Under the pieces are notes generated by a model. It was not told where the DNA came from. It worked only from the letters and a program-made list of their open reading frames with translations, and did not search any database. A stretch of DNA of 64,000 bases from an uncultured Candidatus Saccharibacteria bacterium (lineage in GTDB: Bacteria > Patescibacteriota > UBA1384 > 2-12-FULL-50-11), in contig CAZRED010000002.1 of assembly GCA_964599405.1 (NCBI GenBank), forward strand, positions 44,198 through 108,197, in the 5' to 3' direction. Shown piece by piece: positions 1 through 64,000 of the stretch. How positions within the stretch are numbered: the first letter of the stretch is position 1; every line of letters begins with the position of its first letter. A program made the position numbers and the translations under genes.

Positions 1-378
1 ATGTTTATATTCTCGCTATTTTTCAGCCTAGCAGTGCTCGTTATTTACTGGCTTAACCGTGGCGAGGGCGTTGGAGTAGCCCGGACTGCCGCCTTTACGG
101 CGCTGGTAGTGTTGGAGCTGGCGCGAATATACATGATCCGCTTCCGCTACCGACTGCCGTTCTTCTCGAATCCTTATCTGATATTTTCGGTCCTGGGGTC
201 GCTCGCTCTTCAGCTGGCGATTTTGACACTGCCGATTCTGCGGGAGATTTTTGAACTGGAAGCGCTTTCCAGAGAACAGTGGCTGCCAATCATTGTTGTG
301 GCGGCCGGATTTTTAACTATTCCAATAATTCTTGCCCGTCCCCGCCGTTCGGTGACGAACGGTAGCGGGATGGTGTAG
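1..378 (+). CDS. C-terminal fragment of a P-type cation-transporting ATPase (5' end outside window)
   Basis: Frame is open from base 1 with no start codon. The product is very hydrophobic and resembles the C-terminal transmembrane helices of P-type ATPases (…AFTALVVLELARIYMIRF…YLIFSVLGSLALQLAIL…). Confidence 0.45.
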   Translation: MFIFSLFFSLAVLVIYWLNRGEGVGVARTAAFTALVVLELARIYMIRFRYRLPFFSNPYLIFSVLGSLALQLAILTLPILREIFELEALSREQWLPIIVVAAGFLTIPIILARPRRSVTNGSGMV

Positions 379-399
379 GATATTAGATATGGGTGGGGT

Positions 400-1224
400 A
401 TGCAGCTGTTAGATTTTTTCTTGCCATCGGCATTAGCGAAAGGGGAGCAAGTTGGCTCAATTTTCGAAAGCGTCAAAAGGCTCGATCAACTTGTTGTTGA
501 AAGCTCGCTCCAAGCCGTCTATGTGGCGGCGATTGCGCTAGCGATCTTGCTGTTTATTGCCATTATTTTACGTAACCCCAGCGAGTCGTCCAAACGGGTA
601 CTTTTCTGGTCAATCGCCAGTATTATCGTTATTACCACCGGCTTACTAATTGGCATGACCGCCTATTTAAATCAAGCTTCCGTCACCAAGGGGCCGGTTC
701 ATTGGCACGCCGACTTTGAAATCTGGGCCTGTGGCACCAAGCAGGATTTGAAAGATCCGGAAGGAATCGCCAATAAAATCGGCACCCCGACACTGCACGA
801 ACACGGCGATCTGCGCATCCACGTCGAGGGAGTGGTGGTGGACTACCCAGATGTCAATTTGGGAGCGTTCTTTCGGGTCATCGGCGGCGAACTAACCGAT
901 AAAAGCTTAACGATTCCCACCAACAGCGGCACGGTTAACTATATCTCGGGACAAAAATGTCCAGGCTCTGGCCAAGCCGCCGAGTTGCAAGTTTTCGCCA
1001 TTACCGCCGACTTGCAGAATCGCACCTACAGCCAACGCCAAATTGCCAACCCCGATCAGTACCAGTTCACCCAAGACTCACGGGTACCGCCGGGAGACTG
1101 TCTGATTATTGAGTTTGCGCAACCGTCTAGCCGAACCAACCAACTCTGCCAAAGCTACGACGTGGCCAAAGTTACCGGTGAATTAACGGCTGAAGTGCCG
1201 TATCTGGAGGACGATGGGCATTGA
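400..1224 (+). CDS. hypothetical membrane-anchored exported protein
   Basis: 274-aa ORF with an N-terminal TM segment and a His-rich region (HWHADFEIW…HEHGDLRIHVEG). No family recognised. Confidence 0.4.
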   Translation: MQLLDFFLPSALAKGEQVGSIFESVKRLDQLVVESSLQAVYVAAIALAILLFIAIILRNPSESSKRVLFWSIASIIVITTGLLIGMTAYLNQASVTKGPVHWHADFEIWACGTKQDLKDPEGIANKIGTPTLHEHGDLRIHVEGVVVDYPDVNLGAFFRVIGGELTDKSLTIPTNSGTVNYISGQKCPGSGQAAELQVFAITADLQNRTYSQRQIANPDQYQFTQDSRVPPGDCLIIEFAQPSSRTNQLCQSYDVAKVTGELTAEVPYLEDDGH

Positions 1225-1918
1225 CCTGCCAACACTCGGTATCGTTTTAACGGCGGCCGCCGTTGATTCGGTGAACCCCTGCGCCATTGGCGTACTAATC
1301 CTGATGGTTTCGGTTGTATTGGGCAATCAAGGCTCAATTAAGCGGTTATTACTGCTCGGCGGTTTATACATCTTTGCCGTCTTTGCCACCTATCTTATTG
1401 CTGGCCTCGGCCTAGTCTACTTTTTAGGCGCCATCCCGTTGTGGGTTACCGAATACTTGTCGATTACCGTTGGTGCCCTGGTGATTTTCGCCGGAATCCT
1501 GGAGATTAAAGATTTCTTTTGGTACGGCCGAGGCTTCTCGCTCCATATTCCGGCCGTCTTCGCCAATAAGATTAAGCAAATGTCCTCGAAAATCACCGTG
1601 CCGAGCGTTATCTTGCTCGGTGCGTTTGTCTCGGCGGTGGAGCTACCCTGTACCGGCGCGCCGTATTTAGCCATCATTTCTATCTTGTCCGTCAACTTTA
1701 ACGCCTCGGCGTTTTTGATGCTGGTGCTTTACAACATCGTCTTTGTAGCGCCGCTGATTATTATTCTGCTGCTGGTGGCGGCCGGAGTAAAAGTTAGCGC
1801 TGTTAAGCAGTGGAAGCAAGATAACAAGCACTACATGCGTTTAGCTGCCGGGGCTTTGCTGCTGGTATTGGGTTGGCTGTTAATATTAATTGCTAATGGC
1901 ACAATTAACTTTGGCTAA
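1214..1918 (+). CDS. ccdA: cytochrome c-type biogenesis / thiol:disulfide transporter CcdA (DsbD transmembrane-domain family)
   Basis: Polytopic membrane protein with the two conserved Cys in TM helices (VNPCAIGVL…ELPCTGAPYLAI) characteristic of CcdA/DsbD-beta. Confidence 0.7.
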   Translation: MGIDLPTLGIVLTAAAVDSVNPCAIGVLILMVSVVLGNQGSIKRLLLLGGLYIFAVFATYLIAGLGLVYFLGAIPLWVTEYLSITVGALVIFAGILEIKDFFWYGRGFSLHIPAVFANKIKQMSSKITVPSVILLGAFVSAVELPCTGAPYLAIISILSVNFNASAFLMLVLYNIVFVAPLIIILLLVAAGVKVSAVKQWKQDNKHYMRLAAGALLLVLGWLLILIANGTINFG

Positions 1919-1921
1919 ACG

Positions 1922-2191
1922 ATGAAGCATATTGTTAAACGGGCCGGGCACAACGAAACCTACGACCAGAAAAAAGTTTACGCCTCCGTTTATGCTGCTT
2001 GTTTGGCAGTCCGCGCCCAAGCCAGCGACGCCGAGCTAATCGCCGAGGAGGTAGTGAAAGATATTGAGAAATGGATTTCCGACAAACACCAGATTAATTC
2101 CCACCAAATTGCCCGCGAAGTAACCAGGTCGCTGCGCCTTTACAACTCCGACGCCGCTTACCTTTACGAACATCACCGGGATATTTCATGA
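1922..2191 (+). CDS. stand-alone ATP-cone domain protein
   Basis: 89 aa, MKHIVKRAGHNETYDQKKVYASV… matches the ATP-cone fold of NrdR/RNR N-termini. It lacks the NrdR zinc ribbon. TGA stop overlaps the next ATG. Confidence 0.55.
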   Translation: MKHIVKRAGHNETYDQKKVYASVYAACLAVRAQASDAELIAEEVVKDIEKWISDKHQINSHQIAREVTRSLRLYNSDAAYLYEHHRDIS

Positions 2192-2475
2192 GCACACCGA
2201 AGATCACTATCTACACCACCCACACCTGCCCGTTTTGTAAAATGGAGAAGGCTTTTTTAACGGAAAAGGGTGCCGCCTATACCGAGATCTTTGTGGACGA
2301 TGACGAAGGCAAAAAAGGCGAGATGATTAATATCTCTGGCCAAATGGGTACGCCGGTAACGCGTTTGGCCTACGACGACGGTGAACAGCGCCAGCTGGTT
2401 GGCTTCAATCAAGCCGCCCTGGCTAAGCTTGTGGCCGGCGAAAAAGTTGGTGAGCCGTTAGTCCAACCAGCTTAG
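2188..2475 (+). CDS. glutaredoxin-like protein (NrdH/Grx family)
   Basis: 95 aa with a CPFC redox motif (TCPFCKMEKAFL) and thioredoxin-fold spacing. Translationally coupled to the ATP-cone gene. Confidence 0.7.
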   Translation: MSTPKITIYTTHTCPFCKMEKAFLTEKGAAYTEIFVDDDEGKKGEMINISGQMGTPVTRLAYDDGEQRQLVGFNQAALAKLVAGEKVGEPLVQPA

Positions 2476-3053
2476 CTGGCTACTTCTACCCGATTACGCC
2501 CGCCCTCTTTAGCTCGGTAGAGAGCTTTGTCGGCAGCATCAATTAACGTGTTGGTATCCATTTTCTCCGTCAGTGAGGCAACGCCGAAACTGGCGGTCAC
2601 CAAAATATCTTTATCTTGGTAGTGAACTGGCTTCTCCTCGATGCTTCGACGGAGGTTTTCCGCCACCGTGGCCGCGTCGGTTTCGTTGGCCCCAAGTAAA
2701 CCGATTACTATCTCCTCGCCGCCGTAACGGCCGACGATATCGCTGCCCCGAACACCTTGACGCAACCTGTTAGCGACTTCTTTCAAAACATGGTCGCCGC
2801 CGCCGTGTCCGTGGGTGTCGTTGATGACCTTGAACTTGTCGATGTCAATAAAAATCAGCGCGAAGTTTTTTAGAATCAAGCCCTTGCGCTGCTCGGGGTT
2901 TTCCAATTGATAGCTAGTCTCGTTAACAAACGGCTCAATCCGTTCAAACAGGCCGCGGCGGTTGAGAATCCGGGTCAGTTCGTCGGTAATTAACTCTTCT
3001 TGCAGTTGGCGAACCTTCGTTTGGAGTTGCTGAATTTTTTCAAGATGGTCCAT
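2472..3053 (-). CDS. GGDEF-domain diguanylate cyclase with N-terminal coiled coil (active-site variant GGEEI)
   Basis: RYGGEEIVIGL, DxLTGL-like upstream region and a KxxDxxG-like motif. The fifth motif position is I rather than F. Confidence 0.7.
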   Translation of the reverse strand: MDHLEKIQQLQTKVRQLQEELITDELTRILNRRGLFERIEPFVNETSYQLENPEQRKGLILKNFALIFIDIDKFKVINDTHGHGGGDHVLKEVANRLRQGVRGSDIVGRYGGEEIVIGLLGANETDAATVAENLRRSIEEKPVHYQDKDILVTASFGVASLTEKMDTNTLIDAADKALYRAKEGGRNRVEVAS

Positions 3054-3112
3054 AGGCTAAGTATATACCACTGGTTCGGTGCGGGGTAATTAATACCTGG
3101 CATAATGTAGTT

Positions 3113-4006
3113 ATGCCGTTAGTTATTTTTTGGTTGACACCAGTGGCTTTAGTTCTGGTTTTGGCGTTACTACTTATTCGCGTCCAACCGAAACATCGGC
3201 CGAAGCTGATCTTAGTTGAACCGCTACTACTGTTAATTAATCAGTGGCACGTTAGCCGGATTGTCGGTAATGAATCGGCCGTCCGCCGGCAGCTAGCGCT
3301 GTGGCAGGAGGGATTAGAGCTCAACCAAAGCGTTATTGAACAGCTGGCCCGTCAGATTATCAAAGCCCCTGGCGCCAAAGCTAATCCAGCAACAATTTTG
3401 GAGCAGCGCCGGCTGCCGTTTTGGGCCGAGCAACGTCTGGTGGAAACACTTGGTAAAAAAAACGCCGTTCTCTGCGGGCCGGTCGGCGAGTTGTTGGAGT
3501 ACTGTAATGTCGATGAGAACGGCGAATTAACTGGTTCGAAGCGGCAAGAATGGCAAGATTTAGCAGCGACAGCCGCTCGTAACGGTTTCATGGCCTTAGC
3601 GTTTGCAGAAACTAGTGGCAATGCCGAGTTGGCCGACAAATCCTACCAATTCATTGGTCTGGCCGTGCTGGAACCAGTTTACAACCAAGAAATGTCGCAA
3701 AAGCTCCGCTCATTAGCTGCGCAAGGCCAGCTGCGCTTTCTTTCCTTTTTGCCCATTGCCCTGCTGGAAAATATCCGGGAAAAAATCTTGCCTGCTAATG
3801 CCCCGCCCAATACTGTTTCAGGCGAGGAGTTGCAAGAAATGCCGCCGGCCGAGCAAGAAGCGGCCATTGAGCGCTCGGTTATCTACGGCGGAATTCCCAC
3901 CCGCCACCGCTACTACATTGCTCGGCAATTACAGCGCCACCACGAGCTAATTGTTGCCTCACGTTTGCCGCAAGACAGCGACATCCCGGCCGATTTACTA
4001 CTGTAA
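3113..4006 (+). CDS. hypothetical membrane-anchored protein
   Basis: 297-aa ORF with an N-terminal TM helix. No recognisable domain. Confidence 0.35.
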   Translation: MPLVIFWLTPVALVLVLALLLIRVQPKHRPKLILVEPLLLLINQWHVSRIVGNESAVRRQLALWQEGLELNQSVIEQLARQIIKAPGAKANPATILEQRRLPFWAEQRLVETLGKKNAVLCGPVGELLEYCNVDENGELTGSKRQEWQDLAATAARNGFMALAFAETSGNAELADKSYQFIGLAVLEPVYNQEMSQKLRSLAAQGQLRFLSFLPIALLENIREKILPANAPPNTVSGEELQEMPPAEQEAAIERSVIYGGIPTRHRYYIARQLQRHHELIVASRLPQDSDIPADLLL

Positions 4007-4049
4007 AACTGGACTCGCGGCCAACGCCCCCTTCAGGTAGAATTGGGCT

Positions 4050-5279
4050 ATGCAGAAGGAATTCTTGCAACCTCTTAGTGGCTTCCGCGACTACGCTAAA
4101 CCGACGAAAGATCGGGTGCTTCGAGCTGTCCGTGAAACATTCAGGCGTTACGGCTACCAACCACTAGAGACGCCGTCGATTGAACGGCAAGAAATTCTTC
4201 TCGGTAAGCTCGGCGAAGATAGCCAAAAACAACTTTATTTGTTTGAAGATAACGGTGGCCGGAAAGTCGGGCTGCGCTACGATTTAACGGTGTCGTTAGC
4301 TCGCTACGTGGCCGGCAATTTGGGGGCATTGGCGCTGCCGTTTAAACGTTTTGAAATTGGCGACGTTTGGCGAGCCGAGCGAGCCCAAAAAGGGCGACAA
4401 CGCCAATTTACCCAAGCTGATGCGGATATTATTGGGCTGGATTCACTAGCAGCGGAAGAAGAACTGCTGCGAGTAATCGGCGACGTCGACAAAACGTTGA
4501 AATTGGGCTTGACCGTGCTGGTCAACGACCGCCGTTTAGCCCAAGCGCTACTCGAGAAAATTAACGTCCCGGCCGACAAACAGGCAGTATTTTTGCAGAT
4601 AATTGATAAAGCCAAAAAAGTTGAAGCTGGCGAGCTGGATAAAGAGTTGGGTCGGCTCGGGTTGAGCGATACTCAACTTAAACAAACACGGATGTACTTT
4701 TTGGCTGACAGTGAAGCGGATTTAGAGAAGCTGGACGTGTCGGAGACATTAAAACAACCACTAGAGCAGCTCGTAAAATTAGCCGAAGGCCTCGGCCTGA
4801 GAGCCCGGGTGGATTTGGGGATGGTTCGGGGGCTGGAGTACTATACCGGCACGATAATTGAAGCAGTTGCTGATGATTTCCCGTCCAGCTTGGTCGGTGG
4901 CGGCCGTTACGACAATCTGGTGGAGCAGTTTAACGGCCAAAAAGTACCGGCAGTCGGCATTTCTTTCGGTATTGATCGGATTGTTGACCTGCTCGATAGT
5001 CGCGCCCCTAGCGCCGAACCGGTGTTGTTTATTGTCAATCTGCCGGAAACCAAAAACGAACTAGAGCAGTGGGCCAGCGAGCTACGAGCGAGCGGAACCA
5101 ACGTCGAAATTTATCTGGATGCCAATGTGGAGATGGGCAAACAAATTAAGTACGCCTTCAAACGAGGGTTCCAAGAAGTCTATCTGCCGTTTGAGCCGGA
5201 GTGGCAGCGCGGCGAAGTCGTGGTCAAAGATTTGGAGACTGGCGATCAAAAAGCGGTAGCGCGCGCATCTTTGCAGTAA
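4050..5279 (+). CDS. hisS: histidyl-tRNA synthetase
   Basis: Class II HisRS motifs (LRYDLTVSLARYVA, GGGRYDNL, anticodon-binding C-terminus). ATG at 4050. Confidence 0.9.
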   Translation: MQKEFLQPLSGFRDYAKPTKDRVLRAVRETFRRYGYQPLETPSIERQEILLGKLGEDSQKQLYLFEDNGGRKVGLRYDLTVSLARYVAGNLGALALPFKRFEIGDVWRAERAQKGRQRQFTQADADIIGLDSLAAEEELLRVIGDVDKTLKLGLTVLVNDRRLAQALLEKINVPADKQAVFLQIIDKAKKVEAGELDKELGRLGLSDTQLKQTRMYFLADSEADLEKLDVSETLKQPLEQLVKLAEGLGLRARVDLGMVRGLEYYTGTIIEAVADDFPSSLVGGGRYDNLVEQFNGQKVPAVGISFGIDRIVDLLDSRAPSAEPVLFIVNLPETKNELEQWASELRASGTNVEIYLDANVEMGKQIKYAFKRGFQEVYLPFEPEWQRGEVVVKDLETGDQKAVARASLQ

Positions 5280-8155
5280 TGGCCGACAAAACCGACTTTC
5301 AGCAGAAATTTGCCAGTCAATTTGCCTTGGAAGAAGCGGTACTAGCCTACTGGCAGAAAAACCAAACTTTCGAAAAAACTCTCGAGCAAACCAAAAACGG
5401 CGAAGTTTTCTCCTTTTACGACGGTCCGCCGTTTATCACCGGTATTCCGCACTACGCGACCCTTTTGCCGAGCATCGCCAAGGACGTGATCCCCCGTTAT
5501 CAAACAATGAAAGGCCGCTACGTCCGGCGCATCTGGGGTTGGGATACTCACGGCTTGCCAGCCGAAAATCAGGTAGAAAAACAGCTCGGGCTGAAGACTA
5601 AAAAAGACATTGAAAAGCTCGGTGTCGATAAATTTATTGCCGCCTGCCGGCAGTACGTGGCTCAAACTTCTGATCAATGGCGTTGGTACATCGACCACAT
5701 TGGCCGCTGGGCCGAGCTGGATAAGGCCTATCGGACCGACCAGTTGAGCTATATGGAATCGGTGATATGGGCGTTCAAACAGCTCTATAACAAAGATTTA
5801 ATCTACCGCGGTCGCCGGGTGTCGCTGTACTGCACCCGCTGCGCCACGCCACTCTCGAAATTTGAAGTAACGATGGACGAAGGCAGTTATCGCGATGTCG
5901 TTGACCCAGGCGTGACGATGGCCTTTCGCTTGAAAAACGATGATGTCTACCTGTTAGCCTGGACCACCACCCCCTGGACGCTCCCGGCCAATATGGCCTT
6001 GGCGATCGATCCGAAAGCCGAATACGTCAAAGTCACAGATGGTAAAAAAAGTTATATTTTGGCGCATCAGGCGCTCGAGCGATTTCAGGACGGCAATCTC
6101 CAGGTACTCGAGCATATTCCTGGCAAGAAACTGGTTGGCGAGAGCTACGAGCCGCTCTTTAACTTTGTTCAAGAACCAACCGAGCCGGATTTCAAAATAT
6201 ACGGCGCGGATTTTGTCTCAATGGATGAGGGCACCGGTATTGTTCATATCGCTCCGGGCTTTGGCGAAGACGACACGAAATTGGGTGAAGCTAACGGTCT
6301 AACCACCCTCTTAACATTGGACGACGAGGGCCATTTTCTACCGGTTATTAAAGATTGGGCCGGAATGTTTTATCGCCAGGCCAACGAGCCAATTACGGCT
6401 AATTTGAAAGAGCGCGGGCATCTTTTCCGCGAGGAAAAAGTTACCCATTCCTATCCGCACTGCTACCGCTGCGACACGCCGCTGATCTACAAGTCGCAGG
6501 TGTCGTGGTATCTGAAAATTGATCAACTACGAGCGGATTTACTGAAGAAAAACAAAGAAATTAACTGGGTCCCCAAACATTTTGGCACGGGCCGGTTTAA
6601 ACATAATGTAGAAACGGCTCCGGACTGGTCGCTAAGTCGTACCCGCTACTGGGGGACGCCGATTCCGGTTTGGGAAACGGCGGATGGGGAGTTGTTTGTG
6701 CCGGAATCGGTGGCGGAGATCGAGAAACTTTCCGGCCAAAAAATCACCGACTTACATCGCCCGGCGATTGACGCAGTGGAGCTGAAACTGCCCAGCGGCA
6801 AGAAAGCCAAGCGAGTCAAAGAAGTGCTGGATGTTTGGTTTGAGAGTGGCTCCATGCCGTACGCTCAGGATCACTATCCGTTCGAACACGAACCAGAATT
6901 CACCAAACATCACCCGACCGACTTTATCATTGAATACACCGGCCAACTCCGCGGTTGGTTCTACTATCTCCATGTTTTGAGCAATGCCCTGTTTGGCAAA
7001 AATAGTTTTAGAAACGTGGCGGTAACTGGTGTGCTGATGGGTAACGATGGCCGGAAGATGAGTAAATCCTACGGCAATTATCCGGATCCGCGCCTAACGA
7101 TTGAAAAATACGGTGGTGAAAGCCTCCGGCTCTACTTTTTAACCAGTAAAATCATGTCCGGCGAAGATACGACGATTGCCGAGGAAGAAATTCGCGAGCA
7201 ATCCCGGTTGCTGAACGTGCTGCAGAATTCGTTTCAGTACTACATCACCTATAACCAATTCCGCCAGTCTGCGGCCAAACCAAAGCCACAGCTGTTAGAT
7301 AAATGGCTGTTAGTGCGGGCTAAGGAACTGGAGTTGGCCGTTGATGCGGGTTTGTCGGCGTTCGATTTTCAAGCTGCCGGAAAAGCCGTTCGGCCGTTCG
7401 TGGAGGATCTTTCCACTTGGTATATTCGGGCCAATCGCGATCGCTTTGTCGCCGGCGATGCGGCAGCGCTCGACACATTGGGCGAGGCACTGCGGCGTTT
7501 CGCTGTGGCGGTGGCGCCAATCTTGCCGTTTAGCGCCGAAACAATATATACAGCGCTTGCAGCGCTAGGTAATGCCAAGGAGTCGGTTCATCTGGAGAAT
7601 TTTCCGGTGACCAGCGAGCTATCCGGCGGTGAGCAAAAACTAGTTGATGATGTTGTCGAAATTCGGGAGATTTGTTCGGCCGGCAATATGTTGCGCTCGC
7701 AAGTAGGAATTTCGCTTCGTCAGCCACTGGGCAAGCTCTACATCGAGGGGAAGACCGTCGTTCAGGCCAGTAAAGACTACCAGCGCATTGTTACGGATGA
7801 GCTGAACGTCAAGGAAGTGGTTTTCGGCGCGCCGAAAAAGAAACTGGAAGAAACAAGCGTTGGCGAAGTAATGATTTATCTCGATACCGAGCTGACGGAA
7901 GAACTGAAGCAAGAAGGCCGTCTGCGCGAGCTGCTGCGCAAGCTCCAAGATGCCCGCAAAAAAGCCGGGCTCAACGTTGGTGAAAAAGTAGTATTGCGCT
8001 ACTACACCGAAGACCCAGAAATGTCAGAATTGTTCATGAAAAACACCAATGCCATCGTCGAGGCGGCCACGTTTTCCAAACTAGAATCTGTCGCTTCACC
8101 CAACGGCCTGGAAGAACTTTCCAGCGAGTCTATTAAATATTCTTTTAAAAAATAA
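5279..8155 (+). CDS. ileS: isoleucyl-tRNA synthetase
   Basis: Class I IleRS with a HYAT-type HIGH region, a KMSKS motif (GRKMSKS) and an editing CP1 domain. ATG at 5279 overlaps the hisS stop (TAATG). Confidence 0.9.
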   Translation: MADKTDFQQKFASQFALEEAVLAYWQKNQTFEKTLEQTKNGEVFSFYDGPPFITGIPHYATLLPSIAKDVIPRYQTMKGRYVRRIWGWDTHGLPAENQVEKQLGLKTKKDIEKLGVDKFIAACRQYVAQTSDQWRWYIDHIGRWAELDKAYRTDQLSYMESVIWAFKQLYNKDLIYRGRRVSLYCTRCATPLSKFEVTMDEGSYRDVVDPGVTMAFRLKNDDVYLLAWTTTPWTLPANMALAIDPKAEYVKVTDGKKSYILAHQALERFQDGNLQVLEHIPGKKLVGESYEPLFNFVQEPTEPDFKIYGADFVSMDEGTGIVHIAPGFGEDDTKLGEANGLTTLLTLDDEGHFLPVIKDWAGMFYRQANEPITANLKERGHLFREEKVTHSYPHCYRCDTPLIYKSQVSWYLKIDQLRADLLKKNKEINWVPKHFGTGRFKHNVETAPDWSLSRTRYWGTPIPVWETADGELFVPESVAEIEKLSGQKITDLHRPAIDAVELKLPSGKKAKRVKEVLDVWFESGSMPYAQDHYPFEHEPEFTKHHPTDFIIEYTGQLRGWFYYLHVLSNALFGKNSFRNVAVTGVLMGNDGRKMSKSYGNYPDPRLTIEKYGGESLRLYFLTSKIMSGEDTTIAEEEIREQSRLLNVLQNSFQYYITYNQFRQSAAKPKPQLLDKWLLVRAKELELAVDAGLSAFDFQAAGKAVRPFVEDLSTWYIRANRDRFVAGDAAALDTLGEALRRFAVAVAPILPFSAETIYTALAALGNAKESVHLENFPVTSELSGGEQKLVDDVVEIREICSAGNMLRSQVGISLRQPLGKLYIEGKTVVQASKDYQRIVTDELNVKEVVFGAPKKKLEETSVGEVMIYLDTELTEELKQEGRLRELLRKLQDARKKAGLNVGEKVVLRYYTEDPEMSELFMKNTNAIVEAATFSKLESVASPNGLEELSSESIKYSFKK

Positions 8156-8158
8156 AAT

Positions 8159-8180
8159 GCCCCGCCGTTTCCGGCGGGGC
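8159..8180. terminator. GC hairpin between convergent ileS and lipoprotein gene (T-run only on minus strand)
   Basis: Perfect hairpin gccccgccg-tttc-cggcggggc. The A-run lies 5' on the + strand, so it reads as a U-run for the minus-strand gene. Confidence 0.6.
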
Positions 8181-8186
8181 ATATGA

Positions 8187-9938
8187 CTAACGGAACTTCC
8201 GTATGATCAGATTTTTTCGCTGCCCGACACCGTTACCGGTGTTAAGACCGCGCGGAGCGCGAGTATGCGGCGGCGATGGCCAGAGATTCTGATAATACTC
8301 TGTCAGCATCGTCACCGTCGTAGCTTGGTTATTAGCTCGCTCGTAGACGAGCGTGTGCTCAAGCGAACGAGCGCGCATCTCAATGGGCACTTCCCAGATT
8401 TTTAGCCCGGAATACTGATTCCGGTCAGGAACATCGCCTATCGATAGGTACGCCTCCCATCCGGCCGGCAGCACTACATCCCACTCCCGAAACTCGGGCG
8501 GGAAGAAGACTCCCGGTGGGGAATTGGGGTCGTACCAAACAACGCCAAGCCACTCACCATTCTTATTGAACGAGTCGAACGTCAACGTTTTTAACGTTAC
8601 CGTTTGCGAGGAGTAGTTGCGTATTTGGACGTCCCAAAGCCAGCCGTCCGGCCCGGCTTCCACCGGATTTGGCAAGAGCAAAACCTCAACAGCATTAGCT
8701 CCTGGCTGACCGTTGATAAAGCTGATCAAGCGACCGATGTCGCCAGACTTCTTCACCAACTCAGTGTGCCCAGCTGACCAATCAACGTGCCGAACGACAA
8801 CACCCGACGTGTTCTCTTCCAGTTGTTGACCAACTGCCGTGGCGTTGGAGAACGGAACCACCAAGTCTAGTCCACCACCGATAAGGTAGTAATTGACGTG
8901 GCCACGCTGGCCCTGGGTGTCTTTCAGCTCGTTAACGAACGCTCCGGTTGAGCGTAAGTCGTTGAGTGACGCCGTATTGAACGACAGCAGACCTCGGTAC
9001 TGCGGTTCATCACCGGGCGCGTTAAGATAGAGCCCGACAAAGAACGCAATCAGGCTACCTAAGTCGGCCAGCGGTGTTCCGAGGTGCGGCGAACAAACAA
9101 AGTAGCAGTTATCTACCGCGTAAGTTTCGCCAAGTACCTCCAGTGCGTAGCGCGTTACTAGACCACCCCACGAGTGAGCGTAAACGTCAACTACCTTGCC
9201 GCTATTGCGGTAGGGTTGAAGTTCATCGCGCAGGCGGGTGGCAGCTGCGACGCCGTCCAAGCGCCAATCATAGCTGAACGAATAGACGTTGGTGTAGCGC
9301 CCGGTTTGCATCAGTTTGCTTGCCAGAGCCGCAAAGTCGTCGTAGGAATCGGCAAAGCCATGAACAATCAAGGCGCTCCGCCCGGTGGCAAAAGCTCCCG
9401 AGCCGGCCACTTTCACCAATTCCGTTTCCTGATCGGGCGGCGGGGCAGAGGGGAAGAAAGCAATAGCAATCAGTCCCATCAGCGTTCCCGGCCCCCGACC
9501 CCGACTAAGCGACTCCTTGGGAACGGTGACGTTGATAGTTTGGCCAACTACTTCGCTATCCAGAACCTCCCAGCCAGTTTCAGTTTTAGCGACAGCGATG
9601 CTATCGCCCGCCTGAGCTGGCTTCGGAAAGCGAACCGTCAAATCCAAGGTTGGTTCTGACGATGGTTCAAGCACGATGCCAGAGCTTGATTCTACGCCAT
9701 GCTGATTGGGCACGGCGTATTGATTGGCGTTCCATTGTTCGACCACCAGTTCGGTGGCAACCGGGAATGTCCCGGCATCAACAACGATGGTGGCGTCTTC
9801 TACCTGCTGCTGAACAGCTTGGTTAGCTGGGATTTGGATAGTCACGACGGAGTTGGGGGAGATTTGGCTTCCGCCGCCTCCACCACCACATCCGTTCAAA
9901 ACGACGAGAATTGTAAATACGAGAGCGAATCTCCTCAT
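8187..9938 (-). CDS. lipoprotein with alpha/beta-hydrolase (lipase/esterase, PGAP1/DUF676-like) domain
   Basis: Signal peptide plus lipobox LNGC followed by a Gly6 linker. GxSxG nucleophile elbow (YAHSWGGLV) in an alpha/beta-hydrolase context. The C-terminal ~200 aa are of unknown function. Confidence 0.6.
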   Translation of the reverse strand: MRRFALVFTILVVLNGCGGGGGGSQISPNSVVTIQIPANQAVQQQVEDATIVVDAGTFPVATELVVEQWNANQYAVPNQHGVESSSGIVLEPSSEPTLDLTVRFPKPAQAGDSIAVAKTETGWEVLDSEVVGQTINVTVPKESLSRGRGPGTLMGLIAIAFFPSAPPPDQETELVKVAGSGAFATGRSALIVHGFADSYDDFAALASKLMQTGRYTNVYSFSYDWRLDGVAAATRLRDELQPYRNSGKVVDVYAHSWGGLVTRYALEVLGETYAVDNCYFVCSPHLGTPLADLGSLIAFFVGLYLNAPGDEPQYRGLLSFNTASLNDLRSTGAFVNELKDTQGQRGHVNYYLIGGGLDLVVPFSNATAVGQQLEENTSGVVVRHVDWSAGHTELVKKSGDIGRLISFINGQPGANAVEVLLLPNPVEAGPDGWLWDVQIRNYSSQTVTLKTLTFDSFNKNGEWLGVVWYDPNSPPGVFFPPEFREWDVVLPAGWEAYLSIGDVPDRNQYSGLKIWEVPIEMRARSLEHTLVYERANNQATTVTMLTEYYQNLWPSPPHTRAPRGLNTGNGVGQRKNLIIRKFR

Positions 9939-10001
9939 GGTTTTCTCCAGTTCCGTGTGTTAAGGAACGTACTAACCAGATTTTACCAATTAATAAGATA
10001 T

Positions 10002-10031
10002 AAAAAAACGGACCACATTGCTGTGGTCCGT
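10002..10031 (-). terminator. rho-independent terminator of gene 10052..10660
   Basis: On the minus strand: hairpin acggaccaca-gcaa-tgtggtccgt followed by T7. Confidence 0.7.
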
Positions 10032-10051
10032 TGAATTCGGACTTTGTCGGT

Positions 10052-10660
10052 TTAACCGCCGATAATCGGGTAGGGCTTGAACCAGTCCTTGAGTAGTTTC
10101 TTCAAGGTGTTGCCGACAGCCTTTACTTGGAACTCGCTGCCCTTCTCGATACCAGTCAAGAAGGAGCTCCCCGAGGCCTTGCCCTGGAGGGTGACGGCAT
10201 TTATTATCGGTTCTTGCTTGACGGCGTCAACCAGCCAGAGCTTGATCGTCACTGCGCCCTGTCTTTTCGGGAAAAGACCGCCAGATGTTCCCTGGCTGCT
10301 GGCGACGATGATCGGGAAGATCACCAATGTTGCGCCGACTCGCTTACCAATCTTGATGAGGTTGGCGCGATTTTGCTGTTCGTCGTCGCTGAAATTTATC
10401 TTCAGATCGGCGATCGCTTTGGCGACGGTGTCAGGAGCTACAACGGTAAAACCGTGGCTGGAGAATTCCGTCGCCAGCCAGTCGTGACCGGCTTTGATCT
10501 GCCGCTCCTGAAGTTCCACCCACTTATCGCCGCTCTGATTGATGATTGGCACGATTGCGACCTTAGTGCCTTTTGGGTAAGTCTGGGCTGAAGCGGCCGT
10601 GATGGCCACCAGCGCAAATGCGAATAAGATAATCAACTTGTTCATGAACATTTTCTCCAT
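10052..10660 (-). CDS. secreted hypothetical protein (signal peptide)
   Basis: N-terminal MNKLIILFAFALVAITAASA signal peptide. No known domain recognised. Confidence 0.45.
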   Translation of the reverse strand: MEKMFMNKLIILFAFALVAITAASAQTYPKGTKVAIVPIINQSGDKWVELQERQIKAGHDWLATEFSSHGFTVVAPDTVAKAIADLKINFSDDEQQNRANLIKIGKRVGATLVIFPIIVASSQGTSGGLFPKRQGAVTIKLWLVDAVKQEPIINAVTLQGKASGSSFLTGIEKGSEFQVKAVGNTLKKLLKDWFKPYPIIGG

Positions 10661-10800
10661 AAAGAGACGGGAATATTATAGAATAAATTTATTAGCGTAT
10701 CAAGGGATGCGGGGGCGTTTTTTGAAAACGCCTCATAATATTCTTGAGATTCCGACCAGAATCAGTTACAATAACCCGGCCAAATTGGCACAGGAGTATT

Positions 10801-11382
10801 TTGAAGTTTCGCTATTTAACACTTGTCACAACTCTCGTCACTTTGCTTCTCACCATACTAGTCATCGGTTGCGGTGGCGGCGGTGGTGGGAACTCGATTT
10901 TCCGTGGTTCGTGGTTGGGCGCTTGGAGCGACTACTACGAGGAAGATACCGGGTTCTACTCGGTCAACGTCAGCGGTAGCGGCAGTTTCAATGGAACTGC
11001 CACAAACGATCTGTGCGGTAGCTCTGGCTCCGCCACCGGTTCGTTCGGCAACAGCTCGACGAAGTTGAATATGAAGTTCAACGAGAACAACGTTTGCTAC
11101 AAGTACAGCGTTAAGGCCTCGGGCGACCCGATGACCCCATACGCAAACGGGTATTCGACAGTCGTCGATGCCAAGTACTACGACCGATTCGGGACCTATA
11201 TCGGCACCGTTGTCTGGGCGGTCTATATGGAGCGCAACTTTGCGATGGGACCGGACGCCCCAGCCCGGATTACGGTCAAGCAGTTGACCCCCAGGCTTTC
11301 CGGCGGCCAGCCCGTCGACATGAGTGCCATCAAGAAGGGCGACGGCAAACTGCCGAGCCCACCCATCCCCGATTCACCTTAA
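10801..11382 (+). CDS. hypothetical lipoprotein (Cys-Gly6 N-terminus). Start uncertain: TTG 10801 preferred, alternative TTG 10744.
   Basis: MKFRYLTLVTTLVTLLLTILVIGC|GGGGGG is a typical lipoprotein signal/lipobox. AGGAG sits 3 nt upstream of the 10801 TTG. Gly/Ser/Thr-rich mature protein. Confidence 0.45.
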   Translation: MKFRYLTLVTTLVTLLLTILVIGCGGGGGGNSIFRGSWLGAWSDYYEEDTGFYSVNVSGSGSFNGTATNDLCGSSGSATGSFGNSSTKLNMKFNENNVCYKYSVKASGDPMTPYANGYSTVVDAKYYDRFGTYIGTVVWAVYMERNFAMGPDAPARITVKQLTPRLSGGQPVDMSAIKKGDGKLPSPPIPDSP

Positions 11383-11395
11383 CGGTTGATCGGCC

Positions 11396-11433
11396 ACAGG
11401 GCAGTTCCAATTGGAGCTGTCCTGTTATTTTTT
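11396..11433 (+). terminator. rho-independent terminator
   Basis: acagggcag-(12 nt loop)-ctgtcctgt followed by tatttttt. Confidence 0.75.
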
Positions 11434-11504
11434 ACACCAGGGCGAACGAACCGTTATCCCTTCTGGCAAGTTTAATTTTCCGCCCAAGTAGCTATTATCC
11501 AATT

Positions 11505-11924
11505 ATGGCTGATGAATCGTTCGGGGTGATACCTTTTAGAAAAACCGAAACCGGGCTAGAGTTCCTGCTCGTTAAACATGCTCAAGGGCATTGGGGATTT
11601 CCGAAGGGTCATCCTATCGGTAACGAATCTCATATTGAGACAGCGTTGCGGGAGCTGAAAGAAGAAACGGGGGTTACTGACTGTAATATAATTGGCGATA
11701 AAACCTGGAAACAAAAATACACAATCGAAAAATCTGGTAATTCTACGGAGAAAATCGTTGAGTATTTTCTTGGCGAAGTACTTAGCGCTAATAAAAATGT
11801 AGACAGTAAAGAAATATTAGAATGTCGCTGGTGCAATTTCGAAGACGCTATAGAACTACTGTCACATCCCGAAAGTAAAGGCATGCTGGAGTCAGTATTT
11901 TCTTTCATAAACCCCAAACGATAA
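11505..11924 (+). CDS. Nudix hydrolase
   Basis: Nudix box GHWGFPKGHPIGNESHIETALRELKEETG (GX5EX7REUXEEXGU). Confidence 0.8.
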   Translation: MADESFGVIPFRKTETGLEFLLVKHAQGHWGFPKGHPIGNESHIETALRELKEETGVTDCNIIGDKTWKQKYTIEKSGNSTEKIVEYFLGEVLSANKNVDSKEILECRWCNFEDAIELLSHPESKGMLESVFSFINPKR

Positions 11925-12790
11925 TGGACATACCGAAAAAGATAAGTGACTTAGGCCTACAGCGAGGCCACTATATTGTAATTGGCAGCGGAGTAATGGG
12001 CGCTCTAAACTTGCGACCAATTAACGACATTGATTTGGTCGTTAACCCAAATAAATATGCAGAACTCAAGAACAGAGATTGTGTTGAAAAAGTTCATGAC
12101 GATGAAACCAGGGAGCTGCTCTTCGGTGTCTACGGAATTAAAACCAGCTGGGACTCACCTAATAGCGGCGATAATTTACAGGAGCTGCTTAGCGATTCAA
12201 TTGAAATTGAAGGTGTTGCGTATATTAGCCCCCAACGCTTACTACGTTGGAAGAAGCGGATGAAACGTGCTAAAGACAAGAAAGATATACTGTTTCTAGA
12301 AAAATTCCTAAATACTCAACAAGACAGATTCACAGAAAAACCAACTTTGTACATAATGTGCGGCTTACCATTTGCTGGTAAATCGAGGTTAGCAAAAGAG
12401 CTAAGCGAAAATCGTGGCTGGAAGGTAGTAGCAGTCGACGAAATTAAAACCAAACGTGGGCTACGTGATGTTTGGCAAGATATGAAACCAGAAGATTGGA
12501 CAGATATTTTTGCAGAGGCAGAGCGTCAAACGGAGAGGGAGTTATTAGGCGGTCGAAGTGTGATCTATGACTCAACTAACCACACCAAACATAGCCGGGA
12601 TAAATTGCGTGAGCTTGCAAAACGTTGCCATTGTTCAGCTAAGTTGATTCTGGTTGATGTGTCTCCTGATGTTGCCGAGTTTAGGTGGAAAGCCAATAAG
12701 GAGTCTGGCGAACGGATGGATTTGCCGGAGTGGGCTTTCCGAACGGCTCTTGGCGACTGGGAACCACCGGTAGGGGATGAGCAGGATTAG
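11924..12790 (+). CDS. fusion protein: minimal pol-beta-type nucleotidyltransferase (N-term) + P-loop kinase of the AAA_33/zeta-toxin/chloramphenicol-phosphotransferase-like class (C-term)
   Basis: N-terminal IGSGVMGALNLRPINDIDLVV (G[SG]…DxD NTase motif). C-terminal Walker A CGLPFAGKS plus DEIK/DSTN kinase-like motifs. The start overlaps the Nudix stop. Confidence 0.55.
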   Translation: MDIPKKISDLGLQRGHYIVIGSGVMGALNLRPINDIDLVVNPNKYAELKNRDCVEKVHDDETRELLFGVYGIKTSWDSPNSGDNLQELLSDSIEIEGVAYISPQRLLRWKKRMKRAKDKKDILFLEKFLNTQQDRFTEKPTLYIMCGLPFAGKSRLAKELSENRGWKVVAVDEIKTKRGLRDVWQDMKPEDWTDIFAEAERQTERELLGGRSVIYDSTNHTKHSRDKLRELAKRCHCSAKLILVDVSPDVAEFRWKANKESGERMDLPEWAFRTALGDWEPPVGDEQD

Positions 12791-13065
12791 ACACAAGACC
12801 GAAAGAGTGCGAACTCAAGTAGGTCTTAGCTTTTAGCGGGCTATCCTAGCGCTCGGGCAAATCCAACCGATAAAACATGTAACGTTTTTACAAAACTAGC
12901 TGAAACCAATTGATTTGTTACTAATATTTCTATAAAATTTCTCTGACTTAGCTCGTTTACATTTTGGCTGACAGGTAACTTTGGGCGGTAAGTGTTATAA
13001 GCAAGAACTGCTTTTAACAAACCGACTTTAGATTCAACAGATTCAGCTGAAAAGGAATCCGCAAG

Positions 13066-14136
13066 ATGAAAAAATTTAACTCTACTTCCCGTGAAATGCA
13101 GGACAATTTTTTCGCTTGCCGAGGTTGGAGGCGAAAAAAATGTCCACACTGTTTCGGAGAATACTACACGAAACGCGACCTACCACACTGCGGCTCTTAC
13201 CTGTGTGCTGGCAGCTATTCGTTCCTTTCTTTCCCTTCGCCAAAGGCACAGCTCGATATGGCGGCATGTGTTCGCAGGCTACAGACGTCCTTCATTGGCC
13301 ACGGCTACCAACTTCACCGACCGATCGCAGTTGTCCGTAATAACGAGCGAACCCTTTTCGCAAGTACGGCTGGCCAGATTTATGACGATCTGATCTACGG
13401 ACAGATATCAGAGAGCAGCTCGAAGTGGCACTTAGTAGTTCAACCGGTGATCCGGTTGCAGGAGATCGATCTCATTAGCTCCATCGACGGGATCTCCAGC
13501 TCGTTCATACATAGTGCAACTGAGTGTTGGAACACTACACAGGGTAACCACCTTGAGACGTTTGATCGCTGGTTGGATTTCTTTTCCGCCCTCGGTCTAC
13601 ATGCGGGCGGTTTCTGTCTTAAGATCGAGCGTGACACCAATAATTGGGCAGGACGCACTATCACGTCAGAGATGCTTCGGGTGCATTACGGTGGGCTTGA
13701 GGTTGGTGTTGCAAATTTCTTTTTCGACATTTCTCAGCCAAACGGTTCCCTGGCGACTCTGAGCGATGTTGGCGTAGGCCTAGAACGATTAATATGGGCC
13801 GTAAACAAATCGCCTATGTATTTGGATAGTATTGGACCTCCCCCGTGTGTTAGAATGCACACGAGGGTAGTGCTCCACGCAATCCGTACGGCGACGCTTA
13901 TGGCGGGTTCGGGTGTTGTGCCAGGTCATAGAAACCATGGGTCAAAGCTTCGCGCTATGATCAGGTTAGTGACAGAGGAGGCACATCATCTCAATCTTTA
14001 CGAACTCGTAAGCCATTACTACCGACAGTGGTCCACATTTGCGGATTATCTTTCGGTACCTCAGGAGCAGGTTTACTTGATAATTTGGGGAGAAATTAAT
14101 CGAGAACTCAGTCTTGGGGCTGACAGGAATCAGTGA
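13066..14136 (+). CDS. truncated alanyl-tRNA synthetase catalytic-core paralog (class II aaRS fold) with an N-terminal Cys-rich insertion. Lacks the tRNA-recognition, editing and C-Ala domains.
   Basis: Colinear with the AlaRS N-terminal domain: NFFACRGW ~ FLDFFHSKGH; RTLFASTAGQIYDDLIYGQ ~ PTLLFTNAGMNQFKDVFLG; LEVGVANFFFDIS…SDVGVGLERLIWAV ~ IEIWNLVFMQFNR…VDTGMGLERIAAVL; LHAIRTATLMAGSGVVPGHRNHGSKLRAMIRL ~ [32 protein letters not shown]. A CPHC…HC…C insertion of about 45 aa sits after the first motif. Confidence 0.6.
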   Translation: MKKFNSTSREMQDNFFACRGWRRKKCPHCFGEYYTKRDLPHCGSYLCAGSYSFLSFPSPKAQLDMAACVRRLQTSFIGHGYQLHRPIAVVRNNERTLFASTAGQIYDDLIYGQISESSSKWHLVVQPVIRLQEIDLISSIDGISSSFIHSATECWNTTQGNHLETFDRWLDFFSALGLHAGGFCLKIERDTNNWAGRTITSEMLRVHYGGLEVGVANFFFDISQPNGSLATLSDVGVGLERLIWAVNKSPMYLDSIGPPPCVRMHTRVVLHAIRTATLMAGSGVVPGHRNHGSKLRAMIRLVTEEAHHLNLYELVSHYYRQWSTFADYLSVPQEQVYLIIWGEINRELSLGADRNQ

Positions 14137-14146
14137 GAAAAACCAT

Positions 14147-14821
14147 ATGAAAACAAAAACCAAACGTATCTTTCTCGGCGGGGGTGGGGATGCAGAGGAC
14201 TCGAAGCTTATTGATGAACAATTCGTCAAGAGCATTGATCCATCAAAACCTACCATATACGTCCCTAACGCTATGCCCTCAGAGGGCTATCAGTCCTGCC
14301 TGGACTGGTTCCGACCAACAATGAAGGCGCTCGGTATAGCTACAATCGAAATGTGGGAGGATCTTCTCCCCCACCGCCCAATCAACGACATATCTGGGAT
14401 TTACATCGGAGGAGGCGATACGGTGAAGTTGCTAGATGAAATTCGTACCGCTGGCTTTGATCAGTACCTCTCCCAAGTAGCGCAAAGTGGCATCCCGTTG
14501 TACGGTGGTAGCGCTGGTGCGATTGTCTTTGGCGAGGACATTAGAACCGCACCAGAAGCGAGCCACCTAACACCAGGTGATGCAAAGGGACTTAGGATCC
14601 TAGTAGGTCACTCAATCATGTGTCACTACGAACAGCAAGATGAGACGCAAGTCCGGACACTCCAAAAAACAATTGGGATGCCAATCATTGCTATTCCCGA
14701 AAAAGCCGGTGCATGCATCGAGGGAAAAACACTGACGAATTACGGCTCAGTTCCGCTGTATATCTTCCGGGACAACGAGGAAACAGGGCTAGACACAGGA
14801 GAATCCCTTGAACTCGAATAA
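14147..14821 (+). CDS. peptidase family S51 protein (peptidase E / cyanophycinase-like class I glutamine amidotransferase-like fold)
   Basis: IYIGGGDTVKLL…YGGSAGAIVFGEDIRT parallels PepE IVIVGGGNTFQLL…YIGWSAGANLACPTIRT (Ser nucleophile motif). ATG at 14147 chosen; an upstream TTG at 14114 would overlap the preceding gene. Confidence 0.65.
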   Translation: MKTKTKRIFLGGGGDAEDSKLIDEQFVKSIDPSKPTIYVPNAMPSEGYQSCLDWFRPTMKALGIATIEMWEDLLPHRPINDISGIYIGGGDTVKLLDEIRTAGFDQYLSQVAQSGIPLYGGSAGAIVFGEDIRTAPEASHLTPGDAKGLRILVGHSIMCHYEQQDETQVRTLQKTIGMPIIAIPEKAGACIEGKTLTNYGSVPLYIFRDNEETGLDTGESLELE

Positions 14822-14828
14822 CAAAATT

Positions 14829-14868
14829 GGGGGTGTATCACTTAGCGTGCGTACACCCCCTTCTTTTT
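14829..14868 (+). terminator. terminator-like hairpin immediately upstream of the MAT start codon
   Basis: gggggtgta-(14 nt)-tacaccccc followed by ttcttttt. The RBS AAGGA and the ATG of the next gene lie within 10 nt downstream. Confidence 0.55.
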
Positions 14869-14875
14869 AAGGACA

Positions 14876-16123
14876 ATGTCTTACTCCTTTGGACCAAGCG
14901 CAATTAAAAAAGGAAACCTGACTGTATATTCCCGTAGCCCGGTCTGGGACAGTGAGTTCGAGACAATTGAAAGAAAAGGAATCGGGCATCCAGATACTAT
15001 AGCCGATATTTTAGCTAGTAAAGTAAGTCAGGAGTATTCGAGGTATACCATTACACATTGTGACAAGCTCGTTCTTCATCACCAGGTAGATAAACTCATG
15101 ATTATTGGTGGAAAAACTAAAGTCTATTTTGGCGGAGGGGAGTTCACTGAGCCAATTCGTATTATTGTTGCCGGTAGAGCAACATATAACTACAAGAACC
15201 TGGCTATCCCCGTTGAAAATATTGTGCTTAATACAATTAAGGCATATTTTCTGAAACATTTCCCGATGGTAAATCCAGAAGAAGATTTAGTTATTGAGAA
15301 TAGACTCACTACGTACCCTGGACCAGGAACAATCACAACATCGGCGGGTGCTATTGCTAGGATGTTTAATCCTAGAACCGCGAAAGAAGTAAGAGGGTAC
15401 GAAAAATATGTAGCAAATGACACTTCTTACTGCATCTCTTATTATCCTTATTCTTCGCTCGAGACGGCCGTCCTTGGACTGGAGTCTTATTTACAGTCAC
15501 TACAAATTAAGAAAAAGTTTCGGTGGATTGGCTCGGACGTCAAGATAATGGCAGTAAGGAATGGCAACAATGTGGAAGTAACTATGTGCATTCCACAAAT
15601 ATCCGGACAAGTAGAGTCGCTTAATAACTACTGGGAAAACTTAGAAATAATCAGCCCGCTGGTTAACGAGTTTCTTAATAAGAAGTGCCCAAAGTATGAT
15701 TTTAATATCTCTATTAATACAAAGGACGATTACGAGAGGTTCAACGTCTACCTAACTTACACCGGGGCATCGTTATCGGGAGATATTGGTGTGGTTGGGC
15801 GTGGCAACAGAACTAACGGACTCATTACTTCCAACCGGCCGATGAGTGCAGAAGGTACAAATGGTAAAAACCCAAGATACTATTCAGGATTTATATATGG
15901 CGTACTAACAAAACAAATATCGAAGGCACTATTCGATAAGTTGGGGAAACCTGCCGTAGTTGAGATAGTCTCTCAAAACGGGGGGAATTTATTAGAACCT
16001 TGGGAGGCAAGAATCGTTTGCGAAGCAGATCCAAAGAAAATCCAGAAGGTATATGAGTCTTGTTTGAGTAAAATACCCCGTATTACAACAGACTTTATTC
16101 GGGGCAAGATTGTGAATTACTAA
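14876..16123 (+). CDS. archaeal-type S-adenosylmethionine synthetase (methionine adenosyltransferase, PF01941 type)
   Basis: Near-colinear with M. jannaschii MAT: [13 protein letters not shown]; [24 protein letters not shown]…IVAGRAT; [14 protein letters not shown]; [20 protein letters not shown]…[28 protein letters not shown]. Not the bacterial MetK fold. Confidence 0.85.
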
Positions 16124-16130
16124 TACAGGT

Positions 16131-16622
16131 ATGAAGTACCAACCCCTTTTGCGCCACATCGAGATAAAGAGATCCGCTAGAGACGAAGACCTGGCGATAG
16201 TAGTTTTTAAACCCTCATGTCCCCGTGAGGCGATAGCCCGGTTTAGGAGTTATTGCTCAGAGAACCATATCAGTATTTTGCAAAAGAAAGAGACCCTACT
16301 CTCTCGAGATGCTGTTGTCGCTCTTTACCCTAAAATCTTTTCGTTTTCCAATGAGGATCTGAAATTTGGACTCGCTTGGAAGAAACAAACGATTGATTAC
16401 CTAACTTCTGCGCCGAGCAGATGTTTCTTAGTAGGGGGAGAAGATGTTTATAGTAAGTTGTCAAAATATAAATACCGCCTTCGTGACCGGTATGGAAAAA
16501 TTACCCATCCTAAGGCAGTTTTATCTACTGAAGATTTTTTTGAAAAAGTTATAAAAAACATCGTTCATGTTATTGATGAGCACGAGCTCCAAAACGGTCT
16601 CTGGGTATTATTTGATAACTAG
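16131..16622 (+). CDS. nucleoside-diphosphate-kinase-fold protein (divergent NDK-like)
   Basis: AIVVFKPSCP ~ NDK FSIIKPNAV; NIVHVIDE at the position of the catalytic NxxHGSD His; overall length and spacing match the NDK fold. Confidence 0.45.
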   Translation: MKYQPLLRHIEIKRSARDEDLAIVVFKPSCPREAIARFRSYCSENHISILQKKETLLSRDAVVALYPKIFSFSNEDLKFGLAWKKQTIDYLTSAPSRCFLVGGEDVYSKLSKYKYRLRDRYGKITHPKAVLSTEDFFEKVIKNIVHVIDEHELQNGLWVLFDN

Positions 16623-17131
16623 CGGCTATTCTTAATAAATTCTTTGATGACTTGAATGTCCCGGAGCTGTTTTTCTCCATGTAGATAGCTCTTATACCGG
16701 ACCATCTTGTCTGGCTTCATCAATTTCAATCTCTTCCCAGCCCAGTTAACAGGATATGTGTCATTCAAACTGTACCTGAAGATTTTCCACTCAGAACTTG
16801 CATCGTCAAAAATTTTTTGTGAGTCCCCATTGGTTAGTTCTATTATTTGACCTTTATAATTCAAAGCCATCATCAGAACTACCCACTCGCTGTCTATATA
16901 CAATTCTGGCCCAAATTGCACAAATTTCCCAACTTTTTTGAGCAAGCGAGGAAAATCTTTCTCTTGTATATCAATATCAATGTCGTTAATTGGTCTGTCG
17001 GCACCGTAGAAGCGTGCGGCCACTCCGCCCAAGACTTGGTATGGGATATTCTCTTCTTCTAGAATAGAGATGATCCACTTCAGCGCCACGTTAACTCGTG
17101 GAGTTAGGCTGATGGGGCTTAATTCAAGCAT
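16619..17131 (-). CDS. small-molecule nucleotidyltransferase of the Lnu(A)/lincosamide-nucleotidyltransferase-like family
   Basis: YQVLGGVAARFYGADRPINDIDIDI resembles LnuA YWLDGGWGVDVL…HRDIDIDF; about 170 aa, as in that family. Confidence 0.6.
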   Translation of the reverse strand: MLELSPISLTPRVNVALKWIISILEEENIPYQVLGGVAARFYGADRPINDIDIDIQEKDFPRLLKKVGKFVQFGPELYIDSEWVVLMMALNYKGQIIELTNGDSQKIFDDASSEWKIFRYSLNDTYPVNWAGKRLKLMKPDKMVRYKSYLHGEKQLRDIQVIKEFIKNSR

Positions 17132-17154
17132 CTTTTTATGCCATAATCATTACA

Positions 17155-17652
17155 ATGTTTAAAGGGTTGGAGCAAATCAATACTAGCAGTAACGCTAATC
17201 AAAACTTTGCGTTAGTCCTCCAGCTAACGGAGAAGATAGATAACAATGCAGACGCTTCATCGGTTATCAATGAGCTGATAAAAATATACTGGGATTTAGA
17301 CGGAGTCCCTCGCTACCATATAATAGTAAGTTTTATCGAGCATAACCGTACAGACGTATTAGGATTCCTTAAAAAGGTTTTATCTGAAGACACAAGCGAA
17401 CTGATCCGTCATGAGGCCGCTTTTGGTATCGGACAGATGGGAGACTCTACGCAACAGTTCGCACTAGCCGATTCTCTTAAGAACGATACTTCAGCTATTG
17501 TACGTCATGAAGCCGCTATTGCGTTAGCAACTGTTGGAAGCCGGCAATCTATAGGAGTCCTGCAAGAAGTAATAAGTGACGCTAGCGAAGAAGAAGTAGT
17601 GACTGAGTCGGCCGAGTATAGCCTCCGTCTGATTATAGAAAGTAGTAAATAA
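17155..17652 (+). CDS. HEAT/PBS-lyase-type repeat protein
   Basis: Two tandem repeats IRHEAAFGIGQMGD / VRHEAAIALATVGS typical of HEAT-like (PBS lyase) repeats. Confidence 0.55.
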   Translation: MFKGLEQINTSSNANQNFALVLQLTEKIDNNADASSVINELIKIYWDLDGVPRYHIIVSFIEHNRTDVLGFLKKVLSEDTSELIRHEAAFGIGQMGDSTQQFALADSLKNDTSAIVRHEAAIALATVGSRQSIGVLQEVISDASEEEVVTESAEYSLRLIIESSK

Positions 17653-17658
17653 AAATAA

Positions 17659-17687
17659 GGCAACCACATAATGTGGTTGCCTCTTTT
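17659..17687. terminator. bidirectional rho-independent terminator between convergent genes
   Basis: ggcaaccaca-taa-tgtggttgcc with T-rich runs on both sides. Confidence 0.75.
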
Positions 17688-17697
17688 GGGTTGTCTG

Positions 17698-18765
17698 TTA
17701 CCTCCCAGCGATAAAGTCCTCGACTTTCTGCCTGGCTATCCCCAGTGACACTAGGTGCAGTGGGTGTTTGAAGAAGTAGGCGCTCCAATCCTGGTAGCCA
17801 GAGAGGTTTCTGTCTAACGATAGCTTCATAGCGCGAACTGCATCAACCATCACTCCAGCGTTGTTTGGGGAGTCTTCGACTGACATCTTCATCTCAATCT
17901 CAAAGGGGAAGTCACCAAACTGCCTTCCCTTGATATTGATGTAAGCAATCTTATTATCGCCGAGGAATCGTATATAGTCAGCCGGGACTACCTTTATGTC
18001 CTCGGTGCCAGCTTCGAAGATGATTGGATCGGTCTTTGACACCTTCTTCGAAGTAAGACGCAGATGATCTGTGAGGTTGTCAAAATCCATATTCCCACCT
18101 ATGTCCAGTTGGTAGGAATTCTCTACGATTTGTCCACGCTCGCGGACTAGAGATACGAGTGTTCGGTGAAGGATAGTGGCACCAACCTGGCTTTGGATGT
18201 CATCCCCGGCGCACGGAATACCGGCTTGCCTAAACTTCTCCGCCCAGACTGGGTCGGATGCAATAAATTCAGGCACGCCGTTTATAAACGCAACTCCTGC
18301 GTCAAGACAGGCTTGGGCGTAAAACCGCGTCGCTTCCTGTGACCCTACCGGCAAGAAAGAAATACAAATTTCCGTATCGCTCTCTCTAAGTTTCCTGACA
18401 ACAGATTCCGGCTCTTCTCGGAGGGGGAAGTACTCACGCATATGCGGTGCAATTCCATCTCCAATAAAACCCGCCTCAACTGCTACGCCATATGTAGGCA
18501 CGCAAGCGAACTTATGGGAGTTCGTGGGCAACACCCAAATAGCTTCGGAAATGTCTTTGCCAATTTTATTAGCGTTTACGTCGAAAGCGGCAACTACCTG
18601 TATATCTGCAATGAGATATCCGCCAAAGTCATTGTGCATGAGGCCCGGTATGGGAGGTGATGTTTGGCCAACGTCCTTATAGTACTCGAGGCCCTGGATG
18701 AAGGAACTGGCGCAATTTCCCACGCCAACGATTGCGATTTGAATCTTTTTGTTTTTTCTAGTCAT
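17698..18765 (-). CDS. myo-inositol-1-phosphate synthase family (NAD-dependent cyclitol synthase)
   Basis: N-terminal Rossmann IAIVGVGNCASSFIQG (cf. GxGGNNGST); GDDIQSQVGATILHRTLVSLVRERG ~ MIPS GDD(I/L)KSGQTK…; SYQLDIGGNMDF ~ SYNHLGNNDG. Confidence 0.65.
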   Translation of the reverse strand: MTRKNKKIQIAIVGVGNCASSFIQGLEYYKDVGQTSPPIPGLMHNDFGGYLIADIQVVAAFDVNANKIGKDISEAIWVLPTNSHKFACVPTYGVAVEAGFIGDGIAPHMREYFPLREEPESVVRKLRESDTEICISFLPVGSQEATRFYAQACLDAGVAFINGVPEFIASDPVWAEKFRQAGIPCAGDDIQSQVGATILHRTLVSLVRERGQIVENSYQLDIGGNMDFDNLTDHLRLTSKKVSKTDPIIFEAGTEDIKVVPADYIRFLGDNKIAYINIKGRQFGDFPFEIEMKMSVEDSPNNAGVMVDAVRAMKLSLDRNLSGYQDWSAYFFKHPLHLVSLGIARQKVEDFIAGR

Positions 18766-18944
18766 TGTCTTTTCCTGTAAAGGTCCAGGGAGCGGTTCTC
18801 CCTTATGGTTTGGAATTCTACAGTTTTGTTAATTGATAATCAATACAATAACTGGTGATTCTAAAAATTATTTATCAAGTAGTTGATTAAGAGCTATCTG
18901 GTCGTGCAAGTCTTGCTTACGATCCTAAATATGGGCATAATATC

Positions 18945-18973
18945 TTGACTCTTCTCGAGAAGTGTGGTATAAT
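18945..18973 (+). promoter_or_regulatory. sigma70-like promoter (TTGACT-17 bp-tgGTATAAT, extended -10) for the GNAT gene. Predicted near-leaderless transcript.
   Basis: -35 at 18945-18950, -10 at 18968-18973 with a TG at -15/-14. The ATG at 18988 lies about 8 nt from the predicted TSS with no SD. Confidence 0.55.
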
Positions 18974-18987
18974 TTTAGCTCGAGTGA

Positions 18988-19593
18988 ATGCACATGAACA
19001 GAATCAACTTTAGACTCGCAAGAGGGGAAGAAGAGCTGTATGAAATATTAGCTCTGCGGTATAGAATCTTTGCGCTCGAAAAGGGGTGGATCGCAACGAA
19101 CCCAAGTGGCATTGACTTTGACCAGTGGGATTTCGCAAGCAGCCACCTTTGTGCCGTGGATGAATCTGGCAAGGTACTTGGTACCATGAGATTGATTCAC
19201 AATTCGCCCTTCGGATTCCCTGGTGAAGCCGCTTGTCCGTGCTTAATTGGTTCGTCGAAAGATCGGACTTATGAAGTATCGAGACTTGCTGTCGAGGAAC
19301 AGGAAAGAGGAAGACGCTCGCTAATCCTTATTGGTCTCTGCAGGTTAGTGCCTAGACTGGCAAAACTGCACAAGATTGATGATTGGATTGTGGTAGTGGA
19401 CAAGCCGGTTGCAAGAATTCTGAAAGGCCTAGGTTTCAACTTTGACTTCACTGGAGAGGTTGTTGACCATTTGGGATCACCGTGCGTTCCGTTGAGATGC
19501 ACCATGACCGAGGCAAGAAGAGTTCTATACCAGCCAAACTTATCGGAGCTTTTGGCAACTCACATCGAGGAAGCCTATGAGACTATCGAATGA
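18988..19593 (+). CDS. GNAT-fold N-acyltransferase of the autoinducer-synthase/FeeM N-acyl-amino-acid-synthase-like family
   Basis: LRYRIFALEKGW…VSRLAVEEQERGR pattern typical of PF13444 / exosortase-associated N-acyl amino acid synthases. Confidence 0.55.
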   Translation: MHMNRINFRLARGEEELYEILALRYRIFALEKGWIATNPSGIDFDQWDFASSHLCAVDESGKVLGTMRLIHNSPFGFPGEAACPCLIGSSKDRTYEVSRLAVEEQERGRRSLILIGLCRLVPRLAKLHKIDDWIVVVDKPVARILKGLGFNFDFTGEVVDHLGSPCVPLRCTMTEARRVLYQPNLSELLATHIEEAYETIE

Positions 19594-19600
19594 CCCATGA

Positions 19601-19625
19601 CGGCCGCATTACTGCGGCCGTTTTT
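19601..19625 (+). terminator. rho-independent terminator
   Basis: cggccgca-ttac-tgcggccg followed by ttttt. Confidence 0.8.
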
Positions 19626-19661
19626 GTTTAGATTTTTATCTCTAGGTGGTACTTTGGAAAT

Positions 19662-20465
19662 ATGGAAATATTTAATTATTCAGATTTTACACAGAGAAAC
19701 ATTGGAATAATATCCGTTTCTGATCAAGAAAAAGTGCGAACCTCTACGATCGCAATTGCAGGATGTGGGGCAGATGGTGGAGCACCCGCTATATCACTAG
19801 CAAGACTCGGCGTTAGTAATTTTAGGCTAGCAGATCCAGATGTTTTTGATTACAGCAATATTAATAGGCAGGAAGGTGCATTTACTGACACCATTAATAC
19901 GAAGAAAGCAAGGGAGATTGAATTAATAATAAAAAAAATAAATCCAGAGGCTAATGTCACAATCTACACAGAGGGTATTAATGAAGACAATGTGAATGAG
20001 TTTATTGAAGGGTCAGATATCGTCTTGGACGAGATAGACTATAGAAAGCCAAAGTATGCGCTTCTATTACACATAGTGGCGAGGAAACTGAATATCCCAG
20101 TAATTACTACTGTATCAGTTGGGTGGAACGCTTTTCTTTTCTATTTTGATCCATCTGGACTCACGTTTGAGGAGTACGTAAAAAAGGAGCCTCTTTCTGT
20201 TGAAGATAATTTTGAAGTAAACCCTTCTGCTTACGCACCAGAGTTACCCTCATATATTTCTGAAGAACTTTTAAAGGATATACTTTCAGAAAAAGTGGAG
20301 ATACCAGTTGTAGATCCCGCTGTTAGATTGGCGTCTGCACTAGCAAGCTCCTTTTGTATTTTTTGGTTGACTGGCGCAAAGAAGATAATGGCTGTTCCCC
20401 ATTATTACTCGGCGGGTGATTTATTACTGAAGCAGGAAAGCTTTAATAATTTGCGTAGGTCTTAA
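19662..20465 (+). CDS. ThiF/MoeB/E1-like adenylyltransferase (stand-alone, 267 aa)
   Basis: Rossmann nucleotide-binding motif IAIAGCGADGGAPAISLARLGV. No rhodanese, E2 or peptide-clamp domain, and no adjacent ThiS/MoaD-like ORF. Confidence 0.75.
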   Translation: MEIFNYSDFTQRNIGIISVSDQEKVRTSTIAIAGCGADGGAPAISLARLGVSNFRLADPDVFDYSNINRQEGAFTDTINTKKAREIELIIKKINPEANVTIYTEGINEDNVNEFIEGSDIVLDEIDYRKPKYALLLHIVARKLNIPVITTVSVGWNAFLFYFDPSGLTFEEYVKKEPLSVEDNFEVNPSAYAPELPSYISEELLKDILSEKVEIPVVDPAVRLASALASSFCIFWLTGAKKIMAVPHYYSAGDLLLKQESFNNLRRS

Positions 20466-22756
20466 TGGACGGACTGATTCTGTATTTGATTCTGGCATTC
20501 TTTGTCGTGATGAATTTGGTTTTGGGTTTGGTAGTTTTAAGAGCTGACTCAAAATCGGCTACCAATCGCCTTTTCGCCGGCTTCATCCTTTCGGTACTTG
20601 CTTGGCTCGTCACCAATGCAGTCGCTGATGCATCGGCGACTGCGACACTAGTTACCAGTTGGACTAAAATAACCATGGCCTCAGCGGCAAGCATTCCCTG
20701 GCTGCTACTACTTTTCACTTTAGTTTTTCCAACGAACGAGAAGTTAAGTAGAAAAACCATAATTCTACTGACCGTTCCTTATATGTTGGTGGCGCTTTTG
20801 TCCCTATTTACGGGACAAATTATTCAATCAGCAATATCAGTGGATAATGTAACACAGGTTACTTTTGGAAACTTAATCATTCTTTACGCAGCGTTCCTGT
20901 TGTTTTACGCGTGTTCATCCGTTTGGATACTAATACGAAAATTTAAACGTGCTGTGGGTATAGCACGGGCACAGATCGCATACTTTCTATTAGGCTTATC
21001 GCTTTTTATCATTTCTGCGTTAACAACTAATCTTATTCTCCCGGTAGTATTTCAAATCTTTTATTTAACCCCCTTTGGTTCGCTAACTACGGGGTTCTTA
21101 CTGGGGTTCACTGCTTACGCAATTGTTAGACATGGGCTCTTTAACATAAAAGTAATCTTAGCGCAGATTGCCGTCGTGTCCTTGGTGTTGGTAAACGGAA
21201 TCCAGTTATTCGAATCAGATAGTGTTGGTAACTTAGTTTTAAGGTCCGCAGTGTTTATTTTAGTCGCTGGGTTTGGGTACCTCTTTGTTAGGTCTGTGAT
21301 TAATGAGGTCAAAAGAAGAGAAGAGGTCGAGAAGCTTGCTCAAGAAAAAATAGAAGCACTAGGAGAATTGGAGCTTCGAAATAAAAACTTAGCGACACTG
21401 CAACAGATATCCGACATTGTTCTGAATGAAAACGATACAAAACAAATGGTTCAGAAGATTTTAGACGAAATTCCCAAGCAACTTGAATCATGCGTCAGTG
21501 GTCTGCTCTCGATTGTTAAAGACGGCAAACTAACGGCATACGCGATTAGCAGGAACAACCTATCACAAAAAGTCGTGGCAATGATCGGTGGGAGCTTGGA
21601 TAAGTATAGTTTCCCAATCAAGAAAGAATATAACCGGATTCACGAGGCGCTGGTGGATAAAAAGTCGATCGACTCGGATAATCTGACCGACTTTATCTCC
21701 CCGCCGATTCCTAAGGCTGTGGCTGCTTCCATTCAAACGTTAATCGGCGCCAAACATATTGAAGTGTTCCCGCTCTATGCTGGTGGTGAGCCACTAGGGG
21801 TAATGTTGTTTGTCTTTAATAAACCCGGCGCCGAAGTACATGAGAAAAACTACGCCATTGCCAAAGCAATTTCCGATGACTTGAGTTTGGCGGTACAACG
21901 AGCTCAAGCTTTTGAGCAGTTACAGGCGGCCAACGAGTATTTAGCCCAGCTGGACAAGATGAAAGATGAGTTCATCTCTATGGCCTCGCACGAGCTGAAT
22001 ACGCCGCTGGCGGCCATCGAGGGCTACCTGTCGATGATTCTGGACGAGAACATGGGCAAGATCGATAAACAAAGTCGCACCTACCTAAACCGGGCTTACG
22101 CCAGTTCCAAGCGCCTAGCAGAGTTGATTCTAGACTTGTTGAACGTCTCCCGAATTGAGCAAGGCCGGCTGAAGATGAAGTATGAAGAAATCTCCGTCGC
22201 CGAAATGGTGGAAAGCGTTATTCACGAGCTGCAAATTAAAGCCGACGGCAAAAAAATCTATCTAAAAACCGCCTTCGCCAAGGATTTGCCGAAAGTTTGG
22301 TGCGACCCCGACCGAATCCGGGAAGTGATCGTTAACCTGACCGGTAATGCCATTAAGTTTACGGACAAAGGCGGCATTACTATCAAGGCTAGCCAGCCAG
22401 ACGCCAAAAATATCCGTGTCCAGGTAGTCGATACCGGCCGGGGTATTGCCAAAGAAGACCAGCCCAAGCTCTTCCAGAAGTTCTCTCAAGTCAAGCGGGA
22501 AGTGGACGAGCACCAAGGCAGCGGTCTGGGACTCTACATCAGCAAGAACTTTGTGGAGCTGCATAACGGCAAGATCTGGGTGGATAGCGAAACCGGCAAG
22601 GGCGCGGCCTTCAGTTTTGAGCTGCCACTGATTAAAGAGCCGCCGAAAGAAGTGAAAGGGGCAGTACTGGAAGGACCGTTGAGCGCGCCACGGATTGAGC
22701 GAGGCAACCCAATGGAAGTGCCGACCGGCATTAAAGAGTCGGCGAAGAAAACTTAA
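20465..22756 (+). CDS. sensor histidine kinase (polytopic N-terminal sensor, coiled coil, HisKA + HATPase_c)
   Basis: About 8 TM helices in the N-terminal 290 aa; H-box SMASHELNTPLAAIEGY; N, G1 and G2 boxes (NLTGNAIKFT, DTGRGI, GSGLGL). Confidence 0.8.
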   Translation: MDGLILYLILAFFVVMNLVLGLVVLRADSKSATNRLFAGFILSVLAWLVTNAVADASATATLVTSWTKITMASAASIPWLLLLFTLVFPTNEKLSRKTIILLTVPYMLVALLSLFTGQIIQSAISVDNVTQVTFGNLIILYAAFLLFYACSSVWILIRKFKRAVGIARAQIAYFLLGLSLFIISALTTNLILPVVFQIFYLTPFGSLTTGFLLGFTAYAIVRHGLFNIKVILAQIAVVSLVLVNGIQLFESDSVGNLVLRSAVFILVAGFGYLFVRSVINEVKRREEVEKLAQEKIEALGELELRNKNLATLQQISDIVLNENDTKQMVQKILDEIPKQLESCVSGLLSIVKDGKLTAYAISRNNLSQKVVAMIGGSLDKYSFPIKKEYNRIHEALVDKKSIDSDNLTDFISPPIPKAVAASIQTLIGAKHIEVFPLYAGGEPLGVMLFVFNKPGAEVHEKNYAIAKAISDDLSLAVQRAQAFEQLQAANEYLAQLDKMKDEFISMASHELNTPLAAIEGYLSMILDENMGKIDKQSRTYLNRAYASSKRLAELILDLLNVSRIEQGRLKMKYEEISVAEMVESVIHELQIKADGKKIYLKTAFAKDLPKVWCDPDRIREVIVNLTGNAIKFTDKGGITIKASQPDAKNIRVQVVDTGRGIAKEDQPKLFQKFSQVKREVDEHQGSGLGLYISKNFVELHNGKIWVDSETGKGAAFSFELPLIKEPPKEVKGAVLEGPLSAPRIERGNPMEVPTGIKESAKKT

Positions 22757-22792
22757 CTTGAAAATAAGGGGAGATTTGCTAGGTTTATTACG

Positions 22793-23209
22793 ATGACCGA
22801 AACATTCAAAAGCATCTTATTAGTGGACGACGACCTGACACTGCGGGAGATGTACATGGAGCGTCTGAAGGCCGAAGGCTTCACTGTGGAGATGGCTAAA
22901 GACGGCGAGGAAGCTCTAGCCAAAGCCGCCGATTTGCAGCCAAATATTATCTTACTTGATATTATGATGCCGAAAATTAACGGACTGGATGTGCTGAAAA
23001 AACTCAAACAAGACAGTGCTACTTCCAGCATTCCGGTCATTGTCTTAACGGCGTTAATCCAAGACCGCGAAAAAATGGAGAGCATCACCCGCGGTGCCGA
23101 TGACTATATTGTTAAATCAGAAACCATGCCGGGCGATGTGATTCAAAAAATTAAAGCTGTTCTCGACCACCCAAAAGCTCACGATCAGACCGAAGGAACT
23201 AAGGAGTAG
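22793..23209 (+). CDS. stand-alone response-regulator receiver domain protein
   Basis: ILLVDDD…ILLDIMMP…K motif set of CheY-like receivers. No output domain. Confidence 0.8.
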   Translation: MTETFKSILLVDDDLTLREMYMERLKAEGFTVEMAKDGEEALAKAADLQPNIILLDIMMPKINGLDVLKKLKQDSATSSIPVIVLTALIQDREKMESITRGADDYIVKSETMPGDVIQKIKAVLDHPKAHDQTEGTKE

Positions 23210-23228
23210 GCTGAAAACCGCGCGGCAA

Positions 23229-24581
23229 TTGGAGGGGACGGCGCTGCGGGAAAACGGCCGAGAAATTGATTATATCCGGGTTGAAGGCGGCAATCCCTTG
23301 GTTGGCGAAATTGTGCTAAAAGGCGCCAAAAATACCGTGCCCAAATCGATGGTGGCAGCAATGCTGACCGACGAATTTTGCCAATTGGAAAACGCGCCAG
23401 AGATTGAAGACGTGGAGATTATCACTAAAATTATCGAGCTGTTGGGTGGCACGGTGACCAACGACACAGTAAGCGATGTGATTACCATTGAAACACCCGA
23501 TATCAAAACACCAAAAGCTAAGGAAATGGTTCGCTACACCGGCAAAAGCCGGATTCCGATCCTTTTTGCCGGTCCGCTGCTGGCTCGCTTGGGCGAGGCG
23601 ATAATCCCGATGCCTGGTGGCTGTGACATTGGGAGCCGGCCGGTGGATTTTCACATCCAAGCTTTGGAAAAGCTCGGTGCTACCGCTGTTGCCAAAGGCG
23701 ATTACTACTTATTGAAGGCCGATGGGCTGGTGGGAACAAAAATTGCTCTGAACTATCCGAGCGTCGGCGCCACCGAGCAGGTGTTGCTGGCCAGTGTTTT
23801 AGCTAAAGGCGTGACCGAGCTGACCAACGCCGCGGTGGAGCCAGAGATTATTGATTTAATTTCGGTGCTGCAGAAAATGGGCGCAATTATTTCGGTGGAT
23901 ACCGATAGAGTGATTACGGTTGTCGGCGTGGAAAAATTGCACGGCTATCGCCACGTGGCAATGCCGGATCGGATTGAGGCCGGCTCCTGGGCTTGTGCGG
24001 CTGCTGCTACCAACGGCCGAATTTTTGTCCGGGGCGCCCGGCAGCTGGAAATGATGACTTTTCTAAACAAGTTTCGCCAAGTCGGTGGCGAGTTTGATAT
24101 TAGCGACGAAGGTATTACGTTCTTTCGGGCCCGGCCACTCCAGTCAATCTCTTTGGAAACCGGCGTTCATCCCGGCTTTATGACTGACTGGCAGCAGCCG
24201 TTTGTGATTCTACTAACTCAAGCTCACGGCGCTTCAATTGTTCACGAAACCGTCTACGAAAACCGCTTTGGTTATGTTGAGGCGTTGAACAAAATGGGGG
24301 CAAAGATTCAGCTTTACAACAAGTGTCTCGGTGGTAATGACTGCCGCTACACTGGTACCAACTACCTGCATAGCGCCGTCGTTACCGGCCCAACGCCGCT
24401 GCACGGCACCGAGATTGAAGTACCGGATTTGCGTGGTGGCTTTTCTTACGTGATTGCGGCTCTAGTGGCCAGCGGCGAGTCAAAAATTACCAACATGGCG
24501 ATTATTGGCCGCGGCTACGAACATATCGTCGACAAGCTCAAAGGCCTAGGCGCCAAAATCTTAGAAGTCGGCGAGAACTAG
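23229..24581 (+). CDS. murA: UDP-N-acetylglucosamine 1-carboxyvinyltransferase
   Basis: Colinear with MurA (IRVEGGNPLVGEIVLKGAKN…; GGCDIGSRPVDFH). Starts at a TTG with a 10-aa N-terminal extension; exact start uncertain. Confidence 0.85.
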   Translation: MEGTALRENGREIDYIRVEGGNPLVGEIVLKGAKNTVPKSMVAAMLTDEFCQLENAPEIEDVEIITKIIELLGGTVTNDTVSDVITIETPDIKTPKAKEMVRYTGKSRIPILFAGPLLARLGEAIIPMPGGCDIGSRPVDFHIQALEKLGATAVAKGDYYLLKADGLVGTKIALNYPSVGATEQVLLASVLAKGVTELTNAAVEPEIIDLISVLQKMGAIISVDTDRVITVVGVEKLHGYRHVAMPDRIEAGSWACAAAATNGRIFVRGARQLEMMTFLNKFRQVGGEFDISDEGITFFRARPLQSISLETGVHPGFMTDWQQPFVILLTQAHGASIVHETVYENRFGYVEALNKMGAKIQLYNKCLGGNDCRYTGTNYLHSAVVTGPTPLHGTEIEVPDLRGGFSYVIAALVASGESKITNMAIIGRGYEHIVDKLKGLGAKILEVGEN

Positions 24582-24586
24582 CCGCG

Positions 24587-26008
24587 TTATAGTATCGGCT
24601 CTTCTTTCCACGACAGGATGGCGAACGACCCAGTCGTTGGAAACTGCGGCGGCGGATTTAAGGCTAGGTGATCGTCGTAGGTTTGGACAGTGGTCTGGTA
24701 ACCGCTGGTCACCGTTCCCGCAGCGTTGACCCAACTCCACGTCCACCAGGAGTTACTGCCGATACCGCCGTAAATGGAGATTTTCGTTTTGACGTTGCCG
24801 ATGTAGCGTGGTCGGTAAACGCCGCCCTTTTGGCTAAGCAGATAGGCGTCAATATTGAGATCGGCTTCGGAGTTGGAGTTAACAATCAGATCGCTCTGAC
24901 TAATTAGCCCCAAAGCCACCGAGCCATCTTTAATGGTGTAGTTGATGTCGTTTTGGAGAAAAATGTTGGTATTAGTGTTGGCGGTGTCTGGTAGGCGGCC
25001 AGAAGCCAGAGTGATGCGCGAGCTAACCGTCCCCCAAACCCAAGCGTTATCGGCCACGAAAATAATGCCATTATTTGGCAAGGCTCTTGGGGTACTTTCC
25101 CAAACCACGCTCTGCATCAAAGAGCTATGGCGGTTATGGCTAACGCAGTTGCCGCCCAAACTACCGTTATCCAGACTGGCAGTAACTTTACCGACGGTCA
25201 TGGTGTTGTTGGCGTTGAATTGGATGGCGTAACCGCTGTGGGTTTTTTGACCTTGAGCGTTGAGCAGGGTTGGTAGGAGAACGCCGTTGGTATTGGCAGC
25301 CAGCTGCAAGTCGTTCAAATCGGTGGTTAACTGGTTGAAACCAACCTGCAGAACGGGAAACTGCCAGTAGGTTTGGGGGCCGCCGATGCCCCAAATACCA
25401 TTTTTCACTTGGCCGTTGCCGCCGAAACATGCGGTGGGCGTGTAAGTGGTAGCGCCGGAGGAGACAACGCCGTTGGCCGTGCCGTCGTAGTGGATGCCTT
25501 TATTGGAGTGGACCAAGCCATTAGTGCTTTCGGTGTCGCCAAACCAAACTTCCGAGTTGGTAACGAACGAATATTGGGCAAACGATGGAATACCGAGCGT
25601 TGCGACCACCGTCCGTTGCTCACCGGTGGTGGAAGTACCCTGGGAGCGGACAGTGACGGTGGTGCCGCCTAGGCCGGGCGGGGTAATGGTGATGTCGTAA
25701 GTGCCAAGGGTGTCGCCGTTAGCATTCTTATATGTGTGGGTATAGGGGCCATACGGGCCGGGGCCAGTACAGGCCTGGCCGTCGCAGTAGTCTTGGTTAT
25801 TATGCGACAGGTGCCAAAGATAGTAGTTTATTCCAGCTTCGGCGATGCTAAGCGATTGGTTGGACTGGCTCTGATGTTTGGTGACCAGGTAGTTATTGAT
25901 CACCAAGCTCATGATCGCTGTCACAGTAATCAACATAATCGTGGCAAAGCCGAGTAGCATCGGTAGGAAATAGCCTGGTTTAGCGGCTTGTATCTTAAGA
26001 TGTTTCAT
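24587..26008 (-). CDS. PilX-like minor pilin / pilus tip-associated protein (hydrophobic N-terminus, no prepilin peptidase motif)
   Basis: N-terminal KPGYFLPMLLGFATIMLITVTAIMSL resembles PilX_N. Gly/Thr/Asn-rich beta-type C-terminus. Last gene of the pilus operon. Confidence 0.45.
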   Translation of the reverse strand: MKHLKIQAAKPGYFLPMLLGFATIMLITVTAIMSLVINNYLVTKHQSQSNQSLSIAEAGINYYLWHLSHNNQDYCDGQACTGPGPYGPYTHTYKNANGDTLGTYDITITPPGLGGTTVTVRSQGTSTTGEQRTVVATLGIPSFAQYSFVTNSEVWFGDTESTNGLVHSNKGIHYDGTANGVVSSGATTYTPTACFGGNGQVKNGIWGIGGPQTYWQFPVLQVGFNQLTTDLNDLQLAANTNGVLLPTLLNAQGQKTHSGYAIQFNANNTMTVGKVTASLDNGSLGGNCVSHNRHSSLMQSVVWESTPRALPNNGIIFVADNAWVWGTVSSRITLASGRLPDTANTNTNIFLQNDINYTIKDGSVALGLISQSDLIVNSNSEADLNIDAYLLSQKGGVYRPRYIGNVKTKISIYGGIGSNSWWTWSWVNAAGTVTSGYQTTVQTYDDHLALNPPPQFPTTGSFAILSWKEEPIL

Positions 26009-26583
26009 AGGTTTGTCTTTAGATTACGAAGATTTATCTTCGTTGTCACCACAATTGGGTTGGTCAGGATATTGCTGGTATCGAGAGCGGAGAGGTTGGG
26101 TTCGATCACTCGAACAGCGGAGATTGAGACGGGGAAGGCCAGTAAGGCGCTGTTTTCGTCGTAGTATTTGAACAGCGGTAGGTTGACGGAATTAGTCGAC
26201 TTACCGATCAGTGTGTGAATTTTAGCGTCGGACGGGTTGTAGCTATAATTGGGTGCCGTCCCAGAAGGTGGGGTAACAGAATATTTAATGGCTGCTCCCT
26301 GAATGTAGAAGTTAATTTCACTGGGATCGCTGTCGGCGACGTTGGGATAGCCATACATTTTGACATTCGTTTGGGTGGCTTCCAGGATTTCGGTGGAGCT
26401 GCGCAGTACCCGTATCAGCCGATCGATAGCCAGGTTCAGTTCGGTTTGGACAATCGACAGTGTCTGAACTTCTCGGTTGTTCCGGTAGGACTGACTGATA
26501 AAGCCAACCACCAGGCCGCCAAGTAATGAGACGATAAACATCGTTACTAACAGTTCAACAAGAGTGAAGGCCGGTTTTCTCAT
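26005..26583 (-). CDS. prepilin-type N-terminal cleavage/methylation domain pilin (pseudopilin)
   Basis: MRKPAFTLVELLV… is a class III signal with Glu at +5 but Ala at -1. ATG at 26583 overlaps the upstream stop (ATGA). Confidence 0.7.
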   Translation of the reverse strand: MRKPAFTLVELLVTMFIVSLLGGLVVGFISQSYRNNREVQTLSIVQTELNLAIDRLIRVLRSSTEILEATQTNVKMYGYPNVADSDPSEINFYIQGAAIKYSVTPPSGTAPNYSYNPSDAKIHTLIGKSTNSVNLPLFKYYDENSALLAFPVSISAVRVIEPNLSALDTSNILTNPIVVTTKINLRNLKTNL

Positions 26584-27974
26584 GGAATAATAAAGCCGCC
26601 AATTTGGGTAATAATTTTTCCGATCGAATTGATGACGATATCCCAACCACCGCTAACCGCTCCGGTTAAATTGAGAGTTACGGTAATAGTTTTGCCGTTG
26701 GCGTCGACGTTGGTTTGGGTGGGGATGATATCGGCTTGACCAACTTTGACTAGCTTGACGGTGCTGGAGCCATCAAAGTCTTCGCCGTCCAGAGCGACGT
26801 CTAGAATAGTTCCGGTGACGCCAGAGGCCGGTGCCACCGAATTAAGCTGCGGCCAGCTAACGTCGGTGGTGACCACAAAGGTAACGGCCAGCGAGGTGTT
26901 AGGGTCGACGGAAACATCTTGGTAGGGGCTGGTATTGACTAGGTAGTAACCGGATGGGGTACTTAAAGAGTACGAGTCCCACTCGATATCGCTGAAAGTG
27001 GCAACGCCGCTGCCGTCAGTGGTTTGGTTGTAGATATTCTTCGGGGTGTCGGGGTTGGTGGCGGTAATTTTGTTGGAGGTAGCCGTAATTGAAACGTTGG
27101 TTACCGGTGTCCCGCTTTCGCTAACGACCGTTACCACCATATCGGCCAATCTGTCGATGGCCAGGGTCTGAATTGTTACTTGTTGAATATTAACGTCGAC
27201 ATCCGGTTGAAATTGGTTAGGGTTCTGCGAGGTTCGGCTGGTGGTGAAGTCGGTAGAGTAGCCGTTTTTGGTAGCGACAATGTGGTAGCCGTTCTGGTTG
27301 TCTGGCGGCAGATTAGCCACAAATAAATAGCCTTGGGCGTTGGTTAGCCCCTGGATTGTAACGGAGTTATCGTTGTTAGTAATATCGACCGTGGCGTCGG
27401 CTACCGGCAGACCCTCGGCATCGATAATTTTTACTAAAATAATACCGGTATTAGTCGGTGTTTCGGCGGCTTTGGCGGCGGCGTTGCTGGAGAGCTTAAC
27501 CAACACGGTCGGCGTTCCTACCTTAAGCGCTTCCACGTTGATGCGCTTGTAGTCAACCGGTACGACGTCCTGGGCGTTGGAGACGGTGCCATCGGTACAC
27601 TCATATACCCCCGGGCCGGCCGGGATGGCGCAGCCGTCAAAGGCGTCGTCCACAAAAATAATCGCCGTGTTCAGTGTCAGCGATACCCCGCCACGGGTAA
27701 CGGTTTGGCTGTCTGGTATAGTGCCGTGCGGCAAGATGGTGCCGTTTTGGGTGGACAGCGAGTCGTAAGGGAGGTTGCGTAGGTACTCCATCTGCTCGTT
27801 GGCTAGGGCTCCGGCCAGAGTGCGGACCTTACCGGAGTCGGTGGCTCGCAGCATCACCACAAATGCGCCAATCACCGCTCCGAAGACGACAACGATAACC
27901 ATCGAATCGATAATTAGTTCTACCAGGGTAAAAGCCGGTTTTTTCCGGCCAAGCTTACCGGGCAAACGGATCAT
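26580..27974 (-). CDS. large (464 aa) prepilin-type N-terminal domain protein, probable adhesin-like minor pilin
   Basis: MIRLPGKLGRKKPAFTLVELII… class III signal, again with Ala at -1. Thr/Val/Asn-rich repetitive beta-rich body. ATG at 27974. Confidence 0.55.
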   Translation of the reverse strand: MIRLPGKLGRKKPAFTLVELIIDSMVIVVVFGAVIGAFVVMLRATDSGKVRTLAGALANEQMEYLRNLPYDSLSTQNGTILPHGTIPDSQTVTRGGVSLTLNTAIIFVDDAFDGCAIPAGPGVYECTDGTVSNAQDVVPVDYKRINVEALKVGTPTVLVKLSSNAAAKAAETPTNTGIILVKIIDAEGLPVADATVDITNNDNSVTIQGLTNAQGYLFVANLPPDNQNGYHIVATKNGYSTDFTTSRTSQNPNQFQPDVDVNIQQVTIQTLAIDRLADMVVTVVSESGTPVTNVSITATSNKITATNPDTPKNIYNQTTDGSGVATFSDIEWDSYSLSTPSGYYLVNTSPYQDVSVDPNTSLAVTFVVTTDVSWPQLNSVAPASGVTGTILDVALDGEDFDGSSTVKLVKVGQADIIPTQTNVDANGKTITVTLNLTGAVSGGWDIVINSIGKIITQIGGFIIP

Positions 27975-28698
27975 TACGCCCGAAGCTGCCTTCCTTACTG
28001 ATGTCGGGAGTGGCGGTGTAGCTGTCGAAACTGGCAAACAGCGTTGCCGCCTTGGTTAGCAGATCGGCAGAAAAATTACTGTCGGCGACTTGGGCGGGGA
28101 GCCAGAACGTTTGGCCACTGATACTGGCGCTTAATCCATCATTAGTGCTAGTGATCGAAACTCCGGTGACCGCATTCCAGCGGATAAATGTGGCCAACTT
28201 GCGGATTAAGACCCGAGTAGTATTGAAGTCAAATTGCCCAGCTATGGTGAATTGGGTTTGTGAGCTGGCGGCGGTGGCGATAGGCTGGGAGTTAGCGGTG
28301 GTTCCGGCGGAGACGTTATCGTCGCCGGTGCTGGCGGGAGCCGGTTGAGCAACGACGGCTGTGCCACTAAACGGTAGGGTGATGGTTGGGCTAATCCCTA
28401 GCGATTGAGCCAGGCCCTCTAATTGCAGCATGAGAATATCCGAACCCGGTTCGGTGGGTAGGGCGTTACTAGCTAAGTCGAAGTATTTATTTAGATCGGC
28501 TTCTTTGGCCGAAAAAGCGGCTAGCGAATCAACGCTGGCTTGGGCGGCCGCTACCTGGTCTGATAAGATCTGTTGCTGATTTTTAATCTCCCGGTATTTG
28601 TTGATAGCTGGCGGATAAAAGAACCAAATTCCGGTCACGGCCACTGCCAAAAATAGGAGGGTGGCGATGAGGAAAGTTCTGTTGGTTAGTAGGGTCAT
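27955..28698 (-). CDS. pilO: type IV pilus assembly protein PilO
   Basis: N-terminal TM followed by a coiled coil (YREIKNQQQILSDQVAAAQASVDSL) and the PilO C-terminal fold; position after PilN. Confidence 0.6.
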   Translation of the reverse strand: MTLLTNRTFLIATLLFLAVAVTGIWFFYPPAINKYREIKNQQQILSDQVAAAQASVDSLAAFSAKEADLNKYFDLASNALPTEPGSDILMLQLEGLAQSLGISPTITLPFSGTAVVAQPAPASTGDDNVSAGTTANSQPIATAASSQTQFTIAGQFDFNTTRVLIRKLATFIRWNAVTGVSITSTNDGLSASISGQTFWLPAQVADSNFSADLLTKAATLFASFDSYTATPDISKEGSFGRNDPFAR

Positions 28699-28700
28699 GA

Positions 28701-29183
28701 TTATTTAGCTTTCAAGGTGAGGCTAATCGAAAACGAGTAGCTTTTACTGCCGGCGGTCTCACCCTCGGTAACGCTAGCTATTGAGGCGGCGGCGAAAGTG
28801 GGGGCGGTAGCCAACTTATCCTGGAAGAGAACGATTGAACGACGGGTGGGCGTAGTTCCGGAAACTGTAATAACTGCCCCCTTGCTGGCGTCGCTGGTAA
28901 TCGAAACGGTTGTTAAGACGGTGTCTTGCGGCGTGGAAGCGGCGATATCGCCAAGTACCGTATCCCAGTTGGTGCCGCTGCGATACTTGCCGGACTGTTC
29001 GATTCGTCCGTCGATAAAGCTGGCTTTTTCAGCTAGCCCGCTGTATTTCTGCTCCTGCACCGTTAGGGCGTCCAGTTGAGCCTGCTGATCGTCTAAATTA
29101 ATCTGGGCAACGTAGCTGAAGGTGGTAATTGCCACGGCGCCAAGGGTAATGGCGATAATCGTGGCGGCATAGCCAGTTAGCAC
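28701..29183 (-). CDS. pilN: type IV pilus assembly protein PilN (annotated from GTG 29183; true start probably upstream at a non-canonical codon)
   Basis: TM segment plus periplasmic coiled coil. The conserved cytoplasmic INLAPKEIKGRQ segment lies in-frame upstream of the first canonical start, beginning 3 nt after the pilM stop. Confidence 0.55.
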   Translation of the reverse strand: MLTGYAATIIAITLGAVAITTFSYVAQINLDDQQAQLDALTVQEQKYSGLAEKASFIDGRIEQSGKYRSGTNWDTVLGDIAASTPQDTVLTTVSITSDASKGAVITVSGTTPTRRSIVLFQDKLATAPTFAAASIASVTEGETAGSKSYSFSISLTLKAK

Positions 29184-29248
29184 CAGATAGATCCGAGAAT
29201 TCTGGTTCTGCCGTCCTTTTATTTCCTTGGGAGCTAAGTTAATTATGA

Positions 29249-30244
29249 CTAAGCCTCCCGCATCGCTAGGCCGATGGCGTCGGCAAAGGTGTGGGTTAGT
29301 TCCGGCGGAACCGGGAAGCGATGGGTATCAACATTTTTAAACGGCTCGGCTAGGGCAACAGGTAGGCCGGTCTCGGACTTAAATAGCTCGGCGATGCCAG
29401 GGATGCCGGCGCCGGTGCCGGAGATAATAATTCCTTCAATTTTCACGCCCGGGCAGATGCGGTTTTCAAAAAACTTAATGACGTGAACTAGTTCATCAAA
29501 AACCGGTGCAATCTTCGCTTTCAATTCGGGCACCGGACCGGTAATCTTTTCGGCGATCATATGCGTTCCCCAAGGGACAGTCGAAGTGACTGTCAAGTCG
29601 TGCCCCTCCGCTACTGACACGCCAGTCCCCCCAACGCCCATGTCTATAATTATTCTAGCTTTTTTATCGTTAGTTCCCACTACCGAGCGGACAATTGCCC
29701 CTGGCTTAATATCAATCCCACCGAGCTCTAGCTTACAGAGCTGGCAAAGTTCAACGATTGAATCAACTAAAGTTTTTTTAGTAGCGGCAGCGAAAATTGT
29801 TTGATTGGTGGGCTTGGAGCTGGCCGGGGATTTGCTCGGTTTTGCTCCGGGTTTTTCTTCTGCAACGGACTTGTCTGGCGGTAGGAGGTCGTTTTTGCCA
29901 ACGGGGTTGCAGCTACTCTGGCTAACTTCGAAGTCTATATGGTATTCGTCTGGGTTAATCGACAGCCGTTCGGCCAGCTCGAAGGGTAGGGCTTTTTCCA
30001 GCTCCTGCTTAGTTAAAATTGGCATCGCTAAGGTGGCAGAAAAAATCACTGATTCTGGCAGCGCAAACATCGCCACGTGGCCGCTAATTGGGTGAGGTTT
30101 GGCGGCCCGCAAGGACTCGCTGACTACTTTGGCGATCTCCTGGACGTTTTCCAAGGTGTTAACCTTCCAGGAGCTGGGCGGGATATTGGCTAGGTGCATT
30201 CCCTGCAACCAATACCGCGAACCCTTCTTCTCCAGGCCAACCAC
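29249..30244 (-). CDS. pilM: type IV pilus assembly protein PilM (actin-like ATPase). First canonical start is GTG 30244; the conserved GVDIG N-terminal motif lies in-frame upstream.
   Basis: FtsA/actin-like motifs (IDMGVGGTGVSVAEG…; GGIDIKPGAIV). The in-frame upstream sequence IGKIVVGVDIGFETVKVV is preceded directly by GAGGAGGG. Confidence 0.7.
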   Translation of the reverse strand: MVGLEKKGSRYWLQGMHLANIPPSSWKVNTLENVQEIAKVVSESLRAAKPHPISGHVAMFALPESVIFSATLAMPILTKQELEKALPFELAERLSINPDEYHIDFEVSQSSCNPVGKNDLLPPDKSVAEEKPGAKPSKSPASSKPTNQTIFAAATKKTLVDSIVELCQLCKLELGGIDIKPGAIVRSVVGTNDKKARIIIDMGVGGTGVSVAEGHDLTVTSTVPWGTHMIAEKITGPVPELKAKIAPVFDELVHVIKFFENRICPGVKIEGIIISGTGAGIPGIAELFKSETGLPVALAEPFKNVDTHRFPVPPELTHTFADAIGLAMREA

Positions 30245-30342
30245 TTTGACCGTTTCGAAGCCGATATCAACACCAACTACTATCTTACCGATTTTCCCTC
30301 CTCATCTGTTTATTCTGAAGATTTGGTCGTTACCCGTCAAAT

Positions 30343-31551
30343 CTAGAAAGCATCGACAAGGTTGTAGATTGGCCCCAGTACCGAAGCAACGACAAAACCA
30401 ATACCAATACCCATTACCACCAACATAATCGGCTCCAGCAGAGTAGTTAGGTTCTTTGATAAGCTGTCGACTTCCCGGTCGTAAAACGAGGCGATCTCCA
30501 GCAGCACCGATTCCATATTGCCGGACTCCTCCCCAAGACTAACCAGTTGAGCAACCATCGGTGGAAAAAGGTCTTCGTGCTCGATAGCGCTAGAGAAAGT
30601 TTTGCCAGACTCAACCGATTTTTCAATCCGGGCAAAGGCCCGATCATAGTGAACATTACTGATAGTTTTCCGGATAATTTGAATCGACACCAAAATTGGC
30701 AAACTGGCTTTAATTAACATTGCCATCGTCCGGGAAAAACGAGCCATGTATACTTTTTTCGTTAACCCGCCGAAAATCGGAATCTTAATCTTGGCCTTAT
30801 CGTAGAACTCTTGTCCTCTGGGGGTGCGAGCCCACAGCCGGAGCAGAAAGACCGAGCCAACCAAGGAAGGGATAATCAGCCACCAGAAATTTCGGGCGAT
30901 ATTGCTGGTGCCAATCAGTATCCTGGTTAAAATTGGCAGTTCGGTGCCGGATTCGGTGAAAATTGTTTGTAGCGATGGGATAACAAACAGAACGATTAAG
31001 ACCACCACTCCAATCAGCAACGTGAAAATAACCGCCGGGTAGATCATGGCGCCTTTTACCTTGCCGACCAGGTCGGCTTCTCGCTCTTGTTGGTCGGCCA
31101 GTGTCAGCAGAACTTCCGAGAGCTGTCCGGTTTGCTCACCGGCTCGAATTACCGCGATATAGATTTGCGGGAAAACGTCCGGGTAGCGCTCCATCGCTTT
31201 CGAAAGAATCTGCCCGCCGCGAACTTTGTCGATCATGTCCTTCAAGACGTCGTGGAAGTATTCGTTCTCGGTCTGTTTGCTTAACGATTCCAGGGCCTTA
31301 ATAATCGAGAGGCCGGCTTTATTCATAACCGCCAGTTGGCGGGAGAAGATAATTTTTTCTTTCAATCCAACTTTTTTATGGAAAATTCCACTGCCACGGC
31401 GTTTCTTCTCACTAGTTTCAGTAATTGACAAAACAAAGTAGTTTTGGCCGCGCAAAAGCCGGTTGGCTTCAGTAATACTCTCCGATTGGATAATGCCCTT
31501 GCTGGCTTTTGTTTCTCCCGGTTTTCTTACTTCGTAGGTAAATAGCCCCAT
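30343..31551 (-). CDS. pilC: type IV pilus assembly platform protein PilC (GspF family)
   Basis: Two GspF repeats with three TM segments. N-terminus MGLFTYEVRKPGETKA is typical of PilC; ATG at 31551 chosen. Confidence 0.85.
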   Translation of the reverse strand: MGLFTYEVRKPGETKASKGIIQSESITEANRLLRGQNYFVLSITETSEKKRRGSGIFHKKVGLKEKIIFSRQLAVMNKAGLSIIKALESLSKQTENEYFHDVLKDMIDKVRGGQILSKAMERYPDVFPQIYIAVIRAGEQTGQLSEVLLTLADQQEREADLVGKVKGAMIYPAVIFTLLIGVVVLIVLFVIPSLQTIFTESGTELPILTRILIGTSNIARNFWWLIIPSLVGSVFLLRLWARTPRGQEFYDKAKIKIPIFGGLTKKVYMARFSRTMAMLIKASLPILVSIQIIRKTISNVHYDRAFARIEKSVESGKTFSSAIEHEDLFPPMVAQLVSLGEESGNMESVLLEIASFYDREVDSLSKNLTTLLEPIMLVVMGIGIGFVVASVLGPIYNLVDAF

Positions 31552-31552
31552 C

Positions 31553-33502
31553 TTAGTCGCGGGCGACGCGCCAGACCTCTTCAATGGTAGTAACGCCGGC
31601 CATCGCTTTCAGGATACCGTCCTGCTTCATCGTAATCAGCCCCTCTTTGAAGGCTTGGGCGACAATTTCGCTGGTGCTAGCGTGCTTCAGGGCCAGCTGG
31701 CGGATTGGCTCGGTAATTGATAACACTTCAAAGATACCAATACGCCCGGAGTAGCCACTGTTGTTACAGGCTTCGCAGCCTTGGCCAACGTAAAATTTAT
31801 TGATTTTTAGCGCTGCCGATTTCTCCGGCTCCGGCATTAAGTCCATTTCTTTTTTCACCGCTTCCACATCCTCCGGTTTAATTGGTGCTTCTTTACGGCA
31901 TTTCTCACAGATTTTTCGACACAACCGTTGGCCGACTACTGCATTGAGCGAAGAGGTAATTAAAAACGGTTCAATTCCCATATCGAGCAGTCGGGGGATA
32001 GCGCCGGCCGAGTCATTGGTGTGGAGCGTGGAAAGCACAATATGGCCAGTTAAGGCGGCATTAATGGCAATATCGGCCGTTTCGCGATCGCGAATTTCTC
32101 CCACCATCACCACGTCGGGGTCTTGGCGCAAAATTGAGCGCAAACCGGTAGCAAAGGTGAAGTCAATCTTCGAATTCACCTGGCTTTGGTTGACTTCCGG
32201 CATTCGGTATTCGACGGGATCTTCCATAGTAACGATGTTAATGCCGGGGTCATTAATAGTGCTAATTGCCGAGTAGAGGGTAGTGGATTTACCGGAGCCA
32301 GTCGGACCGGTCACCAGAATCATGCCGTGGGATTTCTTGATGTTATCGCTCAGTATCTTCAAATTCCGGCCAGTGATACCCTGTTCTTCGAAGCTCATTA
32401 CGCCCTTGCTGTGCATTAGAACGCGAGCAACCACTTTCTCGCCGTTGACAGTGGGCAAGGTGGAAATACGGAAATCGACTTTCTCGCCGTCCATCAGAAT
32501 TTGAATCCGGCCATCTTGGGGCAGGCGGGTTTCGTCAATTTTCAAGTTAGAAAGAATTTTAATTCGGGAAATTACGCCACTTTTGACTTGTTTGGGCAGC
32601 GTCAATACTTTGCGTAGCACACCATCCACCCTGAAACGCACCTGAACTTCTTCTTCCAACGGCTCAATATGAATATCAGAAGCTTTTTCCCGAACCGAGC
32701 GTTTCAAGAGTGATGCGACAATTTTGGCAGCTGGAGAGGTTTCGGTAATTTCTTCGTCATCAGCAGCATCTTTTTTGGCTTCTTCGTCTTCGTCAACTGT
32801 CTCCAGTTCTTCGCTGGATTTCACCAGCTCTTTTAGGTCGGCTTGGAGCGAGGTGTATTGGTCGAGAATCCGGTTAACGTCGTCGAGGGTAGTGATAAAT
32901 GGCCGAATAATTTTTCCAGAAGTTTTACGGATAGTGTTGAAAGCCTCTTCGTTTTCTGGGTCGGTCATGGCTACTGACAGTGTGTTGCCTTCTAAAGCAA
33001 ACGGCACAGCCAAATACTTCCGGGCAATTTTATCAGGAATCAAAGCCAGGATATTTTTGGGGATCTGCTTACCGGAGAGCTCAATAAATTGAACATCGCT
33101 GCCGCGGGTTTGGAGCGGACTAATCCGGAATGTCTCGTCGATTGGTTGGAGGGGCGCTTCGGTGGCCGGAGTAGCGGTCAAGGAATCCTTAATCGCCTCG
33201 TTGACTGTGAATTCGATAGTGGTGGCCGCATCCAACTTTAAGACCTGCCTCTTACCGCCGAAATTAGTCGTGACTTTGCGGCTGGGTAGTCGAACTAACT
33301 TGAAAGTGCCCAGATCGGGCAGCTCTACCGCTTCATCAGCGCGGAGTGCTTCTCCAATCACGTCAGTACCGGCTTTCAAATAGGCCCGCACCTTAAATGT
33401 CGGCAACTTCGTCGCTGTGGCGATTTTTTTAATCACATCATTTGTTACTGCCAACTCACCCTCCTCTATGCATGCTAGCAAAAGAGCGACAATTTGACAC
33501 AT
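31553..33502 (-). CDS. pilB: type IV pilus assembly ATPase PilB (GspE family) with an N-terminal HU/IHF-like DNA-binding domain fusion
   Basis: Walker A GPTGSGKSTTLYS, Asp box, Walker B, His box, and a CxxC…CxxC tetracysteine motif. N1 domain of GspE type. The first ~95 aa (VTNDVIKKIATATKL…GTFKLVRLPSRKVTTNFGGKRQVLKLDAATTIEF…AIKDSL) align along the whole length of HU/IHF (BHL fold). ATG at 33502. Confidence 0.85.
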   Translation of the reverse strand: MCQIVALLLACIEEGELAVTNDVIKKIATATKLPTFKVRAYLKAGTDVIGEALRADEAVELPDLGTFKLVRLPSRKVTTNFGGKRQVLKLDAATTIEFTVNEAIKDSLTATPATEAPLQPIDETFRISPLQTRGSDVQFIELSGKQIPKNILALIPDKIARKYLAVPFALEGNTLSVAMTDPENEEAFNTIRKTSGKIIRPFITTLDDVNRILDQYTSLQADLKELVKSSEELETVDEDEEAKKDAADDEEITETSPAAKIVASLLKRSVREKASDIHIEPLEEEVQVRFRVDGVLRKVLTLPKQVKSGVISRIKILSNLKIDETRLPQDGRIQILMDGEKVDFRISTLPTVNGEKVVARVLMHSKGVMSFEEQGITGRNLKILSDNIKKSHGMILVTGPTGSGKSTTLYSAISTINDPGINIVTMEDPVEYRMPEVNQSQVNSKIDFTFATGLRSILRQDPDVVMVGEIRDRETADIAINAALTGHIVLSTLHTNDSAGAIPRLLDMGIEPFLITSSLNAVVGQRLCRKICEKCRKEAPIKPEDVEAVKKEMDLMPEPEKSAALKINKFYVGQGCEACNNSGYSGRIGIFEVLSITEPIRQLALKHASTSEIVAQAFKEGLITMKQDGILKAMAGVTTIEEVWRVARD

Positions 33503-33593
33503 AAATGTCCTCTGAGTGTGACAGTGACAATGGGGGTGGTCTGTGGCAATATGAGCCCATGCAAAAAAGAGGGAGAAATGGCCTGGGTGGTCG

Positions 33594-35099
33594 ATGACCA
33601 CACTCTACCGGCTTTATCGGCCGACCCATTTCGGTGAAGTAATTGGCCAGGATCATATCCGCTCGGTGCTTCAAAACACGGTGGCTAAAAACGCGATTGG
33701 CCAAGCCTACCTTTTCTCCGGTCCGCGGGGAAGCGGCAAGACTACCGTAGCTCGGCTCTTTGCCAAAGCCGCCAACTGCCAGAAGCCAGCTAAAGACGGC
33801 AACCCCTGCAATAAATGCGCTAGCTGCCAAGAAATTATGGACGGGCGAGCGGTGGATGTGTTGGAAATTGATGCCGCATCGAACCGGGGAATCGATGAAA
33901 TCCGCGAATTACGCGAAAGAGTAAATTTCACACCGGTCGCCGCCAAATTCAAAGTTTACATTATTGACGAGGTGCATATGCTCACCCGTGAAGCATTTAA
34001 TGCCCTGCTCAAGACCCTGGAAGAGCCGCCCACTCACGCCATTTTTATCTTAGCTACTACCGAATTACACAAAGTGCCAGAAACAATCATTTCGCGCTGC
34101 CAACGTTTTGCTTTTCGCCGGGCCAGCGATCAAGAGCTCCAGCAGTTATTAGAAACTGTGGTCGGTAAAGAAAAAATTCCTCTGGCGGCCGAAGCGTTTG
34201 AAGTGATTATCCGCCGAGCCGAAGGGTCGTACCGCGACGCACTGTCGCTGCTCGGCAGCCTTTCGGCCCATGGCGGCAATATTAGTCACGATCAAGCTTT
34301 GATGCTACTGGGGTTGCCGCCACAACAGCTGCTAGAGGGTATCGTTACCGACTTGGAACAGGGCAACGCCGGGGAGCTGCAAGCCAAACTGATTGCGGCG
34401 CTGACCGCCGGGCACGACCTAGTGATTTTAACGAAGGTCTTAGCCGACCATTACAAGAAAAGGATCCTGCAATCTGGCGAAATTGGCGAAAAAATCGGCC
34501 GCGACGCGGCCATTTTAGAGCAGCTGTTAGTGGCCCTAACCCGTAGTCGCTACAGCAGCGACCCGACTGGCTCGGTACTCGCTCGGCTCCTGTCGGTGTG
34601 TACGGCGATTAACAGCCAAGCGGCCAAATCTGCGCCTACTAAACCAGTGATGGTGTCCTCTGAGCAAACTCAAGTCAAAGACCTTCATCAACCCACCGAT
34701 GATCCTCTCGACGCCCAGAAGCCAACTGAAGCTGCTAACGTTGATGCTGTCACTAGTCCGGTTAAACCCATCGAAGGAATGGAAGAATTCTGGAGCGCCT
34801 TTTTGCACGAAATGAAACAACACAACCACGCCCTCTACATGTTGCTACGCTCGGCGATTCTGCTGGATTTAACGGATGAAAAAATGCTGCTGGCAGTGCG
34901 TTTTCGTTTTTACTCCGAGCGGCTTTTTGAAGTGAAAAACCGCCAGCTGATTGAAGCCTCGGCCGAAAAGTTGCTTGGCAAAAAAATTACTCTAGAGTGC
35001 GAAGTGCGTAGCGACTTGGATACCGGAGCAGGCGGGGGCGAGGATTTGGTCAGCGCTGTTGTTGACGTCTTTGAATTGGAGAAATCCCCCGATGAATAA
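33594..35099 (+). CDS. dnaX: DNA polymerase III subunit gamma/tau
   Basis: RFC-box/AAA+ motifs (GPRGSGKTT, DEVHML, SRC). Divergent from pilB. Confidence 0.85.
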   Translation: MTTLYRLYRPTHFGEVIGQDHIRSVLQNTVAKNAIGQAYLFSGPRGSGKTTVARLFAKAANCQKPAKDGNPCNKCASCQEIMDGRAVDVLEIDAASNRGIDEIRELRERVNFTPVAAKFKVYIIDEVHMLTREAFNALLKTLEEPPTHAIFILATTELHKVPETIISRCQRFAFRRASDQELQQLLETVVGKEKIPLAAEAFEVIIRRAEGSYRDALSLLGSLSAHGGNISHDQALMLLGLPPQQLLEGIVTDLEQGNAGELQAKLIAALTAGHDLVILTKVLADHYKKRILQSGEIGEKIGRDAAILEQLLVALTRSRYSSDPTGSVLARLLSVCTAINSQAAKSAPTKPVMVSSEQTQVKDLHQPTDDPLDAQKPTEAANVDAVTSPVKPIEGMEEFWSAFLHEMKQHNHALYMLLRSAILLDLTDEKMLLAVRFRFYSERLFEVKNRQLIEASAEKLLGKKITLECEVRSDLDTGAGGGEDLVSAVVDVFELEKSPDE

Positions 35100-35102
35100 T
35101 AG

Positions 35103-36467
35103 ATGAGTAATAGTAGCAAAGAGCCCCTAGGCAAATTGCCGCCGCAAAACACTGAAGCCGAAGCCGCCGTGTTAGGTGCGGTATTGGTGAATAAAGAAGC
35201 CATCGACAAAATCGCCGATGTGATTGTTGATCAAGATTTTTACCGCCACGACCACCAAATTATTTTTCGGGCGATACTGCGGCTCTACGAAAAGCGCTCA
35301 CCGATTGATTTGGTTACTTTAACCAACGAACTGGACGGTTTGAAACAGCTTGATGAAATTGGCGGCCCGGCTTATTTGGCGCAGTTGGTTAATAATGTTC
35401 CTACCGCTCTGCACGTCGCTCGCTACGCCGAGATTGTTCACCAAAAAGCGGTGCTACGGCGGATTTTGGCGGCCGGACAAAAAATCACTAGTCTCGGTTA
35501 TGAAGAGGATAAAGAGGTGGACGAAGTGTTGGACGAGGCCGAAAAAGCCCTGTTTGGCGTCAGCCACCAGCTAATTAAAGATAATTTCTTGCCGATTTCC
35601 GATATTTTGGCGGCGAGTTTTGACCGCATTGACCAGCTGCACCGCGAAAAAGGGATGCTTCGCGGTGTCACTACCGGCTTTAAGGATTTAGACAACAAAC
35701 TCTCCGGCTTGCAGGCCTCGGATTTGGTGATTATCGCTGCTCGCCCCAGTATGGGTAAAACGACGTTCGCGTTGAATATCGCCCTCAATGCGGCCATTCA
35801 AGGCAAAACGCCAGTGGGCTTTTTCTCGCTGGAGCAGAGTAAGGAACAGGTGGTAGATCGGTTAATCTCTGCCCAAGCGATGGTAGACGGCTGGAAACTA
35901 CGCACCGGTAACTTGCGCGAAGACGACTTCCCGGCGATCGGAATGGCGATGGGGACATTGGCCGAGGCGCCGATTTTTATCGACGATTCGCCACTACTCA
36001 CTCCGATTGAAATTCGTACCCGCGCCCGCCGGCTGAAGGCCGATCATAACTTAGGCCTAATTGTTGTTGACTACCTCCAGTTGGTGGATAGTGGCGGCTA
36101 CGGTGGCAACGATAACCGGGTGCAGCAGGTCTCGGAGATTTCCCGCTCGCTGAAAGCCCTGGCTCGCGAGCTGAACGTGCCGGTAATTGCCCTTTCCCAG
36201 CTCTCCCGCGCCGTCGAGAGCCGCGATAAAAAAATTCCCCAGCTGTCGGACTTGAGAGATTCGGGTTCAATTGAGCAAGATGCCGACGTGGTGATGTTTC
36301 TGTACCGCGAAGACTACTACGATCGCGATACCGAGCGCAAAGGCATTACCGACGTGATGATTCGCAAACACCGCAACGGCCCAATTGGCGAAATCGAACT
36401 GCACTTCAAGCCAGAACAAGGCCGCTTCTACGGCGTCGAGCGCAAAGCCAAAGCCAAGGCGGAGTAA
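35103..36467 (+). CDS. dnaB: replicative DNA helicase DnaB
   Basis: DnaB N-terminal domain (PQNTEAEAAVLGAVL) plus RecA-like C-terminus with Walker A ARPSMGKT. Confidence 0.9.
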   Translation: MSNSSKEPLGKLPPQNTEAEAAVLGAVLVNKEAIDKIADVIVDQDFYRHDHQIIFRAILRLYEKRSPIDLVTLTNELDGLKQLDEIGGPAYLAQLVNNVPTALHVARYAEIVHQKAVLRRILAAGQKITSLGYEEDKEVDEVLDEAEKALFGVSHQLIKDNFLPISDILAASFDRIDQLHREKGMLRGVTTGFKDLDNKLSGLQASDLVIIAARPSMGKTTFALNIALNAAIQGKTPVGFFSLEQSKEQVVDRLISAQAMVDGWKLRTGNLREDDFPAIGMAMGTLAEAPIFIDDSPLLTPIEIRTRARRLKADHNLGLIVVDYLQLVDSGGYGGNDNRVQQVSEISRSLKALARELNVPVIALSQLSRAVESRDKKIPQLSDLRDSGSIEQDADVVMFLYREDYYDRDTERKGITDVMIRKHRNGPIGEIELHFKPEQGRFYGVERKAKAKAE

Positions 36468-36513
36468 CTAGATAATTGCTCCAAGTAGATAATTTCGTTA
36501 CGCTCGTTTTTGC

Positions 36514-38385
36514 ATGTCAGATACCAAAAACCCCGTTTTTGCCGATTTAAACCCTGCCCAAATTGCAGCCGTTAAAGCCACCGAGGGGCCAGTACTGATT
36601 CTGGCAGGCGCCGGGAGTGGCAAAACCAAGTGTCTAACCCACCGTTTGGCTTTTATTGTTGACCAAAAACGGGCGAATCTAAGTGAAATCCTCTGTATAA
36701 CTTTCACAAATAAAGCGGCCCAAGAACTAGCCGAGCGGATTTTGAAAATTCTCGGCCAGCCGCTAGCTGCACACCAAAAAAATCCAGCGTTTGCCATTCG
36801 CCGCTTACTGCCGTGGGTGGGCACATTTCACTCGGTTTGCGTGCGAATTTTGCGAGCCGAGCACGTTGCTGCGGGGATTTCGCGCAGTTTCACCATTTTT
36901 GACTCCGACGACTCGCTATCTACTGTCAAACAAATCCTTAAAGACAAAAACCTCGACCCCAAGCAGTACAGCCCCCAAGCGATTCGTTCAATTATTAGCC
37001 ACAACAAGAATGAGCTGATGACTCCAGATCAGTACGAGCCGTATGCCCAAGGGCATTTTCAAACGATTGCTCTGGAAGTTTTCCGAGCCTACGAGAAGCA
37101 GTTGGGCGAACTTCAAGCGCTCGACTTCGATGACCTAATTGGCCGAACCGTAAAAGTACTCAAGGAGAACAAAGAAGTGCGCGAGAGATATCACCAGCAG
37201 TTTAAGTACGTGATGGTGGACGAGTACCAGGACACCAATAAAGCCCAGTATCAGCTAACTCGTTTACTAACCAACCCGAAAACCAACAATCTTTGCGTGG
37301 TAGGCGATGATTTTCAGTCGATTTATGCCTGGCGCGGCGCTAATTTCCAGAATATTTTGAACTTTGCCCGGGATTACACCAACACGACTATTATCAAATT
37401 GGAACAGAACTACCGCTCGACTAAAACTATTCTGGCCGCCTCGGATGCGATTATCAAAAAGGTTAAGAAACGCTCCAACAAAACTATCTGGACCGACAAT
37501 GAGGCCGGCCCGCCGATCACCATTTTCGAAGCCAACAACGCCTACGCCGAAGCGGATTTTATCGCCACGGAAATTCGCAGTCTGCGCGGGCTAGGCTACA
37601 ACTGGTCCGACGGTGCCATTCTGTACCGAACCAACGCCCAGTCCCGTATTTTGGAAGAAATCTTTCTCTCGGAAGGTGTACCGTATCGTCTAGTCGGGGC
37701 GCTGCGCTTCTACGAACGCAAGGAAGTGAAAGATATGCTCTCTTATATCCGGTTTATCGCTAATCAAAACGACACCCACTCGTTGGCGCGGATTATCAAC
37801 CTGCCGCCACGGGGTATCGGGCCGAAAACTTTCAAAGCCGGCGGTGAAAAGGTTCAGCAATTTCTGGACCAGATGGAAATAATTCGCCAGAGCGTTGGGC
37901 AAAATCCTCCGGCAGCTATTTTGGAGCAAGTCCTTAAGGCCACCCGCTATCAAGCTTTTGTTGACGACGGCACGGAGGAAGGGGAGAGCCGTTGGGAGAA
38001 CGTCGAGGAATTGCGTAACTTAGCCCAAGAGTTCGAGACGATTGAAGACTTTTTGGAGCACGTGGCGCTGGTTTCAGACGTCGACAACTTCGACCGGGGA
38101 GCGGACGCGGTAACGCTGATGACTCTGCACTCTTCCAAGGGTTTGGAGTTTACCACCGTCTTTCTGGCCGGCCTGGAAGAGGGACTGTTTCCCCATATGC
38201 GCTCGCTGGAAGACGACGCCGAAATGGATGAAGAGCGCCGGCTTTGCTATGTTGGCATGACCCGAGCCAAGAAGCGGCTCTACATGACCATGGCTCGCTC
38301 CCGAATTACCCACGGCGGCCTGACGATGACTCTGCCGAGCCGTTTCCTGGCGGAGATAGATTCCAGTCTTGTCGACCGGGTCTGA
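36514..38385 (+). CDS. pcrA: ATP-dependent DNA helicase PcrA/UvrD family
   Basis: SF1 helicase motifs (AGAGSGKT, DEYQDTN, …VGDDFQSIY…). Confidence 0.85.
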   Translation: MSDTKNPVFADLNPAQIAAVKATEGPVLILAGAGSGKTKCLTHRLAFIVDQKRANLSEILCITFTNKAAQELAERILKILGQPLAAHQKNPAFAIRRLLPWVGTFHSVCVRILRAEHVAAGISRSFTIFDSDDSLSTVKQILKDKNLDPKQYSPQAIRSIISHNKNELMTPDQYEPYAQGHFQTIALEVFRAYEKQLGELQALDFDDLIGRTVKVLKENKEVRERYHQQFKYVMVDEYQDTNKAQYQLTRLLTNPKTNNLCVVGDDFQSIYAWRGANFQNILNFARDYTNTTIIKLEQNYRSTKTILAASDAIIKKVKKRSNKTIWTDNEAGPPITIFEANNAYAEADFIATEIRSLRGLGYNWSDGAILYRTNAQSRILEEIFLSEGVPYRLVGALRFYERKEVKDMLSYIRFIANQNDTHSLARIINLPPRGIGPKTFKAGGEKVQQFLDQMEIIRQSVGQNPPAAILEQVLKATRYQAFVDDGTEEGESRWENVEELRNLAQEFETIEDFLEHVALVSDVDNFDRGADAVTLMTLHSSKGLEFTTVFLAGLEEGLFPHMRSLEDDAEMDEERRLCYVGMTRAKKRLYMTMARSRITHGGLTMTLPSRFLAEIDSSLVDRV

Positions 38386-38404
38386 AGCGATTAGGATATT
38401 CTTC

Positions 38405-38884
38405 ATGGATACATTGCGCTTTCGGGGCGAAATAACCGGCCGAGTAACAGTTCTTCATAATCAGCTAACAGCTGCGTCTTGCCTATCTTTCTTGCTAATT
38501 CTGGCAATTATTTGGCTCAACCAAAGTCAACAAGTCGAACTGGTGCCTTGGCTACTGCTTGGCATCCAACCGGTGTTTGCCGCACTCGCCTTTAACTATC
38601 AAGCTAACCAGATAACGATGGAGGCGTTGGCTAAATATTTAATTACTTCCGAATCGCAAGATAAAGTTTGGGAGAGTGTTTGGGACAACTATAAAAAGAA
38701 CATCCGGTTGGCCAGCGTGTTGAAAACAACCGGATTAATACTGCCACAGATTCTTATTCTGGCTTGGCTTACCATCAACTGTTCGGAACTTAATCAACTG
38801 CAGAAACTTGTACTGGCTTTTGACTGGTTAATGGGGTTATTGGTTCTGATTAACTTCCGTTTTAAAATCCGACCGCCGGCTTGA
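38405..38884 (+). CDS. hypothetical membrane protein
   Basis: ORF with 3-4 predicted TM helices. No family recognised. ATG 38405 chosen to avoid overlap with pcrA. Confidence 0.3.
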   Translation: MDTLRFRGEITGRVTVLHNQLTAASCLSFLLILAIIWLNQSQQVELVPWLLLGIQPVFAALAFNYQANQITMEALAKYLITSESQDKVWESVWDNYKKNIRLASVLKTTGLILPQILILAWLTINCSELNQLQKLVLAFDWLMGLLVLINFRFKIRPPA

Positions 38885-38920
38885 CTCTTTGACAACTGGG
38901 GCTAGTGTAGATACACAGTC

Positions 38921-39883
38921 ATGTCTCGACCAATCTGGTTGGTTGTCGGTATTAGTGCTCTTATTTTTGCCGCTTTTTCGTTTTTGCGTCCAGCCGATGC
39001 TATCGAGCAAAAAATTGCCGCTACCAATTCGCTCCATCCGGTGGAAGTATTTCAGAGCGACGCCTCGGCGCGTTCGTTGAGCGAGGCGTTTGCGTTGGCG
39101 GGTGTTGAATACTACCCAGAAGATCGAATCACCGCTTTTCCCAACCCATCTCTAGGTTTAGGCAGCGTTATTACCGTTGAGCGAGCGCTGCCAATTGCTC
39201 TGAAAGACGGCAAACGTTCGTATTTAATCCGCACCTGGCAGAGTACGGTTGGGGAGCTGTTGAATGAAAAAAAGATTACTCTGATGGCCGAGGATCGGAT
39301 TTCCCCTTCGCTGGCCACACCGCTTCAAATCAATTTGCCAATAACTATCACTCGGGTAGCTCGGACAACGGTGGTGGAAACGGAAGTGATTCAGTACCAA
39401 ACAATAATTGAAAAAGACTATACCCAGTTCGTTGGAGCGAGCACTGTTCTGACTTCAGGCAAGAACGGGGAAAAACAGAACACTTATTTAGTAATCAGGG
39501 AGGATGGAGACCTTATTAGCAAAACTTTGACTGGTAGCGTTGTAACTATTCAGTCGCAAACCGCCCGAGTCCGGCAAGGGGGCTTGAACCCAGTTTCCAG
39601 TAAATGCGCGCAGTATAAAGATTGGGTAGTTGACGCTAGTTTGAAAAATAAAATTGATCCAAATGCGCTGTTTTACCGCATGCAAAAGGAGAGTAACTGT
39701 AATCCAAACTCCATTGCCTCGGCTGGCTACCAGGGATTATTACAGTATGACCCAGTACTTTGGGTGACATTGAGTGCCAAAGCTGGGTTGCCGGGTGCGA
39801 GCATTTGGGACGCGAAAAGTCAGATATACGTGACTGCTTGGGCCTGGGCAAACGGACACCGTTCCCGCTGGCCAAATCCATAG
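38921..39883 (+). CDS. secreted cell-wall protein with G5 domain and C-terminal Rpf-like transglycosylase domain (YabE-like architecture)
   Basis: Signal/TM anchor; central G5-like segment; C-terminal KESNCNPNSIASAGYQGLLQY…W resembles the resuscitation-promoting-factor transglycosylase signature. Confidence 0.5.
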   Translation: MSRPIWLVVGISALIFAAFSFLRPADAIEQKIAATNSLHPVEVFQSDASARSLSEAFALAGVEYYPEDRITAFPNPSLGLGSVITVERALPIALKDGKRSYLIRTWQSTVGELLNEKKITLMAEDRISPSLATPLQINLPITITRVARTTVVETEVIQYQTIIEKDYTQFVGASTVLTSGKNGEKQNTYLVIREDGDLISKTLTGSVVTIQSQTARVRQGGLNPVSSKCAQYKDWVVDASLKNKIDPNALFYRMQKESNCNPNSIASAGYQGLLQYDPVLWVTLSAKAGLPGASIWDAKSQIYVTAWAWANGHRSRWPNP

Positions 39884-39948
39884 AATAAACTGAAAAACGG
39901 CGAGCCTAACCCTCGCAAAAATATGTGTTTCAGGGTAAAATTGCGCTG

Positions 39949-40755
39949 ATGAATCCGTCTGAAATTCTAAAAACCCTCGATAAATTTCCCAACAAAAAGT
40001 TTGGGCAGCATTTTTTAACCGACGTTAAAGCCCTTGCCGACATCGTTGAGGCCGCCGAACTCTCTAAGAATCAGACGGTTGTGGAAATCGGGCCGGGCTT
40101 GGGCGTATTAACCGAACAGCTCTCACAAAAAGCCGGCCGGGTGATTGCCGTGGAGGCCGATCGAGAACTGGCAGAGTACCTTCGTGACCGCAACCTGCCC
40201 AATGTCACCGTCATTACCGGTGATGCGCTGCAGGTGGAGTGGGATTTGACTATTGAGGGCGAATACAAAGTCGTTGCCAATATTCCTTATTCAATTACAT
40301 CACCGCTCTTAAGAAAGATTTTCTCGCTGACCAAAAAGCCAACCGAAGTGATTTTATTGGTTCAAAAAGAGCTAGCGGAACGCCTAGTGGCGGTACCAAA
40401 AACCCGCGCTCGCGGTTTTATGACTGTTTTGCGGGAAGCCAATGCTGGAGCAGAGATTTTACGAACAGTTAGCCCAGGCAGTTTTTACCCAGCGCCAAAA
40501 GTGGACTCCGCCGTTATCAAAATTACACCGTTCAAAGAAAGTAAAATGGAGCTGCTCTTCTGGCCGATTGTTGAATCTGGCTTTCGCCATAAGCGCCAAA
40601 CTCTTGCTAACGCTTTATCGGCCGATTTGCAGATTGCCAAAAGCGAAACCGCTAAAGTCTTGGAGAGTCTAAAGCTTACCGCCATGGCTCGGGCCGAAGA
40701 ACTGTCGTTTGAGCAATGGGAAAAACTCTGCACCGTTTTAAAGGAGAAAATCTAA
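39949..40755 (+). CDS. rsmA: 16S rRNA (adenine1518/1519-N6)-dimethyltransferase RsmA/KsgA
   Basis: FGQHFL…VVEIGPGLGVLT SAM-binding motifs and NIPY motif. ATG 39949 (MNPSEIL…) preferred over the upstream GTG at 39925. Confidence 0.85.
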   Translation: MNPSEILKTLDKFPNKKFGQHFLTDVKALADIVEAAELSKNQTVVEIGPGLGVLTEQLSQKAGRVIAVEADRELAEYLRDRNLPNVTVITGDALQVEWDLTIEGEYKVVANIPYSITSPLLRKIFSLTKKPTEVILLVQKELAERLVAVPKTRARGFMTVLREANAGAEILRTVSPGSFYPAPKVDSAVIKITPFKESKMELLFWPIVESGFRHKRQTLANALSADLQIAKSETAKVLESLKLTAMARAEELSFEQWEKLCTVLKEKI

Positions 40756-41414
40756 TGCTCTATATCGTGGCAACGCCAATCGGTAATCTGGAAGACATCA
40801 CCTTCCGGGCTGTCGATATTCTCAAAACTGTCGAGAAGATTTACTGTGAAGATACCAGGAGAACACGTATTCTCCTTGCTCGCTTTAGCATAACTACCCC
40901 AACCGAAAGTTTTCATCATTACTCCGACGGAAAAATCGCTCAAATCATCAAAGACCTCCAAGATGGCGCCGATTTTGCCTACGTTAGCGACGCCGGTACA
41001 CCGGGGATTGCCGACCCGGGCGGGAAGCTAGTCGAAGCGGCGCACATTGCTGGTGTACAGGTAGTGCCAATTCCTGGTGCCTCTTCCGTAACAGCCCTAC
41101 TCTCCGTTGCCGGTATCCCAGCCAATCAGTACCGCTTTGCTGGTTATGTCCCCACTAAGAAGGGTCGCCAAACATTCATAAAGAAACTTTTGGAAGCCGA
41201 TGAAGCGGTAGTCTTTTTTGAAACAGCGCCGCGAATTCAGAAATTTTTCGACCAAGTAATTGCCCTCGGTGGTGCTGACCAGGAATTTGTTGTTGGCCGT
41301 GAACTAACTAAAAAGTTCGAAGAAGTTAAACGCGGCAATCCAATTGAGCTAAAAGAGGATTTCGCTAAACCGCTCGGCGAATTTGTGGGCGTGATTAACC
41401 CGAAAAAAAGTTAG
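40755..41414 (+). CDS. rsmI: 16S rRNA (cytidine1402-2'-O)-methyltransferase RsmI
   Basis: MLYIVATPIGNLEDIT… tetrapyrrole-methylase fold. ATG overlaps the rsmA stop. Confidence 0.85.
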   Translation: MLYIVATPIGNLEDITFRAVDILKTVEKIYCEDTRRTRILLARFSITTPTESFHHYSDGKIAQIIKDLQDGADFAYVSDAGTPGIADPGGKLVEAAHIAGVQVVPIPGASSVTALLSVAGIPANQYRFAGYVPTKKGRQTFIKKLLEADEAVVFFETAPRIQKFFDQVIALGGADQEFVVGRELTKKFEEVKRGNPIELKEDFAKPLGEFVGVINPKKS

Positions 41415-41632
41415 ATATTTTTCCATAGTCGGCAAGATAGCCGACTAAGCAACTTCTCCTCGGCTGTAGTAGTTGCTATAGTAAGACAACAGTTGATTGT
41501 TATCTTTAATCTAAGCAGGGGAACTGCCTGGCTCACCGTCGAGCCAGCTGGCCTGAAACCCACAACCAAGGCTTTTTGCGCAAACTGCTTTGGATTGGCT
41601 AGTAAGCCAAGGGAGATACTAAAAGACACCAA

Positions 41633-41661
41633 GGGCTCGCGCCCGTCGCGAGCCCAGTTTT
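41633..41661 (+). promoter_or_regulatory. terminator-like hairpin in the 278-nt leader of metG (possible attenuator)
   Basis: gggctcgcg-cccgt-cgcgagccc followed by agtttt, 32 nt upstream of the metG GTG. The leader contains further hairpins (tagtcggc…gccgacta; ctggctc…gagccag). No T-box consensus seen. Confidence 0.4.
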
Positions 41662-41692
41662 AGTCAGCTGGCTCTTAAGGTAAGATTTAGGG

Positions 41693-43123
41693 GTGAAAAA
41701 GACCTACATTACTACCTCCATCGCATACATTAATGCCGAGCCGCATATCGGTTTTTTGTTGGAGCTGTTATCGGCGGATGTGTTAGCCCGCTACCACAAA
41801 CTTCAGGGCGAAGAAGTATTTTTTACCACTGGCACTGACGAGCACGGCTCGAAAATTGCTCAAGCGGCCGAGGCGGCGGGCAAAGAGCCGCAAAAGTACG
41901 CCGACGAAATTTCCAAAAAGTTTGAAAAACTCGGCAAGGATTTTGGGATTGAATTTGATTTCTTTGTCCGCACTACCGACCCAAAACATAAGAAATTCGC
42001 TCAAGAGCGCTGGAAACAGCTGGAAAAAGCTGGGGCTTTGGAGAAGCGCAAATATAAAGGTTACTACTGCGTTGGCTGTGAGGCCTTTAAAACCGAACGG
42101 GAAATCGCCGGCAATAAATGCTTAATTCATGAAAAAGAGCTAGAAGTAATCGAGGAAGAGAACTGGTTCTTCAAGCTATCAGATTACCAAGAGAAAATTT
42201 TGGAGTGGTTAATTCAGGAAAAACCGGTCAAGCCGGAGGGGCGTTTGAACGAAGTTATCAACGTTGTTAAAGAGCTGGAAGACATTAGTTTTAGCCGACC
42301 GAAAGACAAATTGAGCTGGGGCGTGCCCGTGCCTGCCTCGCCAGCGAAGCAAGGCGGGCCGGGGGATCCCGAGCAAACAATGTATGTCTGGGCCGATGCC
42401 CTCTGGAACTATTTGTCGGTCTTTGAGCTGGCGGGCAAGGACAGTAAAGAATACTGGCCGGCTGACCTGCAGATTATCGGCAAAGATATTTTGAAATTTC
42501 ATGGGGCAATATGGCCAGGGCTACTATTAGCTTGTGGCTACGAATTGCCAAAAAAACTACTAGTCCACGGGTTTGTGAATGTGGACGGTAAAAAAATGTC
42601 GAAATCGCTTGGCAATGTAATTACGCCGAAAGAGTTGCTGGAGCGTTACGGCCGGGAGGCCACCCGCTACCTGATTTTCCGCCAACTTTCGTACTACGAA
42701 GACAGTAATTTCACTTGGGAGGATTTTGACGCCATCTATAACGGCGATTTAGCTAACGGTATCGGCAACTTAGCGAACCGAGTAATTGGCTTGCTGAAGC
42801 GCTTTAAAGCGGAATCAGTGGTGCCAAAAAAGGTGGAAATTGAGTCGGCACTAGCTGACGAAGATTTTGGTGCGGAGCTGGAAAAAGTCCGGAGCTTACT
42901 GGGCGCTGCCGACCAGTGGATTACCGAAGTGGAGCCCTGGAGCTGGGGTAAAGACGAGCCGGTGTCTAAGGACCAAATAAACAATTTAATTGACCAATCC
43001 AACCTATTTGAAATTGCTGTCCGGCTGGAGCCGTTCATGCCCGAAACGGCCCAGTCTATCCGGGAGCAGCTAAAAACTCTGAAAGCCGAACCGCTCTTCC
43101 CGCGCTTGGTTACACCCACGTAG
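41693..43123 (+). CDS. metG: methionyl-tRNA synthetase (short form)
   Basis: HIGH-region equivalent (AEPHIGF), KMSKS, and zinc-knuckle Cys pairs (CVGCEAF…C). GTG start. Confidence 0.9.
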   Translation: MKKTYITTSIAYINAEPHIGFLLELLSADVLARYHKLQGEEVFFTTGTDEHGSKIAQAAEAAGKEPQKYADEISKKFEKLGKDFGIEFDFFVRTTDPKHKKFAQERWKQLEKAGALEKRKYKGYYCVGCEAFKTEREIAGNKCLIHEKELEVIEEENWFFKLSDYQEKILEWLIQEKPVKPEGRLNEVINVVKELEDISFSRPKDKLSWGVPVPASPAKQGGPGDPEQTMYVWADALWNYLSVFELAGKDSKEYWPADLQIIGKDILKFHGAIWPGLLLACGYELPKKLLVHGFVNVDGKKMSKSLGNVITPKELLERYGREATRYLIFRQLSYYEDSNFTWEDFDAIYNGDLANGIGNLANRVIGLLKRFKAESVVPKKVEIESALADEDFGAELEKVRSLLGAADQWITEVEPWSWGKDEPVSKDQINNLIDQSNLFEIAVRLEPFMPETAQSIREQLKTLKAEPLFPRLVTPT

Positions 43124-43270
43124 AGCGGCACGTTGTTTGAGCGACTTACGCAGCCGTCTTGGCACGGTCGCACCCCTGGTGCGCAAGCGGCGAGGAATTA
43201 AGCGTAGCGATTTTGCGAAGCAAATTCTGAACAGAGGTGATGATTCGCTGGACGAGCAAGCGGTCGCGAA
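43124..43270. repeat. left copy of a ~140-bp inverted repeat pair (partner at 45985..46122)
   Basis: Its reverse complement matches 45985-46112 with about 88 % identity over about 130 nt (shared core …cgcttgctcgtccagcgaatcatcacctctgttcagaatttgcttcgcaaaatcgcta…cttaattcctcgccgcttgcgc…ccaagacggctgcgta.gtcgctcaaa). Confidence 0.8.
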
Positions 43271-43328
43271 AATAATGTGACGCTCGTAGCTAGCTTGCCT
43301 TTTTCCAGGTATTTGCCAACATTGAGGT

Positions 43329-44177
43329 ATGTTACTTGCCTTCATCTCCGCCATCTCTTCGGCGGCCAGCACTATCTACGATAAGTGGCTACTTACCCGC
43401 GAGCGGCTATCGATTGGGACGCTGCTCTCGATCGGTTTCTTGCTAATCGCTGGCATCACACTGACACTAACCCCGTTTTTAGGGGCGATTGATTGGGACT
43501 TGGCGCTACTGCCTAACAGCCTGTTCCTGCTGTTTATTATGGTAATTCTAGCGACGGCTTGGAACGTGCTCTACTATCAGGGGCTACAGAAACAGAAAGT
43601 CCACGACCACGAGTTAATGATGATGCTGGCGCCGGTGCTAACAATCTTGCTGGCTGCCGTCTTCTACCAAGAAGAGCTGGATATGCGGGTATTTTGGCTG
43701 GCGATTATTGCCAGCTTAACGCTGCTGTTTGCCAAGGGCCAAAAAGAACACTTCTTTCTGAACCAAAACTCCTACAACACTTTTCTGGCGGTGGTACTGC
43801 TCTCGGCCGAAACTATTGTTATTCGCGAGCTACTTTACTCGTACACGCCGGTGGCGCTTTACTCTGTTCGAACCATAATCTTGGCGGTGTTCTTTATGCT
43901 CTACTACCGGCCGCGTTCGTCGCAGATATCAATCCGGCACTGGTGGATGGTGGCCGGCAGTGCCCTACTTGGGGTAATCCTGATGCTAACCCGCTACTAT
44001 TCCTTTGCCGAGACCGGCATTATCTACACGATGTTGGTGTTGGTAATCTCGCCGATGATTGTCTACTTTGCCTCCTGGGAGATGCTCCACGAAAAAATCC
44101 GTCCGCGCATTTTGATTGCCGCGGTAGTGATATTAACCTGTGTGACACTGGCCACCACGATTATTTTCGGTAGTTAA
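43329..44177 (+). CDS. EamA/DMT-family membrane transporter
   Basis: 10-TM duplicated EamA-like topology, 282 aa. Confidence 0.6.
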   Translation: MLLAFISAISSAASTIYDKWLLTRERLSIGTLLSIGFLLIAGITLTLTPFLGAIDWDLALLPNSLFLLFIMVILATAWNVLYYQGLQKQKVHDHELMMMLAPVLTILLAAVFYQEELDMRVFWLAIIASLTLLFAKGQKEHFFLNQNSYNTFLAVVLLSAETIVIRELLYSYTPVALYSVRTIILAVFFMLYYRPRSSQISIRHWWMVAGSALLGVILMLTRYYSFAETGIIYTMLVLVISPMIVYFASWEMLHEKIRPRILIAAVVILTCVTLATTIIFGS

Positions 44178-44959
44178 TGCGCGCGCTAGATTCACACGCC
44201 CATCTGGATTTTTCCAATTTCGATGCTGATCGCAATACTTTAGTTGCCGAGCTGGCTAAAGAGCGGATCGGCGTTATCAATATCGCCACCGATAAGGAGT
44301 CGCTAGGAAAAGTTGATCAGCTGTCGCGCGACAATCCGCTAATTTGGGGAGCGGTGGGGATTCACCCCACCGAAGTCGGGCCAAAAGCGGTGCTGAATAT
44401 TAGCGAAATAATTAACAAATTAACCGAACTGCGCGCAAATAATCCAAAAATTGTGGCGATCGGAGAAATCGGGCTGGATTATTTTCACTCCCAGGAACAT
44501 ATCGGCGATCAAAAAGTGGTGTTGCAGGAGCTGCTGAACTACGCCAAGGCCGAAGATTTACCGGTTATTTTTCACTGCCGCAATGCATATGGCGATTTGC
44601 TGACGATTTTACAGCGCTATTCGGGTTTGCGGGGAGTAATTCACTGTTTCAACGGCAACGCCGAACAAGCCAAAGGCTTTTTGGACGCGGGGCTGCACTT
44701 GTCGTTCACCGCGATGCTAACCTACAAAGCTAACGAGGGTTTGCGGGTGGTTGCTCGCGACGTACCGCTGGAAAAACTTTTGTTGGAAACAGACGCACCG
44801 TTTCTGGCGCCGCAATCGAGGCGGGGGGAGCGCAACGACCCCCGAGCGATTCTGGAAATTGCCGAGCTGCACGGCCAGCTGCGTGGAATTTCAACCGAAG
44901 AAATTTTAGAGCAAACAACCGCCAATGCCGTTAAACTGTTTGGCTTGGAAGCGAGCTAG
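44177..44959 (+). CDS. tatD: TatD-family metal-dependent hydrolase (DNase)
   Basis: DSHAHLDF N-terminal motif, GEIGLDY, internal His and C-terminal Asp of the TIM-barrel amidohydrolase fold. Confidence 0.8.
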   Translation: MRALDSHAHLDFSNFDADRNTLVAELAKERIGVINIATDKESLGKVDQLSRDNPLIWGAVGIHPTEVGPKAVLNISEIINKLTELRANNPKIVAIGEIGLDYFHSQEHIGDQKVVLQELLNYAKAEDLPVIFHCRNAYGDLLTILQRYSGLRGVIHCFNGNAEQAKGFLDAGLHLSFTAMLTYKANEGLRVVARDVPLEKLLLETDAPFLAPQSRRGERNDPRAILEIAELHGQLRGISTEEILEQTTANAVKLFGLEAS

Positions 44960-44977
44960 CTGCTACGCTAAAAACAG

Positions 44978-45952
44978 ATGAACTGGGTAGATTTCCTAAT
45001 TATTATCACCTTCGGGATTTATCTGTACGAGGGTCTGCGCCGCGGCTTTATTGAACAGCTACTAGAACTGCTCGGCTTCTTTTTAACAATTATTTTGGCA
45101 CTCTGGACCTACAAGCCGCTTGGCGGTTGGCTGGTGGAGAACGTCGGCCTGGTGGCCGGAGTGGCCGAACCAATTGGATTCTTGTTGGTCTGGGTGTTTT
45201 TGCAGGCGATGTATTCGCTGGCATTGAAGCTTTCGTACCCACTGATTCCAGAAAAAATTCGTAGCGCTACCTTCAATCGAGCCACTGGACTGATACCGGC
45301 ATTTATTCGTGCCTTAATTGTCGTCGGAGTTTTATTGACGTTAGTAACGATTGCCCCCGTACCGGGGCGGCTCAAAGAGACGGTTAGCGACTCGTTAATT
45401 GGTTCAAAGTTCGTCGCTCGTTCGTCGCAAATTGAAGGCTTTATTAACCGGATTTTTGGTCGCAACGTCAAAGATAGCCTGACGTTTATCACCGTGCCGG
45501 CTCAGACAGAAGAAATTATCGCGCCGAATGAAACGGTTGACTTGAAGTTCAGCACCACTGATGTGGAGGTGGATAACGAGTCGGCAACGGAAATGCTGGA
45601 TTTAATTAACGACGAACGGGCAAAAGTTGGTCTGCACGCATTAATTTGGGACGAAGAGTTGGCCGATGTAGCCCGGGCGCACTCAAAAGACATGTTTGCC
45701 CGCGGTTATTTTTCGCACACTAACCCCGACGGCCTGTCGCCGTTTGACCGGATTGATCGAGCGGGGATTGATTTTAAAGCGGCCGGCGAGAACCTGGCTT
45801 ACGCTGCTAACGTCGAGCTGGCACACAACGGGCTGATGCGCTCCGAGGGGCATCGGGCGAACATTTTGGAGGTAGACTTTGGCCGGGTCGGTATCGGGGT
45901 GATTGACGGCGGAATCTACGGCAAGATGTTCACGCAGAATTTTCGGGACTAG
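44978..45952 (+). CDS. membrane protein with N-terminal CvpA-like TM domain and C-terminal CAP/SCP/PR-1 domain
   Basis: Four N-terminal TM helices (CvpA-like). C-terminal HSKDMFARGYFSHTNPDG…GENLAY…HRANIL CAP-domain signatures. Confidence 0.55.
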   Translation: MNWVDFLIIITFGIYLYEGLRRGFIEQLLELLGFFLTIILALWTYKPLGGWLVENVGLVAGVAEPIGFLLVWVFLQAMYSLALKLSYPLIPEKIRSATFNRATGLIPAFIRALIVVGVLLTLVTIAPVPGRLKETVSDSLIGSKFVARSSQIEGFINRIFGRNVKDSLTFITVPAQTEEIIAPNETVDLKFSTTDVEVDNESATEMLDLINDERAKVGLHALIWDEELADVARAHSKDMFARGYFSHTNPDGLSPFDRIDRAGIDFKAAGENLAYAANVELAHNGLMRSEGHRANILEVDFGRVGIGVIDGGIYGKMFTQNFRD

Positions 45953-45984
45953 TGAACGGGGCGGAAGCTCTTCTCGCGACCGCT

Positions 45985-46122
45985 TGCTCGTCCAGCGAAT
46001 CATCACCTCTGTTCAGAATTTGCTTCGCAAAATCGCTATGCTTAATTCCTCGCCGCTTGCGCCCATCGGGCGACCATGCCAAGACGGCTGCGTACGTCGC
46101 TCAAAGAGTCCCGCCCCTTAGC
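45985..46122. repeat. right copy of the inverted repeat pair
   Basis: See left copy. Ends about 35 nt before the -10-like TATAAT (46143-46148) of mnmA. Confidence 0.8.
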
Positions 46123-46155
46123 TAGTTAGGGTTTTCCAGGTATAATTTTGGCGTT

Positions 46156-47301
46156 ATGAAACGTGTAATTGCTTTAATGAGCGGAGGAGTAGACTCTTCC
46201 GTTACTGCTGCCCTCTTGAAAGAGCAGGGCTATGATGTGATTGGGGTATATATTTTGGGCTGGACCGGTACCGACGAGTTTCCTTGTGCTTGGCAGAACG
46301 AGCAGGCCGATGCCCAGGCCGTGGCCGAAAAGCTGGGGATTCCGTTTTACACTGTTAACCTGTCAAAAGAGTACGAAACAGAAGTAATTGATACCTTTTT
46401 TGCCGGATACAACGCCGGTCGCACTCCTAACCCGGACATTATCTGTAACCGGGAAATTAAGTTCAAACATCTCTGGCAAGCAGTCCGACAATTTGAACCA
46501 GACTTTGTTGCTACCGGCCATTACGCCAAAATGAAAGAAGTTCGAAACCCGAAATCAGGTATTTCTGCCCCCGCGATTGTTAAATCGCGGGATGTAGACA
46601 AGGATCAAACATATTTTCTCTGGGGAATTGACAAGGCAATGCTGTCGAAAATCTTGTTCCCGCTGGGCGAAATGACGAAAAAACAGGTTCGCGAGCTAGC
46701 TAAAAAACACAACCTACCAACTGCCGCCAAAAAAGACAGCCAGGGAATTTGCTTCGTGGGGCCGCTGAAAGTCCGGGAGTTTCTGCGTAGCAGGGTTAAA
46801 AGCCGTCCTGGAAAGGCAGTACTGCCAACTGGCGAAGTGGTGGCCGAGCATGAAGGAGTGGAGTTCTACACCATCGGCCAACGTTTGGGTGCTGGCTCGG
46901 TGGCTTGGACCGGCGATGTCCCACCGCTCTTTGTAGCGGCTAAGGATCAAAAAACCAACACGCTAGTTGTTTCCGGCGACCATGACACGTTTGCCGATAG
47001 TTTTGTGGCCGACCAACCGAATTGGCAACAACCCGTCGCTGATTCTTTCGATTGCCTGGTGAAAGTGCGCTACCGCCAAGCCGACGTCAAAGCCAAGGTT
47101 AATGTCGTTAAGAACCAACTCCACATCACCCTGGCTGAACCAGTTCGGGCAATTACGCCGGGGCAATCGGTGGTTTTTTACTCAAACGACGGTTCACTAC
47201 TAGGTGGGGGAATCATTGCCGCTGTACCAACAGCCGACGAACTGGTACAAAAGGTACATGGAGCAAGAGCGCGCCAAACCTCTCGACGTCGCTCGAGGTA
47301 A
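46156..47301 (+). CDS. mnmA: tRNA-specific 2-thiouridylase MnmA
   Basis: PP-loop SGGVDSS, catalytic Cys residues, colinear with MnmA. The 3' end overlaps the next gene. Confidence 0.85.
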   Translation: MKRVIALMSGGVDSSVTAALLKEQGYDVIGVYILGWTGTDEFPCAWQNEQADAQAVAEKLGIPFYTVNLSKEYETEVIDTFFAGYNAGRTPNPDIICNREIKFKHLWQAVRQFEPDFVATGHYAKMKEVRNPKSGISAPAIVKSRDVDKDQTYFLWGIDKAMLSKILFPLGEMTKKQVRELAKKHNLPTAAKKDSQGICFVGPLKVREFLRSRVKSRPGKAVLPTGEVVAEHEGVEFYTIGQRLGAGSVAWTGDVPPLFVAAKDQKTNTLVVSGDHDTFADSFVADQPNWQQPVADSFDCLVKVRYRQADVKAKVNVVKNQLHITLAEPVRAITPGQSVVFYSNDGSLLGGGIIAAVPTADELVQKVHGARARQTSRRRSR

Positions 47302-48424
47302 ACGACTCGCCGTTAGCCGGTTTTTAACAGTTGTTGCCGCGCTTTTGGTGTTTGGGGCTGGTGTTTTTGTTGGCACCTCGGCCGAGCGCAGCAGAACCGT
47401 CCTCGACCTATCGAAGCTTTGGCGGGTTTATTCTTTAATATCTGAAAACTACCCGGGCGAAATTAATAAAGAAACAGCGGTTGATGGAGCGATTCGTGGG
47501 CTGGTGGATAGCCTTGGGGACCCCTATAGTGCGTACCTCGGTGAAGTAGAGCGACGTCAGCTAGAGGAAGATTTAAGTGGCCAATTTGAAGGAATCGGCG
47601 CAATCCTTACCCAAAAAGATGGGACAACGGTAATTGTTGAACCAATTGAGGGCTCGCCGGCAGCTATTGCCGGATTACAGAAAGACGACGTAATTACGGC
47701 CGTTGGCGACGAAGTAGTGGCTGGCCTGGTGTTGGAAGACGTGGTGTCAAAAATTCGCGGACCGAAGGGCACGAAAGTTACCCTGACAATTCTCCGTGAT
47801 GGAACCGAGCTAACCATGGAAATTGAGCGCGGTACCATCACAGTGGAATCGGTTAAGTCGGAAAAACGTGGCGATATCGGCATTATTCATATCAGACAGT
47901 TCGGCGACGATACGGTGGAGGGGGTGCGCTCGGCGATTGCCGATTTAGAGAAACAGAATGTCACGGCCTACTTGATTGATTTACGCGATAACCCGGGAGG
48001 CTATCTCAACTCCGTTCCACCTATTGCCGGTTTCTTTTTGCCGCCAGGCTCAACGGTGGTCAAGCAACTTTACCAGGGGGGACAGAAAGATGAGCTGCGC
48101 ACCACCGAAGCGCCACTAGTATCGACGAAACCGCTTTACATATTTATCAACGGCGGCTCGGCCTCGGCCTCCGAAATTTTAGCCGGAGCGCTGCAGGATC
48201 ACGGTCGGGCAACGGTACTCGGCGAAAAATCTTACGGCAAGGGCTCGGTTCAGGACATCATTAACCTGCGCGGCAACACGGCGCTGCGCCTAACCATTGC
48301 CGAATGGATTACGCCAAACGATCGACACATTTCTAAGGTAGGGATTGAGCCGGATCAGCAAATTGTTAACGACGACAATGCGGCGGGGCTGCAACAAGCT
48401 CTAGATTTCATCGCCAGCCACTAA
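47258..48424 (+). CDS. ctpA: carboxyl-terminal processing protease (S41 family, PDZ domain)
   Basis: N-terminal TM anchor, PDZ domain, and S41 catalytic region (…GGSASASEILAGAL…, catalytic Ser/Lys spacing). ATG 47258 has an AAAGG RBS; an upstream GTG at 47204 is an alternative. Confidence 0.75.
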   Translation: MEQERAKPLDVARGKRLAVSRFLTVVAALLVFGAGVFVGTSAERSRTVLDLSKLWRVYSLISENYPGEINKETAVDGAIRGLVDSLGDPYSAYLGEVERRQLEEDLSGQFEGIGAILTQKDGTTVIVEPIEGSPAAIAGLQKDDVITAVGDEVVAGLVLEDVVSKIRGPKGTKVTLTILRDGTELTMEIERGTITVESVKSEKRGDIGIIHIRQFGDDTVEGVRSAIADLEKQNVTAYLIDLRDNPGGYLNSVPPIAGFFLPPGSTVVKQLYQGGQKDELRTTEAPLVSTKPLYIFINGGSASASEILAGALQDHGRATVLGEKSYGKGSVQDIINLRGNTALRLTIAEWITPNDRHISKVGIEPDQQIVNDDNAAGLQQALDFIASH

Positions 48425-48445
48425 TTCTTTTGGCATACTAATTTT

Positions 48446-48688
48446 ATGCCCGAGACACTGCTATCGCTCGACAAAGATAAAGCCGCTGCCCGTACCGAAG
48501 CGCCGTTGCCAAATGCTGCCAAGCCAGAACTACGAAGTATTGGTGTAACGGCGGTAGCAATACTGTTTCTACTAGCATTTGTGTTGCTAGTCTGGATTGT
48601 TATATCGCTAGTCCGGCCAAACAGTGGGCTGGATGCGGTATTTCCATTTTTAACTGGTGCTGCTAATTCCGATAATTTAAGCTTTTAG
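48446..48688 (+). CDS. small hypothetical membrane protein
   Basis: 80-aa ORF with one TM helix. Confidence 0.3.
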   Translation: MPETLLSLDKDKAAARTEAPLPNAAKPELRSIGVTAVAILFLLAFVLLVWIVISLVRPNSGLDAVFPFLTGAANSDNLSF

Positions 48689-48725
48689 TTCTAGCACGTC
48701 AGGATATTTTTGCTACACTAACCCT

Positions 48726-49277
48726 ATGACAACAACTTGGTGGATTATCGGAGTCGCAGGAGTACTTGTTCTTTGGCTAATTGCCATCTACAACGGTTTG
48801 GTTCGCTTGAAAAATCGAACTGACGAAGCTTGGAGCGATATTGATGTTCAACTGAAGCGCCGCTATGATTTGATTCCAAATTTGGTGGAAGCCGTTAAGG
48901 GCGTTACTAAACAGGAGCAGGAAGTCTTTACCAAAGTAACCGAAGCCCGCTCTAACGCGATGAAGGCTCAGGGGGTAGAAGCGAAAGGCAAGGCTGAAAA
49001 TATGCTGTCCGAAACCTTGAAAAGTTTGTTTGCCGTTTCTGAAGCTTACCCAGACTTGAAATCTTCGCAGAACTTTCTGCAGTTGCAGGGCGAATTAACT
49101 GATACTGAAGATAAAATTCAAGCCGCTCGTCGGTTCTACAACACTAACGTTCGCGATTTGAATACCAAGATTGAAACTTTCCCGAACAATATGGTGGCCG
49201 GCATGCTCGGCGCTGCCAAGCGTGAGTTCTTTGAAGCGGACGAGAGCGAAAAAGAACCGGTCAAGGTTCAGTTTTAA
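48726..49277 (+). CDS. lemA: LemA family protein
   Basis: N-terminal TM plus the conserved LemA region (IAIYNGLVRLKNRTDEAWSDIDVQLKRRYDLIPNLV). Confidence 0.8.
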   Translation: MTTTWWIIGVAGVLVLWLIAIYNGLVRLKNRTDEAWSDIDVQLKRRYDLIPNLVEAVKGVTKQEQEVFTKVTEARSNAMKAQGVEAKGKAENMLSETLKSLFAVSEAYPDLKSSQNFLQLQGELTDTEDKIQAARRFYNTNVRDLNTKIETFPNNMVAGMLGAAKREFFEADESEKEPVKVQF

Positions 49278-49285
49278 CGCATTTC

Positions 49286-49420
49286 TTTGCAGAGGACAGG
49301 GGGCTTAGTTGCGAAGCAGCCCCCTATCCTCTGCACTCCAACCCCCGCACGCTTCTCTACGAGGTGTGGAGAAAAACGGGCTCATAACCTGCTGTGGGTT
49401 AGATTCGCACCGTTTTTCAG
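49286..49420 (+). repeat. copy A of a two-copy structured element (~135 nt; partner 62213..62354). Candidate cis-regulatory RNA.
   Basis: Long hairpin GCAGAGGACAGGGGGCU-UAGUUGCGAAGC-AGCCCCCUAUCCUCUGC. It is followed by the conserved ACUCCAACCCCCGCACGC, then a variable region with shared blocks (GUGGAG…GGCUCA…ACCUGCUGUGGGU) ending in a U-run. Confidence 0.7.
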
Positions 49421-49469
49421 CTATTTCTATCTAGAAATAAGACATCTTTTCCCTTAAACTAAGGGGGAA

Positions 49470-52354
<2,885 letters not shown>

Positions 52355-52624
52355 GTATTGATTCCTAATCCTATATATAGGATAATCCCTTTGCATACTG
52401 TAGTACGCCTTTTGGGCTTGATGAAGTAAGTAGGCCTGGTGCCGAGAAAGCTGACCACTTGTTGGTCCATAGGGTATGTCGGGGTTGGGCAACCATTCCT
52501 GGGAGAGGCGTCATCGCCAGAACCTAAAGTCCAGGTCCACACAAGTGCGCCGAGACAGATTCGACCCCGCCGGTACCGGCGGGGTCATTCAATTTTAAAT
52601 AAAAAAAGCCGCTAGCCGGGTGGG

Positions 52625-53197
52625 CTAGCGGATGATCGAAGCGATCAGGTTGTGCTTCAACGCCTCTTTGGCGGTGAAGCGGTGGGATTTGAACCACATC
52701 GCCCTGGTAGTCGAGTAGCTCTTTCCCATTGCCTTGGCAAGGGCGCGGATCCACTGAACTTCCCTTTTCTCAGCGAATTCTGTCTCCAGAAACTCTTCTG
52801 TTAGGCGTCGTTTCCGTTCAGCGATGGATTGTTTGCTGACGGCATCGCAACCTCGTCCCATTGGGTGGATCATGATGATTGCGCCAGTAGAAGCGAATCT
52901 TTTTTCGCGTGGGAGCGAAAGGAAGACCCTAACCCCAGCCGACATTACGTATGTCATAGCGATGATCTGGAGATCGACAAAGCTACTGGCGAACTTAATT
53001 CGCTCGGCAACTGCATCTCCATCGACAGAATTACCCCCAGTTGTGGACAGAAGAATGGTTGCCTTCTTCACCTTGTCATCACTATTGACGATCTTCTCAA
53101 TTGCGGCGTCGAACGACTTGATCATGCCAGAGTCGACGTCTCCCGTCAGAGTGATGAGGGTTCCAAGTTTCTTCAGGTTGTTAATCTTCAATCTCAA
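52625..53197 (-). CDS. divergent ClpP-family serine protease (phage prohead-protease-like), not a housekeeping clpP
   Basis: LITLTGDVD ~ ClpP IIFLTGEIND. Ser in VMSAGV ~ AASMG and His in IMIHPMG ~ VMIHQPLGG. Too divergent for a canonical clpP. It sits between a ligA 3'-end duplication and has its own terminator (gccgctagcc-gggtg-ggctagcggc-T7 at ~52603-52631 on the minus strand). Confidence 0.55.
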   Translation of the reverse strand: MRLKINNLKKLGTLITLTGDVDSGMIKSFDAAIEKIVNSDDKVKKATILLSTTGGNSVDGDAVAERIKFASSFVDLQIIAMTYVMSAGVRVFLSLPREKRFASTGAIIMIHPMGRGCDAVSKQSIAERKRRLTEEFLETEFAEKREVQWIRALAKAMGKSYSTTRAMWFKSHRFTAKEALKHNLIASIIR

Positions 53198-53281
53198 TAC
53201 CTCCGTACTGTGTTGGGATTATACCCCGAAACATAGAAAAAGTCAATCTGTTGAGGTAATATTTTACTCCTTGAAGCCCAA

Positions 53282-53336
53282 AAACTTGGTGCGAAGGTTT
53301 TGAGCGAAAAAGAGTTTCTGAAGTTAGTTGGGTAGG
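53282..53336 (+). repeat. degenerate duplicate of the ligA 3' end (encodes …[20 protein letters not shown])
   Basis: About 80 % nt identity to ligA 52300-52354, which encodes …[20 protein letters not shown]. With ligA it brackets a 0.93-kb segment containing the ClpP-like gene. Confidence 0.6.
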
Positions 53337-53337
53337 A

Positions 53338-54519
53338 TTACCGTGTTCCCCATTTGGTATTGCTAAGGGTAGCGAGTGCATAGATTCTCGTCGGGATAAG
53401 TAGGAAAACGTGCAAAAACCCGTAAGCTACGAAGACCAAAAATCCGAAATCTCGGGTTCGATAAATGCCGTAGAGCGACCGTAGTAAGGCAATACCAATA
53501 AGTACCGCCAAGTACTGCCAGAGAATGCGGATGTCGATAAACGCTGCCTGATAAATCATAGCGATTAATGCCGCGAGCAGTAAAAAGGGCAGAATGAACT
53601 GCATCAATAGGTCGTAGATCATATAGAAGTGGTGTCTGTGAAAAAATTTAAACGTCCAAAGCATCTCTCGGTAGAAACTCTTATTCCAACGGACCTGTTG
53701 CTTCAAATAGTCGCGCAACTTTTCAGGAACGAAAGTATAAGCGATGGCTTGGTTGTCGAAAACTACCTGATAACCTTTTTCGAGAATTAAGTTGGTGAGA
53801 TGTCGATCGTCTCCATAAGTACAGTTTTTTCCGAGGAAGAATTGGGAAACATACTGCTCCTTAACTTGGTCAACAATACTTTTTCGGTAAGCCGAGAATG
53901 GCCCAGAGCAACACATCAGTACCGAGTAATATCCTTGTGCAGCTCGTTCCTGATGAAACGCTGTCCAGTATCTGTAACTGACTAGCCTGGTTAGGAAGTT
54001 CCTTTTCTTGTTTTCGACGCGTACATCTCCGGTTACTGCTCCAACTCTCGGATTTTTAAACCTTTTGACGATTTGAGAAATTGCTTCCGGAGAGTGAAGG
54101 ATAGTGTCGGAATCTATTGTTACTAAAATATCACCTCTTACCACATCAAACGCCAACTTCTGGGCGTTGCGTTTGCCAGCGTTTCGTTCAGACATAATTA
54201 CATGAACATTTTTTCCGGTCATCTCTCGATATAAACCCTGTAACTGTGGCGTCATTCTTGAACCGTCATCTACCACTATTACTTCCAGGTCTCGATGTCG
54301 CTGTTGTAGTATCGACCCAACACAGGCTCGTAAAATTGCTACATCTTCGTTATAAGTGGGAATAATTACAGTAACTTTCTCGTAGTGGTTTTGATGGAAC
54401 CCGCGAAAAACGGGGTGTTTTTGACGGCGATGCTCTAAGTGTCCAACCCACATTTGAGTCAAAATATGCAAGAGAGCTAGTATTCCATATACTGTTAGAA
54501 GCCAAAATAGTGTTGTCAT
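53338..54519 (-). CDS. processive family-2 glycosyltransferase (PgaC/IcaA/NodC/HAS-like; QxxRW motif) with N- and C-terminal TM helices
   Basis: VTVIIPTYNED…DSDTIL…QQVRWNKSF, with a C-terminal cluster of 4-5 TM helices. Confidence 0.75.
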   Translation of the reverse strand: MTTLFWLLTVYGILALLHILTQMWVGHLEHRRQKHPVFRGFHQNHYEKVTVIIPTYNEDVAILRACVGSILQQRHRDLEVIVVDDGSRMTPQLQGLYREMTGKNVHVIMSERNAGKRNAQKLAFDVVRGDILVTIDSDTILHSPEAISQIVKRFKNPRVGAVTGDVRVENKKRNFLTRLVSYRYWTAFHQERAAQGYYSVLMCCSGPFSAYRKSIVDQVKEQYVSQFFLGKNCTYGDDRHLTNLILEKGYQVVFDNQAIAYTFVPEKLRDYLKQQVRWNKSFYREMLWTFKFFHRHHFYMIYDLLMQFILPFLLLAALIAMIYQAAFIDIRILWQYLAVLIGIALLRSLYGIYRTRDFGFLVFVAYGFLHVFLLIPTRIYALATLSNTKWGTR

Positions 54520-54528
54520 TTTATCTTT

Positions 54529-54587
54529 TTGCTAACTTTCTGTTAGATATTTAGCAAATAATAACATAATTGCTAACAGATTGTTAG
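54529..54587. promoter_or_regulatory. cluster of three palindromic operator-like sites in the GT2/XRE divergent intergenic region
   Basis: gCTAAC-tttct-GTTAG (54531-54546), TTAGCAA-(13 nt)-TTGCTAA (54551-54576), and gCTAAC-agatt-GTTAG (54572-54587). Confidence 0.5.
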
Positions 54588-54625
54588 TGGTTGGTTGTGG
54601 CTTGGATTTCTACTGTTTATTTGAA

Positions 54626-54862
54626 ATGGCAAAGCCAAAATTTTACGATGAGGCCGAATTTACAACGTTTCGTAAAAGCATTGGCGATAAAGTCCAGTTG
54701 TTAAGAAAGTCAAAAGGTTTTACTCAAGAAAAGCTGGCGGAGGCGACAGGGCTGGATCGGGTAGCGATTGGCTATATCGAGCAAGGGTTTCGAGCCCCGC
54801 GATTAAAGTCGCTTTTTATTATTGCTAACGCCCTTGAGTGTGAAGTAAAAGACTTTTTTTAG
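54626..54862 (+). CDS. XRE-family helix-turn-helix transcriptional regulator
   Basis: IGDKVQLLRKSKGFTQEKLAEATGLDRVAIGYIEQG is a canonical Cro/C1-type HTH. ATG 54626. Confidence 0.7.
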   Translation: MAKPKFYDEAEFTTFRKSIGDKVQLLRKSKGFTQEKLAEATGLDRVAIGYIEQGFRAPRLKSLFIIANALECEVKDFF

Positions 54863-54930
54863 GCGGTTCGGAAGGATTTAGACGTTCGGGGTTGCTTGTA
54901 ACCCCACCTGACAGATATACTCAACCAAGA

Positions 54931-55233
54931 ATGTCACATCTGTTGCCAGAAGAAGTAAACCACCTTGCCAAACTCGCCCGGCTTTCGTTAAATACCGAAG
55001 AAAAGAACCAATTCTCCAAGCAATTGCCGGAAATTATTGATTTTATTGACCAATTACAGAGCGCTGAAGTGACCGATGTATCGGAAACAAAAGCTATCAG
55101 TCAAGACCAGCTACGCGACGATACAGAGGGAAGTGACTCACTGTCGTTGGAGCAACTAGAGAAGCTAGCGCCTAAGTGGCAAGACAACCAAGTTGTCGTT
55201 CCAGCAGTATTCGGGGAGAACGAAGATGACTAA
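54931..55233 (+). CDS. gatC: aspartyl/glutamyl-tRNA amidotransferase subunit C
   Basis: MSHLLPEEVNHLAKLARLSLNTEEK… is a typical GatC. ATG 54931. Confidence 0.8.
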   Translation: MSHLLPEEVNHLAKLARLSLNTEEKNQFSKQLPEIIDFIDQLQSAEVTDVSETKAISQDQLRDDTEGSDSLSLEQLEKLAPKWQDNQVVVPAVFGENEDD

Positions 55234-56515
55234 CCTGAACATTTTCTTGCATGATCAGGAGCTACAAGCCACAACTACGGGCGAACTAACAGGCCTGAAA
55301 ATCGCCATCAAAGACAATATTTCTGTCAAAGACTGGCCGTTGACGGCTGGCTCAAAAATCCTTGAAGGTTACATTGCGCCGTACGACGCGACAGTGGTGC
55401 GCAAACTCAAAGAACACGGCGCGGTGTTAAAAGGTAAAACCAATCTTGACGAGTTTGCGATGGGCTCTAGTACCGAGAACTCGGCTTATGGCGCTACCAA
55501 AAACCCTTGGGACACTGAACGGGTTCCCGGCGGGTCCTCCGGCGGTTCAGCAGCAGCTGTAGCGGCAGATTTGGCCGATGCGTCTCTGGGAAGCGACACC
55601 GGCGGCTCCATCCGCCAACCGGCCGCTTTTTGCGGCGTAACTGGTCTAAAGCCAACCTACGGTAGTGTCTCTCGTTATGGCTTGGTGGCACTGGCTTCGT
55701 CACTAGACGTGATTGGCCCGATGGCTCGATCCGCCGAAACAGTGGAGAAAGTGTTCGCCGCTATTTCCGGCCAAGACAAATACGACCAAACAACTATCGA
55801 TTATCGCTATGAACCAGTTAAAACCGATATTTCTAAGCTGAAAATCGGCCTACCGAAAGAACTCTGGGATTTGGAGATTGACCCGGAAGTCAAAGAAGCC
55901 GCCAAAGAGTTTGTGGACCATTTCAGGGCCGAGGGAGCAACCATCAGCGAAGTTTCCTTGCCGTCACTGCCGCTAGCGCTGCCGGCTTACTACATTATTT
56001 TACCGGCGGAAGCGTCAGCCAACTTGGCCAGATACGACGGTATTCGCTACCAAGCCAGCGCCGCCGCCAAAAATCTACTGGAAAAGTATCTGAATACCCG
56101 CGCTCTATTTGGTCCGGAAGTGAAGCGGAGAATACTGATTGGGACTTATGCACTATCAGTCGGTCATTACGACGCCTACTATCAGGTAGCGACCAATGTC
56201 CGCAGACAGATAGAAAAAGAACACGAGGCAGTTTTTAAAGAGGTAGATGTGCTAATTTCACCAACTACGCCAACGCTGCCGTTCAAATTTGGCGAACGCC
56301 AAGACCCGGTGGCAATGTACCAATCGGATCTGCTAACAGTGGGGGCCAATTTAGCCGGTGTACCGGCAATTTCCGTACCGATTGGTTTTAGCAAAAACAA
56401 CCTGCCAATCGGCGGGCAAATTATTGCCAATAACCGAGCCGAAAACGTGTTACTGTCACTGGCCAAACAGTTCCAAAAGGACACTGATTATCACAAAAGG
56501 AAGCCCCATGGGTAA
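55226..56515 (+). CDS. gatA: aspartyl/glutamyl-tRNA amidotransferase subunit A
   Basis: Amidase signature GGSSGGSAAAVAADLADASLGSDTGGSIRQPA. Start overlaps the gatC stop. Confidence 0.85.
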   Translation: MTNLNIFLHDQELQATTTGELTGLKIAIKDNISVKDWPLTAGSKILEGYIAPYDATVVRKLKEHGAVLKGKTNLDEFAMGSSTENSAYGATKNPWDTERVPGGSSGGSAAAVAADLADASLGSDTGGSIRQPAAFCGVTGLKPTYGSVSRYGLVALASSLDVIGPMARSAETVEKVFAAISGQDKYDQTTIDYRYEPVKTDISKLKIGLPKELWDLEIDPEVKEAAKEFVDHFRAEGATISEVSLPSLPLALPAYYIILPAEASANLARYDGIRYQASAAAKNLLEKYLNTRALFGPEVKRRILIGTYALSVGHYDAYYQVATNVRRQIEKEHEAVFKEVDVLISPTTPTLPFKFGERQDPVAMYQSDLLTVGANLAGVPAISVPIGFSKNNLPIGGQIIANNRAENVLLSLAKQFQKDTDYHKRKPHG

Positions 56516-56732
56516 AAAGCAGCGCGAGAAAAAACTGGAGCGAGTAGAGCAGACACAGGCTGAAAAACAGGCAATCGAACAGCGCCGAGCCGAGCGATTG
56601 GCCCCGATTTACCGTTGGGTAAAAAGACTAACACTGGCGGCGGTCGCGACGTTTGTGATTTTATACTTTGGGGTAATTATTAACGGCAAACTGCCGGATA
56701 TATTGGTGCGCCTAACGGAGAAAGGACAGTGA
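56508..56732 (+). CDS. small (74 aa) membrane-anchored protein inserted in the gat operon
   Basis: MGKKQREKKLERVEQTQAEKQAIEQRRAERL… charged helix followed by one TM helix. AAAGGAAG RBS. Start overlaps the gatA stop and the stop overlaps the next start (TGATG). Confidence 0.35.
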   Translation: MGKKQREKKLERVEQTQAEKQAIEQRRAERLAPIYRWVKRLTLAAVATFVILYFGVIINGKLPDILVRLTEKGQ

Positions 56733-57115
56733 TGGGTTGGTTTAGTTTTGGCAAAAAAACTCCTAAAACCGGGTTCCGCAGCGTTGACTGGCTAGAAGTG
56801 GAAGGGAAACTGCGCTCGCTGGACGCGATGGCCGCATCTGCCGACCAAGCAATGACTAAACAACTGATTATTCAGGCCGATATGCTAGTGGATTATGTAC
56901 TGAAACAGGCAAACGTTCCCGGCCAAACGATGGGCGAGCGGCTGAAGTCGATTCAGTCAATCGCCGATCGCTCGACGCTCAATATGCTCTGGGGCGTTCA
57001 TAAGAAACGTAACGAGTTGGCTCACGAATCTGGTAGTTTTGTGGCGAGCTGGGAAAAAGACAAGCTTTACCAAGACGCCAAGATGGCGATCTCTAACCTA
57101 CGGGGGTTGCGATGA
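56732..57115 (+). CDS. hypothetical alpha-helical protein with a HEPN-like Rx4H motif
   Basis: 127 aa with VHKKRNELAHESG, an R-x4-H motif near the C-terminal third. Translationally coupled on both sides (TGATG upstream; ATGA with gatB). Confidence 0.3.
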   Translation: MGWFSFGKKTPKTGFRSVDWLEVEGKLRSLDAMAASADQAMTKQLIIQADMLVDYVLKQANVPGQTMGERLKSIQSIADRSTLNMLWGVHKKRNELAHESGSFVASWEKDKLYQDAKMAISNLRGLR

Positions 57116-58473
57116 GTAACTGGAAATTAACCGTTGGCATGGAAGTGCACGTGGAGCTGCAGACGGCCACGAAGCTGTTCTGCGGCTGTAAAAATGACCC
57201 GTTTCATAGTGCGCCCAACACCAATGTTTGTCCGGTTTGTTACGGTCTGCCAGGGGCACTGCCGGTTTTGAACAAAAAGGCCGTGGAGATGACGGTGAAG
57301 CTGGGGCAGGCGCTGAAGGGCGAGATTGCCAATGAGACATTTTGGGCACGCAAGAATTACTTCTACCCGGATTTGCCGAAGGGCTATCAAATTTCCCAGT
57401 CTAGTACGCCGTTGATTGAAAACGCAATAGTTACAATTGACGGCAAAGACCACCGAATTGCTCGGATCCACCTGGAGGAAGACGCTGGAAAGCTAATGCA
57501 CTCGCCAGACAAAACTCACTCGCTAGTTAACTATAACCGGGCCGGGGTGCCGTTGATTGAGATTGTTACCGAGCCGGATTTTGATTCAGCTGAATCCGCC
57601 AAGCGGTTTTGCCAAGAACTCCAGCGAATCCTGCGAAGCTTGGATATCTCTCAAGCGGACATGGAGAAAGGCTTAATGCGCTGCGAAGCCAATATCTCGG
57701 CTTCCAAAGACGGCAGTACCAGTGGAACAAAAGTAGAGGTAAAAAACATTAACTCGTTCCGTTCGGTGGAAAAGGCGATTAACTTCGAGTTTGAGCGGCA
57801 GACCAAAGCGCTGGAAGCGGGCGAAAAACTTCAGCAAGAAACTCGCACCTGGGATGAAAATAGCAGTAAAACAGTGGTGATGCGCACCAAAGAAACCAGT
57901 GCCGATTACCGTTATTTCCCCGAGCCGGACTTGCCGTTTGTGGCAATTAGTATTAGCGAAGCTAGCGATCACCAGTTGCCGGACGACCAACGAAAACAGC
58001 TGGCAGAGTTGGGCATTCCCGAAGACATTGCCAGGGTAATGGTTGATCGGGGAGAAAGTAAAAAGATTGCTACGATTTTTGACAAGAAGGGTAAAAGCTA
58101 CGCCGTAGAAGCAGCAAAGCTATCTGCGGTGAAACCAAAATTTGCAGAATTTGACACGGATGAGCAAATAGATTTTCTGGAACTCAAAGAGAAATTTGGA
58201 TGGGGGAGCGCGCTAATCGACGCGATCATTAATTCGTGTTCGGAATCCGGTGAGAATTTGAGTGAATTTGCCCTGAAGATGTATGGAGATAAATACGATC
58301 TCATGTCCATATGCTCAGAAGTTATTGCCGAGAACCCGAAAATTGTGGCGGATTTCCAAGCCGGTAACCAAAACGTTCTCAATGCTCTGGTTGGCAAAGT
58401 AATGGCCAAAACTAAAGGTACGGCCAATGTTGTCCAAGCTCGAGCCGAGCTAGAAAAGCAACTCCAAAGCTAG
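57112..58473 (+). CDS. gatB: aspartyl/glutamyl-tRNA amidotransferase subunit B
   Basis: MSNWKLTVGMEVHVELQTATKLFCGC… is a canonical GatB N-terminus, with a GatB/YqeY C-terminal domain. Confidence 0.9.
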   Translation: MSNWKLTVGMEVHVELQTATKLFCGCKNDPFHSAPNTNVCPVCYGLPGALPVLNKKAVEMTVKLGQALKGEIANETFWARKNYFYPDLPKGYQISQSSTPLIENAIVTIDGKDHRIARIHLEEDAGKLMHSPDKTHSLVNYNRAGVPLIEIVTEPDFDSAESAKRFCQELQRILRSLDISQADMEKGLMRCEANISASKDGSTSGTKVEVKNINSFRSVEKAINFEFERQTKALEAGEKLQQETRTWDENSSKTVVMRTKETSADYRYFPEPDLPFVAISISEASDHQLPDDQRKQLAELGIPEDIARVMVDRGESKKIATIFDKKGKSYAVEAAKLSAVKPKFAEFDTDEQIDFLELKEKFGWGSALIDAIINSCSESGENLSEFALKMYGDKYDLMSICSEVIAENPKIVADFQAGNQNVLNALVGKVMAKTKGTANVVQARAELEKQLQS

Positions 58474-58494
58474 CTGTGCTAGTATTAGTAGGAG

Positions 58495-59034
58495 ATGGGC
58501 TTTACCTCATTTATTGACCGAATTGTTGAGATTGCGGCAGCGGCTTGGGACAAACTGCCCCAAGTTTTATTAACGCTTATCCTTGGTTTTCTCTTGATAA
58601 AGCTGATCAAAGCCTTGCTCCACGGTGTGATCCGGGTATCGCGCGCTAACCAGGCCCTGAAGGGCGTGCTGATGTCGGTCGTTGATGTTGGCCTATGGCT
58701 TCTGGTACTAGCGGCCATTTTGCAGCAGATTGGCCTTGGCCAGGTGGCGCTGGCGTTGTCTGGCACGGTGGCGGTGGCCGGTATCGCCATCTCGATCGGC
58801 TCGTCGGTGTTTATTCAAGATATGGTGGCAGGCGTATTTTTGGCCCAAGACCCGGACTTCAATGTGGGAGATACTATTGAGCACGTTGGCGTGGAGGGTA
58901 TAGTGGAAAGAATGGATGCTCGAAAAGTGCGCCTACGCGATAACGACGGCAACCTGCACGTTTATCCAAACTCGTCGTTCGACAAGGATTCGTGGATTGT
59001 AATTGAACAACGCTCTACTAAAGGAGGTAGATGA
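58495..59034 (+). CDS. small mechanosensitive channel MscS-family protein
   Basis: 3 TM helices plus the MscS beta-domain (VGDTIEHVGVEGIVERMDARKVRLRDNDGNLHVYPNS). Confidence 0.65.
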   Translation: MGFTSFIDRIVEIAAAAWDKLPQVLLTLILGFLLIKLIKALLHGVIRVSRANQALKGVLMSVVDVGLWLLVLAAILQQIGLGQVALALSGTVAVAGIAISIGSSVFIQDMVAGVFLAQDPDFNVGDTIEHVGVEGIVERMDARKVRLRDNDGNLHVYPNSSFDKDSWIVIEQRSTKGGR

Positions 59035-59288
59035 CCCAAATTGAGTTGATAAACTATCTGTCGATTGTGGTACTGATTGGTTTTATTATTGCCCTGGGCT
59101 ATTTAATTGTGTTACTGCACCGGGCTAACCGAATCGTCGCCAAGCTCGACAACTTGCAGGCGACATTTGCCAGTTTTGTTTCCGAGATTGTTCCGGCAAT
59201 TGTTAATATCGGCACGATCAGTTCGGCGATGCACGGCATTCTGCGAGCACTCCATATCGAGAAAGAAGAAAAGAAGAGCAAGAAGTAA
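59031..59288 (+). CDS. small membrane protein
   Basis: 85 aa, one TM helix, strong RBS AAAGGAGG. Start overlaps the upstream stop. Confidence 0.35.
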   Translation: MTQIELINYLSIVVLIGFIIALGYLIVLLHRANRIVAKLDNLQATFASFVSEIVPAIVNIGTISSAMHGILRALHIEKEEKKSKK

Positions 59289-59291
59289 CTA

Positions 59292-60452
59292 ATGGACGCG
59301 AAGATTACCAAACCGCCGTTTTTTGTTGCCGCTAGTTTGGCGGTGGTTCTACTTTCGATACTAGGTACTTTTGCCACATTGTATTTTTTGTCGGCCACTC
59401 CTACCGGCGAAGCGATACGCAGCCGATTAGGTCTGGATAATCTGGAGACCTTCAATATCCAAACCAGCCGCACCGACAAAATTATCGTGGAAGAATCGTC
59501 AGCCATTATTGATGCCAGTAAGAAAATTAGCCAAGCAGTCGTTAGTATCAACGGCAAGGGAGCCCCGGTGGCCAGCTTTTTTGGCATTCAAACTCCCGAA
59601 ACAGCCGGTACCGGCTTTATCGTCACTAGCGACGGTCTGGTTGCCACCAATAAACATGTCATTGCTGATTTGGTGACTTTTACGGTGACCACTTCTGAAG
59701 GCAAGAGCTATCCTGGGACGGTGGTAGCGAAAGACCCGGCTTCGGATTTTGCGTTAGTTAAAATTGATGCTCGCGGTCTGCCAGTAGCCGAACTAGGCGA
59801 TTCCGACAGGTTAGATGTTGGTCAGTGGGTAATTGCCGTTGGCAACGCCTTGGGCGAGTTTCGTAACTCAGTTACAGTTGGGGTGATTTCGGCGTTGGAA
59901 CGGTTAGCTAACCCTAGCGACAGTAACGGCACAACCGAGGCGCTCGACGGCCTGATTCAAACCGACGCGGCGATTAACCCAGGTAATTCCGGCGGCCCAC
60001 TGGTCAATTTAGCCGGACAAGTGATTGGCATTAATACCGCCATTGCCGGAGATGGTCAGAATATCGGCTTTGCTATCCAAGTGAACGATTTGAAAAAAGC
60101 GCTGGATTCCTACCGCAAGAACGGCGCCATCATCCGGCCGTACATTGGTGTTCGTTATCAAACCATTACCAAAGCGATTGCCGCTTCGTTGGAGCTGCCA
60201 GTGGAAGAGGGGGCACTAGTGGTGGCGGGAACCGGGGCACCAGCCGTAGCACCTGGTTCGCCAGCTGAAGCGGCCGGGCTGAAAGATAAAGACATTATTA
60301 CCAGGGTTGATAACCGAACAGTCACGGAAACGACGCCTCTGGCGCGGGTAATTCGGGAGTACCAGCCCGGCAATAAAGTGGTGTTAACGATATTGCGTAA
60401 CGGCGCCACGATGACAGTGGAGCTGACGCTCGGCGAACTGAAAGGTAACTAA
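59292..60452 (+). CDS. htrA: HtrA/DegP-family serine protease with PDZ domain
   Basis: Catalytic triad context (TNKHV; D; GNSGGPLVN) plus a C-terminal PDZ. N-terminal TM anchor. Confidence 0.85.
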   Translation: MDAKITKPPFFVAASLAVVLLSILGTFATLYFLSATPTGEAIRSRLGLDNLETFNIQTSRTDKIIVEESSAIIDASKKISQAVVSINGKGAPVASFFGIQTPETAGTGFIVTSDGLVATNKHVIADLVTFTVTTSEGKSYPGTVVAKDPASDFALVKIDARGLPVAELGDSDRLDVGQWVIAVGNALGEFRNSVTVGVISALERLANPSDSNGTTEALDGLIQTDAAINPGNSGGPLVNLAGQVIGINTAIAGDGQNIGFAIQVNDLKKALDSYRKNGAIIRPYIGVRYQTITKAIAASLELPVEEGALVVAGTGAPAVAPGSPAEAAGLKDKDIITRVDNRTVTETTPLARVIREYQPGNKVVLTILRNGATMTVELTLGELKGN

Positions 60453-61306
60453 ACCTTGAGCGGTAGGAAAAAGGCGTAGCGGTCGTAACCGGCCAAGTCT
60501 TTTTCAATCACCACTTCGTGACTGGGGAGAAATTGGTTAGCTAGAGCTTTCACTGGTTCACCGTGGGTGTGCCACATCTCAATGGCGGCGATGCCATCCG
60601 GAGCGAGATAGTCCGAGAGCTGTTCGATAAACGGCGTAATATACTTCAGACCGTCAATACCGGCTTCTATCGCTACCATCGGCTCCCAATCAAGAATTTG
60701 GTCGGTTATAAAGGCCAGTCGCTCGGTCGGGACGTACGGCAAGTTCGCAATAACCAAATCGTATTGGTTCTTCGGAACTTTTTCGAATAAATTACTCTCG
60801 ATAAATTCAATGTCAACGCCGTGGGTATTGGCATTTTCTTCGGCTAGCTCGAGGGCGTCGGCGGAAATATCAGTCGCTGTCACGGTCGCATCGGGAAAGA
60901 ATTTTTTCAAACTGATGGCAATTGGCCCGGAACCGGTGCCAATTTCCAGAAAATGCTTTTCTTGCAAGTGAAAGTCTTTGATCTGCTTATTCACTAATTC
61001 CACCAGAAATTCGGTTTCGGGCCTCGGGATTAGGCCACGTTTGTCGCTGCGCAGTTTTAGGCCCATAAACGGCTGCTCTTCCAGAATGTAGCCGAGTGGG
61101 CAGCCCTGGAGGCGTTTGGCGACCATTTTTTCCAGGGCGACACCGACGGCGGGCGGGACTTCCTCTTCTGGGTGGGTATTCAGCCAAGCACTATCTTGAT
61201 GGAGGATTTTACCCAGCATAAAGCCGGTTTCTCGTTCGCCGTGGATGTAACCGTTATCACGTAACTGGTCGGTAGCGTCACGAAGTAAGTCTTCAACGGT
61301 CATCAA
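60449..61306 (-). CDS. prmC: release factor glutamine methyltransferase PrmC (HemK)
   Basis: SAM motif and NLPYVPT. Downstream of prfA. Confidence 0.85.
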
Positions 61307-62171
61307 TACCTAGATTGGCCAACCGTAAGCTTTCGACGATATTTTCTAAATCGCCGTCCATAATTTTCTCAATATTGTGCCAACTTTTATTAATCCGGTG
61401 GTCGGTAACCCGGCTCTGGGGGAAATTATAGGTGCGGATTTTGTCGCTGCGATCGCCAGATTTAATCATATCACGCCGAGCGCTACCGATTTCTTGGGAC
61501 TGTTTTTCCTGTTCGAATTCCCACAGCCTGGAGCGCAGCACGTTCATGGCTTTTTCTTTGTTTTGAAGCTGGCTGCGGCCGTCTTGGCAAGTAACCACCA
61601 GGCCGGTGGGGATATGGGTGATTCGCACTGCCGAATCGGTGGTATTAACGCCTTGACCCCCATGGCCGCCCGAGCGGTAAACATCAATACGTAATTCGTC
61701 GTTTTTTATTTGGATATCAACGTCTTTAGCTTCCGGTAGTATGACGACACTGGCGGCGGAGGTGTGAACCCGGCCGGATTTCTCGGTTCTAGGCACTCGC
61801 TGAACCCGGTGAACGCCCCCCTCGAAGCGCAGTTTGGCGTAGGCGCCTTGGCCAACAACTCGGGCTGTTAGCGACTTTACCCCACCCAACTCAGACTGGT
61901 TAAGTTCGATTATCTCTAATTTCCAACCCTGGGTGTGAGTGTAGCGTTCGTACATTCGCAGTAGCTCTTTGGCAAACAGCTCGGACTCGTCGCCGCCACT
62001 ACCGGCACGGATTTCCAGCACCACATTGCGGGAGTTAACTGGGTCGAGAGCGTCGAGTTCGTTCTTCAACTTAGCCACTTCTTCCTGGGCTAACTCTAAG
62101 ATATCTCGATCAGCTGCTTCTTTCAGCAGTTGTTCGGCTTCCGCCAAGCGTTTTTTGATTTCTTCAATCAT
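61293..62171 (-). CDS. prfA: peptide chain release factor 1 (short form, N-terminal domain reduced)
   Basis: GGQ motif and [18 protein letters not shown] (PxT tripeptide, RF1-type). 292 aa versus ~360 in E. coli. Classic prfA-prmC arrangement. Confidence 0.8.
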
Positions 62172-62212
62172 TATTGTTATTCTAACAGGTTTAGAAACCT
62201 AAATCATTGTTT

Positions 62213-62354
62213 TTTGCAGAGGACAGGGGGACTAGTTGCGAAGCGTCCCCCTACCCTCTGCACTCCCACCCCCGCACGCTGCCCCGGGCGGGTGGAGCAA
62301 AAGCTGGCTCACGGACCTGCTGTGGGTCAGGCTCGCCGCTTTTGCGCTTTTTCG
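62213..62354 (+). repeat. copy B of the structured element (partner 49286..49420)
   Basis: Same hairpin with compensatory changes (GGGGGAC…GUCCCCC versus GGGGGCU…AGCCCCC). Conserved ACUCCCACCCCCGCACGC. Ends in GCCGCUUUUGCGCUUUUU. Begins about 45 nt from the prfA start on the opposite strand and about 200 nt upstream of rpmE. Confidence 0.7.
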
Positions 62355-62551
62355 TGTAAGGGCAGATGTTATTCGAAAAGTGTGTCGGAGACACTTTTGC
62401 TTGGTGTCGCTAATGCGACAAAAGTGTTGAGACGCAAGCCGCCGGTTTCGCTGGAAAACTGGACGGCGTCTTTGAGAGTAATATCTGCCCGCCACCCCGC
62501 CAACCTGTTGATTACCATATTTTGTTCTGTTACAATTTCTTGGTAAATACG

Positions 62552-62776
62552 ATGAAAAAAGACATCCACCCAGAGTACTATCCGCAGGCCAAAATCACTT
62601 GCTCGTGCGGCAACACCTTCACCCTCGGCGCTACTGTGCCGGAATTGCGCGTGGAAATCTGCTCTAACTGCCACCCGCTCTACACCGGTAAAGCCAAGTT
62701 TGTGGACACCGCTGGCCGCTTGGATCGCTTCAAAGCCCGTTTGGAGAAAGTCCAGACCAAAAAGGAGACTAAGTAA
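62552..62776 (+). CDS. rpmE: 50S ribosomal protein L31
   Basis: MKKDIHPEYYPQAKITCSCGNTF… with the CxxC…C zinc-ribbon form. Confidence 0.85.
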   Translation: MKKDIHPEYYPQAKITCSCGNTFTLGATVPELRVEICSNCHPLYTGKAKFVDTAGRLDRFKARLEKVQTKKETK

Positions 62777-63630
62777 TGGGTATCCCAACGCTCGTTGAGC
62801 TAGCGGAAGCCGGCGCCCATTTCGGTCATCATCGCTCCCTGACTTTTCCGAAAGCCAAAGAGTTTGTTTACGTAGTCAAAAGCAATGTGGCACTTATTAA
62901 CCTGGAAAAAACACAACAGGCGCTAGAGACAGCCCAGCAGGTAATTCAGGAGCATCTCGCTGCCAATAAGCCAATTTTATTTGTCGGCACCAAACGCTCG
63001 GTTCGCAACATTACCAAAACCGCCGCTGAAGCGGTTAATTCCCCGTATATTACCGAGCGTTGGTTTGGCGGGATGCTGACTAACTTCTTGACGATGCGTG
63101 AAAACATCAAGCGGATGAACGAGCAAGAAGAATTTCTAGCTAGTGAAAAAGCCCAGAAGCTAAGCAAAAAAGAACGGCTAGTATTAGAGAACAAACTTGA
63201 GCGAACCAAGCGTTTCCTGGGCGGCGTGGCGACACTTAAAGATATCCCGGCGCTGATTGTGCTGGCCAGTGCTAGCGAAGATAAAATTGCCATCGAAGAA
63301 GCCAATCAGTTGGGCGTGCCGGTGGTTTCGATTACCGATACCGACATGAACCCAGATTTAATTACTTACCCAATTCCCGCCAACGATGACGCTCCGAAAG
63401 CCGTTGAGCTGATTTTGCAGACAATAATTACTCCTTCCAGCAAGAAAGTTGCCAAAATTGCCCCAGCAGAAGCTGAAGAACTAGTAGAAAAAGCACCAAC
63501 AGCCAAAAAGACAGTTATCAAAAAGGCTACAGCAGTCAAAAAAGTAGTTGCCAAGAAGCCTGCCGCAAAGAAACCGATAGCGAAAGCAGCTAAAAAAGTT
63601 GCTAAAAAAGCCGTAACCAAGAAAAAGTAA
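62776..63630 (+). CDS. rpsB: 30S ribosomal protein S2 with Lys/Ala-rich C-terminal extension
   Basis: LAEAGAHFGHHRS… and the S2 core. An H1-like C-terminal tail of about 60 aa (…KKTVIKKATAVKKVVAKKPAAKKPIAKAAKKVAKKAVTKKK). Confidence 0.85.
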   Translation: MGIPTLVELAEAGAHFGHHRSLTFPKAKEFVYVVKSNVALINLEKTQQALETAQQVIQEHLAANKPILFVGTKRSVRNITKTAAEAVNSPYITERWFGGMLTNFLTMRENIKRMNEQEEFLASEKAQKLSKKERLVLENKLERTKRFLGGVATLKDIPALIVLASASEDKIAIEEANQLGVPVVSITDTDMNPDLITYPIPANDDAPKAVELILQTIITPSSKKVAKIAPAEAEELVEKAPTAKKTVIKKATAVKKVVAKKPAAKKPIAKAAKKVAKKAVTKKK

Positions 63631-64000
63631 TGGCCGTCACAGTTGACCAAATTAAATCACTACGAGCTAAGACGGGCCTCGGTATTAACGATGTTAAATC
63701 GGCTCTGGAAGAAACCGGTGGCGACGAAGCCAAAGCGATCGCTTGGCTGAAGGAAAAGGGTCTTTCGACGGTAGCCAAAAAGGCTGACCGCTCCACCTCC
63801 CAGGGTTTAATTGACGTTTACGCCCATGCCGGGCGGATTGGCGCGATGGTAGAAGTGAACTGCGAAACCGATTTTGTCGCCCGTAACGACGACTTTAAAG
63901 CTTTCGTCCACGATCTCGCCTTGCAAGTGGCTTCAATGAACCCGGAAAACGTTGACGAACTGCTCAAGCAAGAGTTCTTCAAAGATCCGGCTCTGACAAT
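63630..64000 (+). CDS. tsf: elongation factor Ts (3' end outside window)
   Basis: UBA-like N-terminus MAVTVDQIKSLRAKTGLGINDVKSALEETGGD… and the start of the dimerisation domain. Confidence 0.85.
   Translation, partial: MAVTVDQIKSLRAKTGLGINDVKSALEETGGDEAKAIAWLKEKGLSTVAKKADRSTSQGLIDVYAHAGRIGAMVEVNCETDFVARNDDFKAFVHDLALQVASMNPENVDELLKQEFFKDPALT

Follow-up and report, generated by a model that had tools for sequence, protein, structure and literature searches.

Two long, near-identical repeats in inverted orientation enclose three genes in the window, the 64,000-nucleotide stretch of DNA analysed here. The locus raises the question of whether repeats and genes form one unit, mobile or invertible, or whether the repeats reached their positions separately. 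The original prediction named a foldback/MITE-like element, a composite mobile element and an invertible segment as candidates. Patescibacteria have small genomes, and their mobile-element load is usually assumed to be low.

The repeat pair and the genes between its copies

The main features of the locus were found at the following positions of the window:
43136..43272, plus strand: repeat copy A, 137 nt, in the metG-eamA spacer (covariance model R1, 172 bits)
43329-44177, plus strand: eamA (Pfam)
44177-44959, plus strand: tatD (Pfam)
44978-45952, plus strand: cvpA-CAP (Pfam)
45971..46105, minus strand: repeat copy B, 135 nt, in the cvpA/CAP-mnmA spacer (covariance model R1, 167 bits)

The inverted pair was recovered by an inverted-repeat search, by blastn and by a core probe. 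The inverted-repeat search returned arms of 92 nt at 43181-43272 and 45971-46062 (98% complementary) and a second arm pair of 36 nt at 43136-43171 and 46070-46105 (94%). By blastn, 43136-43272 matched 46105-45971 with 94.2% identity over 137 columns (E = 2e-55), and an 89-nt core of the two copies contained a single mismatch. The pair had been correctly located in the original prediction, but its coordinates were off by up to about 14 nt (copy B extends to 45971, not 45985) and its identity of 88% was too low. Both copies lie wholly within the intergenic spacers, as predicted: copy A between the metG stop at 43123 and the eamA start at 43329 (205 nt), and copy B between the cvpA-CAP stop at 45952 and the mnmA start at 46156 (203 nt). 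A 50-nt core probe with up to three mismatches found the A and B sites only (0 in 100 shuffles), and no third copy was found within the 64-kb window or about 10 kb of extension; A and B, 2.7 kb apart, are the only two copies in about 75 kb of genome.

Copy A begins with TTTGAGCGAC and ends with GGTCGCGAAAA, and copy B has the opposite orientation. The terminal inverted repeat (TIR) is imperfect: TTTGAGCGAC matched the reverse complement of GTCGCGAAAA at 8 of 10 positions in A and 7 of 10 in B, which would be a weak match for a transposase-binding TIR. Longer imperfect arms beyond these ends of about 10 bp were paired in the predicted folds of A and B. The GC content of the repeat was 55%, compared with 49% in the window, and the repeat is not AT-rich. 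The ORFs called across the copies (42736-43173 on the minus strand and 45903-46121 on the plus strand), with their RPCQDGC peptides, were rightly regarded as by-products of the repeat; they are not conserved as frames because A and B differ by a 2-nt indel. A Pfam search of these ORFs gave no match, and a six-frame peptide concatenate of the repeat had no homologue among 5.8 billion proteins. The copies, at 137 and 135 nt and without a coding frame, thus have the size and non-coding character of MITEs.

The identities given earlier for the enclosed genes agreed with Pfam (EamA, TatD, CvpA+CAP), which also found no transposase or recombinase between the repeats, as had been stated. The order and orientation ksgA-rsmI-metG-eamA-tatD-cvpA/CAP-mnmA-ctpA were kept in all seven relative loci, with 54-89% CvpA-CAP identity (L046, 89%; L045, 88%; L047, 84%; L048 and L049, 75%; L004 and L005, about 55%). 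In L011 (about 40% CvpA-CAP identity) the gene order was kept, with an insertion of about 2 kb separating tatD from cvpA-CAP, and the adjacency of metG and tatD is widespread across Patescibacteria. The repeat was missing from the orthologous spacers of all seven relative loci by blastn, nhmmer and covariance model. Apart from those that contain other inserted sequence, the spacers measured 54-111 nt between metG and eamA and 41-199 nt between CAP and mnmA. No relative carried the three genes together with the repeats in the same arrangement. Since the relatives are syntenic without the repeat, the three genes are ancestral and the repeats were added later. As judged from the sequence comparison, eamA, tatD and cvpA-CAP are ordinary genes of a core neighbourhood and not horizontally moving cargo.

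A second, unrelated structured repeat family was observed at 49282-49425 and 62209-62352 of the window, ending in an A-run, a stem and a T-run, and it fills the same spacers in relatives. The A/B repeat is small and occupies terminator positions, and it differs from the second family in having no T-run. A 10-mer, TTGCGAAGCA, is common to the two families, which have no overall similarity (20 of 300 shuffles scored equally).

Host hairpins, internal hairpins and a third copy

Each copy was found to be enclosed by the two halves of a hairpin of the host sequence:
43123..43135, plus strand: 5' arm and half-loop of the host hairpin after metG (GAGCGGCACGT + TG; from the fold of A with its flanks)
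43273..43285, plus strand: half-loop and 3' arm of the same hairpin (TA + ATGTGACGCTC)
45958..45970, plus strand: 5' arm of the host hairpin after cvpA/CAP (GGGGCGG AAGCTC)
46106..46117, plus strand: 3' arm of the same hairpin (GAGTC CCGCCCC)

The hairpin after metG begins at the last base of the stop codon TAG (43121-43123), and that after cvpA/CAP begins 5 nt past the stop codon at 45950-45952. A and B have different host hairpins, and each copy sits precisely on the dyad axis of its own; a random window position had equally complementary flanks with p = 0.0034. Removal of A gave a reconstructed empty site in which GAGCGgCACGT-TG joins TA-ATGTGaCGCTC as a tetraloop hairpin, and removal of B joined GGGGCGG-AAGCTC to GAGTC-CCGCCCC. 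After metG, L045 contained the hairpin GAAGCGAAGT-TGTT-ACTTCGCTTC, which is like the A-deleted site. Filled and empty sites, as expected of MITEs, were both found: the seven relative loci are empty, and the reconstructed site matches the hairpin of L045. The stems flanking A and B are unrelated in sequence whereas the interiors are 94-98% identical, and the stems therefore come from the host.

Target-site duplications, which were to be looked for at the outer repeat ends, were absent. No direct repeat of 3 nt or longer was found at any choice of boundary for A or B; the flanks of A (...CACGTTG and TAATGTG...) and of B (...GGGACTC and GAGCTTC...) are inverted complements instead. No T-run follows copy A or copy B on either strand, which sets the element apart from canonical intrinsic terminators. 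Scans for promoter and terminator consensus sequences stayed at background level, with no terminator-like site in either spacer.

Within the repeat, and in a relative of the window's genome, the following were found:
43169..43183, plus strand: hairpin H1 of copy A (CGCACC-CCT-GGTGCG), as seen in the sequence
46060..46072, minus strand: hairpin H1 of copy B (CGCCC-GAT-GGGCG)
43212..43224, plus strand: mini-hairpin TTTGCGAAGCAAA of copy A
46019..46031, minus strand: mini-hairpin TTTGCGAAGCAAA of copy B
L005 (Berkelbacteria MAG), 20148-20251, minus strand: copy C, a diverged covariance-model match

Copy C lies in the spacer between genes for a DUF2207 protein and an M48 peptidase, at a place unrelated to the A and B loci. 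It has roughly 65% identity to A and B, with common ends (5' TTTCTTAGCGGCGTACGCAGGCG and 3' CGCCCGCGAGAAG), and is nested in a host palindrome of its own (CTGGTtAGCCGACA...TGTCGGCTaCCAG). The exact 5' motif AGCGNCNTACGCAG occurred at three sites only, those of A, B and C, in 863 kb searched on both strands. The repeat family consists of these three sequences, two of them near-identical, with a unit of 104-137 nt. The predicted folding energy was -61.5 kcal/mol for A with its flanks (z = -2.2), -69.4 kcal/mol for B (z = -3.3) and -70.2 kcal/mol for the 141-nt unit of copy C (z = -5.2). Copy A is sense to its flanking genes while B and C are antisense, and the occurrence of both orientations fits a DNA-level element.

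The variable stretch described earlier as a hypervariable block exists, but it is in fact hairpin H1, whose stem is kept in the three copies. H1 of B is one base pair shorter than that of A and carries a compensated change, and H1 of copy C is TTCGGCC-AAC-GGCCGAA; as its sequence differs among A, B and C, the stem is kept by different sequences. The stem that encloses H1 is GCCGtCTTG/CAAGCGGC in A and B and GGCGGTTT/AAACCGCC in C. The mini-hairpin TTTGCGAAGCAAA, which had been noticed in each repeat, was found in both. The heptamer GCGAAGC occurred 13 times in the window, with 13.4 expected, which is no enrichment.

Searches beyond these genomes were negative. An exact central 24-mer probe had 0 matches in GTDB genomes and 0 in JGI metagenomes, and plasmid and phage collections gave no match by blastn at a distant setting. 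Two exact-probe scans of each of the genome and metagenome collections yielded no further copy. Viral scans with arm probes and a gapped two-terminus pattern returned chance matches in coding regions, none of them confirmed by the covariance model. Rfam 15 had nothing at gathering score over the 64 kb, nor at E <= 10 over 42900-46400, and no tRNA or tmRNA was found in the window. In the literature searched, small interspersed repeats had not been described for Patescibacteria.

Several other resemblances were rejected. A metagenome match to a 3'-arm 21-mer (L050) is due to chance, as it lies inside a coding region of 64% GC that is ECF-sigma-like; weaker covariance-model matches in L020 (coding), L027 and L038 are also chance matches. 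The likeness of the right end of copy A to a spacer of L047 (GTCGCGAtAATAgT) is too weak to use. A 13-nt identity downstream of A and B, TTTTCCAGGTAT, was read as a promoter-region resemblance because the two blocks have homologues in relatives, in the sequence upstream of eamA and of mnmA. A template/variable repeat pair of a diversity-generating retroelement was discarded (mismatches not adenine-specific, no reverse transcriptase), as were a retron ncRNA and 6S RNA (no Rfam match, reverse transcriptase absent) and an integron attC site (RYYYAAC / GTTRRRY cores not at the ends, copies opposite, no integrase).

Origin of the repeats

On balance, we favour the reading that A, B and C belong to an undescribed, low-copy family of non-coding, rod-shaped palindromic repeats, non-autonomous and MITE/REPIN-like, which were placed into the loops of stem-loops behind stop codons. 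The family would range over Berkelbacteria-like Patescibacteria, as we call the window's genome as well. The two copies of the window would have arisen recently from one source in its lineage, one entering the hairpin after metG and the other, in the opposite orientation, the hairpin after cvpA-CAP; the bracketing of three genes would be a by-product of two nearby insertions. The foldback/MITE-like part of the original prediction was thus supported as far as a small element is concerned. Movement may have depended on an enzyme that works in trans, recognising the tips of hairpins or palindromes, and whose gene lies in another part of the genome or has since been lost. By Pfam, the 64-kb window contained no gene for a transposase, recombinase, RAYT or reverse transcriptase, and the adjoining 10 kb had none either. 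HUH enzymes work on hairpins of single-stranded DNA. Transposases of the IS3 and IS110 families target palindromes at REP sequences (PMC1525189). With each insertion, the stem-loop of about 10 bp at the 3' end of the upstream gene's transcript would grow into a rod of about 160 nt, and the pair may offer recombination a substrate for inverting the 2.7-kb segment.

A bolder form of this reading, which we hold to be doubtful, makes the repeats a class, so far unrecognised, of hairpin-tip-seeking, duplication-free mini-elements of the candidate phyla radiation that nest in terminator stem-loops and are exchanged with the second family, with a read-through A/B duplex or a flip-flop inversion as the outcome. 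For the read-through transcript of two copies that lie in opposite orientation in one co-directional gene array, a long-range A-B duplex of roughly 130 bp was predicted at -262 kcal/mol, compared with about -80 for both local folds. Such a duplex would loop out the eamA-tatD-cvpA mRNA for processing by RNase III, as in rRNA precursors.

The alternative that survives best, though we consider it rather unlikely, is that the repeat functions as a structured RNA or as a stem-loop module of 3' ends (a stabiliser of transcripts, a terminator-like element or a small RNA), copied among functionally equivalent post-stop positions by duplication or gene conversion and not by transposition. Conservation of the internal hairpins fits a functional RNA equally well: the predicted folds of A, B and C are stable, and H1 with its enclosing stem is maintained by different sequences in the three copies. 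All three begin within a few nucleotides of a stop codon, where relatives hold other hairpins, and the second structured family in the same spacers suggests selection for structure there. However, relatives with 75-89% CvpA-CAP identity lack the element in their orthologous spacers, no Rfam family was matched even at E <= 10, and near-identity within a genome against roughly 65% between genomes is the pattern of a proliferating repeat. The position of one copy sense and two antisense to the flanking genes and the lack of a T-run after the stem also speak against an RNA module.

It is less likely still that the copies are the recombination sites of a DNA switch that flips eamA-tatD-cvpA/CAP through RecA or an invertase encoded elsewhere. 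The arms (92 bp, 98% identical, 2.7 kb apart) are long enough for homologous inversion, and the 56 bp facing the segment are perfectly identical with the differences in the outer parts, which would agree with conversion in the course of exchange. Expression of the operon could continue after inversion, since the promoter-like block of eamA lies inside the segment. Yet the window and the seven relative loci share one orientation, no invertase or recombinase was found in the 64 kb, and the element occurs singly in L005. Known invertase sites are far shorter than the A/B repeat, and the Logan de Bruijn contigs do not resolve the orientation.

A composite transposon or mobile cassette, whose ends would be the repeats that bracket eamA-tatD-cvpA/CAP and brought them in, is very improbable: this part of the original prediction is already contradicted by the presence of the same three genes between metG and mnmA in all relatives without repeats, by outer flanks (CACGTTG and GAGTCCC) that form no direct repeat around the unit, and by the independent nesting of A and B, each in its own hairpin. 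That the pair is an artefact of assembly, from a contig end that is chimeric or duplicated, can be dismissed almost entirely, although the genome is a MAG from a single run, as the repeats are internal to a 154-kb contig with intact flanking genes and an independent Logan assembly (SRR6868922) carries consistent copy-specific variants, its contigs breaking exactly at the repeats with A-specific variants on the metG side and B-specific variants on the mnmA side.

If the favoured reading of a small mobile repeat is true, a family that seeks hairpin loops would be a natural marker of stem-loops exposed in vivo and would point to a palindrome-recognising enzyme in the lineage. Such repeats also break short-read assemblies, as in the Logan contigs, and yield spurious ORF calls in MAG annotation.

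Comparison with known systems

Bacterial MITEs of the ERIC, Correia, RUP and QMITE types have been reviewed (PMC10969869). The repeat has in common with them the size class (about 100-200 bp), the non-coding nature, near-identity within a genome with patchy occurrence between genomes, and the form of an intergenic imperfect palindrome that gives a long hairpin in the transcript. It differs from MITEs in having no target-site duplication, imperfect ends of about 10 bp, a composition that is not AT-rich, two copies in 75 kb with no parent IS known, and a placement on the dyad axis of host hairpins and not at a TA-type site. Correia elements are cleaved by RNase III and ERIC elements occur at gene 3' ends (PMC10969869); the repeat could affect neighbouring transcripts in a similar way.

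With the REP/REPIN and RAYT (Y1 HUH) system (PMC3116915, PMC3333891) the repeat has in common a palindromic, intergenic nature, conserved hairpins, the lack of target-site duplication, a structure that outweighs sequence and a position often at gene 3' ends. REPs are high-copy elements of 20-40 bp with a GTAG or CGTC tag at one end (PMC3733652), whereas the repeat is a multi-hairpin rod of 104-137 nt with a low copy number and no terminal tag. Its termini are TTTGAG.../...CGAGAAG, two copies were found, and the window contained no Y1 transposase domain.

Among the insertion sequences that target palindromes are IS1397 and ISKpn1 of the IS3 family and IS621, ISPa11 and ISPpu9/10 of the IS110 family (PMC1525189). 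The repeat resembles them in its extragenic palindrome or stem-loop target and in the high site selectivity of its insertion. They are autonomous elements of 1-1.5 kb which encode a transposase and have the repeated REP as their target, whereas the repeat is a 137-nt non-coding element in unique, non-repeated host hairpins.

Inverted repeats in a conserved gene array

The window was found to contain two copies of one hairpin-forming repeat, copy A (43136-43272, + strand) and copy B (45971-46105, - strand), in the metG-eamA and CAP-mnmA spacers, as originally predicted. The repeat search of the window gave inverted arms of 92 nt (43181-43272 / 45971-46062, 98% complementary) and 36 nt (43136-43171 / 46070-46105, 94% complementary), which merged in blastn into one match of 43136-43272 against 46105-45971 (94.2% over 137 columns). 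The original prediction had the pair right, with slightly displaced coordinates and a lower identity of 88%. With up to three mismatches allowed, a 50-nt probe from the core matched copies A and B only, and shuffles matched nothing. No extra copy was found in the 64-kb window (blastn, repeat search, nhmmer, covariance model) or in the ~10 kb past its right end. The TTTGCGAAGCAAA motif was present inside the repeats, and the RPCQDGC open reading frames called across them were spurious, as had been supposed. The bracketed segment was likewise devoid of a transposase, and Pfam detected no transposase, recombinase, RAYT or reverse transcriptase in the remaining large open reading frames of the window.

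Genes of the neighbourhood, all on the + strand (window coordinates)
ksgA, 39925-40755, +
rsmI, 40716-41414, +
metG, 41693-43123, +, followed by copy A
eamA, 43329-44177, +
tatD, 44177-44959, +
cvpA-CAP, 44978-45952, +, followed by copy B, reversed
mnmA, 46156-47301, +
ctpA, 47204-48424, +

The order and orientation ksgA-rsmI-metG-eamA-tatD-cvpA/CAP-mnmA-ctpA(-lemA) were identical in L004 and L005, loci of two other genomes with ~55% CvpA-CAP identity. Closer relatives, located via the CvpA-CAP protein, also contained the gene order and orientation of the window: L046 (89% identity), L045 (88%), L047 (84%), and L048 and L049 (75%). The more distant locus L011 (~40%) kept the order, with ~2 kb extra between tatD and cvpA-CAP. 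metG and tatD were neighbours in dozens of Patescibacteria loci, and the best MetG matches among GTDB species representatives (59-60%) were Candidatus Berkelbacteria and a Patescibacteria MAG. The repeat was absent from all of these loci by blastn, nhmmer and covariance model. The metG-eamA spacer was 54-111 nt in relatives, except for 531 nt in L045, and 205 nt in the window. The CAP-mnmA spacer was 41-199 nt in relatives (~700-1150 nt where other material was inserted) and 203 nt in the window. Since relatives share the gene array without the repeat and their spacers are mostly shorter, copies A and B are, on sequence comparison, late arrivals in an ancestral, collinear array.

Host hairpins and a third copy

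The repeat termini were TTTGAGCGAC and GGTCGCGA(A/G)AA, with an inverted-repeat match of 8/10 in A and 7/10 in B. Target-site duplications, sought at the outer repeat ends, were lacking; no direct repeat was found beside copy A or B. Each copy was found between the arms of a palindrome, and the two palindromes are unrelated: GAGCGgCACGT TG / copy A / TA ATGTGaCGCTC, and GGGGCGG AAGCTC / copy B / GAGTC CCGCCCC (+ strand). The probability of equally complementary flanks at a random window position was 0.0034. In silico removal of A or B left clean hairpins starting at or just past stop codons, with the insertion point in the middle of the loop. In L045 the corresponding place after metG also contained a hairpin, GAAGCGAAGT-TGTT-ACTTCGCTTC, which resembles that of the window in its loop and in the beginning of its stem; other relatives contained different hairpins there.

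With their flanks, A and B were predicted to form rods of ~160 nt each. The fold of copy A was -61.5 kcal/mol (z = -2.2 as RNA, -2.7 as DNA) and that of copy B -69.4 kcal/mol (z = -3.3; opposite strand z = -3.0). The GC content of the element was 55%, against 49% in the window. The block called hypervariable in the original prediction is, by its base pairing, an internal hairpin (H1), CGCACC-CCT-GGTGCG in A and CGCCC-GAT-GGGCG in B; being one base pair shorter in B, it has lost a base on both sides of the stem.

A diverged third copy, copy C, was found in L005 (Berkelbacteria RIFCSPLOWO2_01_FULL_50_28) at 20148-20251 (-). It was flagged by the covariance model of A and B (E = 0.44) and independently by nhmmer (E = 0.25), over 841 kb. 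Its 5' domain was ~65% identical and its interior shorter. The ends common to the family were TTTCTTAGCGGCGTACGCAGGCG against TTTGAGCGACGTACGCAGCCG (5') and CGCCCGCGAGAAG against CGGTCGCGAGAAG (3'). Exact AGCGNCNTACGCAG occurred at three sites only (A, B and C) in 863 kb, both strands, with CGCGARAA at matching distance in all three. Copy C has a DUF2207 gene on one side and an M48 peptidase gene on the other and is antisense to both genes. It is nested in the host palindrome CTGGTtAGCCGACA...TGTCGGCTaCCAG, with the upstream stop codon within the 5' arm. The 141-nt unit folded at -70.2 kcal/mol (z = -5.2). Its H1 was TTCGGCC-AAC-GGCCGAA, enclosed by the stem GGCGGTTT/AAACCGCC, whereas A and B contained GCCGtCTTG/CAAGCGGC; the structure is therefore maintained by different sequences. 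A covariance model of the 5' domain gave no further convincing copies in the relatives' loci searched. Rfam, Pfam and six-frame peptide searches, plasmid and phage collections, and exact-probe scans of genome, metagenome and viral collections gave no match or chance matches. Judged from these alignments, A, B and C are a new repeat family, with three copies so far, within a known kind of element.

Second repeat family and other features

A second, unrelated structured intergenic repeat of ~145 nt was found in the window (two copies, 79% identical) and in L004, L005, L045 and L047. It contained a long GC-rich hairpin, a C-rich linker and an A-run / stem / T-run like a bidirectional terminator, with compensatory changes at 13/39 predicted pairs. 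Rfam gave no family, only spurious miRNA-hairpin matches. Separate families of near-perfect palindromic repeats of 44-50 nt were present in spacers of L020, another Patescibacteria MAG, labelled Saccharibacteria; REP-like repeats seem common in Patescibacteria.

Other structured intergenic repeats
Second family, window, 49282-49425, + and 62209-62352, +
Second family, L047, 4850-4994
Second family, L045, 10979-11125
Second family, L004, 14174-14307
Second family, L005, 8103-8201
L020 palindromes, first set, 7207-7256; 13040-13089; 20072-20121
L020 palindromes, second set, 8505-8548; 9285-9328; 17767-17810

The CAP-mnmA spacer contained the second family in L004, L045 and L047 and copy B in the window; the spacer preceding the M48 peptidase gene contained copy C in L005 and the second family (49282-49425) in the window. 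The two families thus swap places between lineages. In L045, two small open reading frames without Pfam match were found in each of the metG-eamA spacer (7832-8268, -, 77+68 aa) and the CAP-mnmA spacer (11185-12019, -, 131+120 aa); similar terminator hairpins (AAAGAAAACCGCCGACrGGGTCGGCGG) came after both frames of the latter pair. Both spacers look like insertion hot spots.

A perfect TATAAT was found 9 nt before the mnmA ATG (46141-46158). It is part of a block, ATATAATTTrGCC, that is kept in L045, L047 and L048 and points to an mnmA mRNA with no leader or hardly any. The low-GC stretch 12000-22000 (0.42-0.46 against about 0.50) may be an acquired island; it contained an archaeal-type S-adenosylmethionine synthetase (PF01941, 14876-16123), myo-inositol-1-phosphate synthase, a FeeM/autoinducer-synthase-like GNAT and a ThiF-family protein. 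An unusual N-terminal fusion to an HU-like Bac_DNA_binding domain (residues 54-141) was found in the PilB-like type II/IV secretion ATPase (31553-33601, -; T2SSE and MshEN), whose gene adjoins pilC, pilM and pilN. A 49-nt stretch from the 3' end of ligA recurred between clpP and a glycosyltransferase gene (52293-52341 / 53274-53322, 86% identity), which looks like a small gene-fragment duplication. No tRNA or tmRNA genes, or Rfam families at gathering score, were found across 1-64000.

Probable mobility, alternatives and known systems

The repeats were near-identical within one genome and ~65% identical between genomes, present or absent at orthologous spacers, in either orientation to flanking genes, with conserved termini and variable interior. 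All three copies were located on the dyad axis of a host hairpin, and these hairpins are unrelated to one another. Such a pattern fits a non-autonomous mobile DNA element, which is the most likely reading; the mobilising enzyme would select hairpin loops or palindromes. No such enzyme was found among the window's open reading frames by Pfam. The lack of a target-site duplication would be more in keeping with IS110-like or HUH chemistry than with DDE cut-and-paste. Extragenic palindromes are targets of members of the IS3, IS110, IS4, IS256 and IS5 families (PMC1525189), and DNA hairpins are substrates of HUH enzymes (PMC3333891). Insertion would have lengthened the stem-loops after the metG and cvpA-CAP stop codons into long rods. 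A-B pairing in a read-through transcript was computed at -262 kcal/mol (local folds: -44 and -36), and the duplex could be an RNase III-type substrate.

The spread, by duplication, of a structured RNA or 3' stem-loop module is favoured by the hairpin covariation and the position after stop codons, but is considerably less probable, given the patchy distribution, the mixed orientation and the lack of a U-run and of an Rfam match. The inverted pair, 92 bp long and 98% identical, could allow inversion of the 2.7-kb segment; a dedicated invertible switch is unlikely. A composite transposon or cassette carrying eamA-tatD-cvpA/CAP, in line with the composite mobile element named in the original prediction, is rejected because relatives have the same genes in place without repeats. 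An assembly artefact is the least credible and is contradicted, since in the independent Logan assembly of run SRR6868922 contigs end at the repeats and the two outer contigs bear copy-specific variants.

Among known systems, REP/REPIN was ruled out for the element by size, terminal tag and copy number; attC sites, known RNA families and intrinsic terminators were also rejected. Three copies carry the family so far; its notable traits are the nesting at hairpin apices and the lack of target-site duplication. The foldback/MITE-like reading is partly borne out: the element is small and palindromic. It cannot be classed as a canonical MITE (definition of PMC10969869), as target-site duplications are lacking, the terminal repeats are weak and the element is richer in GC than the window rather than AT-rich. 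In its working, this small palindromic intergenic repeat is closest to MITEs (ERIC, Correia, QMITE) and REPINs, and its choice of target is similar to that of palindrome-seeking insertion sequences.

Follow-up and report, generated by a model that had tools for sequence, protein, structure and literature searches.

Two copies of a structured element

The window, by which we mean the whole 64,000-nucleotide stretch of DNA analysed here, carries two copies of a structured element on its + strand. Copy A occupies positions 49283–49427, between the stop codon of lemA (49277) and the start of htpX (49470), while copy B lies at 62210–62353, between the start of prfA (62171), which is read divergently from the − strand, and rpmE (62552, + strand). 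The copies are ~80% identical over roughly 145 nt, far above chance, and the window has exactly two occurrences of the 19-mer CACTCCMACCCCCGCACGC where 0.05 are expected. A third partial match, in inverted orientation at 14178–14198, lies inside a peptidase S51 gene and was dismissed as chance. Logan contig L037 carries a sequence identical to copy A.

A preliminary description of this DNA had placed both copies correctly, and we merely refined their borders. The sequence features it listed were found again in each copy: a 46-nt hairpin (49289–49334 in copy A, 62216–62261 in copy B) with GCGAAGC in its apical loop, a C-rich block, shared islands and terminal U-runs. The paired substitutions in the inner stem of this hairpin are likewise real, copy A having C-G/U-A where copy B has A-U/C-G. 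The open reading frames called across copy B had been regarded as spurious, and we agree: a Pfam scan of the ORFs spanning the copies returned no match, the gene callers of relatives placed no ORF over any copy with visible gene calls, and the copies differ by indels whose lengths are not divisible by three.

The 38-nt spacer between prfA and copy B appears to be filled by the divergent promoter of prfA, a putative site at 62179–62207 on the − strand (ATGATT-17-TAGAAT, 7 nt before the ATG), and the same prfA layout recurs in the relative L036 (GTGATT-17-TAAAAT-7-ATG). On the other side of the element, ~150 nt downstream of copy B, lies a sigma-70 promoter for rpmE at 62508–62536 on the + strand (TTGATT-17-TACAAT with an upstream TG). 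The TACAAT box directly before rpmE is conserved in the window and in all six relatives compared, whether or not they carry the element. Because this conserved promoter lies downstream of copy B, the copy is outside the rpmE leader.

A dispersed family in related genomes

A GatA search combined with contig look-ups gave access to the syntenic region of nine related genomes, in addition to the source organism. The nine belong to a Patescibacteria/Berkelbacteria-like lineage and their GatA is 72–88% identical. An exact-pattern scan of GTDB species genomes returned one true relative, the Patescibacteria metagenome-assembled genome L003, together with two chance matches; L003 holds two copies, one of them matched by the exact pattern. 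With covariance models built from five and then from nine copies, the family comprises nine copies at seven different intergenic sites in six related Patescibacteria genomes, the window's included, with scores of 55–153 bits. Copy A matches at 134–139 bits (E about 1e-38 to 1e-40) and copy B at 152 bits. Beyond the window, copy C (between an rlpA-like gene and rsmA) and copy D (between dnaB and pcrA) are those of L003. L036 has copy E between the divergent prfA and rpmE and copy F between ligA and a clpP-like gene, which are convergent. Copy G lies between a CAP-domain gene and mnmA in L041, copy H between the divergent prfA and rpmE in L044, and copy I between a ctpA-like gene and a small ORF in L048.

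Copy number is low throughout, with two copies in the 64 kb of the window and 0–2 per 8–21 kb in relatives, and four related genomes are without a copy in the 12–21 kb region examined. Over 240 kb, the nine-copy model (R2) detected neither additional copies nor degenerate ones. Exact-pattern scans of metagenome and viral collections gave chance matches only, and a BLAST search for phages gave nothing.

No known family was recovered. A scan of the whole window with Rfam 15 had no match at the gathering threshold, and permissive Rfam scans returned only generic miRNA-hairpin matches (11–28 bits versus thresholds of 42–120). ARAGORN reported no tRNA, and literature searches turned up no description of such an element. 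The element is a previously undescribed, lineage-specific family of structured units of ~145 nt, low in copy number and dispersed.

Architecture of the unit

From 5' to 3', the unit is composed of a T-run, a long hairpin, a core that combines a C-rich/CACGCU stretch with a small hairpin, and a terminator-like end made up of an A-tract, a hairpin and a U-tract. Similarity between copies extends from the T-run to just past the U-run, and the flanks share nothing; the 5' T-run and the U-run of the terminator border the unit. In copy A the T-run (TTCTTT, 49283–49288, + strand) marks the left border, where similarity begins. Its variants are TTTTTT/TATTTT in copies A–F and CTTTTC/TTTTTC in copies H and I. 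On the 5' side of the unit, copies G and H have one more small hairpin.

Hairpin 1 is predicted to have an outer stem of 8–9 bp, a conserved internal C/A mismatch and a G4-5/C4-5 inner stem. It is followed by the C-rich block ACTCCAACCCCCGCACGC, which spans 49335–49352 in copy A and contains CACGCT. Both ACCCC and CACGCT are nearly invariant among copies, and the latter is present in nine of nine. Hairpin 2 (CAC-G-CUNCC...GGNGG-GUG) lies at 49348–49368 in copy A and keeps a U.G wobble in eight of the nine copies. The corresponding part of copy B, 62262–62294, consists of the block at 62262–62279 and hairpin 2 at 62275–62294.

Hairpin 3 (AAAAACGG...CCGTTTTT, 49372–49417 in copy A with its U-run at 49413–49417) is predicted to be a terminator-like stem with an A-tract and a U-tract. 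In copy B the equivalent stretch, 62297–62353, includes the hairpin (GCAAAAGC...GCTTTTGC, 62297–62345) and a second U-run at 62348–62352. An A-run and a U-run flank hairpin 3 in every copy. Copy I has in its place a GC-rich hairpin of unrelated sequence, also with a U-run. We call hairpin 3 terminator-like because of the A-run and U-run in all copies, its covarying stem and the unrelated replacement in copy I. The arrangement of A-tract, GC-rich hairpin and U-tract in all nine copies, with covarying stems, is what would be expected of a Rho-independent terminator. A simple terminator scanner missed it owing to the branched hairpin and a loop of more than 8 nt. By analogy, the hairpin swap in copy I resembles the evolution of a terminator and not that of a transposase recognition site.

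Pairing is maintained by compensatory change

On the + strand each copy is more stably folded than its dinucleotide shuffles, with z = −5.8 in copy A and −2.8 in copy B. In the nine-copy alignment fitted to the covariance model, both sides have changed in 23 of 44 pairs versus 4–9 such pairs in slid controls. Paired cells amount to 87.7%, falling to 40–51% when partners are slid by 1–3 columns, and the covariation score is 0.386 versus 0.08–0.10 in the slid controls. On four of five measures none of 500 shuffles matched the observed values; the fifth, the number of further pair types, was indistinguishable from the shuffles (161 of 500 reached the observed value). The test was repeated on a structure-blind MAFFT alignment. 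In the outer stem of hairpin 1, both sides have changed in seven of nine pairs in the model-fitted alignment and in seven of eight with MAFFT only, the variants being GCAGAGGA/UCCUCUGC, GCAGGAGG/CCUCCUGC, GCGAGAAC/GUUCUCGC, GUGGGGAC/GUCCCCAC and GUGAGGGC/GCCCUCAC. Hairpin 3 (helices 4 and 5) shows such changes in 10 of 19 pairs.

Strong covariation over nine copies means that the element is under selection for pairing, and its structure is maintained by compensatory change. The preliminary description had argued from two copies that this is not random intergenic DNA, and had suggested a covariance-model search of related genomes. That search recovered the nine-copy family, in which the covariation is much stronger. 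Watson–Crick covariation alone cannot tell RNA from single-stranded DNA, nor the + from the − strand.

One structural proposal did not hold. The C-rich block had been thought able to pair with the G5 tract of hairpin 1 in a mutually exclusive structure, but forcing this pairing costs 11–25 kcal/mol in all nine copies and its probability is at most 1e-8. The better partner of the block may be a downstream GGGUGG-like block, a predicted pairing that compensatory changes weakly favour. Other structural readings were also set aside. A pseudoknot that would join the apical GAAGC to a downstream GCUUC is matched only in copies A, F and H. Ribozymes of the hammerhead, HDV-like or twister kind were rejected for want of conserved core motifs and Rfam matches. 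A tRNA-like reading of GGGCTCATAACC in copy A was dropped, as ARAGORN found none and the motif is unconserved in other copies. A Sib/Ibs-like small toxin ORF on the opposite strand was discarded in the same way, there being no conserved ORF and all frames being broken by indels.

Orientation and strand

All nine copies, at seven independent sites, lie in one orientation on the + strand. This is the leading strand; its GC skew is positive over the whole window, and ~70% of the genes lie on it. If orientation were random, seven sites out of seven would agree with a two-sided probability of about 0.016. Six of the seven sites have a co-oriented upstream gene. At most sites the unit begins 3–25 nt past the stop codon of such a gene; the distance is 3–5 nt for copies A, D and F and 43 nt for copy G. 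A high-copy dispersed repeat in random orientations had been named as the finding that would overturn a regulatory RNA. The family is indeed dispersed and not tied to particular genes, but it is low in copy number and uniform rather than random in orientation.

A promoter scan upstream of copies A and B found no sigma-70-like site, which counts against the explanation we prefer below. The upstream flanks of the nine copies share no motif beyond the T-run. A TAAAT-like hexamer before copies B, C and E was considered as a promoter of the element and rejected; at B and E (TAAATCA) it is the −35 box of the putative prfA promoter.

The evidence on the functional strand is conflicting. The non-Watson–Crick cells of hairpin 1 are six A.C and no G.U on the + strand, equivalent to G.U on the − strand, whereas hairpins 2 and 3 have 24 G.U cells versus nine A.C on the + strand, in a structure that was itself predicted on that strand. 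The − strand folds 3–10 kcal/mol better in nine of nine copies. These exclusively A.C mismatches and the better folding of the − strand weigh against a + strand RNA. Because of the architecture and orientation of the unit we favour the + strand as the probable functional one.

Site turnover and module history

Close relatives have empty orthologous sites, and occupancy turns over. The dnaB–pcrA and rlpA–rsmA sites are filled in L003 and empty in the window, with flanking proteins 58–85% identical, while the ligA/clpP site is filled in L036 and not in the window or in L039. Several relatives lack the element at the sites occupied in the window, lemA–htpX and prfA–rpmE. Copies B and E occupy the same site with different subtypes, in genomes whose GatA is 88% identical.

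We found no sign of terminal inverted repeats in any of the nine copies, in which the first 30 and last 35 nt match exactly in inverted orientation over 0–5 nt at most, and the left and right end hairpins are unrelated to each other. Nothing consistent was seen around the copies in the way of a target sequence or target-site duplication, and no conserved 4–5 nt target adjoins the left end. Copy F replaces the last ligA codons and, compared with the empty site in L039, may be flanked by an imperfect GGCTAAT/GGTAAT direct repeat, in genomes too diverged for exact junctions. No transposase, reverse transcriptase or recombinase was detected among ~30 otherwise unannotated ORFs of the window or among the annotated neighbours in relatives.

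The two halves of the unit differ in their relationships. The 5' module clusters by type across genomes, with A, B, C and F 78–89% identical and D and E 75% identical. Copies B and F, from different species and different loci, are 89% identical over the whole 5' module, and judged by eye from the alignment rows their first ~72 nt (hairpin 1 and the C-rich block) are identical. The 3' module clusters by genome (C/D 89%, B/E/F 82–84%, G/H 85%). These separate histories point to exchange between copies by recombination or conversion, and to constraint at the sequence level on the 5' module.

Interpretation

Our best explanation, held with moderate confidence, is that the element is a low-copy, locus-hopping module acting as a + strand RNA, which gives the upstream transcript a terminated 3' end and possibly yields a small RNA of the 3' UTR-derived or sibling kind. 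At most sites the element would be transcribed as the mRNA tail of the co-oriented upstream gene, and once folded it would end the transcript at its own terminator, leaving a stable structured 3' end. Small RNAs derived from 3' untranslated regions are released by cleavage, and a cut at the U-rich 5' border could free an RNA of ~140 nt. Copies would be gained, lost and exchanged among intergenic sites through locus hopping and recombination between copies, and the element would be neither tied to a given neighbouring gene nor its cis-regulator. How copies B, E and H are transcribed is left unexplained by this reading, because they have no co-oriented gene upstream and the spacer is taken up by the putative divergent prfA promoter. 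The nine copies on which it rests are a small sample.

The main rival, and a serious if less probable one, is a non-autonomous mobile DNA element that moves through hairpins in single-stranded DNA with a transposase encoded elsewhere, either derived from IS200/IS605 and PATE-like or of the REP/RAYT kind. Such an element would insert in one orientation relative to replication, and its terminator would be incidental or selected to limit harm. Presence and absence at sites and the differing subtypes of B and E fit a mobile DNA element equally well, which is a point against the explanation we prefer. Empty orthologous sites, the occupation of seven different sites over six genomes, unlike subtypes at one site despite 88% GatA identity, and the ~72 nt shared by copies B and F at different loci in different species all speak for mobile DNA. 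The + strand, on which all copies lie, has positive GC skew and is leading-strand sequence, and so also serves as the lagging-strand template. The conserved mismatches of hairpin 1 recall imperfect transposon-end palindromes, the element has no promoter of its own, and the direct repeat at copy F, where the last ligA codons are replaced, possibly marks an insertion. Against this stand the lack of terminal inverted repeats, the dissimilar end hairpins, the lack of a consistent target or target-site duplication, the lack of a transposase, reverse transcriptase or recombinase among the window ORFs scanned and the annotated neighbours in relatives, the low copy number and the absence from viral and phage collections. 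The replacement of the right-end hairpin in copy I by an unrelated terminator and the clustering of 3' modules by genome would be unexpected for a transposase recognition site.

A bolder reading, which we consider doubtful, is that the unit belongs to a new class of self-propagating, terminator-bearing small RNAs of Patescibacteria that spread among intergenic sites via an RNA or single-strand intermediate, and whose conserved 5' hairpin and C-rich core bind a lineage-specific protein or target. Spread of this kind would account for the borders of the unit, as these would be the transcript start and the end at the U-run. If it were true, no regulatory or mobile small-RNA family would have been described before it in these reduced, host-dependent bacteria.

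It is unlikely that the copies are stand-alone genes for trans-acting sibling small RNAs with promoters of their own, in which a single-stranded C-rich seed pairs with G-rich targets. By analogy with known small RNAs, the 5' hairpin, C-rich unpaired block, terminator, length of ~140 nt and several paralogues per genome would suit such genes, as would the near invariance of CACGCT and ACCCC and the retention of 5' module types between species, next to a terminator module that drifts along with each genome. However, no promoter-like site was found upstream, where copies A, D and F leave only 3–5 nt after a stop codon and the spacer at B and E is probably the prfA promoter. The loci are non-syntenic, and conserved small-RNA genes are usually syntenic; folding predictions for several copies place most of the C-rich block in pairs with the G-rich block downstream; and the genome makes little use of Shine–Dalgarno sequences. 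A seed directed at these sequences (CACCUCC, copies D and E) was among the candidates we discarded, as most window genes are without one and many look leaderless.

Very improbable, in our judgement, is a functional − strand that yields an RNA antisense to the local gene direction. On that strand the mismatches of hairpin 1 all become G.U, which gives an uninterrupted helix of about 20 bp, and the minimum free energy is lower in nine of nine copies, but the latter is largely the usual bias toward the G-rich strand. Read from the − strand, the A-tract, hairpin and U-tract would precede the conserved core and end transcription ahead of it. Hairpins 2 and 3 would have A.C in place of their conserved G.U pairs, and what follows hairpin 1 would be an A-run, not a U-run.

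The preliminary description had favoured a cis-regulatory RNA, an attenuator or riboswitch for htpX and rpmE-rpsB-tsf working through alternative pairing of the C-rich block, or else a small RNA family; the second half of this suggestion is still viable and the first fails. The downstream gene runs in the direction of the element at five to six of the seven sites, and the element ends in a terminator-like hairpin, as a leader might, but we judge that reading hardly tenable, since copy B lies upstream of the rpmE promoter, which relatives that lack the element have kept as well, copy F sits between convergent genes with no co-oriented gene downstream, the htpX and rpmE leaders of L038, L047, L048, L050 and L051 are without the element, the alternative pairing is costly and Rfam offers no riboswitch or leader match. 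A comparison of the genes beside the other copies, which had been proposed as a check, likewise revealed no common gene or pathway at the seven occupied sites, and the flanking genes (htpX, rpmE, rsmA, pcrA, clpP-like, mnmA and a small ORF) are functionally unrelated. Annotation as a riboswitch or ribosomal-protein leader, tempting as it is, is corrected by this analysis.

To our knowledge, almost nothing has been described on non-coding RNAs or repeat elements in Patescibacteria (Candidate Phyla Radiation). The family presented here is a well-supported structured one in this group, with covariation, a defined unit and a covariance model for genome annotation. The model helps to avoid spurious ORF calls, and the family may explain some contig breaks and differences in intergenic size. 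It also raises the question of whether small RNAs are still in use, or mobile elements tolerated, in such minimal genomes.

Comparison with known systems

Attenuators and riboswitches are likewise structured, RNA-like sequences that end in a terminator-like hairpin with a U-run. Unlike them, the element lies outside the leader with a promoter downstream, has no association with a gene class, offers no plausible antiterminator alternative and is missing from orthologous leaders.

Co-transcribed structured intergenic repeats are known from many bacteria, among them REP/BIME and ERIC/IRU of enterobacteria, Correia elements of Neisseria and pneumococcal BOX and RUP, in tens to hundreds of copies per genome. 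Like these, our element is short, non-coding and intergenic, often lies just past stop codons and differs in presence or absence among related genomes. It also resembles them in its predicted stable transcript hairpins, which in those families can terminate or stabilise the upstream mRNA. It differs in having no sequence similarity to them and a far lower copy number (about two per 64 kb), and it lacks terminal inverted repeats, the REP-type GTAG motif and a clear target duplication. The three-part architecture, built-in terminator and single orientation are atypical of those families. With two copies per 64 kb, 0–2 per 8–21 kb in relatives and one orientation, it does not behave as a high-copy interspersed repeat in the regions scanned, and with terminal inverted repeats missing in nine of nine copies it is unlikely to be a MITE-type transposon.

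Closer on some counts are PATEs and REP/RAYT systems, in which imperfect hairpins replace terminal inverted repeats, target duplications are not obvious and orientation is biased relative to replication. Their likeness ends at the unrelated left and right hairpins, the replaceable right hairpin (copy I), the lack of a conserved 4–5 nt target at the left end and the lack of a Y1 transposase at the loci examined (the ORFs scanned in the ~64 kb window and the annotated neighbours in relatives).

Small RNAs with C-rich seeds include RsaE/RoxS, the LhrC family and the pneumococcal csRNAs, and CpxQ represents the type that derives from 3' untranslated regions. Our element differs from all of these in having no Rfam match to any of them, no promoter, non-syntenic loci and a C-rich block that is possibly paired. 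It shares with them a length of 100–150 nt, a 5' stem-loop, a C-rich stretch and what is probably a Rho-independent terminator. As in sibling and 3' UTR-derived small RNAs, there are several paralogues per genome, and copies lie directly past the stop codons of co-oriented genes.

Intergenic insert and possible gene insertion at the ligA end

An insert of ~250 nt (window 52355–52625) separates the ligA stop from the clpP-like gene convergent to it and is not found in L036 or L039, contigs of related Patescibacteria genomes, or in the other relatives compared. The insert starts with a promoter-like TTGATT-17-GATAAT; at its other end stands a strong terminator in which GACCCCGCCGG-TA-CCGGCGGGGTC leads into a T-rich tail. 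We regard the insert as a candidate for an unannotated small RNA. It had no Rfam match: the best hit, isrJ, scored 21.6 bits, short of the threshold of 37. In L036 the same spot is occupied by copy F of the element studied here, a dispersed structured intergenic repeat of ~145 nt. The neighboring clpP-like gene (52625–53197, minus strand) is itself bracketed by ligA sequence: the final ~49 nt of ligA (52293–52341) recur beyond it at 53274–53322 with 86% identity. This duplication of the ligA end suggests an insertion of the clpP-like gene into the 3' region of ligA.

Variable surroundings of the element copies

The spacer between lemA and htpX is variable even among close relatives, since the L036 contig, whose GatA is 88% identical to that of the window, begins 201 nt upstream of htpX with sequence (L036:1–201) that is unrelated to the studied element and carries its own terminator at the end, CCCGCACC-GAAC-GGTGCGGG plus TTTT. 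The ~150 nt separating copy B from the rpmE promoter (window 62357–62505) are unique to this genome and contain further hairpins, one of them terminator-like (GTGTCGGAGACAC plus TTTT, 62382–62394). The filler in L036 differs from this stretch and carries a repeated GGATATTGAT(T/A)AGG motif. Directly 5' of the unit in copies G (L041:2280–2302) and H (L044:17507–17528), there is an extra small GC hairpin, GCGGCTTGCAGCCGC / GCGGCCTGCGCCCGC, then CTGG; the repeat unit is ~22 nt longer in this sub-lineage.

A second repeat family was detected as two mutually inverted, intergenic arms of ~135 nt (window 43136–43272 and 45971–46105) that flank the eamA-tatD-cvpA/CAP genes. The arms are complementary over 92 nt at 98% and a further 36 nt at 94%, each contains TTTTGCGAAGCAAA, and each has a stable predicted fold (−52.6 kcal/mol). 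This family was not found in the nine relatives whose syntenic region was compared, and in L041 the position of the right arm is occupied by copy G of the studied element.

Other gene content

GC content in window 12000–20000 is low (0.44–0.45 vs about 0.50). This region, which may be acquired DNA, encodes an archaeal-type S-adenosylmethionine synthetase (PF01941), a myo-inositol-1-phosphate synthase-like gene, a FeeM/autoinducer-synthase-like acyltransferase, and several ORFs without a family. In L003, another related contig, a small GIY-YIG ORF (L003:1267–1527), UPF0213-like as judged by eye from its sequence, lies between pcrA and an rlpA-like gene and has no counterpart in the window by tblastn.

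Gene starts and leaders

Many genes in the window lack a Shine-Dalgarno sequence and carry a -10-like box 6–8 nt upstream of the start codon, a combination which suggests that leaderless or very short-leader mRNAs are widespread. Examples are prfA (TAGAAT-7-ATG; predicted promoter at 62179–62207, minus strand) and the starts at 3113, 10744, and 46156. Ahead of rpmE, whose promoter spans 62508–62536 (plus strand), a TGTTACAAT box is kept in all relatives.
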